Positions 1-64,000 of a stretch of 64,000 nt of DNA are shown here, piece after piece. The stretch is from positions 1 to 64,000 of IMG/VR virus record IMGVR_UViG_3300009703_000012; one strand, written 5' to 3'. The position numbers and the translations under genes were made by a program. Source of the DNA: an uncultured virus (IMG/VR IMGVR_UViG_3300009703_000012) (Duplodnaviria; Heunggongvirae; Uroviricota; Caudoviricetes). Under the pieces are notes generated by a model, which was given only the letters and a program-made list of their open reading frames with translations, had not been told where the DNA came from and made no database searches. Every line of letters starts with the position of its first letter. Within the stretch, counting starts at the first letter, position 1.

Positions 1-96
1 TTCTCCAAAATTGTTTTCTGTAGCTGATATGTTTATCGGTACAAGTGAAATAATAATAAAAAAACATATCAAGCCATAATACTTGATGTTTTTCAT
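1..96 (-). CDS. Partial (runs off window start) hypothetical protein with signal-peptide-like N-terminus
   Basis: ATG at 96 reads MKNIKYYGLICFFIIISLVPINISATENNFGE with no stop before base 1; starts 2 nt after the stop of the upstream gene. Confidence 0.6.
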   Translation of the reverse strand, partial: MKNIKYYGLICFFIIISLVPINISATENNFGE

Positions 97-98
97 TT

Positions 99-665
99 TT
101 ATCCTTGAAAAATTGTTTGAGGAGATCCTTCCGATTCTTCCTGTTGTTGGTCTGGTGACTCTTCTTTTGAATCCTCAGGTTTCTCTCTTGGTATTTTTGT
201 TGGTTCGTTAAATTGTGGTATATTTCGTGTTTTAAGTGATTCGTTGTCTTCCACAACAAAAAAAGAATGTAATGTTTTTTCATTTTTTACACATTCAAAT
301 GCATTATCCATAAAAAGACTTCCAATGAATTTGCTGTCAAAAACTTTTTTACGATATTCTTCTATTTTATATTTCGATCTAATTCTATCCATGACACAAA
401 AACAATGCACTAACATTTGTCTTTGAGATTCAAATCCAGGAGGAATACCAGCAAGATCAGGTTTAGACATAACTATCCATCGTAATGTTCCTTGATAACA
501 AGCATTTGTAGTATCATACAATAATTGTGTTGTCCAATTATATAATTTTATATTTGGATTAGGATCTCTAATTTCTTCTCCTTTTATTACTTTACCTATA
601 CCCATTATTGTAAAAGCAACAACTAACCAACACAAAAGAACTTGTATAAGTGCATTTTTTATCAT
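99..665 (-). CDS. Hypothetical protein with N-terminal hydrophobic segment and several Cys
   Basis: 188 aa ORF, co-oriented and tightly packed with neighbours. Confidence 0.7.
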   Translation of the reverse strand: MIKNALIQVLLCWLVVAFTIMGIGKVIKGEEIRDPNPNIKLYNWTTQLLYDTTNACYQGTLRWIVMSKPDLAGIPPGFESQRQMLVHCFCVMDRIRSKYKIEEYRKKVFDSKFIGSLFMDNAFECVKNEKTLHSFFVVEDNESLKTRNIPQFNEPTKIPREKPEDSKEESPDQQQEESEGSPQTIFQG

Positions 666-674
666 ATTATCTCT

Positions 675-1616
675 TTAATTAAATTGACATTCTACCATTA
701 TCTCTACAAGACATGCAACTAAATTTAATTCATGATCTGCGGCAAATGCAGATTTATACTGGGAGTCTGCCAAAATTAATACTAATTGAGGTATCGATGT
801 TGTTTGTACATATTTTTCTGCAACATCATATATTTTTCTATATATTTTTTGTGGATCATTATCTAAATTATTAACAACCCATTTTCGTACCTCATTAAAT
901 TTTTTATCTTTCATATGATTCATAAGTTCAGACAAATCTATATCGGAGACTTGGGACAGAATGCCCGAATCTATGTTACCATATTTAGAATATTTTTGGA
1001 GTTCGTTTAATACTCGGCGATAATCGGGAAAGTGTTTCATCAACACTTCGGCGACCACTTTCTTATCATAATTTACTTTTTCTTGATCTAGGATTGTATA
1101 AAGTCTTTTTCCGAAATTCGATCCAACATTTAACTTCTCTTCTTTATTTATACGAAAATCAATTGTTTGACATCTAGAATGAAGAGGTTCAATAATTCGA
1201 TTAATATAATTACATGTCATTATAAATGAACAATGTTTTTCGAATTCTTCAATAAAAGACCTTAAGGCGGGCTGGGTAGATTGGGGATTTAAATAATCTG
1301 CTTCATCGAGTATAACAACTTTTCTTTTACCATCAAAACTAACAGTTGATGCATATCCTCTAATCTTAGTACGTAGAACATCAATACCAGATTCTTCAGA
1401 ACCATTTATCATAAGAAAATCACATCCCACTTCATTACAAAGTGCTTTCGCAACGGTCGTTTTACCCATACCAGGACCGCCAGAAAGAATCATATTAGGA
1501 ATACGACTTTCCGATGATATCTGTTGAAAAAGTGTTTTTATTCTATCAGGAAGTATACACTCATCGATTGTTTTAGGTCTATATTTTTCGACCCATAAAA
1601 AAGATTCTCCAAACAT
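675..1616 (-). CDS. gp44: Clamp loader large subunit (T4 gp44-like)
   Basis: LWVEKYRP start, Walker A GGPGMGKTT, Walker B ILDEAD, SRC motif; next to sliding clamp. Confidence 0.96.
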   Translation of the reverse strand: MFGESFLWVEKYRPKTIDECILPDRIKTLFQQISSESRIPNMILSGGPGMGKTTVAKALCNEVGCDFLMINGSEESGIDVLRTKIRGYASTVSFDGKRKVVILDEADYLNPQSTQPALRSFIEEFEKHCSFIMTCNYINRIIEPLHSRCQTIDFRINKEEKLNVGSNFGKRLYTILDQEKVNYDKKVVAEVLMKHFPDYRRVLNELQKYSKYGNIDSGILSQVSDIDLSELMNHMKDKKFNEVRKWVVNNLDNDPQKIYRKIYDVAEKYVQTTSIPQLVLILADSQYKSAFAADHELNLVACLVEIMVECQFN

Positions 1617-1637
1617 TTATTATCCATAATATACATA

Positions 1638-2315
1638 TTAATCTTCATATATAGAATTTGCTAATTCGATAGCAACAAAATATTCTATAACATTATCAGA
1701 ACTGTTAAATTTCGACAATCCTTTACTAGACAAAGACACATTATAATTTTTGGCCATCAATTTTGTAATATTTTCAAACTTAAAAACAAATTTGAAATTT
1801 TTATCGGTTTCACCGACTACTTGTTCGGAAGAAGTTTCATTAGTTTGTGAATCCAATGCTGAAATAGTTATATCAGTACCATTACCTATAATACCTATTT
1901 CAGGAAGCGATAAAACACTAGCTTGTTTAATTGTAAAATCTAATGCATCAGAATCAAGAACAAAATTTACATCTTCAGAAGGAAGTGCAATTTCTTTTCC
2001 TTCTGGTGGTCTTACAATAAGTTCGGGATCACAAACCCAATATTTTACATTTCTTTTATTCTTCTTGTCTTCAATAACAATATACTTATCTTCAAATTCG
2101 ACTTCAGGATATTCAAATAAAGAATACGAACCGAGCATTTTTGTTATATCATATATACCGAAATTTCTTGGTATTTCTTCTACAATATTAGCTTTCGCTA
2201 AAATTGCTTTAGTAGGAGCAACTGTTCTGATTACTTTTCCTTGTTCAAAGAAAATTCCACTATTAATATTAGCAAAATTTTTCAAAACAGAAACCGTTTG
2301 ATCACTTAATTTCAT
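1638..2315 (-). CDS. gp45: Sliding clamp (T4 gp45-like)
   Basis: MKLSDQTVSVLKNFANINSGI N-terminus, FGIYD motif, synteny with gp44. Confidence 0.95.
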   Translation of the reverse strand: MKLSDQTVSVLKNFANINSGIFFEQGKVIRTVAPTKAILAKANIVEEIPRNFGIYDITKMLGSYSLFEYPEVEFEDKYIVIEDKKNKRNVKYWVCDPELIVRPPEGKEIALPSEDVNFVLDSDALDFTIKQASVLSLPEIGIIGNGTDITISALDSQTNETSSEQVVGETDKNFKFVFKFENITKLMAKNYNVSLSSKGLSKFNSSDNVIEYFVAIELANSIYED

Positions 2316-2347
2316 AATTTTTCTCTATTAATTGTTTAATTATCATC

Positions 2348-2376
2348 ATTATACCATACACAGTAACATATGTCAA
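2348..2376 (-). promoter_or_regulatory. Sigma70-type early promoter for gp45
   Basis: Minus strand TTGACA-N17-TATAAT, perfect consensus with extended -10 TG. Confidence 0.9.
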
Positions 2377-3380
2377 CGTTTCTTCTTTTTCTTCTTATCT
2401 CTTAATGCTTTTCGTCTTTCTTGCCTGTTTCCTTTTACCTTTTCAATGTCTTCAATTTTCTTTACTGCTTGTGCTTCTTCAGTAACTTTTATTCTAGCCG
2501 CCCTTAATTTTTGAGATTGTTCTTGATGACTTTTTGCAAGTGGATTTGAAGTATCTATTCTTCCAAGATCAGCCATTGAACCATCAAAAACATAAGTGCC
2601 TATATGTCCTAATTTCATCCAAGGACACAAATAGATAGGAATGTCTATATGTCTTGATAATTGACAAAATGCATAATCTTCCGATAAATATCGATCAGAT
2701 TTATTCGATGAACCCATAGGCATATATTGTTCATTATCAATGACTGTATCAAAATATGCATGAATATATCGATCACCTTTAAATTGCTCTGAACGATTAT
2801 GATCTGGTTTATAATGAAACTGAGGATATGCTTCTCTCCATTTATCAAAAACTTGTCTCTGAACCATCATAAAACCAGTTCCAATTTCTAAAACATTTAC
2901 GGGTTCATTAATTGCAAGTTCTTGCGTTCCTGCAACTGGATTAAACACAAAATCACCTACAAATTTTGATAGTTCTTCTGGATCTTTATCCGCAATTCCT
3001 GAATCTACTGCTTGCACAATTTTTTCCCAAGCAATACATTTTTTACCGTAGGGTCCACCAATAATAGGTTTATCATCATCACATAAAGCCGCAAGAGACA
3101 AAACATCCCTTGGATCAAAATGAATATCACTATCAATAAACATCAAGTGTGTAAATTCTTCCGCTCTTAAAAATTCATCGACTAAATAATTTCTTGCTCT
3201 GGTAATAAGAGATTCATTAAATATGTAAAAAAACCTACATTCTACTCCATAATTTGCACACAATGTTGCAAGATCAATGGCGGATTTTGCATACATTCCA
3301 TGACATTGACCACCATACATTGGTGTTGCTACAAATATTTTTTTCTTTCTTAATTCTTCAACTTTAATCTCAATCTGCAT
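2373..3380 (-). CDS. GT-A-fold glycosyltransferase-like protein with Lys-rich C-terminus
   Basis: IFVATPMYGG, ESLITRARN, FIDSD (DxD), GTGFM, YLSEDY motifs. Confidence 0.7.
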   Translation of the reverse strand: MQIEIKVEELRKKKIFVATPMYGGQCHGMYAKSAIDLATLCANYGVECRFFYIFNESLITRARNYLVDEFLRAEEFTHLMFIDSDIHFDPRDVLSLAALCDDDKPIIGGPYGKKCIAWEKIVQAVDSGIADKDPEELSKFVGDFVFNPVAGTQELAINEPVNVLEIGTGFMMVQRQVFDKWREAYPQFHYKPDHNRSEQFKGDRYIHAYFDTVIDNEQYMPMGSSNKSDRYLSEDYAFCQLSRHIDIPIYLCPWMKLGHIGTYVFDGSMADLGRIDTSNPLAKSHQEQSQKLRAARIKVTEEAQAVKKIEDIEKVKGNRQERRKALRDKKKKKKR

Positions 3381-3402
3381 TATTTCTCCACGTGAAAATG
3401 AT

Positions 3403-3442
3403 AAAAAAATAGAGGATAAGATTTTACTCTATATCCTCTATT
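3403..3442 (-). terminator. Intrinsic terminator after cobS-like gene
   Basis: Minus strand AATAGAGGATA...TATCCTCTATT stem followed by a T-run. Confidence 0.8.
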
Positions 3443-3449
3443 ATTTATA
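3442..3449 (-). promoter_or_regulatory. T4-type late promoter
   Basis: Intergenic TATAAATA on minus strand upstream of 2373..3380. Confidence 0.7.
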
Positions 3450-3465
3450 CTGTCAGATAAAACGA

Positions 3466-4656
3466 TTAAAAAGGAGTTTCTGGATCTTCTTCGGATTCAG
3501 TAGATTCAGTAATTTCAGCATCAAGTGCCGCTTCTCCTTCAGCCGCAGGATCATCGTTAGGATTAACAACTTCAGCATCAACCTTACTATACAAATCAAG
3601 GAAAGCTGATTTTGTTTCTTCATCAAAACGATTAACACACATTTGAATTGATTTCATTTTATCTTTAAAGATAGCATAAGCATTACAAATATGAACCAAT
3701 CGGCGAGTAGCAATAATTTCATCAACACCACCATCATAAAATGTTTTGCGAATAATATCCGCCCAATTTGTAAGTTTCTCAACGAATTCTGTATTTACAC
3801 AATCAAGAGAAGCAAGAACTGAATTGAGAATTTTTTTCTCAACTCCTATACTAGGATATTCTTGTTCCATAGTAATTGCAAATCTTTCAAGAAATGCTTC
3901 ATTAAGAATATTTGTTCCAATAAATCGACCATCATCAGAACCTTTTCCTTTAGTATTTGCAGTAGCAAAAATATTAAAACCACGAATAGGACGAACCCAT
4001 TGGTTTATCTTTTTAATAAAAATTCCTTTACCTTCAAGAACAGGTTGCAAACACATAATTTTATTTGATGCAAGGTCAACTTCATCAAGAAGCAAAATTG
4101 CACCACGTTTCATTGCTTGAATAACTGGACCATCTTGCCAAACAGTTTCACCATCTTTTAAAAGATAGTGACCAAGCAAATCGTCTTCATCAGTTTCAAT
4201 AGTAACGTTAACACGAAACATTTCACGATTAAGTCTTGCACAAACCTGTTCAATCATGAAAGTTTTACCATTACCAGAAAGACCAGTAACAAATGTTGGA
4301 TAAAAAATTCTTGATTTAACAATTGACTCTACATCTTTACAATGTCCAAATCTAACAAAATGAGAATCTTTATCTGGAATAAAAGATTCAGTTTGTGTTG
4401 GAAATGGAATCACTTTATTTTCTTTTTCTTCGATGTTTTCACTAGCAACAGTTTGTGCTAATGCACTTTTTACAGAACCATCAATTTGGGGGATACGATA
4501 TACACCTCTAGCAACCTTGTATGCAGTATTTTTTTGCACCCATGCAGTACTTACACCAAGTTTTCTTCCAATTGCTTTCAATTCTGGACGTGTAATTTCA
4601 TCTTCATAACCTGCTTCAATAACGGCTTCAATAAGCGATTTTTGATTAGCATTCAT
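3466..4656 (-). CDS. cobS: CobS-like / MoxR-family AAA+ ATPase
   Basis: GLSGNGKT Walker A, LLLDEVD Walker B, ATANTKGKG and NEAFLERF motifs typical of the T4-like phage CobS family. Confidence 0.88.
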   Translation of the reverse strand: MNANQKSLIEAVIEAGYEDEITRPELKAIGRKLGVSTAWVQKNTAYKVARGVYRIPQIDGSVKSALAQTVASENIEEKENKVIPFPTQTESFIPDKDSHFVRFGHCKDVESIVKSRIFYPTFVTGLSGNGKTFMIEQVCARLNREMFRVNVTIETDEDDLLGHYLLKDGETVWQDGPVIQAMKRGAILLLDEVDLASNKIMCLQPVLEGKGIFIKKINQWVRPIRGFNIFATANTKGKGSDDGRFIGTNILNEAFLERFAITMEQEYPSIGVEKKILNSVLASLDCVNTEFVEKLTNWADIIRKTFYDGGVDEIIATRRLVHICNAYAIFKDKMKSIQMCVNRFDEETKSAFLDLYSKVDAEVVNPNDDPAAEGEAALDAEITESTESEEDPETPF

Positions 4657-4691
4657 TTCACAATCTCCATAATATATAAGTTATAAAAAAT

Positions 4692-4808
4692 AAAGAGTGA
4701 ATGTCATGGCGGCGGGGCGCTCCTTTTTTCTTACCTGTTTTTCTATTCACAGGGCAAACATTTCCATGAGCCGGGCGGTATTCACCTCATTCTTCCCTCA
4801 CTCTTCAC
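4692..4808 (-). ncRNA. Candidate structured RNA or leader upstream of cobS-like gene
   Basis: GC-rich intergenic stretch just downstream of a promoter, with several complementary segments and a terminal U-tract. Confidence 0.45.
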
Positions 4809-4812
4809 TACT

Positions 4813-4841
4813 ATTATCTCAAATTTCAACAATAGTGTCAA
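4813..4841 (-). promoter_or_regulatory. Sigma70-type early promoter
   Basis: TTGACA-N17-GATAAT on minus strand. Confidence 0.8.
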
Positions 4842-5230
4842 GACATTTCTTGGTTTTCATCCAAATTAATTACTTCTTCCCACGTTCCATCTCCTAATTG
4901 TTTTACTGTAATAGATGATTCTTTCTTATCCCATTCTTCTGGAGAAATTAAAGATAATGTATCATCTTCATATAAAAAATAATGTTTTTCTTTTACAATA
5001 CGAAATTGAATATCAACTCTTTCATGTATTCTTTTTGTTAATTGTACTCTTTCCATAATTTCGTGTGCTTGTTTTACTAAAAGATTTGCATGTTCTTGCA
5101 GTCTATTTATTTCCTTATGGGCTGAAGTTTCCATTGCTTTAAGCAATTGGGAATCTGTCAGAATCTTTTCTGTTAAGATTTTTTGTATTTCTTTATTTTT
5201 ATTGTCCCATACAGGATTATCGATTGCCAT
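4838..5230 (-). CDS. Hypothetical protein, DUF2452-like
   Basis: Coiled N-terminal part then YFLYE...LSLISPEEW pattern. Confidence 0.55.
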   Translation of the reverse strand: MAIDNPVWDNKNKEIQKILTEKILTDSQLLKAMETSAHKEINRLQEHANLLVKQAHEIMERVQLTKRIHERVDIQFRIVKEKHYFLYEDDTLSLISPEEWDKKESSITVKQLGDGTWEEVINLDENQEMS

Positions 5231-5233
5231 AAT

Positions 5234-7567
5234 TCATGCGACCATTTCTGCAAAACTTTTCAGAACAATTCTGTTAGTAAGTTTTTTGCCAGTGAATTTT
5301 TTAAATGCTTTAGTCAATTGACTTTTTGAAGCATCTTCAGTAACAGCAAAACCTTCATCTTCAACATTCAAATCACTACCATCTTTAATGTAATATAATT
5401 TATCATATCCGATCCAATTTGAAGCAACATATGATTTTTCTTTTTTGAATAATTTTAAAATTTCAGCAGGATTTGGAGCATTCTTTGTACCCCAGGAAAT
5501 ATCAGAACTTACCCATTTAAATCTTTTTCCTATTAAGAAAAATCCCAGAATATTGACTTTACATCGATCTTTCAAAATATTATAAAAAGTATGAGTAGAC
5601 ATTCCAGATCGGCGACCTGTAGATGTATAAGTTTTTTTACTGACAGGATCAGTATAATAAGTGTCTCTTCCTCTACTATCAAAATATTCTTTATCAAGAA
5701 CACCTTCTTTATTAGGTCTCCAAACTTGAGTATTAGTGTGAGATTCACCATCAGTAAGAAAAACTGTATTTACAATTTGTACACGATTTTTCTTTTGAAA
5801 TTCAGGAATCAATTCCAATGCTGTAATAATTGTTGCATCAAGAGGAGTTCCGCCCAATTCAAAATGATATGGAATACTGTATCTAAAACCGTACCAATTT
5901 TCAGTATCATATCTCATCTTCATTTGCATCATAATTTGCATAGCATAATTCAACTCTGAAGTTAACATTGAACTACTAAAAAGATTCATCAAAAACAAAG
6001 TAGAATTAGAAGCAATATGACCTTCTTTTTGAAAGAAAACCCTGTCCTTCTGTTTAATATCTTCTTGAATTGAAGAATCTACTGGCTGTCCATCAACCAG
6101 TGGTTGTTTAATATTACGATCAGTAAAAGCATATACTTCAAAAGGAATATTTACTTTTCTGCAAAATAAAACCAGATTCAAAAGTTGATCAATAGTACCA
6201 GGTAAATTGGAATGCATAGAACCAGACCAGTCTATGAATAAAACAAGACCGTGATTTTTTCCAGAAGCAATAGTTGCAACTTTTTTGAAAAGATTATCAT
6301 TATATTTGTAAGAATGAATTGAAGACATATCAAGTAAACCAGTTTTTGAAATGCTGGTTCTTTTATACTCATCAGCCCTCTTTTTCATTTCAAATTCTTT
6401 AACAAGATAATCTACTGTTTTTGAATTTTTTCTTTTGAAATCTTTCACCATACTTTGTGCGGCGGCAAAGAATTCATCATAACGACCGTCTTCATACTTA
6501 GAATCTGTAAAATAGTCCCGAGTCATCTTATATAATTCTTTGTGAGGAACAATTATTTCTTCCAAATTTGCTTTTGGAATTGTTACATATTCCCTAATTC
6601 GGTCAGTTTCTTGATTTAAATCTTTTGCTGATTCTTGCCATGCTTCATCAGTTATAGATTTAGGTTCATATCTTTCATCATTCGATACTCCACCCTCAAG
6701 ACCAGAAGTTATTCCACTCGCTTCTTTACCTTTATCTCCATTTTCATCTTCATTTTCTCCTTTATTTCCAGCAGAAGCAGAATCTTCTTCAGATGTTCCA
6801 GCAGAATCTTCTTCAGAAGATCCTTCTTCCTCTTCAGATTCTAAACTATCACCTCTCATACCCGACTTGGCATCTTCACGTTCTTCCTCTTCTTCCATCC
6901 ACTCAAGCGGAGAATCACCCATTACTTCAGGCTCTTCTTCAAAACTTTCAAAACCTTCACACATTGAAGAATCAAAATCAGTAAAATCTTGAAAATCTGT
7001 TTGACTTTCATTTTCTTTTGAATAATCATAAAGTCTTACAGTTATATCATAAATTTCTTCAAAAGTCTCTGCTTTATCAATTTCAGTAAGAAAAGGACTT
7101 TCTATTTCATCAAATTCAATACCCGCAGATGCACCGATTTTATAATGTAAATTAATTCTATCAATCAAATTTAATGCATTCAGATCACGATCTTTTGTTG
7201 CAAAAAAGTTCTCTGATACAAGTTGGCGATAGCCTTCAATCATCGGCTTTGAACCACCTGGATATTTTCTTTTTATCTTTTTCTCAATTCTAGCATCTTC
7301 AACAACATTAAGATAAGACTTAAATCCAGGACCCTTCTCATTCTTCTCAGAATGCAATCCTTTTAAAGGAGTCCAAAGTGCATGTCCAACTTCATGGAGA
7401 ACCATCAAATCATAAATCGAACCACTCATATACTTGAAAATTGGTAGACGAATGACCCGATTTTTAACATCAAATGATGCTGTTTGATAATTACCATGTT
7501 CTACGGTAATGTTCTCAGAAGCAAGAAGTTTTGCTAAAAGAGATTTTGTAGACTGTATTTCATTCAT
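5234..7567 (-). CDS. CobT-like protein: HExxH metallopeptidase-like domain, acidic linker, vWA domain
   Basis: HEVGH motif, NVVEDARIE, Glu-rich linker, MIDAS DWSGS...GGTP...LTDGE; neighbour of the CobS-like ATPase. Confidence 0.85.
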   Translation of the reverse strand: MNEIQSTKSLLAKLLASENITVEHGNYQTASFDVKNRVIRLPIFKYMSGSIYDLMVLHEVGHALWTPLKGLHSEKNEKGPGFKSYLNVVEDARIEKKIKRKYPGGSKPMIEGYRQLVSENFFATKDRDLNALNLIDRINLHYKIGASAGIEFDEIESPFLTEIDKAETFEEIYDITVRLYDYSKENESQTDFQDFTDFDSSMCEGFESFEEEPEVMGDSPLEWMEEEEEREDAKSGMRGDSLESEEEEGSSEEDSAGTSEEDSASAGNKGENEDENGDKGKEASGITSGLEGGVSNDERYEPKSITDEAWQESAKDLNQETDRIREYVTIPKANLEEIIVPHKELYKMTRDYFTDSKYEDGRYDEFFAAAQSMVKDFKRKNSKTVDYLVKEFEMKKRADEYKRTSISKTGLLDMSSIHSYKYNDNLFKKVATIASGKNHGLVLFIDWSGSMHSNLPGTIDQLLNLVLFCRKVNIPFEVYAFTDRNIKQPLVDGQPVDSSIQEDIKQKDRVFFQKEGHIASNSTLFLMNLFSSSMLTSELNYAMQIMMQMKMRYDTENWYGFRYSIPYHFELGGTPLDATIITALELIPEFQKKNRVQIVNTVFLTDGESHTNTQVWRPNKEGVLDKEYFDSRGRDTYYTDPVSKKTYTSTGRRSGMSTHTFYNILKDRCKVNILGFFLIGKRFKWVSSDISWGTKNAPNPAEILKLFKKEKSYVASNWIGYDKLYYIKDGSDLNVEDEGFAVTEDASKSQLTKAFKKFTGKKLTNRIVLKSFAEMVA

Positions 7568-7605
7568 AAGATATCCTTTTTGATTAGTTTTTAACCTTCA
7601 CTTAT

Positions 7606-7634
7606 ATGGTATCAATATCTGGAAATACTGTCAA
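7606..7634 (-). promoter_or_regulatory. Sigma70-type early promoter
   Basis: TTGACA-N17-TACCAT on minus strand, intergenic. Confidence 0.7.
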
Positions 7635-7646
7635 GACAATTCTTGG

Positions 7647-7859
7647 TTATTTTTGGACTAATGAATCTCTCCAGTCAAAACCTTCAGTAGGAAGAGTATG
7701 AATTCTCATATAATGTCCATCTTTGACATCCCATGTATCATCGACACATTTCGGCTTCTTTTCAAAGCAAAACCACTTATAGTCCCAGTCCATAGCGGCA
7801 TATTTCATATTATATTTTGCAAGTTTTTCTTTTACTTGTTTTTTGATATCAGCTTTCAT
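7647..7859 (-). CDS. Small hypothetical protein
   Basis: 70 aa ORF abutting the methyltransferase stop. Confidence 0.65.
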   Translation of the reverse strand: MKADIKKQVKEKLAKYNMKYAAMDWDYKWFCFEKKPKCVDDTWDVKDGHYMRIHTLPTEGFDWRDSLVQK

Positions 7860-7861
7860 AA

Positions 7862-9085
7862 TTATTTTTTATTAAAGGGTTCTAGTACATTTTTGTATAT
7901 ACTATTTGCGATTTCTTTCATCATTTTTGGAGCGACCATTCTTCCTAATCTTTCTGCTTGTTGATCAAAATCACCTGTCAAAATAAAATCTTCTGGCATA
8001 CCCATAAGTCTTTTAAATTCAACAATGGTCGGTTTGCGATTTTCAGCATAATGAAAAACACCAGACAATCCTTTCTTCTGACCTTGTTGAGTCAAAGTAG
8101 GAGAAGGAAGATCGGGTGCTGGTCGAATCATATTAAAACATGATCCTTTAGGATTAAATTCACGAAATTGTTTATCTGAGGGTTTAATCGGTTTTTCTGG
8201 ATTAAATGGAAGAAAACTTAAAAATTTTTTTTGAAAAGAACCTTCGACAAACTCTGTCAGCATTTTAATTTCTTCGGGATCATTTTCAATATCTTCAAAA
8301 GCCTCTCTCATTGTAACGTGTTTAGTTACAGTTTTAGTAGGAAAAATACCACTTATATTCATAAAATTAAGACCTATCGTTTCTGCAACATCTTTTCGAA
8401 CACAAATAAAAATAGTTCTTTCTCTTCCTTGAGGTGTTCCAAAATCAGCCGCATTCATAACTTGATACGAAACTTCATAACCTATTCGTTCAAAATCATT
8501 AATAAATTCTAAAAGTTTTTTCTTAGATTCTCCAAAAGTTATTCCTTTAACATTTTCTGCTACGATAACTTTTGGTTGAATTCCCTTAGCAATTCTTATA
8601 TATTCTAAAAACAAATCTTCAATACTTTCTTGAATTTTATCTTCAGAATATTTCTTTATTCCATCTTTTTTCTTTAATTCTCCTGTCTGCACAACTTCAC
8701 CAGTTTCAAGATCAATAGAAGATTCTCTTGTATCTTCTACATAACCTTCCCATCCTTTATTTCTCTTACCTGCAAGTGAAAATGCAGAACATGGAGGAGA
8801 ACCATCAAGTAAATCTAATTCTCCAACTTTAATTCCTGCCATTTCTAAAAAATCATCTGATGTATATTTTTTAATATCATCAACTAAAACGTTTGTATCT
8901 GGAAAATTTGCTTGATATGTTGAAATTGCTTCTTCAACAAATTCATTAATTAAAAGAATATTTGCTCCAGCGAGTCTATATCCAGTAGAACTTCCTCCAC
9001 CACCAGCAAAACAACTAATAACATTAAATAGTTTTTCAGATGATTTTTCTTTAACATCTTTTACATAATATTTTTGATAACTCAT
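7862..9085 (-). CDS. DNA cytosine-C5 methyltransferase
   Basis: FAGGGG motif I, GSPPC catalytic motif, ENV motif, QGRER motif; start placed at ATG 9085, which overlaps the upstream TGA (ATGA). Confidence 0.92.
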   Translation of the reverse strand: MSYQKYYVKDVKEKSSEKLFNVISCFAGGGGSSTGYRLAGANILLINEFVEEAISTYQANFPDTNVLVDDIKKYTSDDFLEMAGIKVGELDLLDGSPPCSAFSLAGKRNKGWEGYVEDTRESSIDLETGEVVQTGELKKKDGIKKYSEDKIQESIEDLFLEYIRIAKGIQPKVIVAENVKGITFGESKKKLLEFINDFERIGYEVSYQVMNAADFGTPQGRERTIFICVRKDVAETIGLNFMNISGIFPTKTVTKHVTMREAFEDIENDPEEIKMLTEFVEGSFQKKFLSFLPFNPEKPIKPSDKQFREFNPKGSCFNMIRPAPDLPSPTLTQQGQKKGLSGVFHYAENRKPTIVEFKRLMGMPEDFILTGDFDQQAERLGRMVAPKMMKEIANSIYKNVLEPFNKK

Positions 9086-9924
9086 ACAAAAAATTCCTCT
9101 ATATTTGTAGTTGTAGTTTTCCAATCTCTGACTAAATCCATTATTCTGCTTCTATTATAGATATTAATTTCCTTATTGTCAAGCAATTTCTCAAAATAAT
9201 TTGGTATTCCTGCGGCTAACTGTAAATTCAGATGATTTCTTCTCTTTATTTCAAGCAATTCGGGAAATGCATCAAATAGCGGAGCTTTCTGATATGGTTT
9301 ATTGAAAAAATCCCAATCATACTGTATCATCCAGTCCCAGACCGTCTTATCAATGTATGGAGCAACTAAAATAGAATCTATTGATTCTGCCAACAACATT
9401 TGTTGTTTCACTCCTACAGGATTTCCTGGAATAAATTTTTGTGTAGTCTCATCTAATTTACCAAAGTAATCCCGTCTGAATTCATCCATCAATTCTTTGG
9501 TGTGTTTGAAATGTATATTTGCTTTTTTGCTCACCCCATAATAACCATCAGCGGCCCAACCAGTTAAGATATATTTCTCTTTTATATGAGGATAAACATA
9601 TAAAAAAGGAAATGTACATTCTACATGAGTTTTCTTTTTACATTCATATGTTTTAATCAAAGTAAAAAAATCATTTTCAATATTGTCAACTGGAACATCT
9701 ATAAGTTTAAAATTCCAACCAAAATGCTTACATGCTTTTTCTGCATATATGCTATCATCAGAATCTTTTCCATCAACTCTAAATGTATAGCAATTTAATT
9801 TTTTATTCAATCTATGAGCGGCCGCGGCAACTGTTAGACTATCTGTTCCTCCAGACATCAATACTGCAACTGTTTGATCAGGTGCTTCTTGATCAATAAT
9901 ATTCGTGATAATTTTATCAATCAC
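9082..9924 (-). CDS. Asparagine-synthetase-like PP-loop ATP pyrophosphatase, lacking a glutaminase domain
   Basis: LMSGGTDS PP-loop, LTGWAADGYYG, APY motifs. Confidence 0.75.
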   Translation of the reverse strand: MIDKIITNIIDQEAPDQTVAVLMSGGTDSLTVAAAAHRLNKKLNCYTFRVDGKDSDDSIYAEKACKHFGWNFKLIDVPVDNIENDFFTLIKTYECKKKTHVECTFPFLYVYPHIKEKYILTGWAADGYYGVSKKANIHFKHTKELMDEFRRDYFGKLDETTQKFIPGNPVGVKQQMLLAESIDSILVAPYIDKTVWDWMIQYDWDFFNKPYQKAPLFDAFPELLEIKRRNHLNLQLAAGIPNYFEKLLDNKEINIYNRSRIMDLVRDWKTTTTNIEEFFV

Positions 9925-10045
9925 GAAAACCTTCGCCCTTTAAAAAATGTCCAAATCTGTGCTTAATAACAAGATAGAATAATTTTAACAAATTATCTTC
10001 AGAATAATCTCCAACATCTTCAACTAATAATTTATATTTTGCCAT
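9917..10045 (-). CDS. 42 aa hypothetical protein (below ORF-track cutoff)
   Basis: MAKYKLLVEDVGDYSEDNLLKLFYLVIKHRFGHFLKGEGFRD; fills the gap between neighbours, with AAGGTG upstream of the ATG. Confidence 0.7.
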   Translation of the reverse strand: MAKYKLLVEDVGDYSEDNLLKLFYLVIKHRFGHFLKGEGFRD

Positions 10046-10580
10046 TTTTCACCTTCCTTAAAAATAGTTTTCTTTTCTTTCTTGCTTGTTGCATATGATA
10101 TGTACTTGTTCTATCAAAAAAAGTATAGCCATTCAAATGATCATATTCATGCAAAATAATTCTTGCAGAAAGACCAATAAAATTTCCATTATAATCTTCA
10201 CCATCTCTATCTTTCCAATTAATAGAAACACCACTAGGTCTTTTTACATTAGGAAATAAACCAAACCATGTAAGACATCCTTCTTTCATCAAAACTTCTT
10301 CTTCTGTTGCTTGTATAACTTTAGGATTAATCATAATCAAAGGCTCGCCTTCATGTAACATTGCAAATGCTCTGCAATTAATCCCTATTTGATTAGAAGA
10401 AATACCCAATCCTTCATGATGAACCATGTTTTCTAGAAGTATTTGTTCTAATTCGTGAGCATTCAATGTATGTAATACTTTTTCATCATCAAAATATGTT
10501 GTTTTATTAGAATCGAAATCAAATTCGTCTAATTTAGTTTCTATTAAAGGATGTACTCCATCTACGAGGTCTAAAATCAT
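10032..10580 (-). CDS. def: Peptide deformylase
   Basis: GLGISSNQIG, EGCL and HEYDHL motifs. Confidence 0.93.
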   Translation of the reverse strand: MILDLVDGVHPLIETKLDEFDFDSNKTTYFDDEKVLHTLNAHELEQILLENMVHHEGLGISSNQIGINCRAFAMLHEGEPLIMINPKVIQATEEEVLMKEGCLTWFGLFPNVKRPSGVSINWKDRDGEDYNGNFIGLSARIILHEYDHLNGYTFFDRTSTYHMQQARKKRKLFLRKVKNGKI

Positions 10581-12292
10581 TACACTATCCTACTAAAATT
10601 TTTAATTTTCTCAAATTTAATCATGTGTTTGAATTTATCATAAAGTATTTCTCCCTTATGACTTATCACAAACACATTTGATGCACTACCAAGAGAATGT
10701 ATTATTTTAAGAAAATCACTTGTTCCATCTTCATCAAGCGAACTGTCAAATACTTCGTCTAGTATAAGTAAATTAGTACTCATACTATTTTTCAACTTAG
10801 CAATTGCTCTCCACGTAAAAAGCAAAGCTAAATCAATACGCATCTTTTCTCCTTCACTAAAAGAAGCATAAGTAAATTCATCACGAAATCTAGATTTAAT
10901 TGTCTCATTAAAATTTTCATCAAGATTAAATGAAACATAAAAGTCCATATTTGCCAAATACTTATTAATCAATTTATTCATAATTGGAAGATATTTTTTG
11001 ACAATCAAAGTTTTAATGCCCCCATCTTTCAATAAAACACTTGCAGTATCATATATAGATTGTGTATTACTATGCTGTTCTTTTAATGTTAAAAAATCTT
11101 TTTGTTCTGATTTTATTTTTTTTAATTTTGCAGAAGCATCTGAAACATCTACATCATTTTCATTTAATTGATTTACTTCCTCATTTATTTTTTCAATATA
11201 TTGATTAATTGCAGATATCGAAACATTATGTTTTGTTACAGTACTTTGAATTTCAGTAATATTTTCTTGGGTTGTTTGCATTTCAGAAATAACGAAAAGT
11301 GATTCTTTAATATCACTCCCTATTTTACTAATTGCTTCACTTAATTCTACTTTTTTCTCTTCTTTTGAATGAATTTCGCAATTTCTATGTTCATCATCAA
11401 TTGTTTGTTTACATGTTGGACAATCTGTATTTTCATTGTAAAATTCAATTTCTTTTTCAAGTTTCTTTACATTTTTTTCAATTTCATTCTGATATAGTTC
11501 TAATTTTTGATGTTTCTTTTGTTCTTTATCAAAATCATTAACAAGTTTCTGAAGAGTTGCTATTTCTTTATCACAAGTTGCAACAAGAGAATTATATTTT
11601 TCTATTTGTTTATGAGAATCTTTAATTTTTTTTTGATTACTAGCAATTAATTGTTTATTGCTTTTTTTCATTTTCGAAATAAAATCTTCTTGTAATTCTA
11701 AAGCAGTTTCAGCTTTTGATAAATTTAATTCATTTTGATATTGTTCTTCTTTTAAATTAGAAACTTTGCTTTTCAATATAAAATTCATTGTAGAAAATAT
11801 TTGAATATCGAGCAAATCTTCAATAATAATTCTACGATCATTTGATTTGAGTTGCATAAAAGGAACAAAAGACGAACTACCAAGAACAACAATTTGAGTA
11901 AAAGATTTATAATTTAATTTAAGAATATTTTTTTCAAGATGTTCTTGATAATCTCTTACTTTTGCATCTTGATTTATTAATGCTCCATCAACTTCAATTT
12001 CAAATAGATTTGGTTTTATTCCTCTACGTACAAGATAGTGTCTATTACCAATTGAAAATTCTGTTTCAATAAGACAATTTCTATCATTAATTGAATTGAT
12101 AATTTGAGATTTATTAATATTACGAAATGCTTTTCCGAATAGACTAAAGGTAAGAGCATCTAATATTGTAGATTTACCAGACCCATTTTCTCCAACAATC
12201 AAAGTTGTTGGATTTTTGTCTAAATCAATTTCAATAAAATTTTGACCAGTGGAAAGAACGTTTTTCCATCTGATCTTATGAAAATTTATCAT
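10580..12292 (-). CDS. gp46: Recombination ATPase subunit (gp46, Rad50/SbcC-like)
   Basis: GENGSGKS, CPTC zinc hook, FSEGEK signature, LILDEVFD. Confidence 0.96.
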   Translation of the reverse strand: MINFHKIRWKNVLSTGQNFIEIDLDKNPTTLIVGENGSGKSTILDALTFSLFGKAFRNINKSQIINSINDRNCLIETEFSIGNRHYLVRRGIKPNLFEIEVDGALINQDAKVRDYQEHLEKNILKLNYKSFTQIVVLGSSSFVPFMQLKSNDRRIIIEDLLDIQIFSTMNFILKSKVSNLKEEQYQNELNLSKAETALELQEDFISKMKKSNKQLIASNQKKIKDSHKQIEKYNSLVATCDKEIATLQKLVNDFDKEQKKHQKLELYQNEIEKNVKKLEKEIEFYNENTDCPTCKQTIDDEHRNCEIHSKEEKKVELSEAISKIGSDIKESLFVISEMQTTQENITEIQSTVTKHNVSISAINQYIEKINEEVNQLNENDVDVSDASAKLKKIKSEQKDFLTLKEQHSNTQSIYDTASVLLKDGGIKTLIVKKYLPIMNKLINKYLANMDFYVSFNLDENFNETIKSRFRDEFTYASFSEGEKMRIDLALLFTWRAIAKLKNSMSTNLLILDEVFDSSLDEDGTSDFLKIIHSLGSASNVFVISHKGEILYDKFKHMIKFEKIKNFSRIV

Positions 12293-12461
12293 AATTTGAT
12301 TTCAATATTTCTATTATTTCTTTTTGGCAAGCCAGAATCCTAGCGTATGCTATGTCTCTGTTGTTTTGATATTTGTGTCTATATGTTTTAATATATTCTT
12401 CTTCTAAGACAGACAATTCATCAAGTTTAATTTTCAGTAAGTAATTGAGGTGATCCATCAA
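12276..12461 (-). CDS. Small hypothetical protein
   Basis: 61 aa ORF filling the gp47-gp46 gap. Confidence 0.5.
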   Translation of the reverse strand: MMDHLNYLLKIKLDELSVLEEEYIKTYRHKYQNNRDIAYARILACQKEIIEILKSNYDKFS

Positions 12462-12618
12462 ATGCGTTATTTTTTGTTTCTTTTTTCAAAATATCAATAA
12501 TGTGAGAATTTAAAGATACATCTCTTTTATGTGCATCTAATGCTAATTTTACTATTATTTCATCTGGTAAATTTAATTCAAGTTCTCTAAGCTGAGATTT
12601 GATAGTCGATTGCTTCAT
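12427..12618 (-). CDS. Small protein, possibly ribbon-helix-helix DNA-binding
   Basis: LELNLPDEIIVKLALDAHKRDVSLNSHI resembles the RHH pattern. Confidence 0.55.
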   Translation of the reverse strand: MKQSTIKSQLRELELNLPDEIIVKLALDAHKRDVSLNSHIIDILKKETKNNAFDGSPQLLTEN

Positions 12619-13663
12619 TGTATAATGTCCTTATTAAAGTGTCAAGTTCTTTTTTATCTTTTTGTATATTTAATGTATCTATATAATTACTCAAAATTGT
12701 AAGGGTGTCTTCAGCTTCATCCACAACTGTATCATCATCTTCAAATTCAAGATCAATATTTTCTATAACTGATATATCCACTATATCAACTTTATATAAT
12801 TCATCCAACATTGTGTCAAACCAATATGGATTTTGTTTTTGTACAACTATAATTTTAACAATAGATCCTGCATATTGTTCATAATCTTTTTCTTTAATTG
12901 TTTCGAATGTTTCTTTGGTATCATCATAATAAATTTTATGAAACATATTATACGGATTTTGAATAAACTGTAATTCTCTTGTTTTAGTATCAAATATATG
13001 AAAACCTCTTGCATCTTGATAATCAGACCAAGTTATTTCATAAGGATTACCAAGATATGTAATACTTCCTTGTGTAGACTTATGATGAAAATGTCCACTA
13101 TAAACTAGATCAAATTTAGAAAACATTTCTGCAGTAAAGCCTGTATCACATATTTGTCCACGATGCATTTCAAATCCACTAATTTCAAGATGTCCCATCA
13201 TAATTTGTGCTTTAGTTTTTTTAATAGCACTTACACAGTCTGAATAATTATCAGAAGTAATCCAAGGCATCATCATTATTTTAGTACCATCAAATTCAAC
13301 TTCTCTTGGACTCGCATAAATCCAAGGTTCATATTTACCATCTGATGAAGAAAACAATTCTTCCATAGAATTTATATCATTGGTGTTTTTATAAAAAATA
13401 TCATGATTTCCGATTATAACATGAGTATCAACACCCATTTTCCATAATCGTTCTACAAAATTTTCTCTTAAATCATTAGCAGTTTTAAAATTAATATATT
13501 TTCTTCTATCAACAACATCTCCTAAATGAATACATGTCTTAATATCATGCTTTTCTAGATAGGGAAAAAAGATATTATTGTAAAATTTACTAAAATAATC
13601 GGAGAATGCAATATTATCATTTCTTGCTCCCCAATGCGTATCTGTGATTAATGCTATTTTCAT
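12587..13663 (-). CDS. gp47: Recombination nuclease subunit (gp47, Mre11/SbcD-like)
   Basis: DTHWG, GDVVD, GNHD, SGHFH metallophosphoesterase motifs. Confidence 0.96.
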   Translation of the reverse strand: MKIALITDTHWGARNDNIAFSDYFSKFYNNIFFPYLEKHDIKTCIHLGDVVDRRKYINFKTANDLRENFVERLWKMGVDTHVIIGNHDIFYKNTNDINSMEELFSSSDGKYEPWIYASPREVEFDGTKIMMMPWITSDNYSDCVSAIKKTKAQIMMGHLEISGFEMHRGQICDTGFTAEMFSKFDLVYSGHFHHKSTQGSITYLGNPYEITWSDYQDARGFHIFDTKTRELQFIQNPYNMFHKIYYDDTKETFETIKEKDYEQYAGSIVKIIVVQKQNPYWFDTMLDELYKVDIVDISVIENIDLEFEDDDTVVDEAEDTLTILSNYIDTLNIQKDKKELDTLIRTLYNEAIDYQISA

Positions 13664-14208
13664 ATACTAACTGATCCAATATTAGAAACAACGGTATCGT
13701 CTTCTTTTTTCTTTCTTTTCTTAAATCTTTTTTCTTCAAAATCTTCTATAAATTGAGATATCATATTTCTAGAATCAGCAGATCCTATTAAACTCAAATA
13801 TTCCTTATTATCATCCGAACTCGTTTCTATATGATCTTCAAGATAGGACATTCTTTCCATTTCTTTATATTTGATATATAAATTCTTCTTTTCTTTTTGT
13901 ATTCTTCTAACAAATGCCCAATAAATTATTTGAGTAAAATATGCAAAGGGATTTTTTGATTTTTCTGGATTAAAATTATTAACATATTGAAGACAATTTT
14001 CTATACCATCAGAAATCATATCATCTTTAAATGCATAATTTATAAAATTAGGTCTAAAAGAAAGTCTTTCCGCTATAAGTAAAAAACATTCTCCTATATA
14101 ATCTGGAACAGGTGGAATTTCTATATTTTTTTCCTCTGCTTTCTTAATATCTTCTTTATACACAATCATTGCATTAAGAAAATCTTCATTGTTTATATAA
14201 TTGGCCAT
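13660..14208 (-). CDS. gp55: Late-transcription sigma factor
   Basis: YIGECFLLIAERLS..PNF.NY, MISDGIENC, NPFAYFTQI motifs; synteny with gp47. Confidence 0.95.
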   Translation of the reverse strand: MANYINNEDFLNAMIVYKEDIKKAEEKNIEIPPVPDYIGECFLLIAERLSFRPNFINYAFKDDMISDGIENCLQYVNNFNPEKSKNPFAYFTQIIYWAFVRRIQKEKKNLYIKYKEMERMSYLEDHIETSSDDNKEYLSLIGSADSRNMISQFIEDFEEKRFKKRKKKEDDTVVSNIGSVSI

Positions 14209-14242
14209 AATGGCTCTCCATTAAGTTATTAATTGAACTACT

Positions 14243-14272
14243 ATGATAACATAAACATTTACTATTTGTCAA
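14243..14272 (-). promoter_or_regulatory. Sigma70-type promoter for gp55-47-46
   Basis: TTGACA-N18-TATCAT with extended -10 TG. Confidence 0.65.
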
Positions 14273-14314
14273 GTATAATTGATTTTATATATATTTAATC
14301 GTACGGTAAAAATG

Positions 14315-15811
14315 CTAAAATTTCTGCGGAGCGCCAATTGGTACAATTATTATTTTATATTCAAACTGCTCTTCATTATAAATCTTTATTCTTTCAACAA
14401 AATGTTTTAAAGTATAGTTCTTATAGCTTTTATAGGTAAAATCATCAGATATATCATATAATGTAGCTATTTCTTTTGATGCATTTTTTCTAAGACCTCT
14501 TCCTATACTCTGTAAATTTCTTACCCTTGACTTAGAAGGAGAAGCAAAAATAACATTATGTAAATTAGTAATATTGATACCAGTAGAAAAGGTACCGTAA
14601 CTCGCAACAATGATGGCATCTGATTCAGATTCAACGATTTTTCGAATATCTTCTCTATCGGAGGTTTCCGTCCCCCCGTATACGAAAAAGATTTTTCTTT
14701 CTTTTTTTGTCTTTTCTTTGATGAGGTCATAAATTATTCTTCCATGTTTTTCTACCATTTGAAATAATACTAAAGTATTATTGCTTAAACTTATTGCAAG
14801 ATTTCTAATGAATCTATTTCTTGCTTCATTTGAAACAATACAATTAAGTTCTTCTTTATAATTATATGATTTAACTAATTCACATAATTTTTCAGGATAT
14901 TGTAAAACTAAACACTTAATCTGAAATGGAGATAATGTTTTTTTATCTATTAAATCTTTTGTAGTTGTTACTGTATAAGTCTTTCCAAATAATCCTTCTA
15001 ATACCAATTTATGTGTTAACGTACCATCTAAAGTTCCAGTTGTTCCAAATTTATATTTCGTTTTGGTTGTCTTTTCCATTATTGATGTAAGTGATTTTGC
15101 TTTAAAAAGATGGGCCTCATCACCTAAAATAAAATCAAATTCAGCATAATAATTAATAGTCATTTTATATAAAGATTGCCAAGTAGAAATATAAATGGGT
15201 TTAGGTGATACTCGATCTTTACCTGCATAAATTTGATGAATATTTTCCGAAGCATCCCAATTATCTGTTTTAGAATAATCAGCAAAATCACTTTTCATTT
15301 GTGCGACTAAAGATGTTGTGGGAACTACTATTAATGCTTTAAAGGTTGGAAGTTTTTGTTGATAATATCTTAAAAGAAGATAAATTATGAAAGATTTGCC
15401 AGATGCTGTGGGAGAGAGAAGTAAGCACCTTTCATGATTTATAGCGTATAAAAACGTATCAATCTGATAATCTCTAGCATTAATTGTTAATGCAAGACTT
15501 TTGGCAAATCTTTCATAGTCCTCTTTATCATATTTATTTAAACTTTTAGGAAAACTTTTATACTCTATTTCATATTGTCTTTCTTTTGAAAATTTAAGTA
15601 AATGATCTAATAATCCAATATATAATTCTTTTGATCTTAAATTAAAAAGTCTAATTTTACCATCCCACATTTTATTTCTGTAAGACGGCATAAATCTATA
15701 ACCAGGAATAAAAAAAGTAAAATATTCACTTATTTCCTGTTCAATACCTGGTTCTGCTTGAACCAACATGTAGACTTCATTTTTCTTATCTATTGAAATT
15801 TTTTCTAACAT
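14315..15811 (-). CDS. uvsW: UvsW SF2 helicase
   Basis: WDGKIRLF, SPTASGKS, DEAH, QSIGRGLR motifs. Confidence 0.95.
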   Translation of the reverse strand: MLEKISIDKKNEVYMLVQAEPGIEQEISEYFTFFIPGYRFMPSYRNKMWDGKIRLFNLRSKELYIGLLDHLLKFSKERQYEIEYKSFPKSLNKYDKEDYERFAKSLALTINARDYQIDTFLYAINHERCLLLSPTASGKSFIIYLLLRYYQQKLPTFKALIVVPTTSLVAQMKSDFADYSKTDNWDASENIHQIYAGKDRVSPKPIYISTWQSLYKMTINYYAEFDFILGDEAHLFKAKSLTSIMEKTTKTKYKFGTTGTLDGTLTHKLVLEGLFGKTYTVTTTKDLIDKKTLSPFQIKCLVLQYPEKLCELVKSYNYKEELNCIVSNEARNRFIRNLAISLSNNTLVLFQMVEKHGRIIYDLIKEKTKKERKIFFVYGGTETSDREDIRKIVESESDAIIVASYGTFSTGINITNLHNVIFASPSKSRVRNLQSIGRGLRKNASKEIATLYDISDDFTYKSYKNYTLKHFVERIKIYNEEQFEYKIIIVPIGAPQKF

Positions 15812-16418
15812 TTCTTAACCAGACTTTTGAAGCTACCCAAACATTATCAGGTAATATCCAAACTTCATTAAAATTTTCTCCAACTGCTCTGGCAACATCG
15901 CCCCAATTATAATCATGACCCATAATTAAACCATTTTCTTTTACTATTGGCTCCCAATATTTTATATCACTTTTAACACTTTCATAACTATGATCTCCAT
16001 CTATAAAAACAAAATCAATTGATTCTTTATCAAATTGTTTTGAAGCATTAACAGAAGTATCTATAATTATTTTAAGATTTGAATATTTAAGAGACTCTTT
16101 TAACATTCTTCTTCTAATCATATTTAAAGAATCATTATCATATCTTTTTCTATTAAATTTTTGTACTTCACCTATCTTTTTTTCATATAAAGTATTTTCT
16201 TCTTGCACTTTGTATGGATCAACACCATAAATTTTTAATTTTTCATTATTTTTTGCTACTTCAAAAATATTTAAACCCTCATTAACACCAATTTCAACAC
16301 CTATTTTCCAATTAAATTGTGTGACAAAAACATTAATTACTTCCCATCTTCTCCACTGAACAGGATAAGCAAACTGGGCACCTGCTTTTATTAAATCTTT
16401 TGGATTTGGCGAATTCAT
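15786..16418 (-). CDS. Class I SAM-dependent methyltransferase (Methyltransf_24-like)
   Basis: VEIGVNEG, GVDPY, DFVFIDGDHSYE, GHDY motifs. Confidence 0.85.
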   Translation of the reverse strand: MNSPNPKDLIKAGAQFAYPVQWRRWEVINVFVTQFNWKIGVEIGVNEGLNIFEVAKNNEKLKIYGVDPYKVQEENTLYEKKIGEVQKFNRKRYDNDSLNMIRRRMLKESLKYSNLKIIIDTSVNASKQFDKESIDFVFIDGDHSYESVKSDIKYWEPIVKENGLIMGHDYNWGDVARAVGENFNEVWILPDNVWVASKVWLRNVRKNFNR

Positions 16419-17455
16419 TTTAATAGTTTAGTCCATTTTTTAATGATTTTATCAGGATCGAATTTTTTCATATCAACTGATGTTTTCTTTTTTTCAATAT
16501 CAATAGTCCAATTATAAACATCATCTATAGTTGTATCTTTTCTTATAAACATATTATTTTCGTCTGTTAATATTTCTTCCGCCGCATCTGACTCATACGT
16601 TATTACAGGTACTCCCAGTTTATTTGCTTCAAGATAAACAAGACCAAAAGTTTCTTGGGGCCTTCCTGTTCTAAAAAGACAAGCGGCATTTGATAAACTT
16701 TTTAAAACTCTTTCATAATTTAATTCTCCTAAAAAATGAATAGGATATCCGTTTTTATTGAGGTCTGCTATAAAATCTGTAAATATTTTAACATCTTTCT
16801 TTTGTCTTTGAGGAGGACAACAAACATAAAAAGGTCTTTTCATTCCTTTATCATAAAGAGCAACATAAATTGTTAATGCTTCTCTAAATCCTTTTCCAAA
16901 AGCACTCATCCAGAAAAGATAATTTGATCTCTTTTCTTTTGGCTTTTGTTTATCCATATCTTTTGGAACCATATAATGAATAGTTTGATCTCCCGCAACT
17001 TTTTTTCCTTTACCTTGAACATAGTTTTTAAGTGCATTAGATAAAAACAATCTAGGCACTTCTTCATGACAAGTTGTCCAATTATGCAACCAAATATAAG
17101 TATTGTTTCCACTATTAATCTCTAAAGGTGATAATACTGGAATATGGGGATTATACATATAATAATTTTTCCAACTATTTCCATTATATGCAATTTGATT
17201 ACAATGTATTCTCACTCTTGATTCAGCATAATGATGTCTAAACATATTTAAATGTTTCACATCATTTATTATACGATCAGTTCCATCTGTTTGAGAATGA
17301 ACTAATCCAACATTAAAATTTTCACTAGCAAGTTTTTCTGCAACAGTTACAATCTGTCTTTCAGTTCCACCCATTGCACCACCATCTTTTTCAAATAATT
17401 GAGGCGCAAAGATTAAATAATCATACATTATGCTCCTGAAGTAAATTTTCTCCAA
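16415..17455 (-). CDS. GT-B glycosyltransferase (GT4-like)
   Basis: GGTERQ N-terminal motif and ETFGLVYLEA...GVPVI. Confidence 0.85.
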   Translation of the reverse strand: MEKIYFRSIMYDYLIFAPQLFEKDGGAMGGTERQIVTVAEKLASENFNVGLVHSQTDGTDRIINDVKHLNMFRHHYAESRVRIHCNQIAYNGNSWKNYYMYNPHIPVLSPLEINSGNNTYIWLHNWTTCHEEVPRLFLSNALKNYVQGKGKKVAGDQTIHYMVPKDMDKQKPKEKRSNYLFWMSAFGKGFREALTIYVALYDKGMKRPFYVCCPPQRQKKDVKIFTDFIADLNKNGYPIHFLGELNYERVLKSLSNAACLFRTGRPQETFGLVYLEANKLGVPVITYESDAAEEILTDENNMFIRKDTTIDDVYNWTIDIEKKKTSVDMKKFDPDKIIKKWTKLLK

Positions 17456-17871
17456 TCAATTATACTCTTAATCAAAAAATTTCTATTGATAATCGTTTTT
17501 ATAATTGATTCTAAATAATTTATTTTTTCTTTTTGATATTCAATTTTTTCTTGCATTTCAATTATATCTTTATCTGAATTTAAAAATCTATCTATATCTA
17601 ATTTGTTTCTAGATTTAATATCTAATTCAAATGGTTCCCATCCTAATTTATCTAAACTATCTTTATCGAGTTTGCCTGTATAATAAAGCCATTTTAATTT
17701 AGACAATTCTTTCATTTTTGACTCATATTTTACAAGTCTTAATTTTTCATCTGAAAAAATTTTAAAATATTTGTTGTGAAGTTCTGGTATTCTTGTTGAT
17801 TCTACATCTAATTGTAAATCATCTAGAACACAATCACTGGTCCATAATTCTTGTATATCTTCTAATTTCAT
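17428..17871 (-). CDS. uvsY: Recombination mediator UvsY
   Basis: IPELHNKY, YYTGK, IKSIIDWRKF motifs; near uvsW. Confidence 0.9.
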   Translation of the reverse strand: MKLEDIQELWTSDCVLDDLQLDVESTRIPELHNKYFKIFSDEKLRLVKYESKMKELSKLKWLYYTGKLDKDSLDKLGWEPFELDIKSRNKLDIDRFLNSDKDIIEMQEKIEYQKEKINYLESIIKTIINRNFLIKSIIDWRKFTSGA

Positions 17872-17883
17872 TATACCTCATAA

Positions 17884-18390
17884 TTAACGTTCTCCTATAA
17901 TTCTCTCAACTTTATATGTAGTATATGCGAATGTAGCATCCGCGGCAACAACTTCTGCATCAGCAACATCCGAAGACATCTCTATATCAGTTAAATCTAC
18001 GGGAAATAAATTTGTAAATTTAGCCGCATATTGAACATTTTTGTTGCTTGTAAGGATTGTTAATAGTCCATCAGAATATACTTGCTCTGGTATGTATTGT
18101 TCTTGGGTTTCAGGAAAAGTAAGTGTTTTTATCCACTCATAAATTTCTAGCCAATTTTGTAATTCTTCATCTATTATAAATCTAACACGTAATTCATTCA
18201 TTTGAACTTTATCGCCAGCAACAGGAATATCTCTAAGGGGAGTTGTCAATAACCACTGACCCGCTGACAGTCCAGGTAAATTCGTAGATTGACAAAAAAA
18301 GTTTACATGCGGAATTTTGTCAATATTAAATTTAAAACCCGTAGGTATAAAATAATTTAAATTTTTTGGTTGTCTGCTAGATTCTGCCAT
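17884..18390 (-). CDS. gp3: Tail completion / sheath stabiliser (gp3-like)
   Basis: FFCQSTNLPG, FIIDEELQNWLEIYEW, FPVDL motifs; usual position beside uvsY. Confidence 0.85.
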   Translation of the reverse strand: MAESSRQPKNLNYFIPTGFKFNIDKIPHVNFFCQSTNLPGLSAGQWLLTTPLRDIPVAGDKVQMNELRVRFIIDEELQNWLEIYEWIKTLTFPETQEQYIPEQVYSDGLLTILTSNKNVQYAAKFTNLFPVDLTDIEMSSDVADAEVVAADATFAYTTYKVERIIGER

Positions 18391-19040
18391 AGTTCATCTT
18401 CCGATATATTGGGTATATTTTCTAATGATTGTTTTTGTTTGATAACTCTTTTCATTATAAGATCATCATATATATTTAGTAAGTCTTTGAATCCTTCTAT
18501 GAATTCATCTGTCATATTATTAGCCGTTCCTTCTGAAGGATATCCATTAGTACCATCATACATATTATCTCTTTCACCAAATACATCAAAACCTATTAAA
18601 TATTTTATGTCTTTGGGATAATAAGTATGTGCTACTCTTATAGTTTGTATACCAGCACTTCCTCCATATATCGGACTGGGAACATGTGATATTTGACTTT
18701 TTTCTTTTATCCAAGTTACATAATGATGTCGTCTAAATCCATTAAAAATGAATTCATAACCAGTTGGATCATTCTCATATAATATAGCATCATTAGGAAT
18801 TTCCATAGAGTCTCTAACTTCTCCTGGAAGAGGATTCATATTACTAATAAGAACTTTATTATTTAAAGAATAATCAGAATCTATTACTTCATGAGTAACA
18901 TGAGGATCAATGGTTAAAAGATAATCTGGTGCAAAATCACGATACAAAGCATTGCAACCAAATGTCCATGCTTTTTCTTTAATTTTATTTAAATCCATAT
19001 GCTGTCTGGATTTCCCATTTCCTATTATAACTACTGCCAT
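18357..19040 (-). CDS. Rossmann-type putative sugar-transferase-like protein (paralogue 1)
   Basis: IIGNGKSR, GCNALYRDF.PD.L, YLIGFD motifs. Confidence 0.55.
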   Translation of the reverse strand: MAVVIIGNGKSRQHMDLNKIKEKAWTFGCNALYRDFAPDYLLTIDPHVTHEVIDSDYSLNNKVLISNMNPLPGEVRDSMEIPNDAILYENDPTGYEFIFNGFRRHHYVTWIKEKSQISHVPSPIYGGSAGIQTIRVAHTYYPKDIKYLIGFDVFGERDNMYDGTNGYPSEGTANNMTDEFIEGFKDLLNIYDDLIMKRVIKQKQSLENIPNISEDELWQNLADNQKI

Positions 19041-19699
19041 TTTAATTCTTCAAGAAACTGTTCTGTTGTTATATTATCAATATTTTCAATTTTTGTATTA
19101 TCATCAATAACTCTTGTCAATCTTATTCCAGGACAAAATTCTTCTTTTAACAAATAAAACAATCCAACTCTTTCATCTTCACCACAACGAAATTCTTTTT
19201 CTGCTTGTAGATGCATATCAACTTTAGGATCATCTTTATATGCATTATTATCATATTTTTCTTTATATCTTCCTTTCGTCCACAAACCAGCACCTCTTGG
19301 ATAATTACGAGTACGATCATAAATGTTTTTTCTATCACCAAACATATCAAAACCTATCATATATATCTGCTCTTCTGGATAAAAATGATAAGCTAATCTA
19401 ATACTCGTCCATCCAGAATTTACTGGATATATTTTTTTAAAAGGTACTAAAGAAACTTTATGTCCTTTAGGTACTTTTTCTAATACATTACCATATCCAT
19501 ATTCAGTTGTATAAACTTTATTTTCTTTAGAATATTCAGACTCAATTATTTCTTCAAGCATTAGTGGATCACATGTAACGAGTATATCAGGCGTAAAATC
19601 CCGATATAAAGCATTACTTCCATATATTATACCCCTTTTCTTCAAAAAATGCAAGTCTATTGCTTCTCTTGATTTACCATTACCTATGCAAAAAATCAT
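19031..19699 (-). CDS. Rossmann-type putative sugar-transferase-like protein (paralogue 2)
   Basis: CIGNGKSR, GSNALYRDFTPDIL, YMIGFD; clearly paralogous to 18357..19040. Confidence 0.55.
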   Translation of the reverse strand: MIFCIGNGKSREAIDLHFLKKRGIIYGSNALYRDFTPDILVTCDPLMLEEIIESEYSKENKVYTTEYGYGNVLEKVPKGHKVSLVPFKKIYPVNSGWTSIRLAYHFYPEEQIYMIGFDMFGDRKNIYDRTRNYPRGAGLWTKGRYKEKYDNNAYKDDPKVDMHLQAEKEFRCGEDERVGLFYLLKEEFCPGIRLTRVIDDNTKIENIDNITTEQFLEELKWQ

Positions 19700-20226
19700 T
19701 TTTTTGTATAAATTTCATATTCTTTGTTTCTATTATCATGTGTATACGAATATACAACATGAGTTATAATATTTTCTTTTATTGTTTCAGCTATTTTATG
19801 TCTCCACCACTGTATCGGTTTCAATGTACAATGAGCATTTTCACCATTTGGTAAAATCTGGCGTGCAAGATACATTGCTATATTTAAAAAAACACATTTA
19901 TTTGATAATGTAAAAATTTCTTTTAAAGTATCGTTTATTTCTCCTTCTGGAACATGTTCTAAAACATCTGTACAAATAACACAATCAAAATTATCTCCTG
20001 GTAAACTATTCCATTTTAATATTGCAGGATCATAAAGCCCCATCTTATCAAGTCCCCATGATAAATGAATACCCTGGATATAGTGAAATGCATCTCCACA
20101 TCCATAATCTAATGCGGTTTTTGATTTTGTAGTTTTTATTAATTTTTTAATATTGTCTAAATGGGGGGTAAGAGAAATACCAGGATAGGGGGGAAGTTGT
20201 TTATATAAATCAATTTTTTCATGCAT
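19696..20226 (-). CDS. Class I SAM-dependent methyltransferase
   Basis: LDYGCG, YDPA, DCVICTDVLEHV motifs. Confidence 0.85.
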   Translation of the reverse strand: MHEKIDLYKQLPPYPGISLTPHLDNIKKLIKTTKSKTALDYGCGDAFHYIQGIHLSWGLDKMGLYDPAILKWNSLPGDNFDCVICTDVLEHVPEGEINDTLKEIFTLSNKCVFLNIAMYLARQILPNGENAHCTLKPIQWWRHKIAETIKENIITHVVYSYTHDNRNKEYEIYTKK

Positions 20227-20241
20227 AATATCTCCAAAAAC

Positions 20242-20274
20242 AAAAAAAGGAGTAGGTTTTACCCTACTCCTTTT
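20242..20274 (-). terminator. Intrinsic terminator after major capsid gene
   Basis: AAAAGGAGTAGG/CCTACTCCTTTT stem followed by a T-run on minus strand. Confidence 0.88.
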
Positions 20275-20300
20275 ATGTATACTAAGTTTTTTAGAGAAAC

Positions 20301-21641
20301 TTACATTAAGTTAGCTACTCTTACAAGCCTGTAGTACTCATTGCTTGATGCACCAGCATTATCACCACTGATATCCGAGGATCCAGTACTTGTGATATCT
20401 GCGGCTCCAGTTGCAAAAGGATTCCTTACGAGACCGTAACGAGTCTTGAATCCAATTTTTGGCTGGAAGGTGTTTGTGTCAACCGCACGTACCATTTGTA
20501 ACGGAACGTATGGGCAGTAGAACATACCTGCATCATAAGATGAGGATCCTTTGTATCCAACTACAAAGTAGTTGACATCATTTGTTACTGCATATGGATC
20601 AACATAAACACGATAGCGACCGTTAAGTACGCCAACAAAAGTGTTTCCTGCATCATCAGGATTGAGATTATTGCTATCAAGAGCAGGAGCGTAATCAAGG
20701 ACTCCAGCCATTTGAAGTGCAGAAGCAACATCTGAAGAAGTGATAATCATATTACCTTTTCCTCTACGTGTCTTCTTCGCAATCTCGTTTGCTTCTCTCT
20801 CGATCTGGAACATGAGACCTTTAAACTTCTCAACGGACCAGCGACCATTTGAATCTGTGTCAAGATCAAAGATACCTGATTGTGTAGTGTTATTTTGGGC
20901 ACCAACTTTGGCTTCCCTGTAAATCTTACGAACAACCTCACGGTTAATTTCTGCAAGAATCTCAGCGGAAAGAATATTGCTGAGTTCTGTTTCTGCATCG
21001 AGACCATGAACCGCTTTAAGATCCTGAGCAACTTCCATTGTGTAATCTGCTCTTAAAGCTCTTGTCTTCGCAGTAACAGTAACCTTCTCGATTGAGAAAG
21101 CCATGTTATTAGGTGTTACGCCTTCGCCTACGGCAGTTGATAATCCACCCGCTACTAAAGTATGAGAAGCGTTAGCTGTTCCATCTGTATGGATATGAAG
21201 GCCTGGTGTGTTATCAGCTTGTGTTACAGCAGAGGTATTAGAAGCAAAACTTGTATCTGCTTCGTTGTAAAGGGCCTCTGGGGACTGATTCATTGTGACA
21301 TATCTTGCTCTCATAGCAAAGATAAGTCCAGTTGGACCAGTCATTGGTTGCACACCACAAACATCGTATGCAATCAAATTAGGCATTGCACGCCTGACCA
21401 GAGAAATCATAATAGGATCATATTTTGCAACTCCACCTGTGTCTGGAAATGCACCTGAAGCCTGTCCCTCTGTCAAGAAATTCTGTGAGGAAAGAACTTG
21501 ATTGTCTTCCTGCATGGACTTTTCTTGGTTCTCCAACAAAACAGTTGTTACTGCTTTACGATATGGGTCGTCTATTTTACCCAATTCTGGATGGTCAAGA
21601 ATAGGAGCCCACTTTTTTTGTAAATTTTCTGAAAGATACAT
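20301..21641 (-). CDS. gp23: Major capsid protein
   Basis: LVRRAMPNLIAYDVCGVQPMTGPTGLIFAMR, QDLKAVHGLDAE, YCPYVPL, FQPKIGFKTRYG. Confidence 0.98.
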   Translation of the reverse strand: MYLSENLQKKWAPILDHPELGKIDDPYRKAVTTVLLENQEKSMQEDNQVLSSQNFLTEGQASGAFPDTGGVAKYDPIMISLVRRAMPNLIAYDVCGVQPMTGPTGLIFAMRARYVTMNQSPEALYNEADTSFASNTSAVTQADNTPGLHIHTDGTANASHTLVAGGLSTAVGEGVTPNNMAFSIEKVTVTAKTRALRADYTMEVAQDLKAVHGLDAETELSNILSAEILAEINREVVRKIYREAKVGAQNNTTQSGIFDLDTDSNGRWSVEKFKGLMFQIEREANEIAKKTRRGKGNMIITSSDVASALQMAGVLDYAPALDSNNLNPDDAGNTFVGVLNGRYRVYVDPYAVTNDVNYFVVGYKGSSSYDAGMFYCPYVPLQMVRAVDTNTFQPKIGFKTRYGLVRNPFATGAADITSTGSSDISGDNAGASSNEYYRLVRVANLM

Positions 21642-21660
21642 GTGTAAATCTCCTTAATTG

Positions 21661-22893
21661 TTATTTAGTAATAGTTCTAGAAATGGCTTTAGCATAATGT
21701 TGTATATGTTCAGGTGCTTGTGCCATTGCATCATCTGAAGAATTTTCGTCATTTGGTTCCATATCATCTTGTGTGTCTGTAGATCCTTCAGTTAAAACCT
21801 GTTTGTCTTCAGCGTTTTCTGTACGAAAATACTTGTCTTTAATGATCTGAAGTTTTTCAGTATAGGATTCTTCGTCTTCATACTCAATACCTTCTGCCAA
21901 TTTGACCATTTTTTCTTGATCAACTTCAGTCATTCCCTCTGAAACTGTATACAGAGCATCCATCTTTTTGTACTCTTGGAGTTCTTTGGATGAATCAATG
22001 TTTTTCTGTATCTCAGAATTTAATGAACCCTCTAAGTCTTCAACTTTGGCGAATAAGTCATCTACAAGATCAACTTTTTCGTCTGGAATATCGACATAGT
22101 GTTCAACAAATAGATTTTTAAGACCGACCATGAAATCTTCAACAATTTCTGAACGAATACCTTTATCAACTGCAAGTTCATTTTCTTGCATCCATTCTTT
22201 AACAACATAATTCATGAAATCATCTACTTTTTCAATCATAACAGTACGATTGTTTTCAATGGCTTCTTGAAGTTCTGTTTTGTATTGTTCATCAAGTTTG
22301 TCTATTCTTGTCGAGATTTCATCATTTACTCTGGCAAAAACTGCGGCTTCAAATATAGTGGCCGCTTTCTCTTTGAATTCGTCTGAAAGCTCTTCGCCTT
22401 CGATAAGTGCTTGAACATCACTTTCCAAATCAAATTCTTCTTTAGCAACTACTTCTTTTGTTTCTTTTTTATTTTCAGAAACAATTTCGTTACCTTCTTC
22501 ATCGAATTCGGTATCTTCAACTTCGTTAAGTGCGCCGAGAATTTCAGCAACTTCGTCTTTGCTCATCTCGTCCAACTTATCGTAAATCGATTTAATAAGT
22601 GACATCTTTGATGCACTTTCAGAAACTTTTCCTTTATCAGCAGGACGTTTCTTAGCAGATGGGACCCCTTTTGTGAAATCAGGTTTGGGTCCATCTGGAA
22701 CCTCATTATTCACACCCGTATCGGCCGCTTTTTCAGGAGCGGGGTGCATAGGTTCTTTATTTTTTCCAGCACCTGGAAGGGAAGCCTCATCGACTTGAAC
22801 ATCGTCTTCTTGAGTGGACTCTTCTTGAGTTTCCTCAGTCACTTCTTCACTTGTTGCTTCTTGCTCCAGAGCTTCATTTTTTTCTTCTGACAT
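21661..22893 (-). CDS. gp22: Prohead core scaffold protein
   Basis: LSDEFKEKAATIFEAAV, EWMQENELAV, acidic coiled-coil; lies between gp21 and gp23. Confidence 0.93.
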   Translation of the reverse strand: MSEEKNEALEQEATSEEVTEETQEESTQEDDVQVDEASLPGAGKNKEPMHPAPEKAADTGVNNEVPDGPKPDFTKGVPSAKKRPADKGKVSESASKMSLIKSIYDKLDEMSKDEVAEILGALNEVEDTEFDEEGNEIVSENKKETKEVVAKEEFDLESDVQALIEGEELSDEFKEKAATIFEAAVFARVNDEISTRIDKLDEQYKTELQEAIENNRTVMIEKVDDFMNYVVKEWMQENELAVDKGIRSEIVEDFMVGLKNLFVEHYVDIPDEKVDLVDDLFAKVEDLEGSLNSEIQKNIDSSKELQEYKKMDALYTVSEGMTEVDQEKMVKLAEGIEYEDEESYTEKLQIIKDKYFRTENAEDKQVLTEGSTDTQDDMEPNDENSSDDAMAQAPEHIQHYAKAISRTITK

Positions 22894-22941
22894 GTGATAA
22901 CTCCTTAATTTTGTGAGAATATTGTCTCTGTCTCATGTTTA

Positions 22942-22949
22942 TATTTATA
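22942..22949 (-). promoter_or_regulatory. T4-type late promoter for gp22-gp23
   Basis: Intergenic TATAAATA. Confidence 0.8.
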
Positions 22950-22952
22950 CAA

Positions 22953-23600
22953 TTATAGGTTTGAAAGAAAGCTATTAAATGCTTTTAACTTAACATTTTC
23001 TAGTTTTTTAGACGGCGCTTTGGTAACTTCTTTGTGAATAGCTGAAATCACCTTTTCTCTAAGAACACCTGATTCCCAAACCCATTCCTTTCCTTCCATG
23101 ATACCTTGAACAAAGGCTTCAGGAGCAGAAGGATCAGCAACTATGTCTGCGGCAGTTGCTAAATAAAAATCATCTTTTACGTATTTTACTCCGCCTTTTT
23201 CTTCTAAAGAACCCATTCCTCTAGAAGATACGCCTAATTGTGCGCCATTCTCGATAAGATTTTGCACAATTTTGCCATATGGGGTATCAATAATCTTCGC
23301 TTTACCGACAACATTATTACCATCTTCTTTTAATTCAGTAATCATGTGTGATACCCGTTCTAAATTTATACCAGGACCGTCTGGATGACCCAGTTCCCCG
23401 AATGCTCTATTTTTTCCGACATAACTTTCGTTATATCTTTTTATTTCTTTCATAAGAACTTCTTTAGGATAAATTCTTCCATTCTTATTTTTCACTTCTG
23501 CCATCATAAAGGGTCCTTGGATATATAGAGATTTTTTCCCGTCTTTTCCTTCTTCTGTAACGTACTCTATATTTTCGTTTAGTTCTGTAATTAAATGCAT
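22953..23600 (-). CDS. gp21: Prohead protease
   Basis: NKNGRIYP, GELGHP, GVSSRGMGS, DIVADPSAP motifs. Confidence 0.96.
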   Translation of the reverse strand: MHLITELNENIEYVTEEGKDGKKSLYIQGPFMMAEVKNKNGRIYPKEVLMKEIKRYNESYVGKNRAFGELGHPDGPGINLERVSHMITELKEDGNNVVGKAKIIDTPYGKIVQNLIENGAQLGVSSRGMGSLEEKGGVKYVKDDFYLATAADIVADPSAPEAFVQGIMEGKEWVWESGVLREKVISAIHKEVTKAPSKKLENVKLKAFNSFLSNL

Positions 23601-23603
23601 AAC

Positions 23604-24005
23604 TTAACCTTTTTGACCTGGTGTTTTTGTTCTGTTTCTTTTACGTGCTAATTCTTCTTTTCTTTTAACTTTTACTAATCTTTTAGCCATTTTTTTAATT
23701 CTTGGTAAAAATTTCTCTAATCTTGTCGCAAGCATTATTTTTTGAGCAGGAGACATTTGTGAAAGGCTTTGTCCTCTAGCAATTCTGCTTTTCATTATAT
23801 TTCTAGCCGTTCTTCTAGCCCGCTTTTGTAATACTTCTGGACTCGCAATTCTTCTCAATGCTCTTTGTTTTGCTCTCTTCAACAACTTAGACCTTCTCCT
23901 AGCCCGTTGTCCCGCTTTCAATCTTTGTTGAAGAGTAAACTTTCTTTCCTCTAGAGGAACATGCTGATATTCTGCTTCGTCTTTAAATTCTCTGAATATT
24001 TTCAT
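23604..24005 (-). CDS. Highly basic probable internal head protein
   Basis: MKxFxEF start then Arg/Lys-rich body; adjacent to gp21. Confidence 0.6.
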   Translation of the reverse strand: MKIFREFKDEAEYQHVPLEERKFTLQQRLKAGQRARRRSKLLKRAKQRALRRIASPEVLQKRARRTARNIMKSRIARGQSLSQMSPAQKIMLATRLEKFLPRIKKMAKRLVKVKRKEELARKRNRTKTPGQKG

Positions 24006-24310
24006 CTTTTTATATTTTTATTTAGCTTTGAAATTCCTCTAAATAATCCAGACCTTAATGTTTTTTTTCTTTTTATGTTTATTAATCTCTGTTTTATTTT
24101 TCTTTTTCTTAAAGACTGTCTTATTTTCAGATTAGTTTTAGGATTAAATTTCTTTCTTTCTTTTGCAGTCATTTTTTTAAGAATTTTCTTACCTGCAACC
24201 TTTCTATATCCCTTACCAATCAGTCCTCTATTTTTTCTAAAAATATTTCTAAATGCTTTTCGTCTACCACCAATAGTTCGAACACGACTTATTTTATGTA
24301 TTCTCTTCAT
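24002..24310 (-). CDS. Highly basic prohead core protein, gp68-like
   Basis: Arg/Lys-rich with KGYR..GK.L.KMT..ER pattern; position upstream of gp21. Confidence 0.55.
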   Translation of the reverse strand: MKRIHKISRVRTIGGRRKAFRNIFRKNRGLIGKGYRKVAGKKILKKMTAKERKKFNPKTNLKIRQSLRKRKIKQRLINIKRKKTLRSGLFRGISKLNKNIKR

Positions 24311-24318
24311 TCATGACC

Positions 24319-24567
24319 TTAGTCCGAATGTGCTACTGAAGTTGCCTGACCCGTAAAAGTTACACTCCAATCAGAATTTTTAAGAATTTTATGTATTCCT
24401 ACAGGAAGTTTAATCGTTCCTTTAGATTCCCAAGATCCACCATTTATTGCAGGTCCCTGTACTTCTACGGTTCCCGCAGTTTCTATGTTACATGCAACTG
24501 TAGTTGCTGAACCAATAGTATTATTTGCTGGATCGGTTACTAAGGCACCAAGTAGTTTATAAGCCAT
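24319..24567 (-). CDS. Small beta-rich hypothetical (probable virion) protein
   Basis: 82 aa ORF with GGAG RBS in the head cluster. Confidence 0.6.
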   Translation of the reverse strand: MAYKLLGALVTDPANNTIGSATTVACNIETAGTVEVQGPAINGGSWESKGTIKLPVGIHKILKNSDWSVTFTGQATSVAHSD

Positions 24568-24570
24568 TAA

Positions 24571-25149
24571 TTATTCTCCTCTGCTTCTAGAAAAAGAAAC
24601 CATATTCCAAAAATCTTCTTTACTTTCAAATATTTTTTTAGAAAATTCTTTCTTATTTTCGTCATTTAATTTTTTATAAGTTTCGTATAAAACCTCTGCA
24701 TCATCAGGTTCAACAATTACTTGAACATCTTTCAAATTTATTTTATGTGATTCTTGAACTTTATAAATTTGCTTGAGTAATGGAATTAAATCATCAATAT
24801 GATGAACATCTTCAATCATATCCAGATCATCATCATATTCGAATTCCTCATAAGGATTATCTTCTGAACCATGATCCATTTCATATTCAAGAAAATGCTT
24901 TACAGAACTTATATAAGAACATGCTCTTGAAATTTTATCTTGAACCCATGCTTCTAATTCTGTATGATCATCGAGCATTTCAAAAAGTTCTCTACTATAT
25001 TTGTGTAGTTTGTATAAACTTTGTTTAGCCATTCTCCCCTCAACATCATCATAATTCATTTTTCCATGAGGATGTTGATGTGGAACACCACTAAAATGCT
25101 CTTTTACTTCTTTTTTAGCCGTTGCTGATAAATCTTTAAATTTTTTCAT
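24571..25149 (-). CDS. Probable internal head protein
   Basis: MKKFKDL start and EGRMAK..L...ELEAWVQDKI motif seen in T4-like head-region proteins; late promoter upstream. Confidence 0.6.
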   Translation of the reverse strand: MKKFKDLSATAKKEVKEHFSGVPHQHPHGKMNYDDVEGRMAKQSLYKLHKYSRELFEMLDDHTELEAWVQDKISRACSYISSVKHFLEYEMDHGSEDNPYEEFEYDDDLDMIEDVHHIDDLIPLLKQIYKVQESHKINLKDVQVIVEPDDAEVLYETYKKLNDENKKEFSKKIFESKEDFWNMVSFSRSRGE

Positions 25150-25181
25150 AACCCTCTAAATAAATTTCGTTATCTAATTTA

Positions 25182-25189
25182 TATTTATA
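25182..25189 (-). promoter_or_regulatory. T4-type late promoter
   Basis: Intergenic TATAAATA 32 nt upstream of ATG 25149. Confidence 0.75.
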
Positions 25190-25193
25190 TGGT

Positions 25194-25877
25194 TTATGTC
25201 CTTTGTATTGTACTTTGGATCAAACCAATTAATTTATTAAAAATAAGATTATTTCCCTCTTCACTTATTCCATTTACAGATTTATTGAATGATACACTAT
25301 ATTCTTTTTCGATTTCACAAATATCTTCATCTATAATGCCCGATTTAAAAGTAAACCAACCAGGAATATGATCATTTATAACGTGTATTGTTGGTATTTT
25401 TTTTGAATAAACATATTCATCAATTAAAGATAATGCTCCATGAAATCTATTTCTATTTACATCTCTATTAAAATGTAATTTCATGAAATCTTTTATAATT
25501 GATGCATCAATAGGTTCTGTAGGTACACTAAAATTTGTAACTATGTCTTTTCTGTTTTGTTTAAAAGCATCAACATAATCTAAAAAATGTTGCCGATTAT
25601 CCCAATCATCAACTCTATCATCATTCATATAAATAAAATCTCTAGTAAAATTTGGAAAATATATAAATTGAGGAGTTGAATGAAAGATTATTGCTATATC
25701 AATTTCACTGGTCTTTTTTAAATTGTAAAGAATCCTTTCTTCTGAACATTGTGCTATCATATAATTTAATGAAGAAGCATTGAAATGATCAAGAATCAAA
25801 TCATAGAATGCTTTAGGCTTTTCTATTTGAAAAGTATTTGATCCTATTATACTAGAACCATAAAATTCTATTTTCAT
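25194..25877 (-). CDS. Hypothetical protein, weak SGNH-hydrolase-like layout
   Basis: N-terminal FYGSS and C-terminal N.ISEEGN; the catalytic His is not evident. Confidence 0.4.
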   Translation of the reverse strand: MKIEFYGSSIIGSNTFQIEKPKAFYDLILDHFNASSLNYMIAQCSEERILYNLKKTSEIDIAIIFHSTPQFIYFPNFTRDFIYMNDDRVDDWDNRQHFLDYVDAFKQNRKDIVTNFSVPTEPIDASIIKDFMKLHFNRDVNRNRFHGALSLIDEYVYSKKIPTIHVINDHIPGWFTFKSGIIDEDICEIEKEYSVSFNKSVNGISEEGNNLIFNKLIGLIQSTIQRT

Positions 25878-25884
25878 AAGATTA

Positions 25885-26148
25885 TTAAGTCAAATATTCA
25901 TTCATAGCAAAGTTTAATTCTTGATACCAAATTGTCAGATCACCTGGTGCATTTCCAGACATCGTTGCTGTAAATTGTGTTGTTAAATCATTTAACGCTT
26001 TTAACATATTTGCTTCTTTTTCATTTTCTGACGGTTCAGCAGTTGCAATTAAATTAATCCACTCTTGACAGCCTCCTGTATATCCACCCTGCATTGTGTC
26101 TTCAAGTTTTTTCTTCAACTCATTAGATATTTCACTAATTTTAGCCAT
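25885..26148 (-). CDS. Hypothetical protein
   Basis: 87 aa ORF with AGGAG RBS. Confidence 0.65.
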   Translation of the reverse strand: MAKISEISNELKKKLEDTMQGGYTGGCQEWINLIATAEPSENEKEANMLKALNDLTTQFTATMSGNAPGDLTIWYQELNFAMNEYLT

Positions 26149-26954
26149 TATATCTCCTTTGACAATTCATATTTTTCATTTATAATATGTTCAGCAATAT
26201 CATTTATTATATTAAAAACAAGTGATCGAAATTTAAATTCATAATCAAAACGAAAATGATAAAAATTTTCACCTGGTAATGGAGCAGTCCTTAAACGTGC
26301 AGGCTTCCAATATCCTGTATTAAAACTTAATGTAATTCTATTAATTATTTGATTTATATTAAAATTCTCATCATCATTTAATTTTCTTTTTTCCCAAACA
26401 CCATTAATTGCATTTTTTAAAAGAAATGTAGAATAATTTAGTCCATTTATATTGCAAGCAGTCCATGATATATACGCATTGAGAAAATCAGACTTAACAT
26501 AGTGTCCTTCACATGAACCAAAAGTTCTAATTCCATCAAATGTATTGAGAATAGTGACCAATGGAAGAATACCTAATTCTATTTCATTCTGATTATCATC
26601 AGGCACTCCTCCACCTATAGCACCTGTAGAAGGATCTTCTGTTGGTAAAATATTTAATTCATTAAATAATGATATATTATCAGCAGAACTTTCACCTCTC
26701 CAATCATAACCAATTTCAAATTGTTTAAGAAAATCTTGAAAAGTTCTTGCTAACAATTCATATTTTATATTTGCATGTCCAGCAATTAATAAATATTCAC
26801 CTTTTCTCTTTGCTCGTTCAATAGAATCTTGATCACTACCCCCAATTTTATCTACTAATGAAACAAATAATTTATTCAAAGAATCTATTTCAATTTTTGA
26901 ATGAGGATCATGTGCAATAATATAATTATTTTTCCATGTATTAATTGTAATCAT
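26148..26954 (-). CDS. Hypothetical protein with TYW3-like motif
   Basis: ILPLVTILN..GIRTFGSCEGH; start moved to ATG 26954 to avoid overlap with the tRNA-like element. Confidence 0.5.
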   Translation of the reverse strand: MITINTWKNNYIIAHDPHSKIEIDSLNKLFVSLVDKIGGSDQDSIERAKRKGEYLLIAGHANIKYELLARTFQDFLKQFEIGYDWRGESSADNISLFNELNILPTEDPSTGAIGGGVPDDNQNEIELGILPLVTILNTFDGIRTFGSCEGHYVKSDFLNAYISWTACNINGLNYSTFLLKNAINGVWEKRKLNDDENFNINQIINRITLSFNTGYWKPARLRTAPLPGENFYHFRFDYEFKFRSLVFNIINDIAEHIINEKYELSKEI

Positions 26955-26974
26955 AACATACTTTTTTTTAATTT

Positions 26975-27047
26975 TGGTCGGGGTGGCGAGATTTACACTC
27001 ACAACTTCCCAACACCCTGTTGGCCGTTTTAATTAAACTACACCCCT
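26975..27047 (-). tRNA. Non-canonical tRNA-Pro(GGG)-like element
   Basis: 73 nt cloverleaf: AGGGGTG/CACCCCG acceptor stem, A73 plus CCA, D stem GTTT/AAAC, anticodon arm CCAA-CAGGGTG-TTGG, T stem GTGAG/CTCGC; D and T loops are non-canonical. Confidence 0.7.
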
Positions 27048-27098
27048 GTCCAAAGCGGAACTTTCGTTTCCATTCTCTGGTGTTAATATATATCGAGC

Positions 27099-27863
27099 CT
27101 ATATTTTAATTAAATTGATCCATATACCATTTAAGTCAACTTGCCACCATTTATACGACTCTTTTCTTGTCGTATAATTAGATGGATCTTCATGATGATT
27201 CAAATGCCATCCTTCTCCAGCGGTTATCAATGCCACTAAATTTTTATTCTCTGGTTTTCCATTCTTATGAGTAAATGCATTAATAATACCCGAACCATGA
27301 AGTATTAAACATGTAGGAATACAAAAACCAAATATAAAAAACCAAGGACCCATGAATAACAATACAATCATAATAATAACTGTTAAAGAAAGATAATTAT
27401 CATAAAACCATTTAGCAATAGGATCTTTTGTTTCTTCTAACCAATCTTTTAAATCTTCTCTTGTAGGAGGATCTATTGTAAACACTCCCATTCCCCAAAA
27501 ACTTGTCCACACATTCCAAAATCCTTTATGTTTAGGACTATGTGGATCTAATTCCGTATCACTATATTTGTGGTGTAATTTATGTGTTCCGCTCCATATA
27601 AGAACTGGTCCTGGATTACCAAATAAAGAAAAAAAATTAAAATAATAATCATACCAAAGCGGTGCTTTAAAACTTTTATGAGTATAATACCTATGATACC
27701 CAGTAGTATATGCTGTACATCCTATCCACTGCCACCATATCAAACTTAATATCCACATCCACCATTCGCCATAAAGAATTGCGGGTATAATTGCTAAATG
27801 AGCAATTAAATTAATTAAGAAAAAATAGGGAGTTCGCTTAGATTTAATATAATAATTAATCAT
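27099..27863 (-). CDS. Membrane fatty-acid desaturase (Delta9/DesC-like) no. 1
   Basis: His boxes HRYYTH, HKLHH, HLNHH; DPHSP; TM segments. Confidence 0.92.
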   Translation of the reverse strand: MINYYIKSKRTPYFFLINLIAHLAIIPAILYGEWWMWILSLIWWQWIGCTAYTTGYHRYYTHKSFKAPLWYDYYFNFFSLFGNPGPVLIWSGTHKLHHKYSDTELDPHSPKHKGFWNVWTSFWGMGVFTIDPPTREDLKDWLEETKDPIAKWFYDNYLSLTVIIMIVLLFMGPWFFIFGFCIPTCLILHGSGIINAFTHKNGKPENKNLVALITAGEGWHLNHHEDPSNYTTRKESYKWWQVDLNGIWINLIKI

Positions 27864-28654
27864 GCTTTAAAAAATCTTTCAATAAGAAACACATTTTTCA
27901 TATCTTGTTCATACCATCTATCTGACATTTTAAAATTATATGAAGAAGGATTATAATGATGATTGTTTTGTAATCCTCCAGAAGAAACAAGAATACAAGC
28001 AAGTATATTATTTTTTGAATTATCAGGTGTTTCAAAATTACGATATCCCCACAAATGACTCATCATATTAACAGCTATAGATCCAAACCAAAATGTTATT
28101 GCACTAGGAAGAGCAAATAAAAATACAAATATTCTCCAATCTATAGACACAGTTATTATGATTACGCATATTTGAATTAATAAATGATATCGATGTGCAA
28201 ATTTTATTGATTCATCTTTCAACAAATCTGCTACGAATCTAGGATCAAACTTTTCTATTTTTGAAAAATCCCAATATCCTCTCCAGATATGATACCATTT
28301 GCTGTGGTGGGGAGAGTGTACATCCTTTTCAGTATCAGAATGCTCATGATGATGTCTATGAACATATGACCAAGTAAGAGGACTACCAGCATAGCATAAA
28401 ATTGTACAAATTGAAAATAATTTTGGTACCCAAGGTTTCGCTTTAAATGAATTATGTGTCCAGTATCTATGGACTCCTATTTCGCCTCCAATATCTTTAA
28501 ACAAAATTATACCCACTAATGTTAAAAACAACCAATGCCATGACGAATATATTATTCCCAATACAGATATGATAGGAAAGGTATAAATCCACACATATTG
28601 TAATATACTAATTTGAAAATCTTTAACAAATAATTTATTAAGGTTATCTATCAT
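27860..28654 (-). CDS. Membrane fatty-acid desaturase no. 2
   Basis: HRYWTH, HRHHH, QNNHH; DVHSP; GYRNF. Confidence 0.92.
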   Translation of the reverse strand: MIDNLNKLFVKDFQISILQYVWIYTFPIISVLGIIYSSWHWLFLTLVGIILFKDIGGEIGVHRYWTHNSFKAKPWVPKLFSICTILCYAGSPLTWSYVHRHHHEHSDTEKDVHSPHHSKWYHIWRGYWDFSKIEKFDPRFVADLLKDESIKFAHRYHLLIQICVIIITVSIDWRIFVFLFALPSAITFWFGSIAVNMMSHLWGYRNFETPDNSKNNILACILVSSGGLQNNHHYNPSSYNFKMSDRWYEQDMKNVFLIERFFKA

Positions 28655-29483
28655 GTTTTAAAAACTTTTCTATTAAAAACACATTGGGAAAATCTGTCTC
28701 ATACCATCTATTAGACATTTTATAATTATATCTTTCAGGATGTGCATGATGATTATTATGTAATGTTCCTAATCCTCCTGTTATTATATTTAACCATGGA
28801 TTATTTACCGATAGATCATCAACTGTAGTTTCATAATTTCTATAACAACCAAATAACATTACATGTCCTAAAAAATGTGCTAACATTCCAGACCAAAAAG
28901 TTATAACACAAGGTAATGCTATAAAAAATATTAACAAACGAATATCGATTATTGATAAAATTACAATGGGAGAAAGTGCTATTAACCAATAATATTCATG
29001 ATTGAATCTTGCTACTTTATTTTTAAATAATTTTTTACAAAATTTATTTTCACTTTTTCTAAAAATATTCCAATCTTTACGTTCTTCCTGTTGAAGTTCT
29101 CCTAAAGTTTGAGTTATAATTCTAAAAACATCTTTAACATTCTTAATGTTATGAGGAGAAATTGGATCTTTTTCAGTATCAGATGTAGCATGATGCCATC
29201 TATGACCTATAGCATATGCTATATTACTTCCTCCATACGAAAATGCATATCCAATCATCATAAGCCATTCTGCCCAAGGTTTTGCTTCAAAACTCCTATG
29301 ACAAAAATATCGATGATTTCCTATTTCTGTACCGATATGTCGTAATAATATAACACCAATAAAAGATAACCATAACCAATGTAAAGAAAAAGTTATTAAT
29401 CCATATACAGTTAATATATGAAATAACGTATGAATAATAGAAATCATAATAACTGCAAACCTATTTGCTGTAAATTTGAACAT
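28644..29483 (-). CDS. Membrane fatty-acid desaturase no. 3
   Basis: HRYFCH, HRWHH, HNNHH. Confidence 0.92.
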   Translation of the reverse strand: MFKFTANRFAVIMISIIHTLFHILTVYGLITFSLHWLWLSFIGVILLRHIGTEIGNHRYFCHRSFEAKPWAEWLMMIGYAFSYGGSNIAYAIGHRWHHATSDTEKDPISPHNIKNVKDVFRIITQTLGELQQEERKDWNIFRKSENKFCKKLFKNKVARFNHEYYWLIALSPIVILSIIDIRLLIFFIALPCVITFWSGMLAHFLGHVMLFGCYRNYETTVDDLSVNNPWLNIITGGLGTLHNNHHAHPERYNYKMSNRWYETDFPNVFLIEKFLKHDR

Positions 29484-29484
29484 G

Positions 29485-30351
29485 TTAAACCTTTAAAAAT
29501 TTTTCTATTAAAAATACATTCAAAAAATCTGTTTCATGCCATTTATCATTCATTTTAAAATTATAGGCTCTTGAATTATGATGGTGATTATTTTGTAGTC
29601 CCATTCCCCCAGTAAATATATTTAACCATAGAGTATTAACTGAACGTTCCTTGTTACCCCACTCATCAGTTTCGAAATTTTTATAACTTCCAATAGTAGA
29701 AATATGTCCAAAAAAATTTAGTAGAGCCAAAGACCAAAAATTAATTACACATGGTATTGCTATAAGAAAGATTAATAAACGAATATCAATTATTGGTAAA
29801 ATTATAATTGGAAGAGATACAATCAACCAATAATAATTATGAGTAAATCTCGCTGGTTTATTCTTCATTAATTCCATAAAACCCCTCTTTTCATGAAACC
29901 ATTCCATGTATCTTTTCATTCTCATTTTATCAATTTCATCGTTATATAATTTTTCATATGCGAATACTGCAGGAAAAACAACTCTAACAAAATCTTTAAA
30001 TTTTTTTATATAATGTGGAGATTGTATATCATGTTTACTATCAGAAAATCTATGATGATAACTGTGTCCAGGACACCATGCTAACATACTACCTCCATAA
30101 TTCCATACAAATAAAATAGACATAAGCCACTGTGCCCACGGATTTGCTTTAAAACTTTGATGAGTATAATACCTGTGAGCGCCTATTTCAGTTCCTATAT
30201 GTCGAATTAAAATGGTTCCTATTAATGTTAACCACAACCAATGTAAAGAAAAAGTTATTATTCCATATACTAATAAAACATGAAAAGATAAATGAATCAT
30301 CATCCCAATAATAATTGCATTTCGTGTCATCTCATATTTAAACATTATCAC
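29485..30351 (-). CDS. Membrane fatty-acid desaturase no. 4
   Basis: HRYYTH, HSYHH, QNNHH. Confidence 0.9.
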   Translation of the reverse strand: MIMFKYEMTRNAIIIGMMIHLSFHVLLVYGIITFSLHWLWLTLIGTILIRHIGTEIGAHRYYTHQSFKANPWAQWLMSILFVWNYGGSMLAWCPGHSYHHRFSDSKHDIQSPHYIKKFKDFVRVVFPAVFAYEKLYNDEIDKMRMKRYMEWFHEKRGFMELMKNKPARFTHNYYWLIVSLPIIILPIIDIRLLIFLIAIPCVINFWSLALLNFFGHISTIGSYKNFETDEWGNKERSVNTLWLNIFTGGMGLQNNHHHNSRAYNFKMNDKWHETDFLNVFLIEKFLKV

Positions 30352-31118
30352 GCCTTTAAAAACTTTTCTATTAGAAAAACGTTCAAAAAATCTGTCTCAT
30401 ACCATCTATTAGACATTTTAAAATTATATCTTTCAGGATGTGCATGATGATTATTCTGCAGACCTTCTCCTAAAGTTAGTATATTCACCCATGTAGAATT
30501 TCGACTTTTATCGTTTGTATCATCAAAATTTCTATATCCATATAAATGCCCTATAGAATTTACCAGCCCCCCAGAATGAAGTGCAAATGCACTTGGAATA
30601 GCAAATAGAAAAACAGATATTCTCCAATCTATCAATGCAAATAAAATTAATGGTGTAGTTACTATAATTAAATAATTTCTATGTAAAAATTGTAAAAATT
30701 TATCTTCTATTAAATCTTGATACAATTTAACATCTAACACTTCAACTCGCCAGTTAGTAAAATAAACATCTATGAAACTCATGTGATGTGGTGAATGGGG
30801 ATCCAATTTAGTGTCTGATTTTTGATGATGTAGTCTATGAAAAGGAATCCAAGCATAGTGTGTTCCTCCATATGCAAAAAGTCCACAAATGGCCATTAAT
30901 TTTTTAGCCCAAGGTTTTGCTTTAAAACTTTTATGTGCAAAATATCGATGGGCGCCAATTTCTACACCAATATGTCTGAAAAAAATAATGCCCACTAAAG
31001 ACAACCACAGCCAATGCCATGATGAATATAACAATCCAACAACAGTTAATATATGAAATAAAATTTGAAATCCAAAATATGCCATCCAGGTATTATTATA
31101 TTTTGAAATGATTTTCAT
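30348..31118 (-). CDS. Membrane fatty-acid desaturase no. 5
   Basis: HRYFAH, HRLHH, GEGLQNNHH; DPHSP. Confidence 0.92.
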   Translation of the reverse strand: MKIISKYNNTWMAYFGFQILFHILTVVGLLYSSWHWLWLSLVGIIFFRHIGVEIGAHRYFAHKSFKAKPWAKKLMAICGLFAYGGTHYAWIPFHRLHHQKSDTKLDPHSPHHMSFIDVYFTNWRVEVLDVKLYQDLIEDKFLQFLHRNYLIIVTTPLILFALIDWRISVFLFAIPSAFALHSGGLVNSIGHLYGYRNFDDTNDKSRNSTWVNILTLGEGLQNNHHAHPERYNFKMSNRWYETDFLNVFLIEKFLKA

Positions 31119-31909
31119 TTTTTCTCCATTAATAATTTTTCGATTAAAAAAACATTTAAATCATCTCTTTCATACCATTTATTTGTCATTTTATAATTAT
31201 ATCTTTCAGGATATGCATGATGATTATTATGTAATCCTGATCCTAAAGTTAATATGTTCACCCATGTAGAATTTTGACTTTTATCAGTTGTTTCAAAATT
31301 TCTATATCCATATAAATGACCTATAGTATTTCCCAATCCCGCAGAATGAAATGTAATTACAACTGGAATAGCAAATAGAAAAACAGGTATTCTCCAATCT
31401 ATTAATGCTGTTATAATCAATGGTATAGTTACTATAATTAAATAATTTCTATGTAAAAATTGTAAAACGGGATCTTTAATTAAATCTGCAAAATATGATT
31501 TATCCACGGGTTCACGATAATACTGGTTCGCACTAGGAAAATACACATTTACAAAATTTAAAAAATGGGGAGAATGAGGATCATCAATTGTATCTGATTT
31601 TTGATGATGTAATCTATGAATTGGAATAAAAGAATATGGCGATCCTTGATATAAAAAAAGTCCACATATAATCATTAATTTTTGAGCCCAAGGTTTTGCT
31701 TCAAAACTTCTATGAGCATAATATCTATGGGCGCCTATTTCACCCCCTATATGTCGAAATAATATTACTCCAATAAGACTTAACCATAACCAATGCCAAG
31801 AACTATAGACAATTCCTAATGCCGCTACAATATGAAATAATATTTGAAATCCTAAATGAGTATGCCAAGTACTACTATATTTTAAAAAATTTTTCAATAA
31901 TCCAGCCAC
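31115..31909 (-). CDS. Membrane fatty-acid desaturase no. 6 (start uncertain)
   Basis: HRYYAH, HRLHH, HNNHH; DPHSP. Confidence 0.92.
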   Translation of the reverse strand: MAGLLKNFLKYSSTWHTHLGFQILFHIVAALGIVYSSWHWLWLSLIGVILFRHIGGEIGAHRYYAHRSFEAKPWAQKLMIICGLFLYQGSPYSFIPIHRLHHQKSDTIDDPHSPHFLNFVNVYFPSANQYYREPVDKSYFADLIKDPVLQFLHRNYLIIVTIPLIITALIDWRIPVFLFAIPVVITFHSAGLGNTIGHLYGYRNFETTDKSQNSTWVNILTLGSGLHNNHHAYPERYNYKMTNKWYERDDLNVFLIEKLLMEKK

Positions 31910-32633
31910 AAGGATCCCTTTCGTTATCTGTTACTTTTTCATTATATCTTTCAGGATAAGCGTGATGATTATTATGTAAGCCCCCTCCCCATATTAAAAA
32001 ATTAATCCACGTATTATTTCTACTATTATCATCAGTATCAAAATTACGATATCCCCATTTATGAGAAATAGTATTTATTAATAAAGTTGATCCATGAAAG
32101 GTTATTACAGAAGGAATACAAACTAAAAATACAAGTAATCTCCAGTCTAACAAATATAATATTCCAAACATCAATATTATCATATAAAAATAATATTTGT
32201 GTATGTTTTTAACTAATGGATCTTTCAATAAATCCATATACTCTTTTGGATTAGGAGATATAGGATTCCACAAAGTCAACCAGCACTTCCACCATGGTAT
32301 TATATTTGGAGAATGGGGTTCTTCTGGCTTATCTGCATTCATATGATGATATCTATGCAATATAGCCCAAGTCATAGGTGAACCATTACAATTTATTAAT
32401 CCCATAATTTGCAATATAAAATTTCTTATGGGTCCAGTTTTAAAAGATCGGTGAGAAAGATATCTATGAGTTCCTATTTCTCCACCCAACTTACTCAATA
32501 AAAGTCCAATAAACAGTACAATAAACAAATAATATGATGATTCTGTTATAGCATAATAAATTCCTATTATCATTAGAACATGATTCATTAATATTAAAAA
32601 CCATACTTTATATTTGTACGATACCTTTGTCAT
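31875..32633 (-). CDS. Membrane fatty-acid desaturase no. 7
   Basis: HRYLSH, HRYHH, HNNHH; EPHSP. Confidence 0.92.
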   Translation of the reverse strand: MTKVSYKYKVWFLILMNHVLMIIGIYYAITESSYYLFIVLFIGLLLSKLGGEIGTHRYLSHRSFKTGPIRNFILQIMGLINCNGSPMTWAILHRYHHMNADKPEEPHSPNIIPWWKCWLTLWNPISPNPKEYMDLLKDPLVKNIHKYYFYMIILMFGILYLLDWRLLVFLVCIPSVITFHGSTLLINTISHKWGYRNFDTDDNSRNNTWINFLIWGGGLHNNHHAYPERYNEKVTDNERDPCGWIIEKFFKI

Positions 32634-33333
32634 GATAATATGTTACTCCTGTATGAGCCATTTGTATTCTTTTTTTATTCCAAGTAGCATGATCAATTCC
32701 TTTAATAGTATGATTACCAGCATCCATAAACATAATCATACTGTGTCTTTCTTTTTTTGTTTTATTCGTTATTCTATGCGGAGTAGATTTTAATTTATTA
32801 TCTGACCAAATCTGCATAAAATCACCTATATTCACAATCAAAAAATCATCACTAGGATGATTTATTGTTCTCCATTTATCATCATAAAATATTTCATATT
32901 CTTCTACAGGATCACAAACATGAACAAGTGTTAAAGTACCAAAATCACAATGTTCTCCTACTCTTATTGATCCTTTCTGATCTTTATAATATTTAACCAA
33001 TCTCAAAGCATTATCAGAATCAGCATGTTTCATTGCAATAGAATTTGGAGGAACATTTAAAAATTCTTCAATAACATATAAAATTTCACATCCCACTTTT
33101 AAAAATCTTTGTTTAATATTATCACAATTTTTTAATATAATTTTTCTATACCCCTCTTCAGTTTCTTCTAATTCGTTTAATTGTATTTTAAGTTTTTCTT
33201 TAAAAGAAAGTAAACCTTCTTTCATATCTATGAAGGGATGATTAATTACTAAAAATCCCGAATCAATAAAACTAGAAATAATATTTTTATTATTCCATTC
33301 AGAAGGGATTGTATAGTCTAAGGTTTTTATCAC
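32608..33333 (-). CDS. 2-oxoglutarate/Fe(II) oxygenase, IPNS/DIOX-like
   Basis: HCDFGTLTL (HxD), VNIGDFMQIWS, STPHR, RHS (RxS). Confidence 0.88.
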   Translation of the reverse strand: MIKTLDYTIPSEWNNKNIISSFIDSGFLVINHPFIDMKEGLLSFKEKLKIQLNELEETEEGYRKIILKNCDNIKQRFLKVGCEILYVIEEFLNVPPNSIAMKHADSDNALRLVKYYKDQKGSIRVGEHCDFGTLTLVHVCDPVEEYEIFYDDKWRTINHPSDDFLIVNIGDFMQIWSDNKLKSTPHRITNKTKKERHSMIMFMDAGNHTIKGIDHATWNKKRIQMAHTGVTYYHDKGIVQI

Positions 33334-33758
33334 AAAGGATTAACTCCTGTAATAACTATTGCGACCACATAATCTTTTGTATCAGATAAAGAAAGTCTAA
33401 TATCTTGTCGTTTCAAATTCCAATCTTTGGGTTCCATAACACAATGAACAACAGGAAATCTTGCTCCTCTAGCTTTTAAATGTGTATAACTAACATCGAG
33501 TCTCAAATATGGAGATGCAATTGCTTTTGAAAATGCTTCTTTAACACACCAACATTTTGTTAAATATTTTGCAGTTATGGGATTTGGTGCATTTTTCTTT
33601 TCTATATCTGTTAATATTTTATTAACAAATTTATCACCCCATTTATCATATATTTTTTGAATGGGTTCTATTGTTTGTAAATCTATACCCAAGCCATTTT
33701 CTATTGTCATCGACAAAATTCTATTACGAATATCGTGTTTATCTTTTCCCCAAATCAT
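33330..33758 (-). CDS. acpS: Holo-ACP synthase (AcpS-type phosphopantetheinyl transferase)
   Basis: GLGID, F..KILT..E, WCVKEAFSKA, LSLSD..DYVVA.V. Confidence 0.88.
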   Translation of the reverse strand: MIWGKDKHDIRNRILSMTIENGLGIDLQTIEPIQKIYDKWGDKFVNKILTDIEKKNAPNPITAKYLTKCWCVKEAFSKAIASPYLRLDVSYTHLKARGARFPVVHCVMEPKDWNLKRQDIRLSLSDTKDYVVAIVITGVNPL

Positions 33759-34783
33759 ATTTTTTCTAATAATATAACATCAACCTGAAAACCTGGCCCA
33801 TAAGAAATCATAACTGTTTTGCCATCTTTATCAAAATCATGCTGTAAAGTTTTTATTACTGAAGTTGCAGACATATTTCCAAAATTTCGAAATAATTCAA
33901 AAGATGAATCCAAAGCACCTTCAGGTAAATTAAGCCCCTTTACAGTATTTTCTAAAACAATTTTTCCTCCTGGATGACATATCCAATTATTAATAGTATG
34001 ACCTTCAATAAATTCTTTAATTTTATCATTAAATGCCGCAGATGCTTTTGGTATTTCTTGCAATTTAGTTGATTCTACATGATATAATAATCCTTCACTT
34101 AATCCTTGAAGAGTAATATAATCTTCTGTATCTGGTAAAACATATGACACATGTTTATGTAATTTCCATCCTGGTGCATCATTATAATTATCTCCTGCAA
34201 TTAAAATAGCACTAATTCCATCACCAAATATTACAGATCCAAAAACAGTTGTTAATGTAGCATGTTCAGGACACAAATTCATTGAACATAAATCGTTAGT
34301 CATTGCTATAACTAACTTGTCTGGATTACCTTTTAAATATTCATTTGCTATTCCTAAAATATGAGTGCCTCCATTACATGCTAGACCAAACATGGGTATT
34401 TTAATCATTGATTCTGGAAAATTAAATTCTTTTAATATTGTATGGGGAATCGTAGGAATACCAACACCTGTCATAGTAGTTGATGTTAACATACAAACAT
34501 CTTGTGGATTAAATTCCAATTCCTTTACACATTCTAATGATAATTTTATAGCAACTTCATTAAATGTTTTATTTTTTTGAGTAAACGTTTGAGATTTTTC
34601 TCTCATCTCCTCTCGATTATAACAAGCATATCGAGTTTCAACACCCGTTAATGGAAGATATCTATCAAAAACTCTACCCGAATATCCTTTTTCTTCCCAC
34701 CATAATTTTAATTCTGCGGCAAAATCTTTATTATGATGTTCATTTTCAGGATGTCTAGTTGCTATTTGTAACACCTTGCTCAT
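33755..34783 (-). CDS. Type III polyketide synthase (chalcone-synthase-like)
   Basis: Intact Cys-His-Asn triad: FGLACNGG, WICHPGG, FGNMSA; also FGDG and YGPGF. Confidence 0.92.
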   Translation of the reverse strand: MSKVLQIATRHPENEHHNKDFAAELKLWWEEKGYSGRVFDRYLPLTGVETRYACYNREEMREKSQTFTQKNKTFNEVAIKLSLECVKELEFNPQDVCMLTSTTMTGVGIPTIPHTILKEFNFPESMIKIPMFGLACNGGTHILGIANEYLKGNPDKLVIAMTNDLCSMNLCPEHATLTTVFGSVIFGDGISAILIAGDNYNDAPGWKLHKHVSYVLPDTEDYITLQGLSEGLLYHVESTKLQEIPKASAAFNDKIKEFIEGHTINNWICHPGGKIVLENTVKGLNLPEGALDSSFELFRNFGNMSATSVIKTLQHDFDKDGKTVMISYGPGFQVDVILLEKI

Positions 34784-35397
34784 TTTGCCTCCAATGTCAT
34801 TTCTCTTACTCTTCCACTATGATTTAACATAAAGTCTATAGCATCTATACATTCATCTGTACTCAACATTGTTCCAGTTGTTTGCTTAACAGGATCAACA
34901 TCATATAAACGACTTACTACAGTACTTATTCTTGTTGTTCTAGGTGTTTCTACCCAACCAAGTCTTAAATTAGAAACTTTACATCCATGTTTTTTTGCTA
35001 CTTTTTCATGACAGTCTAAATTCATTTTATCAAGAGAAATTTTTCCTACTGAATATCTACTATGACCAATAGGCCATCCATCAGTATCTTTTTCCTGTGC
35101 AATTGAACTTATAGACACAATATGTTTATCGGGTTTATCTGCCCAAACTGAAAAAGAATATAATAATGCATTCGTTTGAGTCCACCATCTCAGATCACTA
35201 TATGCATTATTGATAAAAATATCTGCTTCAGGATCAAACCAATCTTTAATGTCTTGAATATCATGTTGATTATATCTTCTACTGTGACCTTCAACTTCTA
35301 TTACATCTTTATATTTTTGAATATATTTTCCATCATAATATTCAAAAAGTGCTTTTCCTAAACCAGAACTCACACCTGTTATCATCATTTTTTTCAT
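34780..35397 (-). CDS. Short-chain dehydrogenase/reductase
   Basis: TGVSSGLG, FINNA, SISS, YSVGK (YxxxK). Confidence 0.88.
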   Translation of the reverse strand: MKKMMITGVSSGLGKALFEYYDGKYIQKYKDVIEVEGHSRRYNQHDIQDIKDWFDPEADIFINNAYSDLRWWTQTNALLYSFSVWADKPDKHIVSISSIAQEKDTDGWPIGHSRYSVGKISLDKMNLDCHEKVAKKHGCKVSNLRLGWVETPRTTRISTVVSRLYDVDPVKQTTGTMLSTDECIDAIDFMLNHSGRVREMTLEAK

Positions 35398-35398
35398 T

Positions 35399-36523
35399 TT
35401 ACCTCACTAGATCATTGTTTTTCCATTCTCTTTTGGGGAATTTTGGTTGAATATATTTTTTAAAAACCATATTCTGTTCAGCTATAGATTTAACACCAAG
35501 AGTTTCCTGTATGTCTTTTCTCATTTCTTCAAATTGTGTTTTATAAGGCTCTTGGGAATAATAATTATATCCATCAGGAATTAACTGAGCATAATCACAT
35601 GGTTCTCGATAAGCCACTCGTTCAATGGGGGATCCTTGTCTATTATGCAAAGTAATACAATTATCAAAAAGTAATATATCATTATTTCTTTCATACTTGT
35701 GATGATAAGTATATTCATCTACAAATAATTCTTTGTCTAAATCATCTAAAAATTTAGTTCTCTCTACTGTACCAGGAGAATAATGCAGACCTTTTATTCC
35801 TCCAGGGGTTGTAATAACCAGTGGAAGTTCAATCGGTTCAAACGTTTGATTCCAACGAAATGAATCATCTTGATCTTTATTTAATTCAGGAGCAGTTTCA
35901 TAATTTTGATATTTAAAAATAACAGTCATATCATCTAATTCTCTTTTAAAAGAATCTCTTTGCTTTTCGTACCAAGTTGCAGAACAAACAAATCCTGTTG
36001 AAGACCCCACCATTCCTTTTATGCCCATGAGTGCAACACCAGGAGTAAAGCAAAGCGAACCCGCTTCATTAGAATGCCAGCCCAATTCTCCTTCAGCAAA
36101 CATTCCCATACTTCTCCCATTCTCTTTCATACCAGTTATACGAATTAAATGAGAATCAGCAGGAACCTCTTCTTCTGTAAAATTATCCCCTGCCGCAATA
36201 TACCACGTTAAATTTTCTGCATGTCGGCGATCTTCTTCTTCTAAAAGATCACGTTTGAATAATGTATATAAATTAGATATTCCTAATTTTTTTTCATATT
36301 TTTTCTTAATACGATATCCATCTATAACATATGGGGCGCCCCATAAATACATCTTACGTTCAAATTCAGATGGTTGAATATCTACATTTCTAATAATTGT
36401 AACTAAATCTGTAAGATGTTCTTTTCCTAATTGCATCCAATCATTATCAGACATTTCTGCTAATGATACATCATCTATAAATACACCATAGTCACCAAGT
36501 CCTGATATTTTACTTTTTCTCAT
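35399..36523 (-). CDS. TauD/TfdA-like Fe(II)/2OG dioxygenase
   Basis: ELGWHSNE, Y.H.Y..NDILLFDN..TLHNR motifs. Confidence 0.78.
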   Translation of the reverse strand: MRKSKISGLGDYGVFIDDVSLAEMSDNDWMQLGKEHLTDLVTIIRNVDIQPSEFERKMYLWGAPYVIDGYRIKKKYEKKLGISNLYTLFKRDLLEEEDRRHAENLTWYIAAGDNFTEEEVPADSHLIRITGMKENGRSMGMFAEGELGWHSNEAGSLCFTPGVALMGIKGMVGSSTGFVCSATWYEKQRDSFKRELDDMTVIFKYQNYETAPELNKDQDDSFRWNQTFEPIELPLVITTPGGIKGLHYSPGTVERTKFLDDLDKELFVDEYTYHHKYERNNDILLFDNCITLHNRQGSPIERVAYREPCDYAQLIPDGYNYYSQEPYKTQFEEMRKDIQETLGVKSIAEQNMVFKKYIQPKFPKREWKNNDLVR

Positions 36524-36893
36524 ATTGGCTCATTTCATAAACCCCTGTACCTGCTTCTTTATCTTTCTTTAGTTGTTCTAATAATCTGTTTCTAGCTTTT
36601 TCATCATCGCCTGCTTCTTTTTCAAGTTCTTTAATTTTAGCTCCTTGTTTTATTTTTACTTCAACTAAATCATAAAGATCCCTTACAGTAGTTGCTTTTT
36701 GAAATTCTTCAGCATCTAACATAATATCAAATTCATCTTCAATAAGAATCATAGTCTCTAAAATATGAATTGAATCAATATCAAGATCCTGTGCTATATT
36801 TTTTTCTGGTGTAATTTCTGGGAAGGAAAGGCCCATGCCTGCTTCATCAAAAGCGTCTTTACACTTTTGTTCAATTTCTTCTCTAGTAACCAT
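36510..36893 (-). CDS. Acyl carrier protein with charged C-terminal extension (start may be 36926)
   Basis: DLDIDSI phosphopantetheine Ser motif, IEDEFDI, TVRDL; acidic. Confidence 0.88.
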   Translation of the reverse strand: MVTREEIEQKCKDAFDEAGMGLSFPEITPEKNIAQDLDIDSIHILETMILIEDEFDIMLDAEEFQKATTVRDLYDLVEVKIKQGAKIKELEKEAGDDEKARNRLLEQLKKDKEAGTGVYEMSQYEKK

Positions 36894-36909
36894 TATATTC
36901 CTCAATATA

Positions 36910-37893
36910 TTATTGTGCCATATCAAACTCTAGCATTTCACATGCGGCTTCAAAATTTTCATTTGTTTTATCGTCTGGACGACTTACATATGCTTCTCTA
37001 ACATATGCTAATAAATCTGTCAATTGAGATGTATTGAGATTTGAAATGGCAGTAGTGTTTTCGGTATCAATTTCATCAAATATTTTTGATGGTTCAGAAT
37101 ATCTCAAATGAACATTACTTAACTTGATAATATATATGAACTTAGAATAAGTAGAACTTATAAGTTTATTATGTAATGATATACAATTTGATGGCAACCA
37201 ACTTAAACTAGAAATTTGAGAATCATTTGGTCCAGCTATATTACCATCAGGAGTTTGAGCAGTTTCAGTTGTATACCAAGTTTTTCCTTTTTCATCAATT
37301 GCATTAATTAAAATTTTCATTGCGATTTCCCATCTCATATCACTATTAAACCATGATATATCTTTAGAATCCATATAGTCAAGAGGTAATACTGGTGCAT
37401 CATCTACAATAAATGGATCACCACTAACATCAGATCCTCTTTGATATGCAAAATATAAAACTCTATCAGTCCATTGATCTTCGGTTACTGCAGTTTTTAA
37501 ATAATATTCTTTATTTGTTTTTAATATATTTAAAATTTGATCATATTTATCGGATTCGCTTCCATTAGCAAGGTCAGTAATCTTGGAATCATTCTGAGAA
37601 GCCTCCCAATCAGGGCTACCTAAATCTTCATAAAATCCCAATTCTTCTCCTTTAGATCGTTCTTCATTCGTTGTTGATACATATGGTCTCTGACAAGCAA
37701 AGCCCGAAACTCGATCAAGCCATTCGTTTTCTGTAGTTCCATTTTCTAAATAATATTGTTTATTTAATTTTAATAAATCTAAAATTTGATCAAATTTATC
37801 AGGCTCACTTCCATTAGCAAGTGAAACAATTTCGTTATCACATTTTACAGTTTTCCATGTTGAATTTCCAGGTATATCATTGAATGCCATCAT
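36910..37893 (-). CDS. Hypothetical protein with internal duplicated domain
   Basis: Two copies of I..LANGSE.DK.DQIL..LK.NK.YYL....TE..W.DRV..FA.QR. Confidence 0.75.
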   Translation of the reverse strand: MMAFNDIPGNSTWKTVKCDNEIVSLANGSEPDKFDQILDLLKLNKQYYLENGTTENEWLDRVSGFACQRPYVSTTNEERSKGEELGFYEDLGSPDWEASQNDSKITDLANGSESDKYDQILNILKTNKEYYLKTAVTEDQWTDRVLYFAYQRGSDVSGDPFIVDDAPVLPLDYMDSKDISWFNSDMRWEIAMKILINAIDEKGKTWYTTETAQTPDGNIAGPNDSQISSLSWLPSNCISLHNKLISSTYSKFIYIIKLSNVHLRYSEPSKIFDEIDTENTTAISNLNTSQLTDLLAYVREAYVSRPDDKTNENFEAACEMLEFDMAQ

Positions 37894-38165
37894 TTGTCCG
37901 CTAAGTCGTTATATTTATCTCTCATTCTTTGCCAAAGAATTAAGCCCGTTGTTGAAAATTCTATATGATCTGCTAATAATTCCACATTTTTATATGAATC
38001 AAGAGAAACATCAAATCTTGATTTTGTAGAATCTAATAAATCAACTATACGAGAATATTTATTTGAAATATTACTTTCTTCTAATTTTTTTATCTTAGTA
38101 AGAACTGCAATAATATTAATAGAGGATAAATTAACTACTGTCATTTTCAAGTCCAGTTGGTTCAC
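37890..38165 (-). CDS. Hypothetical protein
   Basis: Packed ORF with ATGA overlap to the next gene; start uncertain. Confidence 0.6.
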   Translation of the reverse strand: MNQLDLKMTVVNLSSINIIAVLTKIKKLEESNISNKYSRIVDLLDSTKSRFDVSLDSYKNVELLADHIEFSTTGLILWQRMRDKYNDLADK

Positions 38166-38877
38166 CAGGCATAATAACAGGTTGACTAGGATCTAACGCA
38201 AATTGCTTGTTTTCTTCATTTAAAGGAGTTTCTTGCTGTACATCATTTTGAGGAGCTTGTTGCTGTGATTGTTGTGGTTTTGGTCTAGGAGAAACTCCAA
38301 TACCCAATTCTGTATCAATAAAGCCTGTAACCTCATCCATTGCCTCATCAAGAGATTTAGTATCTTGTTCTTTTCTTTCTTTATCAATAAATTTAATATA
38401 TTCTTTTGGATTTCCTTCTGCTTTAATCAAAGTCTCTTTACATTGATTATCACAGTATTTGTGAAATTCAGAAGCAAATTGACAATTACAAAGCATTCCT
38501 TTTACATATTCTATTTCATTACCATCTTTGTCTGTAGTTACAGGATTAGATTCATGATTATCCATCATTTCTAATTCCTTTAATGTTTCATCTACTAATC
38601 CCTGTACCTTATTTTCTTGCTCTATATCTTTCTGAAAATTTTGAGGAACGGTTCCTGGAGGAGAAGCCCCACTTACTCTTATTTGATTGTTCGCTCCACT
38701 AGACTCTCCTTTAGCATCTGCTGACAACATACCTAAACCCAAGTCAATTGCTTTTAATAATACATGACCTATATGGCGTGTTTTTTCATTATCTAATAAT
38801 GGAACTAATGCTTGTATTGCTTCATTAGCGTGTTTTTTAATCAATTCATGTTCTTCAGCCATAATATCTCCTAACAA
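38131..38877 (-). CDS. Hypothetical acidic protein with a CNCQF...C...C cluster
   Basis: 248 aa ORF; likely start at MAEEHE behind AGGAG. Confidence 0.7.
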   Translation of the reverse strand: MLGDIMAEEHELIKKHANEAIQALVPLLDNEKTRHIGHVLLKAIDLGLGMLSADAKGESSGANNQIRVSGASPPGTVPQNFQKDIEQENKVQGLVDETLKELEMMDNHESNPVTTDKDGNEIEYVKGMLCNCQFASEFHKYCDNQCKETLIKAEGNPKEYIKFIDKERKEQDTKSLDEAMDEVTGFIDTELGIGVSPRPKPQQSQQQAPQNDVQQETPLNEENKQFALDPSQPVIMPGEPTGLENDSS

Positions 38878-40247
38878 GAAAGACTTTTTCCGTCTTCCGC
38901 AAATTTTGTTTCTTGTAAATGTTCTGTTCCAGATCCTTGACCAAAGGTATCAACTATACCTAAACGATCAAACATTGTTTTTGGTAACCCAGCTTTAGGT
39001 AATTCTCTTTCTATTTCGGGATCTGCATCTGGAAAATCAAAGAACTCTTCTCCAACTCTTACATTCACATTTTGAATTCTAGCAAGACCTTGTTGACTAT
39101 AATAAAATCTATGATCTTTCTTTTCTCCACATGAATTACACATATCACAAAATAAACTACACACAGGATAATTTATTAAATTTCTTCTCCATTTTTCTCT
39201 AAGCCAATCAATTTGTTCTTTTAATAACCATTTAATTTTTGCTTCATCTTCTGGCGTTTCGCCTTCTGCACACTTATTATCTAAAGATGTTACAACTCTA
39301 TCTGGTCCATATGTCGTTGCTATATGAAACATATCTTTTGCAAAACACATTACATTTGATCTATGAATAGTATATCTACATCTCCACCGTATTTGATCTT
39401 CACGGGATTTGTCTTTATTGTATTCCATAATATTACCAAAACATTTTAATACATCAAGAGTTGAATCTTTCCCAGAATAATAAACTCTATCTTGACTTCC
39501 AACTCCATCAAAACTAATATCAAAAGAAACTCTTTGTTTTATTTCAGGATGCTCTTCTAAATATGCGGTCACTTTTTTAAAAAAAGCAGGCTTACTTAAT
39601 AATATACCATTTGATGTTATATTAAAATGACAATTATGTTTTGATTTATAAGCATAATCCATTAAAAATCTACAATTCTCCCATTCCATCAAAGGTTCAC
39701 CACCAAAAATACAATAAAGAGTTTGTTCATCAGGTCTATCTGATTCCATAATATTATCGATAAGATTGGCTATTAAAGGAGGTTCGGGTAAATGTTTAGG
39801 TCTTCCTTCTAAATGCTGATAGCAATAATTACAATCTAAATTACATTGACTTGTCATATAAAATAAATGAATTGCACCACCATGTGCAACTCTTGTTTTT
39901 TCATTTTCTCCATGTGTAAAATGTCTATCATAAATTTCACTAACAGTTGCTTCTTCAGTTTTTATTTTTCCCTGTTTTAAATCTTCAATACGATGTCGAT
40001 GTCTATCTGTTGAAACAGATTCAAAATTTTCTTTTACTACTTCATTTAATTTTCTATTCGAAATTTCTCTAATTTTTGAATCTGGATTTTTTGCAAGACT
40101 CTGTTCCTGAATAGTTGCCAATTCATGAATCTTATGGGTTGTATATGGTTTGCATATACTCTCTCCATCATTCAATCCTCTTTCATAATCAATAATATCA
40201 TCCAATTTACTAAATTCTGGACAAATTTTATCTGAACGGGATCTCAT
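38871..40247 (-). CDS. Radical SAM protein with N-terminal extension and short Cys cluster
   Basis: CNLDCNYC, FGGEP, SNG, ISFDG; C-terminal CSLFCDMCNSC. Confidence 0.9.
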   Translation of the reverse strand: MRSRSDKICPEFSKLDDIIDYERGLNDGESICKPYTTHKIHELATIQEQSLAKNPDSKIREISNRKLNEVVKENFESVSTDRHRHRIEDLKQGKIKTEEATVSEIYDRHFTHGENEKTRVAHGGAIHLFYMTSQCNLDCNYCYQHLEGRPKHLPEPPLIANLIDNIMESDRPDEQTLYCIFGGEPLMEWENCRFLMDYAYKSKHNCHFNITSNGILLSKPAFFKKVTAYLEEHPEIKQRVSFDISFDGVGSQDRVYYSGKDSTLDVLKCFGNIMEYNKDKSREDQIRWRCRYTIHRSNVMCFAKDMFHIATTYGPDRVVTSLDNKCAEGETPEDEAKIKWLLKEQIDWLREKWRRNLINYPVCSLFCDMCNSCGEKKDHRFYYSQQGLARIQNVNVRVGEEFFDFPDADPEIERELPKAGLPKTMFDRLGIVDTFGQGSGTEHLQETKFAEDGKSLSC

Positions 40248-40507
40248 TTTTTTCTTTCCTTATATTTTTTAATTATGTAGGACATATTTCTCATTAATCC
40301 TGCAAAATCTAAATTATATTTAAATAATGGCTCATGACCTATTCCCTCTTCTCCGGATTCATATTCGAAACTTCTCTTGAGTAAATTTTTATCTCTAGCT
40401 TGAACTTTATCAGGAGTTTCTTCATCTTGCAATTGTTTTATTATTGCATTGATATCACCTTCACGGGCCGCCTTTTCTGAAATTTCTTTTCGTTCATCTT
40501 TATTCAT
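40244..40507 (-). CDS. Hypothetical protein
   Basis: 87 aa, overlaps both neighbours (coupled). Confidence 0.7.
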   Translation of the reverse strand: MNKDERKEISEKAAREGDINAIIKQLQDEETPDKVQARDKNLLKRSFEYESGEEGIGHEPLFKYNLDFAGLMRNMSYIIKKYKERKK

Positions 40508-41175
40508 TATGGCTCCGTAATAAGTGGTGCGGTTGGAAATGTATCATACACTTTTTTATATCTATAGAACTTTTCTAACCACTCTTTTCTCTGTTCATCT
40601 GTTGCTCTATCTACAAGATGCCAAACATTTCTATTTGCAGATATCCATTCTTCAGCACTTATATTTTTACCTGCGACAATTTCAGGATCATCACCATAAA
40701 ATTGTTCAAATATTATACAACCTTGTTCAACCGGACTAAGTAATTCCCAACTTAAAGTGCCTTCTTCTTCGTATGTAGATTTATTTAAGTCCCCCGTTAA
40801 TTCTTTAGTATCTTTAAAATCTATTACATTATTATGTAAATTCTTTGGAAGACTTGACATATAATCATATCTCAAATCTTGTGAATATAGAATTTTATCT
40901 ATTACATTTCTAAACATTTTTCTATTTAATTGTTTTTTAGATACTATAATTACATATTCATTTTTTCTTATTGCTCCACCCTCTATAGTTCTATATAAAA
41001 CTTCATTCATCACATCAACATTAATTTTTTGATCATAATCTAAAACAACCATTGTAGTATCTTTATGTTGATATACTGTTAAATCTTTTTTATCTAATAA
41101 TTGACCAGGAATATATTTTGGTGGTCCATCTCCTTGGTTAACTCTTGGATCTATTACAGGTTTATCAAATATCAT
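40507..41175 (-). CDS. Hypothetical protein in radical SAM cluster
   Basis: 222 aa, ATGA overlap with upstream radical SAM gene. Confidence 0.75.
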   Translation of the reverse strand: MIFDKPVIDPRVNQGDGPPKYIPGQLLDKKDLTVYQHKDTTMVVLDYDQKINVDVMNEVLYRTIEGGAIRKNEYVIIVSKKQLNRKMFRNVIDKILYSQDLRYDYMSSLPKNLHNNVIDFKDTKELTGDLNKSTYEEEGTLSWELLSPVEQGCIIFEQFYGDDPEIVAGKNISAEEWISANRNVWHLVDRATDEQRKEWLEKFYRYKKVYDTFPTAPLITEP

Positions 41176-42398
41176 GCTGGTAATGATTCCACAAATGATT
41201 GATGTTCACTATGTTTCATCTGTGAAACTTCTAGCATAGAAAATAAATCTTTCTTTTCCTCTATTTCAAAAGGAGTATAAAAGTCTCCTCGACCCTTAAA
41301 TAATTTTCCAATATAATCTTGAAATGTTGGAAAATCTTTACACTCTTCAACAATTCTTATTGCTTCATCATAGTACATATGAAATAATTCACAAATAGAA
41401 TCTACAGGTGTATTTCCATTTCTTATCTGCGAATATGTACAACCTGCATTACATACTTTATATAGATCACACCCCTTACATTTATTATATGTTTTAGGAT
41501 TAAAAATATGTTGAAAATATGAAAAATTATATTCATCTCCTTTCATAGGTAAAACTTTTTTAGATCCAAATCTAGCACATGGATAAAATTCTCCTTCTAC
41601 TGACATAACTGAACCGCTCACTCCTGCAAAACATCCAAATGGTCTCTTGTTTTTAGTAATACCCAATAACATATCTTGTAATGGTAAATTAAACATTCCA
41701 TTAACTGCTAAAATTCCTTTAGAAAGATATTCTATTTGTTTATCTGCTAATCTTCTAACCTCTCTTCTAAAATGTTGTAAATCATCAATAGACCAAATAT
41801 CATCTCTTACAATAGAAAAATCTGGACAAGGAATTCCAAAATCAACTAAAAATTCAAAATTTTCTGTCATTGCATCAACATTAGCAGGAAAAATCATCAC
41901 TTTACATGTCTTACTATATTTTGTCAGTCTTCTAATCAAATGCTGTTTTTCATTATACATTTCAAACACACTTGAATATCCTTTATTTTCTCCCATATTT
42001 TTAATTACAGGTCTAGACTCATTTGAAGATATTCCATCAAAACTCCAACTTATTCCTACTCGATTTTCTTCTAACCAATCAGCAATCTCATCATTTATTA
42101 ATGTCATATTTGAAATAATTGATAATGCATGAAGTCTATCAGAATGTTCGCCTCCTCTTAATTTTTTTGTAGCGTGTTTAATTAATGGCATATTTAAAAG
42201 AGGTTCACCACCAAAAAATGTTAAATGAAATCTTCCTCTAGCATCAGCCTTTGATCTATCTACTAACTTTATAAATTCAGGCCATGCTTTATCAAACACT
42301 TCAGGTGTCATAAATTTGTCTTGATTTGCAACATAACAATATGGACAACCAAGATTACATTTTTCTGTTACTGACACTTCTAAATGATATTCAGGCAT
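41172..42398 (-). CDS. Radical SAM/SPASM-domain protein (peptide-maturase type)
   Basis: CNLGCPYC, FFGGEP, SFDG; SPASM CFAG...YPC...CKGC....CNAGC...C. Confidence 0.93.
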   Translation of the reverse strand: MPEYHLEVSVTEKCNLGCPYCYVANQDKFMTPEVFDKAWPEFIKLVDRSKADARGRFHLTFFGGEPLLNMPLIKHATKKLRGGEHSDRLHALSIISNMTLINDEIADWLEENRVGISWSFDGISSNESRPVIKNMGENKGYSSVFEMYNEKQHLIRRLTKYSKTCKVMIFPANVDAMTENFEFLVDFGIPCPDFSIVRDDIWSIDDLQHFRREVRRLADKQIEYLSKGILAVNGMFNLPLQDMLLGITKNKRPFGCFAGVSGSVMSVEGEFYPCARFGSKKVLPMKGDEYNFSYFQHIFNPKTYNKCKGCDLYKVCNAGCTYSQIRNGNTPVDSICELFHMYYDEAIRIVEECKDFPTFQDYIGKLFKGRGDFYTPFEIEEKKDLFSMLEVSQMKHSEHQSFVESLPA

Positions 42399-42606
42399 AT
42401 TGTAATTCCTTCCAAGGATCTCTACCAGATTGTTTTCTTTGTTGCTCAGTTAATTGATCTTTAAATTTCATATGAAAATTAATTTTAATAGGTTCTTCTT
42501 GACAATTACCAAATTCCACTCTATCTTCCCCACTATAAATTTTACTACAAGTTGTACATCCATCAGAAAGTGCTATTGGGCACTTTTTAGGATCACCTAT
42601 TATCAT
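42391..42606 (-). CDS. Small four-Cys protein
   Basis: CPIALSDGCTTC...C; coupled between two radical SAM genes. Confidence 0.65.
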   Translation of the reverse strand: MIIGDPKKCPIALSDGCTTCSKIYSGEDRVEFGNCQEEPIKINFHMKFKDQLTEQQRKQSGRDPWKELQYA

Positions 42607-43889
42607 AATTGATGTCCTGTTAATTGTCTATATGCTTTAGATACGGGTTCTAAGGTTTTCCATACAGTACATAATTGATGATTTGCAGTATGATCTTGCC
42701 ATTTTTCACCTACTGTTTTTTCTGGATATTTTGTATCTGATGCATCAAAAGATCCCGCTGGACATTTTAAACAAAAATCTGCAGTACAACTATTACATGC
42801 TAAGGTACCATCTGTTCTAAAATCATTTAAATATGATTGATATGTCGCAGTTGTTTCATCAACAAGTTTTTGTAAAGTATTAGATTTAATATCTCCTCTA
42901 TGATGATCTTCCCTTTGTCGATACATACAACCATGACATGGGTAAGTTTTACCATCAAGATCCAATGATAGATAATTTATTCCTGCTGAACAATTTTGTT
43001 TTTCTCTCTTAAACCATCTAAAAGATTGTGCTAATTCTATTTTATTCTCCATGCTATATTTGACAATTTTCATTAAATTCACTCTTAAATCTTTCATGTG
43101 TTGTGCAAATTCTTCTTCTGGAACTGCGCCATCAGGTCTATCTGGATCCACACTATGGGTATCAGGAGTAGGTCCATAATGTTCTCCTCGATCATGATGC
43201 CACTTCCAAACTTCAAAAAGATATTTAAAATTTCGTGATGAGATAGTAGGTTTCATTCCTACAGAAAATCCATCTTTTTTCAACTCATCATATATTTTAA
43301 GAACAGATGCCGATAATTTTTTACTTTCGCCTTTTTTTGTTCTTCTTTCTTTTGTATTAATAGGCTCACCATCAAAAGAAATTTGTATATGTAATCTATC
43401 TTGCCAAGGATAATCAATTCTCTTACCAAGCATATCTCTAATACCTTTAAGTTGTTTTTTATATTTTTTCAGATAAGTACCATTTGTATAATACATGAAA
43501 TTAACTTTTTTATCATCTTTCAATAATTTCATACAAGTACTTGTAAAATGAAAATTGGCAAAAGGTTCTCCTCCCCACCAATAAACATTTACATCTTTAT
43601 ATTTGTTATAATCTAAGGTTCTTACTGCTTCAACTACTTGCACAGGAGTCATTTCTGTGGGCTCTTGAAAAGCAGAAGAAAGACCACAAGATTCTCCTTC
43701 TGAACAGTAAGTACAAGCAAGATTACATTCACTTGTTACGTTTACATCGAAATTAAAACTCTGCATTGGATTAAAGCCAGGCATTCCTCCATTATTCTTC
43801 TGTTGCTGTTGTGGAGGAGACCACCCTGTACTTGGTGGTGTATACATTTGATTTGGAGCTACAGTTTCTAAGTTGTGTGATTGAGTCAT
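42603..43889 (-). CDS. Radical SAM/SPASM-domain protein
   Basis: CNLACTYC, WGGEP, TNG, ISFDG; CSAG...YPCHGC...CNSC....CLKC...C. Confidence 0.93.
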   Translation of the reverse strand: MTQSHNLETVAPNQMYTPPSTGWSPPQQQQKNNGGMPGFNPMQSFNFDVNVTSECNLACTYCSEGESCGLSSAFQEPTEMTPVQVVEAVRTLDYNKYKDVNVYWWGGEPFANFHFTSTCMKLLKDDKKVNFMYYTNGTYLKKYKKQLKGIRDMLGKRIDYPWQDRLHIQISFDGEPINTKERRTKKGESKKLSASVLKIYDELKKDGFSVGMKPTISSRNFKYLFEVWKWHHDRGEHYGPTPDTHSVDPDRPDGAVPEEEFAQHMKDLRVNLMKIVKYSMENKIELAQSFRWFKREKQNCSAGINYLSLDLDGKTYPCHGCMYRQREDHHRGDIKSNTLQKLVDETTATYQSYLNDFRTDGTLACNSCTADFCLKCPAGSFDASDTKYPEKTVGEKWQDHTANHQLCTVWKTLEPVSKAYRQLTGHQL

Positions 43890-43898
43890 ATTATTTCT

Positions 43899-44492
43899 CT
43901 ATTTTGGACCGAAGTTACAGTTACACGGACAGAAGTTACAATTACAAGGGCAAAAGTTACAGTTGCAAGGACAGAAATTACAGTTACAAGGACAGAAATT
44001 ACAGTTACATGGACAAAAATTGCAATTACATGGGCAAAAGTTACAATTACACGGACAAAAATTACAGTTACAAGGACAAAAGTCACAATTACATGGGCAG
44101 AAATCACAGTTACAAGGACAAAAGTCACAATTACATGGACAGAAATTACAATTGCATACGCATAAAACTTTCCATTCATCAAGATTAGATTCTAACGTTT
44201 CAATTTGAGATGCTAAAATTAGATCACCTGCAGAAACAGTTGGTTGAATTGGTACACCTGTTGTTGGTGTAGTTCCTCCTAAATTATATTCAACTGCGAG
44301 TTGTATTTCATCAAATATTGATGCGGCGATTGGATCGGCATAAGGATCCCAAGTTTCATTAGTTATGGATCTTCTAGTCAATTCATCATTGATAGAAGTT
44401 CTCATTGTATTAATATCAGACTGCTCAACTAAATCATTTAATTGAGAAGCAAGATTAGTCAAATTTGTAGGACATGCTAAGGGTCCAGCCAT
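43899..44492 (-). CDS. Cys-rich repeat protein, candidate radical SAM substrate
   Basis: ~110 aa acidic N-terminal part followed by 12 heptads CxCNC(N/D)F; directly upstream of the radical SAM genes. Confidence 0.85.
   Translation of the reverse strand: MAGPLACPTNLTNLASQLNDLVEQSDINTMRTSINDELTRRSITNETWDPYADPIAASIFDEIQLAVEYNLGGTTPTTGVPIQPTVSAGDLILASQIETLESNLDEWKVLCVCNCNFCPCNCDFCPCNCDFCPCNCDFCPCNCNFCPCNCNFCPCNCNFCPCNCNFCPCNCNFCPCNCNFCPCNCNFCPCNCNFGPK
43911..44162 (-). repeat. Coding tandem repeat, 12 x 21 bp
   Basis: 1x CVCNCNF, 3x CPCNCDF, 8x CPCNCNF; all 12 DNA units differ from each other. Confidence 0.95.
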
Positions 44493-44499
44493 ATAATTC

Positions 44500-44904
44500 C
44501 TAAGATTTCAATCGTACATGCACAGGAGTTGTATTTGACACTTCTGTATATGAAATATTATTATTGTCTAATATAGTTATTACATCATGATATATTGAAT
44601 TATTAAATTCAAAATGCCAATAATGTGCTTCGCCCCATTGTCCTCCGCAAGATACATATTTGGGAATCGAATAATTATTACTCGTAAGAGTTAAATCTAA
44701 TTTATGTGAATTATCCGATTTGGGTTCTACCCAACCAGTCAAATGATCAGAAAATATTCTAATATGATCAAAAAAAGTCATATCAGGAACAGGTTCAATA
44801 TCACTTGTAATAACAAACGCATTATTTGCTACACTTAAATTTACTATTATTTCTAGTTTATTTTCAGGATCTAAGGGCATATTCCATCCCAAAAATCTCT
44901 CCAC
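44500..44904 (-). CDS. Hypothetical protein
   Basis: 134 aa packed ORF; start uncertain. Confidence 0.65.
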   Translation of the reverse strand: MERFLGWNMPLDPENKLEIIVNLSVANNAFVITSDIEPVPDMTFFDHIRIFSDHLTGWVEPKSDNSHKLDLTLTSNNYSIPKYVSCGGQWGEAHYWHFEFNNSIYHDVITILDNNNISYTEVSNTTPVHVRLKS

Positions 44905-45455
44905 ACAATTTCATCATTATTATCTCCTAAATTGTTAGGCCTACAATACATACCATTTATATGTATTGTTGGATTATAATGAATCTTTGTCCACCATAAT
45001 AATCTAGGTTCAAATTCATTATCATATTTATATCCATCCCAAGTAAATGAACTACCTGTCATATTATCAATAAAATAACCATTGCCTAAATGAACACATG
45101 CATTAATTTGAGTTCCTAATTTTTTAAGTAATCTAGAATTCTCACCATGAAGATATAATGCACTAGATCCACGCATAGATTCAGTTAAATCATTTGCACT
45201 TGTAAAAGGAATTATTTCTGATCCTGTCAAATTAATTATATCGTGCTTTAATGATCTCATATCAACATATTTTTCCCCAACAGAAAAGTCTAATTTTTCA
45301 GTTAAATTATTATCTGGAAATAATTGCATAGAAACTTCACCTAGAAACATACCAGCTCCTATAGCATTTGCTGAAATATTCGGAGAATACAATGTTCTTT
45401 CAATTGTTTTTACCCAAGCCTTTTTAAAAACACGCATTCTTTCAGTTTGAGTCAT
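44871..45455 (-). CDS. Hypothetical protein
   Basis: 194 aa, ATGA overlap with upstream gene. Confidence 0.7.
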   Translation of the reverse strand: MTQTERMRVFKKAWVKTIERTLYSPNISANAIGAGMFLGEVSMQLFPDNNLTEKLDFSVGEKYVDMRSLKHDIINLTGSEIIPFTSANDLTESMRGSSALYLHGENSRLLKKLGTQINACVHLGNGYFIDNMTGSSFTWDGYKYDNEFEPRLLWWTKIHYNPTIHINGMYCRPNNLGDNNDEIVWRDFWDGICP

Positions 45456-45994
45456 AATGATATTCCTTTATTCGCACAATAATTATGAATTGAACTCAAT
45501 AATTCAGATAAAATCTTCCATTTATGATTAAGTAAAAAATCAGGATTTTTATTATTTTCTGTAACCCAATTTAAAGTTTCTTGATCTTCAGGCACGGGAT
45601 AATCATTATACAATTTTTTTATATAAGTTTCGAATGTGTCTTCTCCATATTTAACAGATAATGATTCAAAATCATTTAATATTCTTCCTCTAACAAAAAC
45701 GCTTGGATGAACAAAATCTGGACCTGGTTCACTAAATTCTTTTATTAAATTTTCTCTTTCTGGATCATCATCTTCTATACCTTGTGAAGTTATCACTCTA
45801 TATGCTTTATAGTGTTCATTAGTAACTACTGAAGACCAAAGTTCAATAAACATTAAATCTTCATCTTGTTCGCTTTCAAAATCTAAATCAGACCACCATG
45901 GTGAATCTGAAATTTTTCTATAACAGGCTCCTCTTTCTTCATTAAAAAGAGCATCTACATTTTTTGCATGTTCACCCTGTTGTTCACTAGACAT
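45452..45994 (-). CDS. Hypothetical acidic protein
   Basis: 180 aa packed ORF. Confidence 0.7.
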   Translation of the reverse strand: MSSEQQGEHAKNVDALFNEERGACYRKISDSPWWSDLDFESEQDEDLMFIELWSSVVTNEHYKAYRVITSQGIEDDDPERENLIKEFSEPGPDFVHPSVFVRGRILNDFESLSVKYGEDTFETYIKKLYNDYPVPEDQETLNWVTENNKNPDFLLNHKWKILSELLSSIHNYCANKGISL

Positions 45995-46011
45995 ATTGCT
46001 TTCTTTCTATA

Positions 46012-49000
46012 TCATACTTTTACTTCTACAAAATCACCATTACTATTAGTTAATGCTATTCCAATTAAATCATGTTTGTGTGGTTCATATTCATATTTAG
46101 TTATAACTTTTCCAGTTCCATCTTTATAAGCTATAATAAAATCTCCTTTATTACATCCTCCCTCAATCTTAACTAATATTCTTCCTTTCAAACAAATAAA
46201 AAGCATAAATTCATTTTCTCTTTGTATCATACCATCATTCATTCTCAATCCAGGTTTATCTGAAACAACACCAGCATAAGGCATGTCAACTTGATATAAT
46301 GTGACCTCTTTTGTTCCTCCTACTGCTAAAACAGTTCCTGGTTCATATATTTTATCTGATTCATATCTCTCGGCCAAGTCAGACCAGTTTGCTGAAGTTG
46401 CTCTTCCGTTAAATGTAACTGCATACATGTCATTATAAACCATTGTTGCTGAACCAACATCACTCGTATTATTTGCAGAAGGAAGAATATCTACTGTAGT
46501 TAAAGTCCCCCCTACTGTAGTTGCTCCATCAAGTCCAGATGTTCCATGTACTTTAAGATTAGCTAATCCAGTTGCACCACTTGAAGAGTAAATTGGAAAA
46601 TTCATGGCTATCTGAGTTGGAGTTGTAACATCATCTACAAGAAATCCAGAATACGCTCCAAGAGTAGATGATGTTGCATAATATTGAATTTGACCAGCAC
46701 CTCCTGCTGGAAGACTTCCAGAAACACCAGAAGTCCCTGCAGATCCAGCACTTCCTGCAGATCCAGATGAAGCATAAGTTAGTCCAGAAGTACCAGATGT
46801 TCCAGAAGATCCTTCTCCGTGTGTGAGACCAGCATATCCTGCTTGAGTAGTGGGAAAAATTATTTTTACAGTATTAGAATCAATATATTGAGTAGATTCT
46901 GGTATAATAACATTATAATTACCATCAACAACTTCGATATTTAAAGGTCTAGTATTTAAACCATGAGTTATCAACCAGACAAGTGCGGCTGAAGATTGAG
47001 TATGAATGTAAGCACCGCCAGCATTTCCATCAGTTCCATCTGTTCCAGATGTTCCAGCACTCCCTGCACTTCCTGCAGAACCAGAACTTCCTGCAGAACC
47101 AGACGATCCAGCACTTCCTGCAGAGCCAGCACTTCCTGTACTTCCTGCAGATCCAGATGATCCAGCACTTCCTGCAGAGCCAGCAGAACCAGAACTTCCT
47201 GCAGAACCAGACGATCCAGCAGTTCCAGTTTCTCCAGAAGAACCCGATGAACCAGATGAAGCATAAGTTAAACCAGACGATCCTGCAGAGCCAGCAGAAC
47301 CAGAACTTCCTGCAGAACCAGACGATCCAGCACTTCCAGCACTTCCAGCAGAGCCAGCACTCCCTGCAGAACCAGCACTTCCAGCAGAACCAGACGATCC
47401 AGATGAACCCGCAGAGCCAGTAGTTCCTGCAGTTCCAGAAGAACCAGATGAAGCATAAGTCAATCCAGATGAACCAGAAGTTCCAGACGATCCTTCACCA
47501 AAAGTAAGTGCCGCATATCCTGCTTGAGTAGTGGGAAAAATAACTTTTACAGTATTAGAATCAATAAATTGAATTGATTCTGGAATAATTATATTAAAAT
47601 TAGTATCAGTAATTTCTACATTTAGAGGTCTAATATTTAAAGCGTGACTTATTAACCAAACAAGTGCAGGTGTAGATTGAGTATGAAGAAAAGATCCGCC
47701 ATCACGACCAGATGATCCAGCACTTCCTGCAGAGCCAGCACTTCCAGCACTTCCAGCAGTACCTGCACTTCCTGCACTTCCTGCAGAACCCGCACTTCCT
47801 GCAGAGCCAGATGAGCCAGCACTTCCAGAACTTCCTGCAGAGCCAGCGGATCCAGCACTTCCTGCAGAGCCAGCAGATCCAGCACTTCCAGCAGAACCCG
47901 CAGAGCCAGCAGATCCAGAACTACCAGACGATCCAGAAGTTCCTGAGGTACCAACATCACCAGTTCTTGCAACTGTAAAAAGTATATCAGCATCATCAGC
48001 AAAAAATGCGTCTTGTCCACCAATCTTTGTAACTTCTATTTCTTGATAATCTCCTGCATTCGTAAGATCACCAACTGTAAACATTACATATTGACCAGCA
48101 TCAAATAGTGCGGCCAATCTTATATGACCTTTAATTGCTGAAGATGATGCATCAACTTGATCTAGAAAACTTTCAGTATCGGCACCATTTGAATCTGTTT
48201 CACTTATAGAAAGTCTATTAACTGTAGAGAAATCAGTTGGTGCAGATCCAGTATCAATACCTACTTCAAGTCTTCCAGAACCAGGATCACTTGCTGATCC
48301 TGTAAATGAAGTATCTTCAAAAACATATTGAAAAGATGCACCACCAAAGTTTCCATCTTGTCCAGACGATCCAGAAGTTCCTGAAGATCCAGAAGTTCCT
48401 GAAGATCCAGAAGTTCCAGACGATCCTTCACCAAAAGTTATTGCGGCAAATCCTGCTTGAGCAATGGGAAAAATTATTTTTACAGTATTAGAATCAACAT
48501 ATTGAGTGGATTCTGGTACAATAACATTATAATTAGTATCAACAACTTCTATATTTACAGGTCGAGTTCCTAAATTATAAGGTATTAACCAAACAATTGC
48601 AGGTGTAGATTGTGTATGAATGTAAGATCCACCATCACGACCGGATGATCCAGCACTCCCTGCAGAGCCAGCGGATCCAGCACTTCCTGTAGAGCCAGCA
48701 CTTCCTGCACTTCCAGCACTTCCTGAAGAACCAGCAGAACCAGATGAACCAGCACTTCCAGCACTTCCTGCAGAGCCAGCGGATCCAGCAGAACCAGCAC
48801 TTCCCGCAGAGCCAGATGATCCTGCAGAACCAGCACTTCCTGAAGAACCAGATGTTCCAGAAGTTCCAGTAGTTCCTGACGAACCAGATGATCCTGCAGA
48901 ACCAGCACTTCCCGCAGAGCCAGATGAACCAGATGAAGCATAAGTGTATCCAGAAGAGCCCGCAGAACCAGCAGAGCCAGCACTTCCTGCAGAGCCAGCA

Positions 49001-50742
49001 CTTCCTGCACTTCCAGCACTTCCAGCACTTCCTGCAGAGCCAGATGAACCAGCACTTCCTGCAGAGCCAGCGGATCCAGATGAGCCAGCGGAACCAGCAG
49101 ATCCAGCACTTCCTGAAGAACCAGCACTCCCAGATGATCCAGAAGTACCAGATGATCCAGATGAAGCATAAGTCAATCCAGACGAACCAGATGATCCAGA
49201 CGATCCTTCACCAAAAGTTACCGCCGCATATCCTGCTTGAGTAGTAGGAAATACTATTTTTACATTATTTGAATCAATATATTGAATAGATTCTGGATAA
49301 ATTACATTATAATTATCATCAACAACTTCTATATTTACAGGCCTAGTATTTAAATTATAAGGTATAAACCAGACAAGTGAAGCTGAAGATTGAGTATGAA
49401 TATAAGATCCGCCATCTTGTCCAGAAGATCCAGCACTTCCTGCAGAACCCGCAGAGCCAGCACTTCCTGCAGATCCAGATGAACCAGCAGATCCAGCACT
49501 ACCTGCAGTTCCGTGTGTTCCTCCTGCCCCCGAAGAACCAGCACTTCCTGCAGAGCCAGCACTTCCAGCAGAACCAGCACTTCCAGCACTACCCGCACTT
49601 CCCGCAGAGCCAGCGGATCCAGATGAGCCAGCACTTCCCGCAGAGCCAGATGATCCTGCAGAACCAGCACTTCCTGAAGAACCAGATGTTCCAGAAGTTC
49701 CAGCATCACCAGTTCTTGCAAATGTAACAATTATGTCTTCATCATCATCAAATAATGCAGTTTGTCCTCCTATTTTCGAAACTTCTATTTCTTGAAAACC
49801 CGAATCATTAGTAACATCCGAGATAGTAAACATTACATACGTACTTGTATCAAATTTTTTCGATATTCTTACATGTCCTTTAATTGCGGATGTTGCACCA
49901 TCAACTTGATCTAGAAAACTTTCAGTTGATGTACCATTTACATCAGCTTCACTCATAGAAATTCTATCAACTGTAGAAAAATCTGTAGGTGCAGATCCAG
50001 TATCAATTCCTACTACAAGTTTACCAGAACCTGGATCACTTGCGGCGCCTGTAAATGTTGTATTTTCAAAATCATATTCAAAAGATTGACCACCAAAATT
50101 TCCATCTTGTCCAGATGTTCCTGCAGTTCCAGAAGTTCCAGTAGTTCCAGAAGTTCCTGCAGAACCAGAAGAACCAGCACTCCCAGAACTTCCTGCACTT
50201 CCCGCAGAGCCAGATGATCCTGCAGAGCCAGCACTTCCTGTAGAACCAGTAGATCCAGATGATCCAGCAGTTCCACCCATTCCCGAAGAACCAGAAGTTC
50301 CTGCAGAACCAGAAGTTCCAGAAGAACCCTGTCCATAAGTTATGGCGGCATATCCTGCTTGTGAAGAAGTAAATACTATTTTTACATTATTTCCATCAAT
50401 AAATTGAATAGATTCTGGTATAATAACATTATAATTATCATCAACAACTTCTATATTTACTGGTCTAGTTCCTAAACCATGAGTTATCAACCAGACAAGT
50501 GAAGCTGAAGATTGAGTATGAACAAAAGAACTACCATCTTGTCCAGAAGATCCAGCACTCCCTGCAGAACCCGCAGAGCCAGAGCTTCCAGATGAAGCAT
50601 ATGTCAATCCAGACGATCCTGCAGAACCAGCAGAACCTGCAGATCCAGCACTCCCCGCAGATCCAGCAGAGCCAGCGGAACCAGAAGTTGTTTTCTCTTT
50701 TAAACTATAATCTGCGTATTCGCCTTTAAGAAATAGTGCCAT
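46012..50742 (-). CDS. Giant Gly-Ser-Ala triplet fibre protein with repeated globular modules and C-terminal chaperone-like domain
   Basis: GSA/GSS/GTS runs; 5 copies of module A (HTQS...W.I...L..RP), 2 copies of module B (DGNFGG...ARTGD); C-terminal SDLAERY..D..Y..G.V motif. Confidence 0.85.
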
Positions 50743-50745
50743 TAA

Positions 50746-51066
50746 TTAAATACTCGTATAGCTAATTACTACTGAAACTTTATCTACTGTATCAGCGATT
50801 GCTTGAATAGTATCGCTTGCTCCCATTAAAATTCTTTCACTTCCAAAAGCAAAAGTATCAGTTGCATTTATTGTTAATTCTTTCATTATCATGTGTTCAT
50901 CTCCCAATGTGTCACCATTAGGAACAATCCAACATGTTACATCAATAGCAGAAGAATCTGTATTACAAAAAAATATTGTTGTAACTGCAGACTCTCCTGA
51001 TGAAGTATAAACTGTAGTGGCTGTTGCACTATTTGTATTTGCTATTAAATTTGTTTCGATAGACAT
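50746..51066 (-). CDS. Small beta-rich probable virion protein
   Basis: TTVYT...TTIFFCN pattern; sits between the two fibre genes. Confidence 0.7.
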   Translation of the reverse strand: MSIETNLIANTNSATATTVYTSSGESAVTTIFFCNTDSSAIDVTCWIVPNGDTLGDEHMIMKELTINATDTFAFGSERILMGASDTIQAIADTVDKVSVVISYTSI

Positions 51067-51067
51067 A

Positions 51068-54000
51068 TTAGAATATTAATCCATAAGTTATTGCTTTTTT
51101 GCGTGAAACCAATTCATCGGGATCATCAGTTCCTTGTTTAAAATATATTCCTGTTCCTCCTGCTCCCGAAGAACTTGAAAAAACTGCAGATTGACCTGCA
51201 GTCAAAGTAGGTTTATTTCCTGAAACATCATCTCTTTGAGACATTTGAATATAACCAGTTGTTCCACTTGTACCCACCAAAAAAGTTTTACCAGTTACAT
51301 TTAATTCATTTCCATCAAATGTTAAATTTGTTTCTCCATCACCAGATTCAGTATCAGCATTAATAGAAATTAAACGATCTTCTGCAGAATTATTTAGATT
51401 TAAAAATCCAGAGGATCCTGCAGTTCCTGCAGAGCCAGACGATCCAGCACTTCCCGAACTTCCTGCACTTCCTGAAGAACCAGTAGTTCCAGAAGTTCCT
51501 GCAGAGCCAGATGATCCAGCACTTCCTGCAGAACCAGCAGAAGCAGAAGTTCCTGCAGTTCCTGAAGTTCCAGCAGTTCCAGATGTTCCAGCATCACCAG
51601 TTCTTGCAAATGTAACAACTATATCTTCATCATCGGAAAATAATGCAGTTTGTCCTCCGATCTTTGAAACTTCTATTTCTTGAAAATCTGTATTATTAGT
51701 AACATCTGAAATTGTAAATATTACATATTGATCACTATTAAATCTTTTATGAATTCTTACATGACCTTTAATTGCAGATGTTGCACCATCAACTTGATCT
51801 AGAAAACTCTCAGTTGATGTACCATTTACATCTAATTCGCTTATAGAAATTCTGTTAACTGTAGAGAAATCAGTTGGTGCAGATCCAGTATCAATACCTA
51901 CTTCAAGTTTACCAGAACCTGGATCGCTTGATGCACCTGTAAATGTTGTATTTTCAAAATCATATTCAAAAGATGCTCCTCCAAAATTACCATCTAGTCC
52001 AGAAGTTCCTGCAGTTCCAGAAGTTCCTGCGGATCCAGCACTTCCTGCAGAACCAGAAGAGCCAGCACTTCCTGCACTTCCAGCACTTCCAGCACTTCCT
52101 GCAGAGCCAGATGAACCAGCACTTCCTGCAGAGCCAGCACTTCCCGAACTTCCTGCACTTCCAGCAGAACCAGCAGATCCAGCACTTCCAGCAGAGCCAG
52201 CACTTCCTGCAGAACCAGACGATCCAGAAGAAGCATAAGTTATTCCAGATGATCCTGCAGTTCCAGAAGTACCAGAAGTTGATTCTCCAAACGTTACTGT
52301 AGCCCATCCTGCTATTGCAGTAGGAAATACTATTTTTATATTATTTGAATCCGTAAATTGAATAGATTCTGGATAAATTACATTATAATCATCATCACAA
52401 ACTTGAACATTTATAACTCTTTTTGTTAAAGTATGATTTATTAACCAAACAGATGCCGCTGAAGATTGTTCATGAGTAAAAGAACCCCCATCACGACCAG
52501 ACGATCCTGCAGTTCCAGAACTTCCTGCACTTCCTGCAGAGCCAGCACTTCCAGAAGAAGCATAAGTTAATCCAGATGATCCAGATGTTCCAGATGTTCC
52601 AGCATCACCAGTTCTTGCAAATGTAACAACTATGTCTTCATCATTAGCAAAAAATGCATTTTCACCACCAACTTTTGTAACTTCTATTTCTTGAAAATCT
52701 GTATTATTAGTAACATAATGAATGGTAAACATTGCATATTGGTCAGAATATGTTTTTCGATGAATTCTTACATGACCTTTAATTGCAGATGTTGCTGTTT
52801 GAACTTGACTTAAAAAACTTTCAGTTGATGTTCCATTTACATCAGTTTCGCTTATAGAAATTCTGTTAACTGTAGAAAAATCAGTAGGTGTAGAACCTCC
52901 CTCTAATAAAAGATCCGACTCTGTTTCTAAAATAAAACTTCCAGTATCATCCTCTAAAGTAATAGATCCATTATCGAATCCTACGTTAAGTTTACCCGCA
53001 CCAGGATCACTTGTAGCTCCTACAAATGCTGTATTTGAAAAATCATATTCAAAAGCCGCTCCTCCAAAAACACCATCACGACCAGATGATCCAGCACTTC
53101 CCGAACTTCCTGTAGAGCCAGCACTTCCAGCACTTCCTGCAGAGCCAGATGAACCAGCAGATCCAGATGATCCTGCAGAGCCAGATGAACCAGCAGATCC
53201 AGATGATCCTGCAGAGCCAGCACTTCCAGCAGAGCCAGCACTTCCTGCAGAGCCAGATGAACCAGAAGATCCAGAAGTACCAGAAGATCCAGAGCTTCCT
53301 GCAGATCCAGATGAACCAGCACTCCCTGCAGAACCAGCGGAACCAGCAGATCCAGCACTTCCCGAACTTCCTGCAGAGCCAGACGATCCAGCACTTCCCG
53401 AACTTCCTGCACTTCCAGCAGAACCAGCAGATCCAGCACTTCCAGCAGAGCCAGCACTTCCTGCAGAACCAGACGATCCAGAAGAAGCATAAGTCCATCC
53501 AGATGATCCAGCACTACCTGCACTTCCTGCAGAACCAGACGATCCAGACGATCCTGCAGAACCAGCAGAACCAGCAGATCCTGCAGAACCAGACGATCCA
53601 GAAGTTCCAGAAGAACCAGAAGTTCCAGAAGAGCCTTCTCCAAAAGTTAATGCACACCAACCCGCTACTGCAGATGTAAAAACTAATTTAACAGTACGTG
53701 AGTCTGTAAATCTAATCGATTCTGGATAAATTACATCATAATCAGTATTTACAACTGTAGTATTTAAAGGTCTAACACCTAGATGATGATTTATTAACCA
53801 AACGGATGCCGCTGACTCTTGATTATGAATATAAGAACCACCATCTTGTCCAGAAGATCCAGCACTACCTGCAGAACCTGCAGAACCAGTACTTCCAGCA
53901 GAGCCAGAAGTTCCAGTAGTTCCAGAAGTTCCATGACTTCCTGTTCCTCCAGATGATCCAGATGAAGCAAATGTCAATCCAGACGATCCAGCAGATCCAG

Positions 54001-56107
54001 AAGAAGCATATGTCAATCCAGAAGATCCAGCGGATCCAGATGAACCAGCAGAACCAGCAGTTCCTGCAGAACCCGCACTCCCTGCAGAGCCAGCACTTCC
54101 AGCAGAACCAGCGGATCCAGCACTACCCGCAGATCCAGATGAACCAGCAGATCCAGAAGTTCCAGAATCACCAGTTCTTGCAAATGTTGCAACAAGTTCA
54201 GTTGCGTTTTGAAAATCAGTTAATGAGGAATCTAAATATGTAACTTTTACATAATACCATGAAGGATTTACAGTATCAAATTCATTGATACCATATAACA
54301 TAAATTCATCTGGATCATCTTTATCATAAATTCGTAAATGTCCTTTAGGATCACTAAAAGCAACATCATTAATTGTTTGTAAAAAACTATCAATTATTGT
54401 TCCGTCTTGATCAGTATCACTTATTCTTAATCTATTAGCTTGATCAGGAGTTGTAAAAGTACCAGAAGTTAGAGTAAATGCTATTTTCCCTGTTCCTGGA
54501 TCATCCGTACCTTGTGTAGTATTGTAACGATATGAAAATGAAGCTCCTCCAAAACCACCATCTATACCAGATGATCCAGCAGTTCCAGAAGTTCCACTTG
54601 TACCAGCAGTTCCAGAAGTTCCAGAACTTCCTGCAGAACCAGACGATCCAGAAGATCCAGAAGTTCCATCTTCTCCAGATGAACCAGACGATCCCGAAGT
54701 TCCATCTTCTCCAGATGAACCAGACGATCCAGCACTTCCCGAACTTCCTGCAGAGCCAGATGTTCCTCCAGTTCCTTGAGGTCCTGTATCTCCTTCAGTT
54801 CCATCTGATCCAGATGTTCCTGATGTCCCATCTGTTCCCGAAGAACCAGAACTTCCATGCGTTCCAGTAGTTCCTGACGAACCAGAAGTTCCTCCTTCTC
54901 CCGTATCTCCTTGTTCACCATCTACTCCAGATGTTCCAGATGTTCCAGAAGAACCAGATGATCCAGAAGAAGCATCACGACCAGACGATCCCGAACTTCC
55001 TGCACTTCCAGCACTTCCCGAACTTCCTGCAGAACCAGTAGATCCAGCACTTCCTGCAGAGCCAGCAGAACCAGAAGAAGCATATGTTAATCCAGATGTT
55101 CCTGAAGTACCAGAAGAGGCTTCACCAAAAGTGATTGAAGCAAATCCTGCTTGAGAGGAAGGCCAGATTATTTTTACAGTATTGGAATCAATAAATTGAA
55201 CAGATTCAGGATAAATTACATTGTAATCACTATCTACTACTAATATGTTTATTGGTCTAGTATTTAAATTATGATTTATTAACCAAACAGGTTGGGCTGA
55301 AGATTGAATATGAATATAAGAACCGCCATCACGACCAGATGTTCCTGCAGTTCCAGAAGATCCAGATGAAGCATATGTTAAACCAGATGATCCAGAAGTT
55401 CCTGTAGACCCAGATGAGCCAGACGAACCAGCAGATCCAGATGATCCTGCAGAGCCAGAAGTACCATGACTTCCTGTTCCTCCAGAACTTCCTGCAGAGC
55501 CAGAAGTACCATGAGTGCCTAAAAACGTTCCATCAACTCCAGAAGATCCAGAAGTACCATGAGTTTCGCCAGATGAACCCGCAGATCCAGAAGTTCCATG
55601 TGTTCCGTGTATTCCAGAAGCTCCTCCTCCACCGCCGCCTTCACCCCAACCGCTTCCTCCTGCTACTTTTTGTGCAGTTTGGGTTGCTTTTGAACTAACT
55701 TCTTTAACAACTTTTTTGATGCCTTCTATTTCAATTTCAAGTCTAGTTACTTCAGCATCATCACCAGGATCGCCCTTTTCTCCCTCGGGTCCCTCGGGTC
55801 CAGTTTCTCCCTGCTCTCCCTGAGGTCCTTGAACACCTTGAGGCCCAATTCTCCCGTCTTCCCCTCGTTCACCAACGGGACCAATCTCTCCTTGCTCTCC
55901 CTTTTCACCTTTTTCGCCCTTGGAACCTTCTGTACCTTTGATTTCAAGAACTCTGACTTTTTCACCAGTTACAGGATCTAAAATTTCTTTTATGCCTACA
56001 ACAAGTTCTTCTTTAGTCTTTTTAAGTGTTTTTTTAGTATAAGCAAGAGCAGTAGCTAAAACTTTACTTAAATCTAAGTCTTGTGGTTCTTTTTGATCGT
56101 CTTTCAT
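51068..56107 (-). CDS. Giant fibre protein: collagen-like N-terminus then Gly-Ser-Ala triplets with globular modules
   Basis: GEKGEQGEIGPV collagen repeats; 3 copies each of modules A and B; ends ELVSRKKAITYGLIF. Confidence 0.85.
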   Translation of the reverse strand: MKDDQKEPQDLDLSKVLATALAYTKKTLKKTKEELVVGIKEILDPVTGEKVRVLEIKGTEGSKGEKGEKGEQGEIGPVGERGEDGRIGPQGVQGPQGEQGETGPEGPEGEKGDPGDDAEVTRLEIEIEGIKKVVKEVSSKATQTAQKVAGGSGWGEGGGGGGASGIHGTHGTSGSAGSSGETHGTSGSSGVDGTFLGTHGTSGSAGSSGGTGSHGTSGSAGSSGSAGSSGSSGSTGTSGSSGLTYASSGSSGTAGTSGRDGGSYIHIQSSAQPVWLINHNLNTRPINILVVDSDYNVIYPESVQFIDSNTVKIIWPSSQAGFASITFGEASSGTSGTSGLTYASSGSAGSAGSAGSTGSAGSSGSAGSAGSSGSSGRDASSGSSGSSGTSGTSGVDGEQGDTGEGGTSGSSGTTGTHGSSGSSGTDGTSGTSGSDGTEGDTGPQGTGGTSGSAGSSGSAGSSGSSGEDGTSGSSGSSGEDGTSGSSGSSGSAGSSGTSGTAGTSGTSGTAGSSGIDGGFGGASFSYRYNTTQGTDDPGTGKIAFTLTSGTFTTPDQANRLRISDTDQDGTIIDSFLQTINDVAFSDPKGHLRIYDKDDPDEFMLYGINEFDTVNPSWYYVKVTYLDSSLTDFQNATELVATFARTGDSGTSGSAGSSGSAGSAGSAGSAGSAGSAGSAGSAGTAGSAGSSGSAGSSGLTYASSGSAGSSGLTFASSGSSGGTGSHGTSGTTGTSGSAGSTGSAGSAGSAGSSGQDGGSYIHNQESAASVWLINHHLGVRPLNTTVVNTDYDVIYPESIRFTDSRTVKLVFTSAVAGWCALTFGEGSSGTSGSSGTSGSSGSAGSAGSAGSAGSSGSSGSAGSAGSAGSSGWTYASSGSSGSAGSAGSAGSAGSAGSAGSAGSSGSAGSSGSAGSSGSAGSAGSAGSAGSAGSSGSAGSSGSSGTSGSSGSSGSAGSAGSAGSAGSAGSSGSAGSSGSAGSSGSAGSSGSAGSAGSAGSTGSSGSAGSSGRDGVFGGAAFEYDFSNTAFVGATSDPGAGKLNVGFDNGSITLEDDTGSFILETESDLLLEGGSTPTDFSTVNRISISETDVNGTSTESFLSQVQTATSAIKGHVRIHRKTYSDQYAMFTIHYVTNNTDFQEIEVTKVGGENAFFANDEDIVVTFARTGDAGTSGTSGSSGLTYASSGSAGSAGSAGSSGTAGSSGRDGGSFTHEQSSAASVWLINHTLTKRVINVQVCDDDYNVIYPESIQFTDSNNIKIVFPTAIAGWATVTFGESTSGTSGTAGSSGITYASSGSSGSAGSAGSAGSAGSAGSAGSAGSSGSAGSAGSAGSSGSAGSAGSAGSAGSAGSSGSAGSAGSAGTSGTAGTSGLDGNFGGASFEYDFENTTFTGASSDPGSGKLEVGIDTGSAPTDFSTVNRISISELDVNGTSTESFLDQVDGATSAIKGHVRIHKRFNSDQYVIFTISDVTNNTDFQEIEVSKIGGQTALFSDDEDIVVTFARTGDAGTSGTAGTSGTAGTSASAGSAGSAGSSGSAGTSGTTGSSGSAGSSGSAGSSGSAGTAGSSGFLNLNNSAEDRLISINADTESGDGETNLTFDGNELNVTGKTFLVGTSGTTGYIQMSQRDDVSGNKPTLTAGQSAVFSSSSGAGGTGIYFKQGTDDPDELVSRKKAITYGLIF

Positions 56108-56153
56108 TTATGTCTCTGCACCTAAATCTTCACCAGAATCAATTTATAAATTT

Positions 56154-57836
56154 TTAACTTACAAATTTTTCATCATCTTCTAAAACAGAAAAAAGAATAT
56201 CATTTACTTTATCTTTAATCTCATTTTCTTTCTTCGCAACTTCAAATTTCTCCTCAATTTTTTTATCAATATCTTCATTGATATATTGTTTATTGTCCGT
56301 ATTTACTTCTACGGAATTAAATTGCATTTCTTCTTCTCCCGAAAATCTGGGATCATCTAATTCTTTTTGCATTTGCTCATCATTAGATTTAACTTCATCA
56401 TCAGTCATCATCAAAATATGCTTTCTTATATACTCATGTGACCAATATTTTCCAGCATAATCTTGTAAATCTCTTAAAATGTTTAATCTATCTTGAAGAA
56501 GTTCATTATGCTTTATTTCTGCAAAATGACTATCGTTTTCAAATTCATAAAATATTTCATTCTTAACATTTTTCCAATCTTCTCTAGACATTATGCCTTT
56601 GAGTGTTAATTGTCTTTCCATAATCTCATCAAACATTAAACTAAATCTACTTTGGAGTTTATTAACAAACCGTGTAAATTTAACTTCATCCCTTGAAATT
56701 TCTGTAGCACGGCCAATTGTATAATTTGCTTCTGATTCAAGTCTTGAAATAGGAACACCTAGTGATTTGTAAAGTTTTTTCTGAAAATATAATACATCTT
56801 CAATATCTCCAAGATTTGAACCACCAGGTAGGGTAGAAATTTCTGTTCCTCTTCCACCTTCTCTTCTTGGCATCCAATAATCTTCAAGCATTGACATATG
56901 TTTTCTATCATCTCTAACTTCACCGGTGTTTGCATCATATACAAGTTTATTTTTGTATCGTGTCATTAAATCACGCATGTATTGTTCTGCTTTTAATTTT
57001 GGTAAATTACCAACATCAACATAAAAAATTCTTCTTTCTGGAGCCCGTGAAATACGATAAATTACCAGAGAATCTTCTATCATTCTTAATTGATTTAATG
57101 GTTTGATTGCTTTGTGTAGGTAGGATAAAACTAATGAACGTGTAGCATTCATTAGTCCTGAATGTGTATATACAATCGAATCGGGAGATATCTTTAAACC
57201 ACTGGCGGCACTTGTAAAAGCAGTTCCGATTACTTGTCCTTGTGATTGATAAATTCCCTTTTGATTATAAACATAATATTCTAAAACCGTGGTTTTTGTT
57301 TTACCATCGGGTTGTTTTTCTTTTTTCTTTTCTCGTATTTTCTTTATTTTTCTGGGATCTAAGATTCTTAATTCATGAATACCCTTTTCTAAGTTATTCT
57401 CATCAACAATAACATGATAATAAACTCTACCATCAATATACCATCTCTTAAAAACATCAGATCCTAAATTTTGTAAATCTAAAAGTTTACTTATTGATTT
57501 GAATTCTAGTCTTAGTTTGTCTCTAATGGGTTCAGAAACATTTAAATTATCTACGTTAATTCTTACAACGGGTTTGTCTTTTGATGATACAATTGCTTCA
57601 TTAACAATGTCATCAATAGCGTTCTCTACTTCTGCTTGAAGACCCATATCACGATATCTGTTTATCAATTCAGACTCGCTTTTTATAGCACCTTCTGTGT
57701 CAACATATGTTCCATAAACACCACCTGATGCTACGGACAATGCTCCATCTTCATATTCTGCTTCCGCAAAAGTTTGAACCTTTACGTTCTTTTGTTCTTT
57801 TTTTCCGATTGAAAAACCGAATAGTTCAATAGGCAT
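56154..57836 (-). CDS. gp20: Portal vertex protein
   Basis: LFGFSI, WYIDGR, YRISRAPERRIFYVDVGNLPK, EDYWMPRREGGRGTEI. Confidence 0.98.
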   Translation of the reverse strand: MPIELFGFSIGKKEQKNVKVQTFAEAEYEDGALSVASGGVYGTYVDTEGAIKSESELINRYRDMGLQAEVENAIDDIVNEAIVSSKDKPVVRINVDNLNVSEPIRDKLRLEFKSISKLLDLQNLGSDVFKRWYIDGRVYYHVIVDENNLEKGIHELRILDPRKIKKIREKKKEKQPDGKTKTTVLEYYVYNQKGIYQSQGQVIGTAFTSAASGLKISPDSIVYTHSGLMNATRSLVLSYLHKAIKPLNQLRMIEDSLVIYRISRAPERRIFYVDVGNLPKLKAEQYMRDLMTRYKNKLVYDANTGEVRDDRKHMSMLEDYWMPRREGGRGTEISTLPGGSNLGDIEDVLYFQKKLYKSLGVPISRLESEANYTIGRATEISRDEVKFTRFVNKLQSRFSLMFDEIMERQLTLKGIMSREDWKNVKNEIFYEFENDSHFAEIKHNELLQDRLNILRDLQDYAGKYWSHEYIRKHILMMTDDEVKSNDEQMQKELDDPRFSGEEEMQFNSVEVNTDNKQYINEDIDKKIEEKFEVAKKENEIKDKVNDILFSVLEDDEKFVS

Positions 57837-57931
57837 GTAATTTCCTGAATGCGAGTTAAATAATTATAATAGTACTGTACTAATTTATATTTATTCACTC
57901 GCAAAATCAGAAAATTATGTTTTTTGAGGTA

Positions 57932-58513
57932 TTAGCCACCTGTGTTTGTTTCAATATCTGGCGCTACTGTTCCCGTACCAGCACTCATACCACCTGCATG
58001 ACGAGTCCAATAATCATATGAAAAAGTTACAGTATATTCTTCAACAGTATCATTATCACCCCAATCCAGAGTAATTTCTGAAAGATCAGTTGGAAATAGG
58101 CTTACAAACCTATATCTTGCAGTGGCAGAACCGTTTTTAGAAAACTGTTTAACTTCTGCAGTACTGACATAAGATGAGGATGATTGTCCTGCGCCTCTAA
58201 TATTGTCTGAATGATTGTTTATTTGATTCATCCAAAATTCAAATTGTGATCTTGCCGCAAAATTTTCATCATTAATAACAGTCACAGTCCATTCTGGAAA
58301 AGTTCTATTTCCTGCCATTTTAACTTCTCTACCAAAATAAGGCACTATAACTGTTCCAATTGTAGCACCGGGTATTGAAGTCGCTTTAGCAAACATATTT
58401 AATTCACCTCCATCAAAGATATTAGCTTGTGAAGCAATCGTGACTTGAAATAAATTGGGCCTTTGCCCATCATAATACATTGCATGTCTAAAATTTGCTA
58501 TATTGAAAGCCAT
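57932..58513 (-). CDS. gp19: Tail tube protein
   Basis: RPNLFQV, PYFGREVKMAGNRTFPEWTVTVINDE, FSYDYW. Confidence 0.96.
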   Translation of the reverse strand: MAFNIANFRHAMYYDGQRPNLFQVTIASQANIFDGGELNMFAKATSIPGATIGTVIVPYFGREVKMAGNRTFPEWTVTVINDENFAARSQFEFWMNQINNHSDNIRGAGQSSSSYVSTAEVKQFSKNGSATARYRFVSLFPTDLSEITLDWGDNDTVEEYTVTFSYDYWTRHAGGMSAGTGTVAPDIETNTGG

Positions 58514-58524
58514 TTCTTTTCTCC

Positions 58525-60840
58525 TTAAACTGCGTTAACCACTTCAGAGAATTCTACTCCAGAAGCCACGGCAACAAAGTTTAATCCTATAAAGTTAATA
58601 GATTTAGTGGGTTTAATGAAAATATCTCCTCTAAACTCATTTCTATTTATAACAGCAGGCGTATTATTTGTTCCATCACATACTACTTGAAACGCTTCTA
58701 TACCTCTTGATGATTGAACATCTCTTAAAAAAGGCTCTATTATAGAAATAAAATTTAATCGTGTAAATTCATCGTTAAATTCAAATAACAAATTTTCAGC
58801 CGCATTTGCTATAGCTTTTTCTAGAATAATAAAAAGTCTACGTACATTAATTCTATCAAAAGATGATGGTCTTGCTAATAATGTTTTATCACCAAATAGG
58901 ATTTTTCCTTTTCCAGGAAATGATGCTATTGGATTAATACCATTTATATACAAATCATCTCTTTCAGCATTATTCGGAATATATGCTATAAATTCTGCAC
59001 CTTTTATATTTCCTCTTGTAAATCCCGCAGGAGAAACATAAGGATTAACATTATCTGCTTGGGCACAAATTCCAGCAATATCGCCATTCATTGGAACCCA
59101 TCTATAAATAGAATTATACCTGTCAAACAAGTATTTGTAACTTCCATCCATAACAGCATAACTTGTGCTTGGTAATGCATTCCTTCTAGCAACTGCGTTT
59201 GTTACTTCGCTTCCTTCTTTGTTTACAACATCTGCTTCTTCAGGAGAAACAAATACAACACAATCTTTTCTAGTTTCTGCTATTTCATTAATCAAATATG
59301 TGCATAAAGTATTTGATGCTTCTCCCGAAATTATTAAAGAAACATCTATTTTTGCAGGATCTTTGAAATAACTATAAGCATTAATTTCATCTGAAGCTGA
59401 AGAACTATATCCATCAACTCCTCCTGAAAGACTGGCTGTCATAATTCCATTTGAGCCTGCTCCACTAAAAGATCCAGCAAATCTAGCACTAAGATTTCCT
59501 TGAGTAAGAGTATTACCCCAATCAAGAGTAATTTTATTAGATCCTGCATCTGTAGGAGCATCTCCCATTGCATCATGATCTGTCCATCTAACCCATTTAG
59601 AACTATTGTTTATTGCTTCTTTATAATACACAGATTGTCCAGTAGATCCTGTAGCACCATTTGCTACTGATACTTTTGGATGTGCTTCAAGAACTTGTCT
59701 ATTTGAAGTAGATTTTGCTCCTCTTTTATCTTTTGCTCCTAAAATATCGCCATCTTCATCTACTACTATAACGTGAATTTCATCTCCAACATCTCCTGAT
59801 CCAGTTTTATTATAAGCAAAAGGACTTGTAAGAGGTGGTTGTGCAAAAGAATCTGCATATTCCCATTGTCTTTTCCAAGTACTCTGTGTAGTTATTGCTC
59901 TATCATAAGCGGATACCATAGTCATGGATGTTGTATTTCCAACAGATTGCACTCTTCGTTGTACTTCAACACCAGTATCATCATTGCATATAATAATATC
60001 TCCAACATGAATTTGTCGAGAAAAATTAGTATCTGTTCCTGTAATTACCTGAGAACCTGCAGTTGCACTAAGAGAACCTTGCATATTAGTTGCTGGTTCT
60101 TTAAAAGCTGATCTCTTTTTTCTTACAAATGATACACCTGATCCACCAATTAATCCTGTAGTTTCAGCACCACCAGTAGCTTGTGCAATTGTTGCCACAG
60201 TATTAGAAGTAATTGCAGTTACTATTCCTACATTACTGTTTGAACCACCTTCTACAACAACATCTCCAACTCTTAATTCTGTATCAAATAATGTACTTGT
60301 TCCTGTAATACCTGCTCCAGTATCACTATTTGCAAATGTACCAGTAAGTGCAATATCTGTATTACTTGCTAGTTTAACAGTACCATCACTCTCACTAACT
60401 ATTGTATTTGCTCTGTCTGCAATACATATAGACACTTTCATTGAATTTCCAAGTACTCCTGGATATTTTGCTGTAAAACTTGTTCCTGCAGTTGTTGTGG
60501 ACATGTATGTATTTTGATATTCACTATCGTTTCGAATCAACATTGCAGTACCACCAGATACTGCATTTTTAGCAGTTGATGTACTAGCCGCCCTAACAAT
60601 TCTTAGTTTATTTGAATAACTCAAAAAACTTGCGGCACTAAAAAATGTTTTATATGTATTTCCGTTTGGTTTACCGAATACTGAAACCAGCTCATCTTCT
60701 GAAGTAACTAATGTTGCCTCCTCCAAGGGACCCCATGTTAAATTACCAGCTATAGCACCATCTGAAATAGAAGGAATGGATACTCTAGTGGTTAAGTCGA
60801 TTTCTGCTACGGCTACTCCTGGACTAACTTGAAAGGCCAT
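58525..60840 (-). CDS. gp18: Contractile tail sheath protein
   Basis: SPGV...EIDLT, WGP, SPAG..RG, FDRINVRRLF, FEFND. Confidence 0.97.
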   Translation of the reverse strand: MAFQVSPGVAVAEIDLTTRVSIPSISDGAIAGNLTWGPLEEATLVTSEDELVSVFGKPNGNTYKTFFSAASFLSYSNKLRIVRAASTSTAKNAVSGGTAMLIRNDSEYQNTYMSTTTAGTSFTAKYPGVLGNSMKVSICIADRANTIVSESDGTVKLASNTDIALTGTFANSDTGAGITGTSTLFDTELRVGDVVVEGGSNSNVGIVTAITSNTVATIAQATGGAETTGLIGGSGVSFVRKKRSAFKEPATNMQGSLSATAGSQVITGTDTNFSRQIHVGDIIICNDDTGVEVQRRVQSVGNTTSMTMVSAYDRAITTQSTWKRQWEYADSFAQPPLTSPFAYNKTGSGDVGDEIHVIVVDEDGDILGAKDKRGAKSTSNRQVLEAHPKVSVANGATGSTGQSVYYKEAINNSSKWVRWTDHDAMGDAPTDAGSNKITLDWGNTLTQGNLSARFAGSFSGAGSNGIMTASLSGGVDGYSSSASDEINAYSYFKDPAKIDVSLIISGEASNTLCTYLINEIAETRKDCVVFVSPEEADVVNKEGSEVTNAVARRNALPSTSYAVMDGSYKYLFDRYNSIYRWVPMNGDIAGICAQADNVNPYVSPAGFTRGNIKGAEFIAYIPNNAERDDLYINGINPIASFPGKGKILFGDKTLLARPSSFDRINVRRLFIILEKAIANAAENLLFEFNDEFTRLNFISIIEPFLRDVQSSRGIEAFQVVCDGTNNTPAVINRNEFRGDIFIKPTKSINFIGLNFVAVASGVEFSEVVNAV

Positions 60841-60886
60841 ATTATCTCTCCCTAAAATATTTTGAATAAATCTTTTGCTTCCAATA

Positions 60887-60894
60887 TATTTATA
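60887..60894 (-). promoter_or_regulatory. T4-type late promoter for gp18-19-20
   Basis: Intergenic TATAAATA. Confidence 0.8.
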
Positions 60895-60931
60895 TTTTAG
60901 CTGATTTTGGAGATGTTTTTATTTATTGTAA

Positions 60932-60939
60932 TATAAATA
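60932..60939 (+). promoter_or_regulatory. T4-type late promoter for HNH-like gene
   Basis: TATAAATA ending 5 nt before ATG 60945. Confidence 0.6.
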
Positions 60940-60944
60940 ATAAG

Positions 60945-61367
60945 ATGAAGAAGGCTATTGAAAGATTTGAAGATAAAATTTTAAAAACAAATGATTGTTG
61001 GTTCTGGACTGCAAGCAAAACAAAACAGGGATATGGTATGTTTTCATATGATGGACAATCAATTCCTGCTCATAGATTTGCATATATTGCTTATAAGGGA
61101 TCTATTGAACGAAATAAAATAGTTCATCAATCATGCAACAATACATATTGTGTAAAACCAGAACATTTGTATTTAACTACAAAAAGTGAAACGAGAAATA
61201 AATTTTATGAATTGAGAATTAATCCTGAAATGATATTCAATGAATCTATAAGATATTTACAAAAATTAAAAAATTTAAGACCAGATTTAAAACACGATAT
61301 AAACAAATTAATTGATCAAATAAAAGAACCTAAAAATATTCATCGTATTAATGTAGATAATCCGTAG
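60945..61367 (+). CDS. HNH (His-Me finger) homing-endonuclease-like protein, possibly degenerate
   Basis: CWFW, GYG.F, AHR.AY, C.N..CV.P.HL; the only convincing plus-strand gene. Confidence 0.8.
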   Translation: MKKAIERFEDKILKTNDCWFWTASKTKQGYGMFSYDGQSIPAHRFAYIAYKGSIERNKIVHQSCNNTYCVKPEHLYLTTKSETRNKFYELRINPEMIFNESIRYLQKLKNLRPDLKHDINKLIDQIKEPKNIHRINVDNP

Positions 61368-62991
61368 AATATTTTTTATCTACTACCCATTTTTCACCAC
61401 CCATATTTACTGTTTCTGGTTCATAAGAATCTCTTCCATCATTTATATAACCAAAAGGTATCAATTGTGCTTCTGCTTCTTCTAGTTGTTCTTTAAACAT
61501 TTTTTCACGTAAATCTAAATCTGTAATTTCTGTAAAATATTTTTGATTTACTAACCAACCAAACAAAATTAAAGTTGTCATCAAGTCATCATGATATCCT
61601 TCATCTGCTTCATAACTTGATCCTTTAGCAATATATGTCGTCATTTCAGTAATAGTGTCTAAATCCCAAACAAGTAATTTATCCCCTTCTATCAAATCTT
61701 TACAACTAGAACACCCTTTTCTTTTAACTTCTTTTGTAGTTCTAATTCCTAATTGCGAACCTTTTCCGAATCCGCCCCCTAAAGTTTGACCCGATCTTCC
61801 CATAACACTTGTTTGAAAAATATTAGGATATTCTAAATCGTGATGTAAAATATCTGCTACTTGACCACCAATATCATTTATTTCAACTAAAATATATGCA
61901 GAATTATAATATCTACTCACATTATCAACAACATTTGGTAATAATATAGGAGAAATGTTTTCATCTCTATATTTTGCAACTTGTTCATATGGAAATTGAG
62001 AAACATCTATAATTGAAAATGCAGAATAATCTTGGCCTCTTCCTCTTGCAACATCAACTATACACACATATGAATGTTTAGGATCTGGTTCAACATATAC
62101 ATCTAAACTATCTCTCTTTGAAATAGGTGGTTTATAAGGCATTTGTCTCAATTTAGAAGGAGAAATTAATGTATTTTGTGAACCAATAAAATCACATTCA
62201 TATTCTTGAGCAAATTGCAATTCACTCGTATTTTTTATTGTTTCTTCTTTCCATTTTTGATCTCTTCCAGGTGTTTGAGACCAATGAACTTCAATGGGAA
62301 TATAATTGCTTCTTTTCTCTTCAGCATCGACCCACATCTTATAAAACATGTTCAATCCTTTTGGAGTTGAAACAATAAAAACTTTAGTGGTGACACCAGA
62401 AGAAATTGTAGGATATACAGAAGTGAAAAAATCTTCTGCTAAACTTGGTGGATCAATATGTGCAAACTCATCCATAAAAATAATATTAAAAGACGATCCA
62501 CGAACCGCTGAAGAAGAAGTTGAAGCAGATATAACTTTACTACCATTTTCTAATTCAATATTACCTCTATTCCAAACAACTACGCCTTGTTGCAACCATT
62601 TTGGTAAATGCTCATATGCAGTTTTTAATCTCTGAAGGATCTCTCTTGAAGTAGACCCTTTATTTGCTAATATAGCAATATTAGCTTGTTCATTAAAAAG
62701 AGCAAAATGTAATAAATAAGCAACAATTGTTGTTGATTTTCCAGTTTGTCGAGGCATCTTACAAATAACAAAACGATTATTATGAAATGTTTCAACCATC
62801 TCTTCTTGATAATCATACAAATCAAAAGGCATTAAACCATGATCAACATGAACGATTTTCATATACTGTTTTGCAAAATGTACAGGATCATTAGAGCATC
62901 TAATATATTCTTCTATAGTCTCTTTATCATACTCTACTGGTTGATATGCCCCTTTAAGAAGAGGATTTCCTGCGTAAGTATCTTTAGCCAT
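61348..62991 (-). CDS. gp17: Terminase large subunit
   Basis: PRQTGKST, FMDEFA, VSTPKG, DVARG, HDDL motifs. Confidence 0.97.
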   Translation of the reverse strand: MAKDTYAGNPLLKGAYQPVEYDKETIEEYIRCSNDPVHFAKQYMKIVHVDHGLMPFDLYDYQEEMVETFHNNRFVICKMPRQTGKSTTIVAYLLHFALFNEQANIAILANKGSTSREILQRLKTAYEHLPKWLQQGVVVWNRGNIELENGSKVISASTSSSAVRGSSFNIIFMDEFAHIDPPSLAEDFFTSVYPTISSGVTTKVFIVSTPKGLNMFYKMWVDAEEKRSNYIPIEVHWSQTPGRDQKWKEETIKNTSELQFAQEYECDFIGSQNTLISPSKLRQMPYKPPISKRDSLDVYVEPDPKHSYVCIVDVARGRGQDYSAFSIIDVSQFPYEQVAKYRDENISPILLPNVVDNVSRYYNSAYILVEINDIGGQVADILHHDLEYPNIFQTSVMGRSGQTLGGGFGKGSQLGIRTTKEVKRKGCSSCKDLIEGDKLLVWDLDTITEMTTYIAKGSSYEADEGYHDDLMTTLILFGWLVNQKYFTEITDLDLREKMFKEQLEEAEAQLIPFGYINDGRDSYEPETVNMGGEKWVVDKKYSTDYLH

Positions 62992-64000
62992 TATTTTAAC
63001 TCGTAATTTACTAAACCTTGTTTTGCGGTAAAATCTGTAGCGCCTGACATTGATCCTAATATTTTTAATGTAGCAGATTTGGGAGAAACCATTCTTATAT
63101 CAATAATACCTTTTCTCCATTTAGATTTATTTAAATTTGCTTGATAAAAATCTTTACCACCGATTATTTCGTGAACATATTTTCTTGATAACCTATCATT
63201 ATTTAATACACTCGCCACAGAATAATTAAAAAAAGAAGTAATTGTAAAGGGATAATTATTTCTTATTGTTTGTATAACTTGTTCTCTTCCATCGAAAGTT
63301 TTTCTCTTTATAAAATAATCTTCTATTGCTACTATTACATCATCAATTTCTTGATTTTCTTTTGGAGAAAGAGTCTGATTCATTGCGACTTTTCGAATAC
63401 TTTCATAAATAGAATGATTTGTATTTTGTACAATTGATTTTTTTATTTTTAATACTGTTCTTAATCCAACTTCAAATGTTATATTTTTTGAATATTTAAA
63501 TCTACTTGCTCCTACTTGTTCTGATGTATATCCCATATTAGATGCAACTCGACACATTTTTTTAAAAAAACAATCTCTATAACCAGTATAATATTTCATT
63601 CCATAAGGAAGAACATTCGACATAAATGATGCGGCGGAGCCCTTATCATATTTACTCGATATGCTAACAGTAGTTGTATCAAATATCAAACTACTATCAA
63701 CAAGTTTAAATGCAGGATCAGTCGGTATACTAAAAGATTTCAAATTAATTCCAAACATATCAGAAGGAGTACAAGTATCTGATAACTGATTTTTAAATGC
63801 TAATATTCCTATTAAAATCTCACCAAAATAAACACCTAGTTCATCAATATGACTATCATCAATACCATTCAGATCAATTTCAGATAAATCATCTTTATCT
63901 AAATATGTTTTTATTTTTTCTATAAGATAATCATTATTACTAATTTTATTATCTAAACCCCAAACAATACTTTTTTTTAAATCTTCATAAGTATTAAATA
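62991..64000 (-). CDS. Partial hypothetical protein, possibly PD-(D/E)xK nuclease-like
   Basis: Frame stays open from the window end through ATG 63758; YFGE...PTDPAFKLVDS...SISSK. Confidence 0.5.
   Translation of the reverse strand, partial: FNTYEDLKKSIVWGLDNKISNNDYLIEKIKTYLDKDDLSEIDLNGIDDSHIDELGVYFGEILIGILAFKNQLSDTCTPSDMFGINLKSFSIPTDPAFKLVDSSLIFDTTTVSISSKYDKGSAASFMSNVLPYGMKYYTGYRDCFFKKMCRVASNMGYTSEQVGASRFKYSKNITFEVGLRTVLKIKKSIVQNTNHSIYESIRKVAMNQTLSPKENQEIDDVIVAIEDYFIKRKTFDGREQVIQTIRNNYPFTITSFFNYSVASVLNNDRLSRKYVHEIIGGKDFYQANLNKSKWRKGIIDIRMVSPKSATLKILGSMSGATDFTAKQGLVNYELK

Follow-up and report, generated by a model that had tools for sequence, protein, structure and literature searches.

A conserved operon for an acyl carrier protein, a type III polyketide synthase and membrane desaturases in marine T4-like phages, probably directing synthesis of an unsaturated phenolic or pyrone lipid

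The gene cluster and its setting in the phage genome

The window analysed here is a stretch of 64,000 nucleotides from an uncultured virus (IMG/VR IMGVR_UViG_3300009703_000012), and the full viral record is 76.9 kb long with a CheckV completeness of about 33%. A first-pass annotation of the window had described a cluster of 13 contiguous co-oriented genes, many joined by 4-nt start/stop overlaps, in a T4-like phage. All 13 open reading frames were found at the coordinates given, on the minus strand, and all six overlaps were located (at 27860, 30348, 31115, 33330, 33755 and 34780). The genes and their neighbours are as follows.

22953..23600, minus strand: gp21-like prohead protease, which anchors the island on its downstream side (phrog_207, 1.2e-80)
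25885..26148, minus strand: small 87-aa protein, whose gene in relatives separates the 2OG gene from that of the type B desaturase
26148..27002, minus strand: orf_26148, conserved accessory protein in which the motif TFGSCEGH is invariant
27099..27863, minus strand: des7, type A desaturase, in some relatives only (NCBIfam, 54.5 bits)
27860..28654, minus strand: des6, type C paralogue, QNNHH in box 3
28644..29483, minus strand: des5, type C paralogue with an insertion (NCBIfam DesA_fam, 57.6 bits; His boxes)
29485..30351, minus strand: des4, type C paralogue with an insertion, QNNHH in box 3
30348..31118, minus strand: des3, type C paralogue, QNNHH in box 3
31115..31909, minus strand: des2, type C desaturase, core type (PF00487, 60.7 bits; PDB SCD1 4ymk, 3.1e-19)
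31875..32633, minus strand: des1, type B desaturase, core type (PF00487, 58 bits; all His boxes)
32608..33333, minus strand: 2OG-Fe(II) oxygenase (IPNS/DOXC-like), accessory (Pfam 2OG-FeII_Oxy, 62.2 bits, cut-off 23)
33330..33758, minus strand: AcpS-type 4'-phosphopantetheinyl transferase, core (Pfam ACPS, 43.3 bits, cut-off 25)
33755..34783, minus strand: type III polyketide synthase (PKS), alkylpyrone/alkylresorcinol-synthase-like, core (Chal_sti_synt_N and Chal_sti_synt_C)
34780..35397, minus strand: short SDR-type reductase of 205 aa, invariant core (TGxxxGxG, NNAY, YxxxK)
35399..36523, minus strand: TauD/TfdA-like Fe/2OG dioxygenase, accessory (Pfam TauD, 42.7 bits, cut-off 27)
36510..36926, minus strand: stand-alone acyl carrier protein (ACP) (Pfam PP-binding, 31.5 bits, cut-off 20.8)
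38871..43889, minus strand: three radical SAM/SPASM genes, which in most relatives border the island upstream

Genes for T4-like head, tail and replication proteins flank the cluster on both sides (phrog profile matches), and the T4-like context claimed earlier is confirmed as that of a marine T4-like myovirus. The two extra downstream genes, at 25885-26148 and 26148-27002, travel with the cluster in relatives.

The cluster and the phage backbone have the same GC content (29.5% each). The same DNA was found in 20 sequencing runs from at least six studies, and contigs assembled from four other runs tile the cluster and both of its junctions, each piece showing 0-5 mismatches. In viral and metagenome contigs the cluster adjoins gp21, which is 85-98% identical in cluster-bearing relatives. 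A chimeric assembly or host contamination, the former named in the first-pass annotation as a possible refutation, is refuted by the backbone-like GC content and by the recurrence of the cluster in one and the same setting across many independent contigs and samples, and we regard it as exceedingly improbable.

A fixed core shared with related phages

The synteny survey covered 19 metagenome loci. For ACP and SDR, 15 of 15 loci with room have both genes upstream of the PKS; for AcpS, 14 of 14 with room have it downstream; and at least two desaturases are present in 13 of 14, the lone exception being truncated by a contig end. The concern that homologues might be scattered and never co-occur thus fails, since the genes co-occur and are conserved across related phages. 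The fixed core is ACP-SDR-type III PKS-AcpS with at least two SCD1-like desaturases, and desaturase and core genes are interleaved in three architectures, with desaturases between ACP and SDR (L113, L115) or between PKS and AcpS (L128). The accessory genes, which differ between relatives, comprise oxygenases from four families, orf_26148 and a class I methyltransferase. Taken together, the genes form a conserved operon on a flexible island, carried by an uncultured lineage of marine T4-like myoviruses. No earlier account of such a pathway in T4-like phages was found in the literature.

The PKS matches both chalcone-synthase domains above the Pfam cut-off of 27 bits (Chal_sti_synt_C, 41.9 bits; Chal_sti_synt_N, 33.0 bits), and its PDB matches are led by Pks11 (2.4e-29), with CylI at 7e-17. 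The triad aligns with that of Pks11; Cys136 and Asn303 are invariant and His270 is near-invariant, and all 15 distinct orthologues have GLACNGG, C(H)PGG and GNMS. The earlier assignment to the type III PKSs is borne out by Pfam, PDB and the triad, and judged by its sequence the protein is a genuine long-chain type III PKS of the alkylpyrone/alkylresorcinol kind. Its clade is isolated, with 24-31% identity to cellular enzymes. Resorcinol- and pyrone-forming type III PKSs are told apart by a Trp at the ArsB-281 position (PMC9927152, in excerpt), and acyl-ACP starters are described for HidC (putatively), for CylI, supplied by CylB, and for germicidin synthase (PMC8086630, in excerpt).

The AcpS has 142 aa, near the usual AcpS-type size of about 120-140 aa, and matches the NCBIfam holo-ACP synthase equivalog models below their cut-offs. 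The ACP likewise gives AcpP-type NCBIfam matches below cut-off; its DS(I) serine recurs in all 12 distinct orthologues, and the charged extension of about 40 aa at its C-terminus is shared with the L113/L115-type lineage alone. Judged by the orthologues, its start is probably an internal Met near 36893, and that of orf_26148 is probably an internal Met at 26954.

The SDR falls below the Pfam cut-off (adh_short, 18.2 versus 26.6 bits) and its fold model, with a pLDDT of 45, is too poor to use, but TGxxxGxG, NNAY and YxxxK, the classical SDR motif set, are present in 11 of 11 distinct orthologues. In the ESM Atlas it falls among virus-only short SDR clusters. Its invariant place between ACP and PKS in every locus would suit another assignment, in which the 'PKS' is a FabH-like initiating condensing enzyme acting on malonyl-ACP and the SDR a ketoreductase, giving a 3-hydroxyacyl-ACP for a modified envelope lipid and no aromatic product. 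The PKS does have weak FabH-family matches, and KAS I/II enzymes are paired with ACP or desaturases in other phages. However, the FabH models score far under their cut-offs while the chalcone-synthase domains score above theirs, HPGG and GNMS are present, and a dehydratase or enoyl reductase is missing. We therefore consider the FabH-like assignment improbable and retain the type III PKS.

Desaturases and accessory genes

The earlier claim that the catalytic motifs are present holds, among them the PKS triad, the ACP serine and the SDR YxxxK, with a correction for three desaturases: des3, des4 and des6 have QNNHH in place of HNNHH in box 3. All seven desaturases have the TM4 His and His boxes 1 and 2; the first H of box 3 is Q in these three, and in des5 the TM4 Asn is replaced by H. 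Five of the seven match Pfam FA_desaturase at 56-61 bits (cut-off 29.7); des5 and des7 have no Pfam match at E 0.01, and both can be aligned with all His boxes. NCBIfam DesA_fam matches all seven, in each case far under its cut-off. The metal ligands (pattern HxxxxH, HxxHH, NxxxH and HxxHH) and the match of des2 to SCD1 (4ymk) place the set with the SCD1/DesC-type (delta-9) desaturases. The annotated proteins closest to the set are acyl-CoA or acyl-lipid delta-9 enzymes, and plasmid matches are stand-alone DesA-type genes.

In the tree, des1 groups with the type B desaturases of L001/L003 (support 100/97), des2 falls in the type C clade (100/99), des4 and des5 are sisters (100/99), and des7, with 51-57% identity to type A of L001/L003, groups with it (100/100). 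All three types occur here and in L001/L003-type relatives, and six complete relatives have two desaturases. Thus the seven desaturases reported earlier are all present, but their number comes from a lineage-specific tandem expansion, in which one of the three types multiplied locally, rather than from pathway design.

The desaturases could also belong to a module unrelated to its neighbours, remodelling host membrane phospholipids, a role that has been proposed for single desaturases of cyanophages, while ACP, AcpS, SDR and PKS independently make another product, such as a saturated alkylpyrone or alkylresorcinol. Their SCD1/DesC-like character fits such a division, and phages are known to carry single lipid desaturase genes (PMC5776448, by term search; PMC7029224, in excerpt). 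Other viral contigs carry desaturase arrays of 3-7 copies with no PKS and with an ACP match in none of five records, and therefore the desaturases need not act on the phage ACP. On the other hand, the core is accompanied by at least two desaturases in nearly every locus, three architectures interleave the two sets, and the overlaps here link the genes in one translationally coupled string. We judge the division into two adjacent modules unlikely, though with a real share of the probability.

The earlier statement that no acyl-AMP ligase, thioesterase or ferredoxin is visible in the window holds, and it extends to the 76.9-kb record, itself a fragment, in which Pfam searches found no AMP-binding, Rieske, rubredoxin, Fer2, thioesterase or 4HBT family (PF00975, PF03061 and PF00301 included). 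The PF00501 AMP-binding ligase is absent from this record and from five related viral records, all fragments. These absences bear on the alkyne and polyyne logic proposed earlier, in which desaturase/acetylenases of the JamABC or cay/pgn kind would act on acyl-ACP and the PKS would off-load an alkyne or polyyne chain. The dedicated ACP and three desaturase types do parallel the published combination of an ACP with a desaturase triad (PMC9828172, PMC8406139, in excerpt), and the QNNHH variants of box 3 indicate functional divergence among paralogues. Yet the published JamABC/cay/pgn core includes FAAL, thioesterase and rubredoxin (same excerpts), which are missing from the record, and six complete relatives make do with only two desaturases. 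The acetylenic proposal thus found no specific support, and we hold it to be quite doubtful.

Two Fe/2OG oxygenases had been claimed, and both Pfam matches are above cut-off, but the TauD-like protein has WHSNE, not HxD. This was read by eye from alignments, which also show the distal His-x-Arg; all 5 orthologues carry both WHSNE and LHNR, and WHSNE recurs in the 36% identical protein of Prochlorococcus phage P-HM2. No sequence match to the PDB was found for this protein. Its gene varies in position among relatives, and the family is also solitary in Prochlorococcus phages. The other oxygenase matches TraH in the PDB (3.7e-12), and all 9 of its orthologues retain the HxD, the RxS and the distal His. 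Both genes are variable accessories.

The orf_26148 family (48-100% identity) lies within the cluster in L001-type, L113/L115 and L122 loci; searches of Pfam, Foldseek and profiles gave no match. TYW3/Taw3 enzymes are characterised by (S/T)xSSCxGR with an upstream Asp and a His, and by a RAGNYA+SHS2 fold (PMC5311493, in excerpt). TFGSCEGH agrees with 4 of the 6 fixed positions of that motif, D120 is invariant, and weak fold matches comprise four TYW3-family chains at Z 5.5-6.4, in the noise range. It is possible that orf_26148 is a diverged TYW3/Taw3-like enzyme. The 87-aa protein encoded at 25885-26148 had no match in Pfam or NCBIfam.

Proposed pathway and comparison with known systems

We propose that this operon of ACP, AcpS, type III PKS, SDR, oxygenases and seven membrane desaturases probably leads, during infection, to an unsaturated phenolic or pyrone lipid. 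The phage AcpS would make holo-ACP, and a host fatty-acid synthase or acyl-ACP synthetase would load a fatty acyl chain onto it, host loading being proposed because no phage ligase is seen. The desaturases, with electrons from host carriers, would put several double bonds into the ACP-bound chain, a substrate on which several membrane desaturases are described to act (PMC9828172, in excerpt). The PKS would then take the acyl chain as starter and, with two or three malonyl-CoA, form a cyclised pyrone or resorcinol head. The Rieske ring-hydroxylase-like and UbiE/COQ5-like methyltransferase genes among the accessories of relatives would fit an aromatic head group, and the SDR, the oxygenases and, in relatives, the methyltransferase may tailor it into an oxygenated, possibly quinone-like, unsaturated phenolic lipid destined for the membrane of the infected cell.

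Several observations speak against this pathway: the 76.9-kb record lacks an ACP loader, a thioesterase and an electron carrier, and five related viral records lack an AMP-binding ligase, all of them fragments; desaturase arrays also occur in viruses without ACP or PKS, and their kin are delta-9 acyl-CoA or acyl-lipid enzymes; known alkylresorcinol or pyrone routes do not account for the invariant SDR; and the TauD-like protein has no canonical HxD. We give the complete carrier-protein-based lipid/polyketide pathway, as proposed, an even chance. On product and role we can only speculate: the lipid might remodel membranes, act in exclusion or against grazers, or serve in signalling.

The closest cellular counterparts are ACP-primed type III PKS clusters that make phenolic lipids and alkylquinones, namely Myxococcus ftp, Streptomyces srs, mycobacterial/Streptomyces pkq and Acidobacteriota L039/L050/L051. 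As in the phage, a long-chain type III PKS adjoins a stand-alone ACP, with tailoring by methyltransferase and hydroxylase, and the products are membrane phenolic lipids, some of them alternative electron carriers (PMC10896814, PMC9927152, in excerpt). Unlike these clusters, the phage operon has no acyl-AMP ligase, adds AcpS, the invariant SDR and 2-7 desaturases, and in the phage group has 2OG, TauD, Rieske or cupin oxygenases where they have an FAD hydroxylase and an ICMT methyltransferase. Among 80 cellular type III PKS loci, six have an adjacent ACP, the three of these six that were examined include, taken as a group, an acyl-AMP ligase, an ICMT methyltransferase and an FAD monooxygenase, and none of the 80 has desaturase neighbours.

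The JamABC, cay, pgn, cepacin and collimonin cassettes resemble the phage operon in their designated ACP and several membrane desaturases, thought to act on a carrier-bound substrate; compared by gene content, the phage has no FAAL, thioesterase or rubredoxin and does have a type III PKS. In the CylA-I cylindrocyclophane and HidC hierridin routes the chain is tailored on a free-standing ACP and a type III PKS ends the route with a resorcinol (PMC8086630, in excerpt), but these cellular clusters have a ligase and involve halogenation and type I PKS extension, with no desaturation.

Among viruses, a search of 50,697 phage records gave a single type III PKS match, the enzyme of Streptomyces phage ZL12, with 22% identity over 71% of the protein; phage type and host are different, and a shared cluster was not seen. 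Cyanophages and a freshwater pelagimyophage (fabF, stearoyl-CoA desaturase) carry auxiliary desaturases of the delta-9 type, like the present set (PMC5776448, by term search; PMC7029224, in excerpt), and term searching of PMC5776448 turned up no polyketide, acyl carrier or tandem copies. Those desaturases are single genes, whereas here 2-7 copies are locked to an ACP/PKS core.

Gene content and genomic setting of the cluster

The 13 open reading frames of the first-pass annotation were all recovered, and its six 4-nt overlaps were all confirmed. Five of the seven membrane desaturases (des1 to des7) exceeded the Pfam gathering scores, and Pfam models also supported the ACP, the TauD-like protein, AcpS, the 2OG oxygenase and, through both of its chalcone-synthase domains, the type III PKS; the SDR scored below the cut-off. 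The NCBIfam DesA family model was matched by all seven desaturases, far below its equivalog cut-off, and mouse SCD1 (4ymk) was the PDB match of des2 (3e-19). The best PDB-sequence alignment of the PKS was with M. tuberculosis Pks11 (2.4e-29), with the catalytic Cys, the HPGG His and the GNMS Asn in register; CylI was also matched (7e-17), and scores against the FabH models fell far below their cut-offs. Neither the SDR nor the TauD-like protein had a match among PDB sequences, and the AlphaFold model of the SDR (pLDDT 45) was discarded. The ACP ends in a charged extension of about 40 residues (window 36510-36650) that overlaps the start of the TauD-like gene and, among orthologues, is common only to the lineage with at least five desaturases (L113/L115 type).

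The window covers the initial 64 kb of an IMG/VR virus record that is 76.9 kb long and about 33% complete by CheckV, and all long ORFs of the window are on the minus strand. PHROG matches identified the T4-type clamp loader, gp46/47-like nuclease, helicase, scaffold, tail sheath and large terminase, as well as the genes listed below.

Head genes of the window (PHROG matches)
20301-21641, minus strand, major head protein
22953-23600, minus strand, prohead protease gp21
56154-57836, minus strand, portal gp20

For the major capsid protein, identity is 64% to Pelagibacter phage HTVC008M, 63% to the Methylophilales Melnitz phages and at most 60% to cyanomyophages, and the portal is 51-53% identical to cyanophage and Melnitz portals alike. 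Because these identities are spread over Pelagibacter, Melnitz and cyanophage relatives, the phage is, as judged from sequence, a deep member of the marine T4-like group whose host is not readable from the capsid and portal genes. One source assigns a member of the protein family of orf_26148 (P0187), a gene downstream of the cluster, to a Cryomorphaceae MAG; the longest contig in that family is one of 204 kb. The MAG entry probably reflects the binning of a phage contig with a flavobacterial genome, a faint host hint at most.

The cluster is located in about 32 kb of flexible DNA between gp21 and gp20. Two giant fibre/collagen-like proteins of 1576 and 1679 aa (46012-50742 and 51068-56107) are encoded between the island and the portal gene, with a GC content raised to 38-44% versus about 30%. 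Upstream of the cluster are three radical SAM/SPASM genes (38871-40247, 41172-42398 and 42603-43889), kept alongside it in most relatives, for which the best NCBIfam model, the PapB ranthipeptide maturase, scored below cut-off. Between them and the ACP lies the gene of a 327-aa protein (36910-37893) with two copies of an internal repeat, each about 45 aa long (LANGSExDKxDQIL...W.DRV). These genes may form a separate peptide- or protein-modifying module. Promoter-like sites (118 found versus 119 expected) and terminator-like sites (7 versus 4.6) occurred at chance level in the sequence, as did TATAAATA (11 versus 12, none on the coding strand inside the cluster).

Several lines of evidence show that the cluster is not an assembly artefact. 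The cluster and the replication-gene end of the window have the same GC content (29.5%). The 9.8-kb stretch was present in 20 public runs from at least six studies at 74-99% of sampled words, a tally in which 11 rows carry no study name and three runs are possibly the source. Contigs of four runs, none flagged as a possible source, covered all 30 bins of 21000-40500, and contig pieces with 0-5 differing letters each bridged gene boundaries (for example 24459-26427, 25897-28718, 33639-36945, 36307-37445 and 37428-40300). Because the summed depth was 6-9 over the cluster versus 25-40 over the head genes, we read the cluster as a flexible island carried by only part of a related-phage population. 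In three runs (X4, X5 and X6), contigs of low depth link 26741 to 40244 through an identical 35-letter stretch; the junction may represent a related genotype without the whole 13.5-kb island, or a repeat artefact. No RNA dataset was listed among the runs carrying the stretch.

Distribution, fixed core and variable genes

Megablast with the cluster as query gave no match in 50,697 phage records, and the PKS matched only one protein in these records, from Streptomyces phage ZL12 (22% identity). A word-indexed search with the PKS returned 20 clusters at 68-100% identity, from metagenome sources only, two of which carry the JGI name alkylresorcinol/alkylpyrone synthase. An exhaustive HMMER search (E 0.001 or better) retrieved 2357 relatives. 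Apart from fragments and a multi-domain protein of 4818 aa, only one full-length 50%-cluster was close (77%), and the next relatives, including Streptomyces type III PKSs, had at most 31% identity. None of the best 80 cellular type III PKS loci (24-30% identity) contained a homologue of the phage desaturases, AcpS, SDR, TauD-like protein, 2OG oxygenase or orf_26148, and an ACP lay just downstream of the PKS in six of them. Pfam scanning of three ACP-adjacent cellular loci (L039, L050 and L051) found an acyl-AMP ligase, an ICMT methyltransferase, an FAD monooxygenase and a radical SAM enzyme among them. A full-text literature search, covering few subscription journals, found no type III PKS/ACP/desaturase cluster reported in phages.

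Close relatives were found in IMG/VR with the PKS (four contigs) and with a desaturase (a fifth, L010, starting at AcpS). Scanning of metagenomes with a phage-only PKS alignment gave 19 loci, one on the 204-kb contig and two corresponding to the viral records; the gene content of the 19 was scored by tblastn. An ACP and an SDR lay upstream of the PKS in all 15 loci with enough upstream sequence, and AcpS lay downstream in all 14 reaching that far. At least two desaturases followed in 13 of these 14 loci, the exception (L118) stopping within the first desaturase. Wherever the contig extends to it, gp21 (85-98% identical) is found downstream of the cluster. The desaturases number two in L116, L119, L122, L123, L124, L125 and L129, three in the L001/L117/L121 and L003/L120 types, five in L113 and L115, and seven in the window; desaturase genes are interleaved with the core between ACP and SDR in L113 and L115, and between PKS and AcpS in L128. 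Also variable among relatives are the 2OG oxygenase, the TauD-like gene, orf_26148, the 87-aa orf_25885, a Rieske ring-hydroxylase-alpha-like gene and Asp/Arg-hydroxylase-like cupins. Five loci have a class I methyltransferase between SDR and PKS (Methyltransf_11, 2e-23, with the UbiE/COQ5 and CMAS families above cut-off too). In L126 (1513-2339) this gene is split over two frames, by a frameshift or a sequencing error.

Desaturases and accessory proteins

Alignment and a maximum-likelihood tree of 29 viral desaturases resolved three types, A (des7), B (des1) and C (des2 to des6), each forming a group with its L001/L003 orthologues (100% bootstrap), and paired des4 with des5 (100/99 support). 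Because the tree puts des2 to des6 in one type, five of the seven copies are, on phylogenetic grounds, a tandem expansion of type C. The HxxxxH and HxxHH motifs and the TM4 His are kept in all seven. In the type C paralogues des3 (30348-31118), des4 (29485-30351) and des6 (27860-28654), box 3 reads QNNHH, not HNNHH, and in des5 (28644-29483) the TM4 Asn is replaced by His. The Q variant of box 3 occurs in front-end desaturases.

Desaturase arrays are also found without a PKS. In L014 (6104-19429), seven SCD-like desaturases occur with a KAS I/II, a cupin, a radical SAM enzyme and Rieske proteins. L027 (8832-12489) and L028 carry five tandem desaturases between UvsW and gp47/46-like genes of another T4-like phage, the L027 array being in a replication region; L011 (10001-13396) and L013 (3020-12340) carry three to five with Rieske proteins. 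None of five viral records with such arrays had a PP-binding match. One 73-kb array record without ACP and PKS has a CheckV completeness of 12%, which at that length suggests a very large virus. A genome-contig scan with a single desaturase as query found no relative. JamB-like reference sequences were sought through plasmid matches, and only stand-alone desaturases or unannotated DNA were found.

The TauD-like protein (35399-36523) has WHSNE at the HxD site, as do all five orthologues examined and a 36% identical protein of Prochlorococcus phage P-HM2, encoded beside gp59 in a genome without a match to the cluster PKS. The TauD-like protein is therefore a member of a wider phage family and need not belong to the pathway. 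This WHSNE family of marine phages includes L132 (1090-2148), and Prochlorococcus phages P-HM1, P-HM2 and MED4-213 have members of it too.

Two features of the orf_26148 protein are invariant, a TFGSCEGH motif and an Asp 24 residues before it. The TYW3 signature is (S/T)xSSCxGR with an upstream Asp (PMC5311493). Four TYW3/Taw3-family chains were among the top 16 VIA matches of the orf_26148 model (pLDDT 68.6), all weak (Z 5.5-6.4); Foldseek found nothing at E 0.001 or better, and a profile search of PDB sequences nothing meaningful. Kinship with TYW3/Taw3 is a lead only.

Proposed pathway and its relation to known systems

Type III PKSs can accept acyl-ACP starters, and in cyanobacteria a free ACP carries the chain while it is tailored, after which a type III PKS closes the resorcinol (PMC8086630); three membrane desaturases act on an ACP-bound fatty acid in bacterial polyyne pathways (PMC9828172, PMC8406139); and operons that combine a type III PKS, a methyltransferase and a hydroxylase yield alkylquinones, which serve as alternative electron carriers (PMC9927152, PMC10896814). 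Because these precedents fit together, we propose that the operon makes an unsaturated and oxygenated lipid, an alkyl pyrone, resorcinol or quinone, by chemistry templated on the ACP. ACP loading and electrons would be supplied by the host. The 76.9-kb record, itself a fragment, gave no hit for the AMP-binding, thioesterase, 4HBT, Fer2, rubredoxin and Rieske families, and five related viral records, all fragments, gave none for an AMP-binding ligase. The absence of a ligase would be explained if the phage ACP were accepted by the host synthase and ignored by host acyltransferases. The weakest point of this ACP-templated model is the invariant SDR, which has no obvious step in known phenolic-lipid routes.

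It is also conceivable, albeit unlikely, that the operon gives the phages a membrane redox lipid of their own, an alkyl-resorcinol or alkyl-quinone with a polyunsaturated tail that serves as an alternative electron carrier or antioxidant. Such a lipid would be a viral counterpart of the mycobacterial and Streptomyces polyketide quinones, with an unsaturated tail provided by desaturases, whereas isoprenoid quinones get theirs from prenyl units. It would sustain the energy metabolism of a streamlined marine host through infection, and phage lineages would adjust the tail through how many desaturases they carry (2, 3, 5 or 7).

Most auxiliary genes carried by marine phages act singly, each enzyme boosting a pathway of the host. 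A self-contained operon with a carrier protein and a PKS in an abundant T4-like lineage would mean that lytic phages produce their own specialised lipids. The operon would be a route to new unsaturated phenolic lipids, and the natural series of two to seven desaturases is suited to studying how paralogues share positions on one chain. The first-pass annotation had proposed a whole phage pathway for a polyunsaturated or acetylenic phenolic lipid or pyrone; it was right about the kind of pathway, and over-specific in its acetylenic chemistry and in taking seven desaturases as the design. The operon follows a known biosynthetic logic in a new form, and its carrier is unexpected.

Follow-up and report, generated by a model that had tools for sequence, protein, structure and literature searches.

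A conserved phage cassette of three radical SAM enzymes and a cysteine-heptad protein that is probably cross-linked as part of the virus particle

Introduction

The genome of a marine T4-like phage carries, side by side, a gene for a cysteine-heptad protein and three radical SAM (rSAM) genes. This locus raises the question of what the enzymes act on, and of whether the heptad protein is a peptide for release or a part of the virus particle. The window, that is, the whole stretch of DNA analysed, comprises 64,000 nucleotides of the uncultured virus record IMGVR_UViG_3300009703_000012. An initial annotation viewed the locus as a RiPP-like module whose repeats may be stapled by the adjoining enzymes. 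The comparisons below support a conserved unit with kinship to thioether maturases; they do not support an RRE-like domain, for which it proposed a check, and the 4-Cys mini-protein that it listed is not conserved. From these sequence comparisons, we give about an even chance to the reading that the three neighbouring enzymes act on the 197-aa protein, and that this is a structural protein of fibre type rather than a leader-core peptide made for release.

Results

The ORF map agrees with the earlier description of a 197-aa protein with 12 heptads tightly coupled to three rSAM genes: neighbouring cassette genes (38871-44492, minus strand) overlap or are separated by at most 10 nt (Table 1). The cassette was said to follow two fibre genes, and it does, here and in relatives; however, three small ORFs, conserved in the sister contig L003, intervene before the repeat gene. 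The fibre genes lie directly downstream of the portal gene, co-directional with the cassette, and their products match PHROG tail-fibre families and Pfam Collagen (3.2e-80 and 8.8e-87). Neither a leader protease nor an exporter was found in the cassette or its relatives by Pfam, PHROG and neighbourhood comparison.

Table 1. Features of the cassette and its surroundings in the window
Feature	Position	Strand	Basis or remark
Two giant fibre proteins with collagen repeats (1576 and 1679 aa), separated by a 106-aa ORF	46012..56107	-	PHROG, Pfam
Three small ORFs, 134, 194 and 180 aa	44500..45994 (44500-44904, 44871-45455, 45452-45994)	-	between fibre genes and repeat gene
Cys-heptad protein, 197 aa	43899..44492	-	ORF; proposed substrate
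Heptad array, residues 111-194, 12 x C-[VP]-C-N-C-[ND]-F	43911..44162	-	period 21 nt
rSAM1, radical SAM/SPASM, 428 aa	42603..43889	-	Pfam, NCBIfam, alignment A4
4-Cys protein, 71 aa	42391..42606	-	ORF
rSAM2, radical SAM/SPASM, 408 aa	41172..42398	-	alignment A1, NCBIfam, PDB profile match
222-aa protein	40507..41175	-	ORF; sister lineage only
87-aa accessory protein, fourth conserved core gene	40244..40507	-	HMM, alignment A3
rSAM3, radical SAM, 458 aa	38871..40247	-	alignment A5, Pfam
248-aa protein	38131..38877	-	co-conserved in sister lineage
Two ORFs, 91 and 327 aa, behind cassette	36910..38165	-	kept in sister lineage

The 12 heptads are perfect (one CVCNCNF, three CPCNCDF and eight CPCNCNF) and are followed by a C-terminal GPK. 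The earlier count of 36 heptad cysteines was confirmed, with one more cysteine at residue 7; the stretch GDLILASQIETL, previously placed at the N-terminus, occupies residues 88-99, immediately ahead of the repeats. Tandem Repeats Finder reported a period of 21, 11.2 copies and 81% matches. Among 462 codon pairs from the 12 units, 195 differ synonymously and 38 non-synonymously; given this synonymous excess, the array is held at the protein level, with selection on its amino-acid sequence, and is no fresh product of slippage. The protein matches phrog_26958 (1.7e-19) and belongs to a family of 512 clusters at 50% identity in a profile search, with no assigned function. Alignment A2 of this family shows a conserved Cys core and a variable N-domain. 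AlphaFold2 (AF2) predicted a three-helix N-domain (residues 24-40, 57-71 and 94-109; pLDDT ~80), for which searches of PDB and BFVD gave no significant fold match.

A DNA pattern for three consecutive heptads retrieved 55 loci on 53 viral contigs, and enzyme homologues were sought within 10 kb (each at E<1e-10). All three enzymes were present on 38 of the 53 contigs, two on 2, one on 5 and none on 8, 5 of which are cut by the contig end; the enzyme gene closest to the repeat gene lay at a median distance of 391 nt. The same pattern also fits unrelated (CD)n proteins at seven bacterial loci, none with an rSAM neighbour, which form a natural negative control for it. In the reverse survey, an rSAM2 profile retrieved 77 viral loci: adjacent Cys units accompany 25 of the 31 rSAM2 homologues at 34% identity or more, versus 3 of the 46 below 34%. 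The two surveys share contigs, many of them closely related; the 53 contigs hold 39 distinct repeat proteins, 26 of which occur with the enzyme trio.

The linkage of repeat gene and enzymes is kept through at least five gene orders. Exceptions are L088, which has genes like rSAM2 and rSAM1 but lacks the repeat gene, and L069 and L159, with a repeat gene and no rSAM in the sequence covered. In Campylobacter Firehammervirus phages, the cassette genes are dispersed yet co-occur: the repeat DNA matches 13 records, and strong rSAM2 matches (e-57 to e-59) were found in 15 of 50,697 phage records, all Campylobacter phages (CPt10_0221 matches rSAM2 at 1.35e-67 and CPt10_1931 matches rSAM1 at 6e-29). 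The pairing is far from chance. In many phage lineages the repeat-protein family is accompanied by all three enzyme families and by the 87-aa accessory protein, and sequence comparison supports the repeat protein and the three rSAM enzymes as a conserved functional unit.

At many loci, the trio belongs to a bigger island that also includes additional rSAM genes, a glycosyltransferase and sugar enzymes, and some of these enzymes may therefore act elsewhere. It is nevertheless very improbable that the linkage is synteny only, with the enzymes tailoring a small molecule or glycan (products of neighbouring ACP/type III PKS/desaturase genes, or sugars) beside an unrelated fibre part. Such targets would suit the ACP, SDR, type III PKS, PPTase and desaturase genes downstream of the window cassette and the L017-type cassettes amid glycosyltransferase, UDP-sugar dehydrogenase and further rSAM genes. 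However, these flanking metabolic genes vary by lineage whereas the trio and repeat gene remain, the closest relatives of all three enzymes are peptide or protein maturases, and close rSAM2 homologues mostly have the repeat neighbour, as counted above.

Peptidase_S74 is the self-cleaving chaperone of trimeric phage fibres. This chaperone, or its cleavage-site stub, stands at the C-terminal end of about half of the repeat-protein family: the Pfam domain begins immediately after the repeats in relatives, an SDxxLK site lies beyond the last heptad in 78 of the best 150 family representatives, and in stub-type relatives a separate ORF of ~90 aa provides the remainder of the domain. This suggests that the repeat protein is of the trimeric virion-fibre type rather than a leader-core peptide. 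The window's 197-aa protein carries neither domain nor stub (ORF, Pfam), and its fibre character rests on the homology of its N-domain and repeat to S74-bearing relatives.

The lack of a fibre chaperone in the window protein would also suit a true RiPP-like product, in which the ~110-aa N-domain serves as a large leader and the stapled repeat, no part of the virion, either leaves the cell at lysis or works within the host, for example as an inhibitor, metal chelator or anti-competitor agent. The layout is indeed leader-then-core, with E37, R40 and R41 invariant in the N-domain, alongside the Cys columns of the C-terminal core; tandem paralogues stand beside one enzyme set in L029 and L038, as in multi-precursor RiPP clusters; rSAM2 matches nif11- and SCIFF-type maturases in NCBIfam; and a Clostridium isolate genome (L157) encodes a short form of 142 aa with an adjoining rSAM. 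We consider such a product rather improbable, since protease and exporter are absent, S74 or its stub terminates so many family members, the heptads sit mid-protein in forms of 520-830 aa, the repeat gene lies within a fibre operon, and a conserved core with a variable N-domain is the reverse of most RiPP families. A virion appendage, as the initial annotation suggested, fits better with these sequence features and with the fibre-gene setting than a released peptide does.

Pfam Radical_SAM was matched by all three enzymes (1.5e-13, 2.5e-13 and 1.5e-07), and Pfam SPASM by rSAM1 only and marginally (21.4 bits against a cut-off of 21.5). The earlier assignment of rSAM1 and rSAM2 as SPASM enzymes is nevertheless upheld by the family alignments, in which the full 7-Cys set is invariant or nearly so. 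The cysteines of rSAM1 are C55/C59/C62 (CxxxCxxC) and C300, C318, C365, C368, C373, C376 and C407 (SPASM); those of rSAM2 are C14/C18/C21 and C256, C274, C307, C310, C316, C320 and C336. Besides C135/C139/C142, rSAM3 has only a short C-terminal auxiliary motif, C-x3-C-x2-C-x2-C, with C363, C370 and C373 invariant; its N-terminal extension of ~125 aa occurs in some lineages only. No recognition (RRE) domain was recognisable in rSAM1 or rSAM2. The NCBIfam alignments of rSAM3 touch profile positions 13-44 of HxsB, SCIFF and CrpC-type families, upstream of the cluster motif.

The best NCBIfam and PDB matches of the three enzymes are thioether formers (PapB, the SCIFF maturase/CteB and the QhpD family), which supports a closest relationship to thioether-forming SPASM maturases on sequence grounds. 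The PapB ranthipeptide maturase is the top NCBIfam match of all three, at 142.5 (rSAM2; cut-off 340), 77.5 and 53.6 bits; these scores fall far under every curated cut-off, and the reaction type is thus not readable from family membership. PDB 5wgg is matched by the rSAM2 family profile at 6.5e-35, aligned from about chain residue 101, and by rSAM3 at 4.2e-19.

The same enzyme-substrate pair might carry out chemistry other than Cys-to-Asn/Asp thioethers: a sactionine (S to C-alpha), a Cys-to-aromatic link or an aromatic-to-C-beta cyclophane via the Phe, Tyr or His at position 7, Cys oxidation to formylglycine, or epimerisation. Position 7 is mostly aromatic (Y 210, F 126 and H 30 of 388), weaker NCBIfam matches include cyclophane families (YhhB, XyeB, GrrM), anaerobic sulfatase maturase and the HxsB/HxsC pair, further PDB matches are the anaerobic sulfatase-maturating enzyme 4k36 (5.9e-16) and, for rSAM3, epimerase YydG, and with three different enzymes there may well be several types of reaction. 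We regard this as unlikely, however: besides the kinship of the top matches, Cys and Asn/Asp are invariant in the family heptad tally, whereas position 7 accepts N, Q, K and R, and the scattered C-x-C-[ND]-x-[ND] units of the Campylobacter-phage protein retain Cys and Asn/Asp and drop the aromatic residue.

The T4 gp37 tip has His-x-His iron sites, with which a metal-laced fibre shaft may be compared. The Cys array could likewise bind metal or iron-sulfur clusters and never undergo covalent cross-linking, as such a shaft or as a scaffold or electron conduit for the phages' many rSAM enzymes; the rSAM genes would then serve a different substrate or supply the array with clusters. With C-x-C spacing and 36 Cys in 84 residues, it is metallothionein-like by composition, and alternating Cys would line one face of a beta-strand; AF2 gave short strands of period 7, at low confidence (repeat pLDDT 44-52). 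Carrier phages are also rich in Fe-S enzymes: L017-type loci are islands of at least 8 rSAM-like ORFs, and CP220 and CPt10 encode 11-12 rSAM proteins according to PMC2853527. Yet metal binding alone does not account for the retention of precisely these three families, among all rSAM enzymes, beside the repeat gene when gene order changes; the invariant Asn/Asp are atypical as metal ligands, the protein matched no metallothionein or ferredoxin family of Pfam or NCBIfam, and rSAM neighbours are lacking beside the unrelated Cys-rich (CD)n proteins. A purely metal-binding module is accordingly quite unlikely.

The 87-aa protein lies between rSAM2 and rSAM3 in most cassettes and has homologues in 32 of the 53 contigs; an HMM of the corresponding ORFs in other cassettes found it at 9.2e-10, and H58, L61, Y64 and D67 are invariant in alignment A3. 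An RRE-like domain had been suspected in 40244-41175, but the AF2 model of this protein is all-helical (pLDDT 67) and unlike an RRE, and the neighbouring 222-aa protein, of no known family, is restricted to this and the sister lineage. The 71-aa 4-Cys protein, listed in the initial annotation as part of the module, proved lineage-specific: its sole relative is a 42%-identical ORF in L003, it matches nothing in Pfam, NCBIfam or PHROG, and it does not align to the rSAM1 extensions of other lineages. The 248-aa protein is 49% identical to its counterpart in L006, with no match to any family in the profile searches.

Discussion

As the pairing of enzymes and repeat is kept in many phages, it is probable that the virus staples a protein of its own particle. 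We infer the chemistry, the acceptor residues and the virion location of the 197-aa protein as follows. On the model of CteB, PapB, QhpD and CrpC, the thiolate of a heptad Cys would bind the open iron site of auxiliary cluster 1, and the 5'-deoxyadenosyl radical would abstract hydrogen from a carbon in the side chain of an acceptor close by. Asn/Asp at positions 4 and 6 of the heptad would be the best candidates for this role and make up two C-x-x-N/D pairs in every unit; the resulting link would be an S-C thioether of the ranthionine type, with 2 Da lost each time. Three enzymes for three Cys registers per heptad suggest a division of labour in which each enzyme serves one register. The product may be a rod with dense stapling that forms the mature C-terminal end of a small virion appendage; its gene lies with those for the tail fibres and is probably transcribed together with them.

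Protein substrates of such enzymes have experimental precedents in QhpD/QhpC and CrpC/CrpA (2026); we know of none in a virus, and our literature search found no paper describing this cassette in phages. The thioether-forming maturase CteB is the best solved relative of the window enzymes, and both CteB and PapB have the same seven auxiliary-cluster cysteines as rSAM1 and rSAM2. According to an excerpt of its description, CteB (PDB 5wgg) holds two auxiliary clusters ligated by 3 and 4 Cys, and the substrate binds the open site (PMC10177961). CrpC has been shown to install ranthionine links in the repeat protein CrpA, whose C-x-x-Q/D motif, as given in the excerpted text of that study (PMC13692751), parallels the C-x-x-N/D of the window heptads.

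Genome setting and organization of the cassette

The window belongs to a T4-like myophage with a G+C content of about 30%, whose contig is 76,873 bp long. PHROGs matches were found for the clamp loader, sliding clamp, late sigma factor, major head protein, scaffold, prohead protease, portal, tail tube, sheath and terminase; the closest portal proteins among 50,697 phage records, about 52% identical, are those of cyanophages and of a Methylophilales phage. All genes of the window except one lie on the minus strand, and the sole clear plus-strand gene encodes an HNH homing-type endonuclease. In two giant fibre proteins, long Gly-Ser-Ala collagen-type triplet runs alternate with repeated globular modules, and three small ORFs separate these collagen-repeat fibre genes from the gene of the 197-aa repeat protein. 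The latter starts 8 nt after the stop of the preceding gene and heads a cassette that also contains the radical SAM genes rSAM1, rSAM2 and rSAM3. The genes of this cassette overlap or are spaced by no more than 10 nt, which bears out the tight coupling of a Cys-repeat protein with three radical SAM genes described in the initial annotation. Three further ORFs of no known family lie behind rSAM3. The T4 late-promoter motif TATAAATA gave 11 matches against 11.95 expected; because the count is so close to expectation, the timing of transcription is not readable from it.

Directly behind the cassette lies a lipid/polyketide-like gene set that is unusual for a phage. It includes genes for an acyl carrier protein (ACP), a TauD-type dioxygenase, an SDR, a type III PKS, a phosphopantetheinyl transferase and a 2OG-Fe oxygenase, together with five fatty-acid-desaturase paralogues. 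The ACP, SDR and PKS genes are also retained in the sister contigs L028 and L090.

Coordinates of the cassette and of neighbouring features in the window
Feature	Length (aa)	Position	Strand	Remark
HNH homing-type endonuclease		60945-61367	+	between sheath and terminase genes
Collagen-repeat fibre protein	1679	51068-56107	-	downstream of portal gene
Collagen-repeat fibre protein	1576	46012-50742	-	between portal gene and cassette
Repeat protein	197	43899-44492	-	C-terminal Cys array
P-C-P-x-N-L-T motif of repeat protein		44450-44492	-	residues 1-14
rSAM1	428	42603-43889	-	
4-Cys protein	71	42391-42606	-	
rSAM2	408	41172-42398	-	
222-aa protein	222	40507-41175	-	
87-aa protein	87	40244-40507	-	
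rSAM3	458	38871-40247	-	
Lipid/polyketide-like set		27860-36926	-	directly behind cassette
ACP		36510-36926	-	in this set
Type III PKS		33755-34783	-	in this set
Phosphopantetheinyl transferase		33330-33758	-	in this set
Fatty-acid desaturase		31875-32633	-	paralogue
Fatty-acid desaturase		31115-31909	-	paralogue
Fatty-acid desaturase		30348-31118	-	paralogue
Fatty-acid desaturase		29485-30351	-	paralogue
Fatty-acid desaturase		27860-28654	-	paralogue

Co-inheritance of the repeat gene and the radical SAM genes

The pairing of the repeat gene with the three enzymes was surveyed in both directions. A DNA pattern of three consecutive heptads gave 55 loci on 53 viral contigs, and every ORF within 10 kb was scored against the radical SAM proteins of the window and of a Campylobacter phage. 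Homologues of all three enzymes (each E < 1e-10) were found on 38 of the 53 contigs, of two on 2, of one on 5 and of none on 8. Five of these 8 contigs are cut by the contig end and two have a weakly similar adjoining radical SAM gene, which leaves L069 as the only one with nothing. Measured from the repeat gene, the closest enzyme gene is a median 391 nt away. Many of the contigs are closely related, and the forward set holds 39 distinct repeat proteins, and 26 of them are accompanied by the trio.

For the reverse survey, a scan with the single rSAM2 protein gave the sister lineage only, and a profile was used instead. Across 2.9 million contigs it confirmed at least 358 relatives and at least 77 viral loci. 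Among the matches listed, Cys units adjoin the rSAM2 homologue at 25 of the 31 loci that are at least 34% identical to the window enzyme and at 3 of the 46 loci below 34% identity, in a survey that shares contigs with the forward one and is not independent of it. Gene neighbourhoods were one of the checks proposed by the initial annotation, which took homologues routinely lacking a Cys-repeat neighbour as one sign that its reading was wrong; among the 31 close homologues listed, such a neighbour is the rule (25/31). Three exceptions are a contig edge (L090), a short contig (L110) and a partial match (L141), and in a fourth, the Campylobacter phage (L098), about 33 kb separate the repeat gene from the enzyme gene. 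In the fifth, a 71-aa N-terminal remnant of the repeat gene (L075:12662-13084) stands between the usual neighbours with the heptads missing, through either a deletion or a collapse of the repeat in assembly. L088 is the one genuine case with no repeat neighbour. The remnant in L075 retains the E-R-V-R-R-G motif.

The order of the genes varies among the cassettes. The substrate gene comes first in the window type; other cassettes have the orders rSAM1-rSAM2-small gene-rSAM3-small gene-substrate, rSAM2-x-rSAM3-rSAM1-substrate, and rSAM1-x-rSAM3-rSAM2-substrate, and in a further type four ORFs separate the substrate gene from the trio behind it. As a negative control, acidic (CD)n proteins of Clostridia match the DNA pattern by chance at seven bacterial loci, and none of these has a radical SAM neighbour. 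Synteny alone is an alternative, in which the enzymes would act on small molecules. The repeat gene and the trio are co-inherited, and they very probably stand in an enzyme-substrate relation.

Several other loci came to light in the surveys. The seven bacterial loci (L148, L149, L151-L154 and L158, all MAG contigs) encode Clostridia proteins of about 150-170 aa in which an acidic (C-D)n run is followed by paired C-x-x-C motifs, a family unrelated to the phage repeat protein. In a Clostridium isolate genome (L157:9980-11723; identical to viral contig L051), the gene of a 434-aa radical SAM protein, only weakly similar to the phage enzymes, directly adjoins one for a 142-aa protein whose C-terminal end is formed by a few C-x-C-N-C-[ND]-x units; this pair may be a cellular or prophage cousin. 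At L017:3982-19199, and similarly in L021, L036, L058, L060, L066 and L068, the trio of these freshwater-type relatives lies inside an island with at least five extra radical SAM genes, a GT2 glycosyltransferase, a UDP-glucose/GDP-mannose dehydrogenase-like gene and a 2OG oxygenase. This surplus is comparable to the 11-12 radical SAM genes of the Campylobacter phages CP220 and CPt10.

The Cys-heptad array and its protein family

Residues 111-194 of the repeat protein consist of 12 exact heptads, C-[VP]-C-N-C-[ND]-F, so that the 12 Cys heptads with 36 Cys claimed for this 197-aa protein are present; one extra Cys is found at residue 7. Tandem Repeats Finder reports 11.2 copies with a period of 21 and 81% matches. 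The differing codon pairs between heptad copies comprise 195 synonymous and 38 non-synonymous ones (of 462 pairs). Because the copies differ mostly at synonymous sites, selection maintains the peptide sequence of the array. The plus-strand ORFs over the array are a side effect of its repetitive sequence.

Each of the 12 heptads contains both C1-x-x-N4 and C3-x-x-[ND]6. In 388 heptads from 64 proteins, collected by a method that fixed the Cys and partly the N/D positions, position 2 is T or P, position 4 is N (69%) or D (25%), position 6 is N (87%) or D (12%), and position 7 is Y (54%), F (32%) or H (8%). The number of heptads per protein ranges from 3 to 23 and varies even among close relatives of the window protein, which has 12; the sister contig L003/L042 has 14, and the family maximum is 23. 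The window instance is notable for its long perfect array, the lack of a chaperone tail, the substrate-first order and an extended rSAM3. An array this rich in Cys might instead bind metal or Fe-S, with no covalent links. Searches of Pfam and NCBIfam with the repeat protein gave no match, metallothionein families included.

A profile of 31 members of the repeat-protein family matched 512 clusters at 50% identity (E ≤ 0.001), 303 of them at 1e-10 and 66 at 1e-30, and the matches cover the N-terminal domain as well as the repeats. The look-alikes in the ESM Atlas are viral clusters. In the family alignment, E37, R40 and R41 of the N-terminal domain are invariant. An AF2 model predicts this domain of about 110 aa as three helices (pLDDT ~80), the repeat part not being confident, and Foldseek of the model against PDB and BFVD gave no match at E ≤ 0.001. 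phrog_26958, which represents proteins of the Campylobacter-phage type, matches the repeat protein (E 1.7e-19; residues 88-158 against profile positions 268-338 of 534) over the pre-repeat helix and the repeats only. The N-terminal P-C-P-x-N-L-T motif is conserved in the window lineage and in related forms; it contains an extra C-x-x-N unit and also fits an N-x-T sequon.

C-terminal tails and fibre character

The most telling feature of the family is what lies behind the repeats in relatives. Trimeric phage fibres and spikes have a self-cleaving intramolecular chaperone, Peptidase_S74. In relatives of the repeat protein, the Pfam domain of this name begins one residue past the last heptad (L021, 2.8e-08; L036, 7.8e-07), and many others end after the first S74 strand (S-D-x-R-L-K-x-x-I-x-Y-hydrophobic). 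At loci of the latter, stub type, an independent ORF of about 90 aa covers the rest of S74 (2e-08 to 7e-05 against full-length forms), so that the chaperone is in effect split. Examples are L029:12118-12384, L052:10212-10487, L053:10225-10506 and others; in L029, one such ORF lies behind four tandem repeat-protein paralogues. Among the best 150 family representatives, 19 have a full S74-like tail, 59 have a stub, 51 end no more than 12 residues past the last heptad, like the window protein, and 21 have other tails. This census among the best 150 indicates that the mature C-terminus is generally the Cys array. An intein/Hint-like block after the heptads in the representatives P0040 and P0153 was considered as a possible second self-cleaving tail and set aside, Pfam finding no family there.

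The relatives are thus of the fibre type: like S74 fibres and spikes of the endosialidase type, they carry S74, in full or as the first strand, which bears the Ser/Lys cleavage motif. The window protein differs in that it has no Pfam family, no S74 domain and no stub, and ends in GPK, and its putative fibre character rests on homology. Most of the surveyed cassettes lie directly behind fibre genes. We know of no S74 fibre for which Cys heptads or radical SAM partners have been reported, and none with either was found in the literature searched.

A released RiPP-like product is another explanation of radical SAM genes beside a Cys-rich protein. The features of a classical RiPP cluster were not found: in place of a short leader-core precursor there is an N-terminal domain of about 110 aa that is predicted to be folded, leader protease and exporter are lacking, and protease, transporter and exporter families are absent among the cassette genes and their conserved neighbours.

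The three radical SAM enzymes and the small proteins

Pfam Radical_SAM matches rSAM1, rSAM2 and rSAM3. The top NCBIfam match of each is PapB (NF047865), with 142.5 bits for rSAM2, 77.5 for rSAM1 and 53.6 for rSAM3, all under the family cut-off of 340 bits. Further NCBIfam matches are to QhpD-type, nif11, SCIFF, HxsB/HxsC and CXXX-repeat enzymes and to the CrpC family TIGR04463. Other chemistry by the trio on the same substrate is an alternative to thioether formation. In rSAM2, C14/C18/C21 and the SPASM residues C256, C274, C307, C310, C316, C320 and C336 are invariant among the phage homologues, and rSAM1 has the same pattern; in both alignments (A1 for rSAM2, A4 for rSAM1) the seven SPASM Cys are invariant or at least 90% conserved, which gives the 3+4 set of ligands. 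In rSAM3, the radical SAM motif is followed only by a short C-x3-C-x2-C-x2-C at the end. The best solved relative is 5wgg/5why (profile of rSAM2, 6.5e-35; of rSAM3, 4.2e-19). According to the available text of PMC10177961, 5wgg is CteB, whose auxiliary clusters 1 and 2 have three and four Cys ligands, respectively.

rSAM2 aligns with CteB cysteine for cysteine from about chain residue 100-102 onward, and its cluster motif begins after just 13 residues. Because the alignment starts only at about residue 102 of CteB, rSAM2 has no N-terminal recognition domain; in the alignments, an N-terminal RRE is absent from the core forms of both rSAM2 and rSAM1. In rSAM3, the NCBIfam alignments of the 125-aa extension run into profile positions 13-44, where CteB and CrpC have their RRE.

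The 87-aa protein is hit at 9.2e-10 by a profile of the ORFs between rSAM2 and rSAM3 in other cassettes; it has homologues in 32 of the 53 contigs, with H58, L61, Y64 and D67 invariant. Its AF2 model is all-helical (pLDDT 67, pTM 0.27) and unlike an RRE, contrary to the suggestion that structure prediction might reveal an RRE-like domain in 40244..41175. The 71-, 222-, 248-, 91- and 327-aa proteins are retained only in the sister lineage (L006-L008, 33-51% identity), and the sister copy of the 71-aa protein is in L003 only (42% identity). Two ideas on this 4-Cys protein, that it has split off from rSAM1 or that it is a partner kept across cassettes, were rejected, as it aligns to nothing in the rSAM1 alignment and is lineage-restricted. 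Since the remaining proteins are confined to the sister lineage, the core consists of the repeat protein, rSAM1, rSAM2, the 87-aa protein and rSAM3.

Proposed function and its significance

By analogy with PapB, CteB and QhpD, the heptad Cys would be joined to side-chain carbons, the thiolate binding auxiliary cluster 1 and a 5'-deoxyadenosyl radical abstracting hydrogen. The likeliest acceptors would be the Asn/Asp three residues on (C1 to N4, C3 to N/D6), a spacing that parallels the C-x-x-Q/D of the archaeal protein CrpA as given in the accessible part of PMC13692751. For the related thioether formers PapB and Tte1186, the available text of PMC10177961 has the thiol or selenol of the substrate bound to an iron that is assigned by the data to cluster 1, where a coordination site is open. 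As a conjecture, each enzyme might serve one Cys register, three enzymes matching three registers. Candidates for recognition in the absence of an RRE are the E/RR helix of the N-terminal domain, the 87-aa protein and the N-terminal extension of rSAM3.

Whether the trio places thioether staples in a virion appendage, the full statement of the proposal, we judge to be evenly balanced. A bolder form seems improbable to us: a ladder of up to 36 thioether staples along the 84-residue array, one register per enzyme and some links between trimer chains, that forms a laced, protease- and heat-proof nanorod at the appendage tip. It would be the first case of a virion protein cross-linked by radical enzymes, would rank with the most densely cross-linked proteins in nature, and would account for the surplus of radical SAM genes in Campylobacter phages and aquatic T4-like phages, which has been a puzzle for long.

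To our knowledge, covalent post-translational cross-linking of virions is known mainly as the autocatalytic isopeptide chainmail of HK97. If stapling is true, these phages finish a part of their own particle with the radical chemistry of peptide antibiotics. A function would then be at hand for several hundred clusters of function-less phage proteins, and for the radical SAM genes of Campylobacter phages under study for biocontrol, which have been on record since 2010 with no explanation (PMC2853527, in the portion available). For the study of register specificity, a perfect heptad in 12 copies together with three dedicated enzymes makes an unusually clean system, and it may be a source of genetically encoded, very stable rods.

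That radical SAM/SPASM enzymes mature Cys-rich peptides is well known, and there are precedents for protein substrates (QhpC, CrpA); protein-sized SPASM substrates were experimentally shown just recently (CrpC/CrpA, 2026). The viral setting, the S74-type fibre as putative substrate, the strict heptad, the three enzymes with no fused RREs and the breadth of the family are new. In the literature searched, which is that outside subscription-only journals, no description of the phage system was found, and the heptad motif strings had no match there.

Comparison with known systems

Firehammervirus phages of Campylobacter (CP220, CPt10, CP21, IBB_35), which are cultivable, share the heptad, the helix motif and homologues of rSAM1 and rSAM2 with the window. 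They differ in that the enzyme genes are dispersed, one 2.3 kb and one about 33 kb from the repeat gene. The Campylobacter-phage relatives of the repeat protein were identified by blastn, in which the repeat DNA matched 13 Firehammervirus records, and by PHROGs; tblastn with the repeat protein against 50,697 phage records gave no match, probably through the low-complexity filter. CPt10_1891 (534 aa) has the same pre-repeat helix motif, 6-7 mid-protein heptads of the form C-T-C-[ND]-C-N-Y and, beyond these, scattered C-x-C-[ND]-x-[ND] units. With rSAM2, tblastn against the same 50,697 records gave strong matches (34% identity, e-57 to e-59) only in 15 Campylobacter phage records; CPt10_0221 pairs with rSAM2 (1.35e-67) and CPt10_1931 with rSAM1 (6e-29). 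The CP220/CPt10 genome paper (PMC2853527) describes a 21-bp repeat inside CPT_0180/CPt10_1891 and 11-12 radical SAM proteins, proposed as helpers of host metabolism. Its available text draws no connection between the two, and CPT_0180 is not among the CP220 gel bands named in the available part of the legend.

CteB/CteA (SCIFF) and PapB/PapA (freyrasin) are the best solved and NCBIfam relatives, with the same seven auxiliary-cluster Cys as rSAM1 and rSAM2. Their precursors are short secreted peptides, each with one enzyme that has an N-terminal RRE; PapB makes repeated Cys-to-Asp links in tandem CX3D motifs (PMC10177961, available text). The window enzymes, in contrast, score far under the cut-offs and face a C-x-x-N/D heptad array on a folded protein. 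The CXXX-repeat system (TIGR04115 maturase, PF27846 target), defined bioinformatically, likewise pairs a Cys-repeat target with a radical SAM/SPASM enzyme, and PF27846 occurs in 19% of the members of one look-alike ESM-Atlas cluster. Its repeat has a period of 4 whereas that of the window has a period of 7, and rSAM2 scores 58.7 bits against the TIGR04115 cut-off of 350.

In QhpD/QhpC, a SPASM enzyme puts Cys-Asp/Glu thioethers into a subunit of a larger assembly, as stated in the accessible part of PMC13692751. The QhpD family TIGR03906 is the second NCBIfam match of rSAM2 (1.5e-27; 96 bits against a cut-off of 453). This system differs in that it is bacterial, concerns a quinohemoprotein amine dehydrogenase subunit and makes three links with one RRE-bearing enzyme.

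In CrpC/CrpA of Methanococcus voltae, a SPASM radical SAM enzyme acts on a Cys-rich protein and not on a short peptide (Dieter et al. 2026, PMC13692751, available text, which has no mention of phages). CrpA resembles the window protein in its N-terminal domain followed by a C-terminal tandem Cys repeat with C-x-x-Q/D; the repeat is 10-fold with 17 residues, and ranthionine thioethers made by CrpC were shown in it by mass spectrometry (same source). The window has what characterizes CrpC-type substrates, a neighbour with an N-terminal domain and a C-terminal Cys repeat holding a C-x-x-acceptor motif. Its rSAM2 (43.0 bits) and rSAM3 (25.8 bits) stay below the 525-bit cut-off of TIGR04463. Whereas CrpC/CrpA is archaeal and cellular, with a single RRE-bearing enzyme and a 17-residue repeat, the window combines three enzymes and a 7-residue repeat in the context of a viral fibre.
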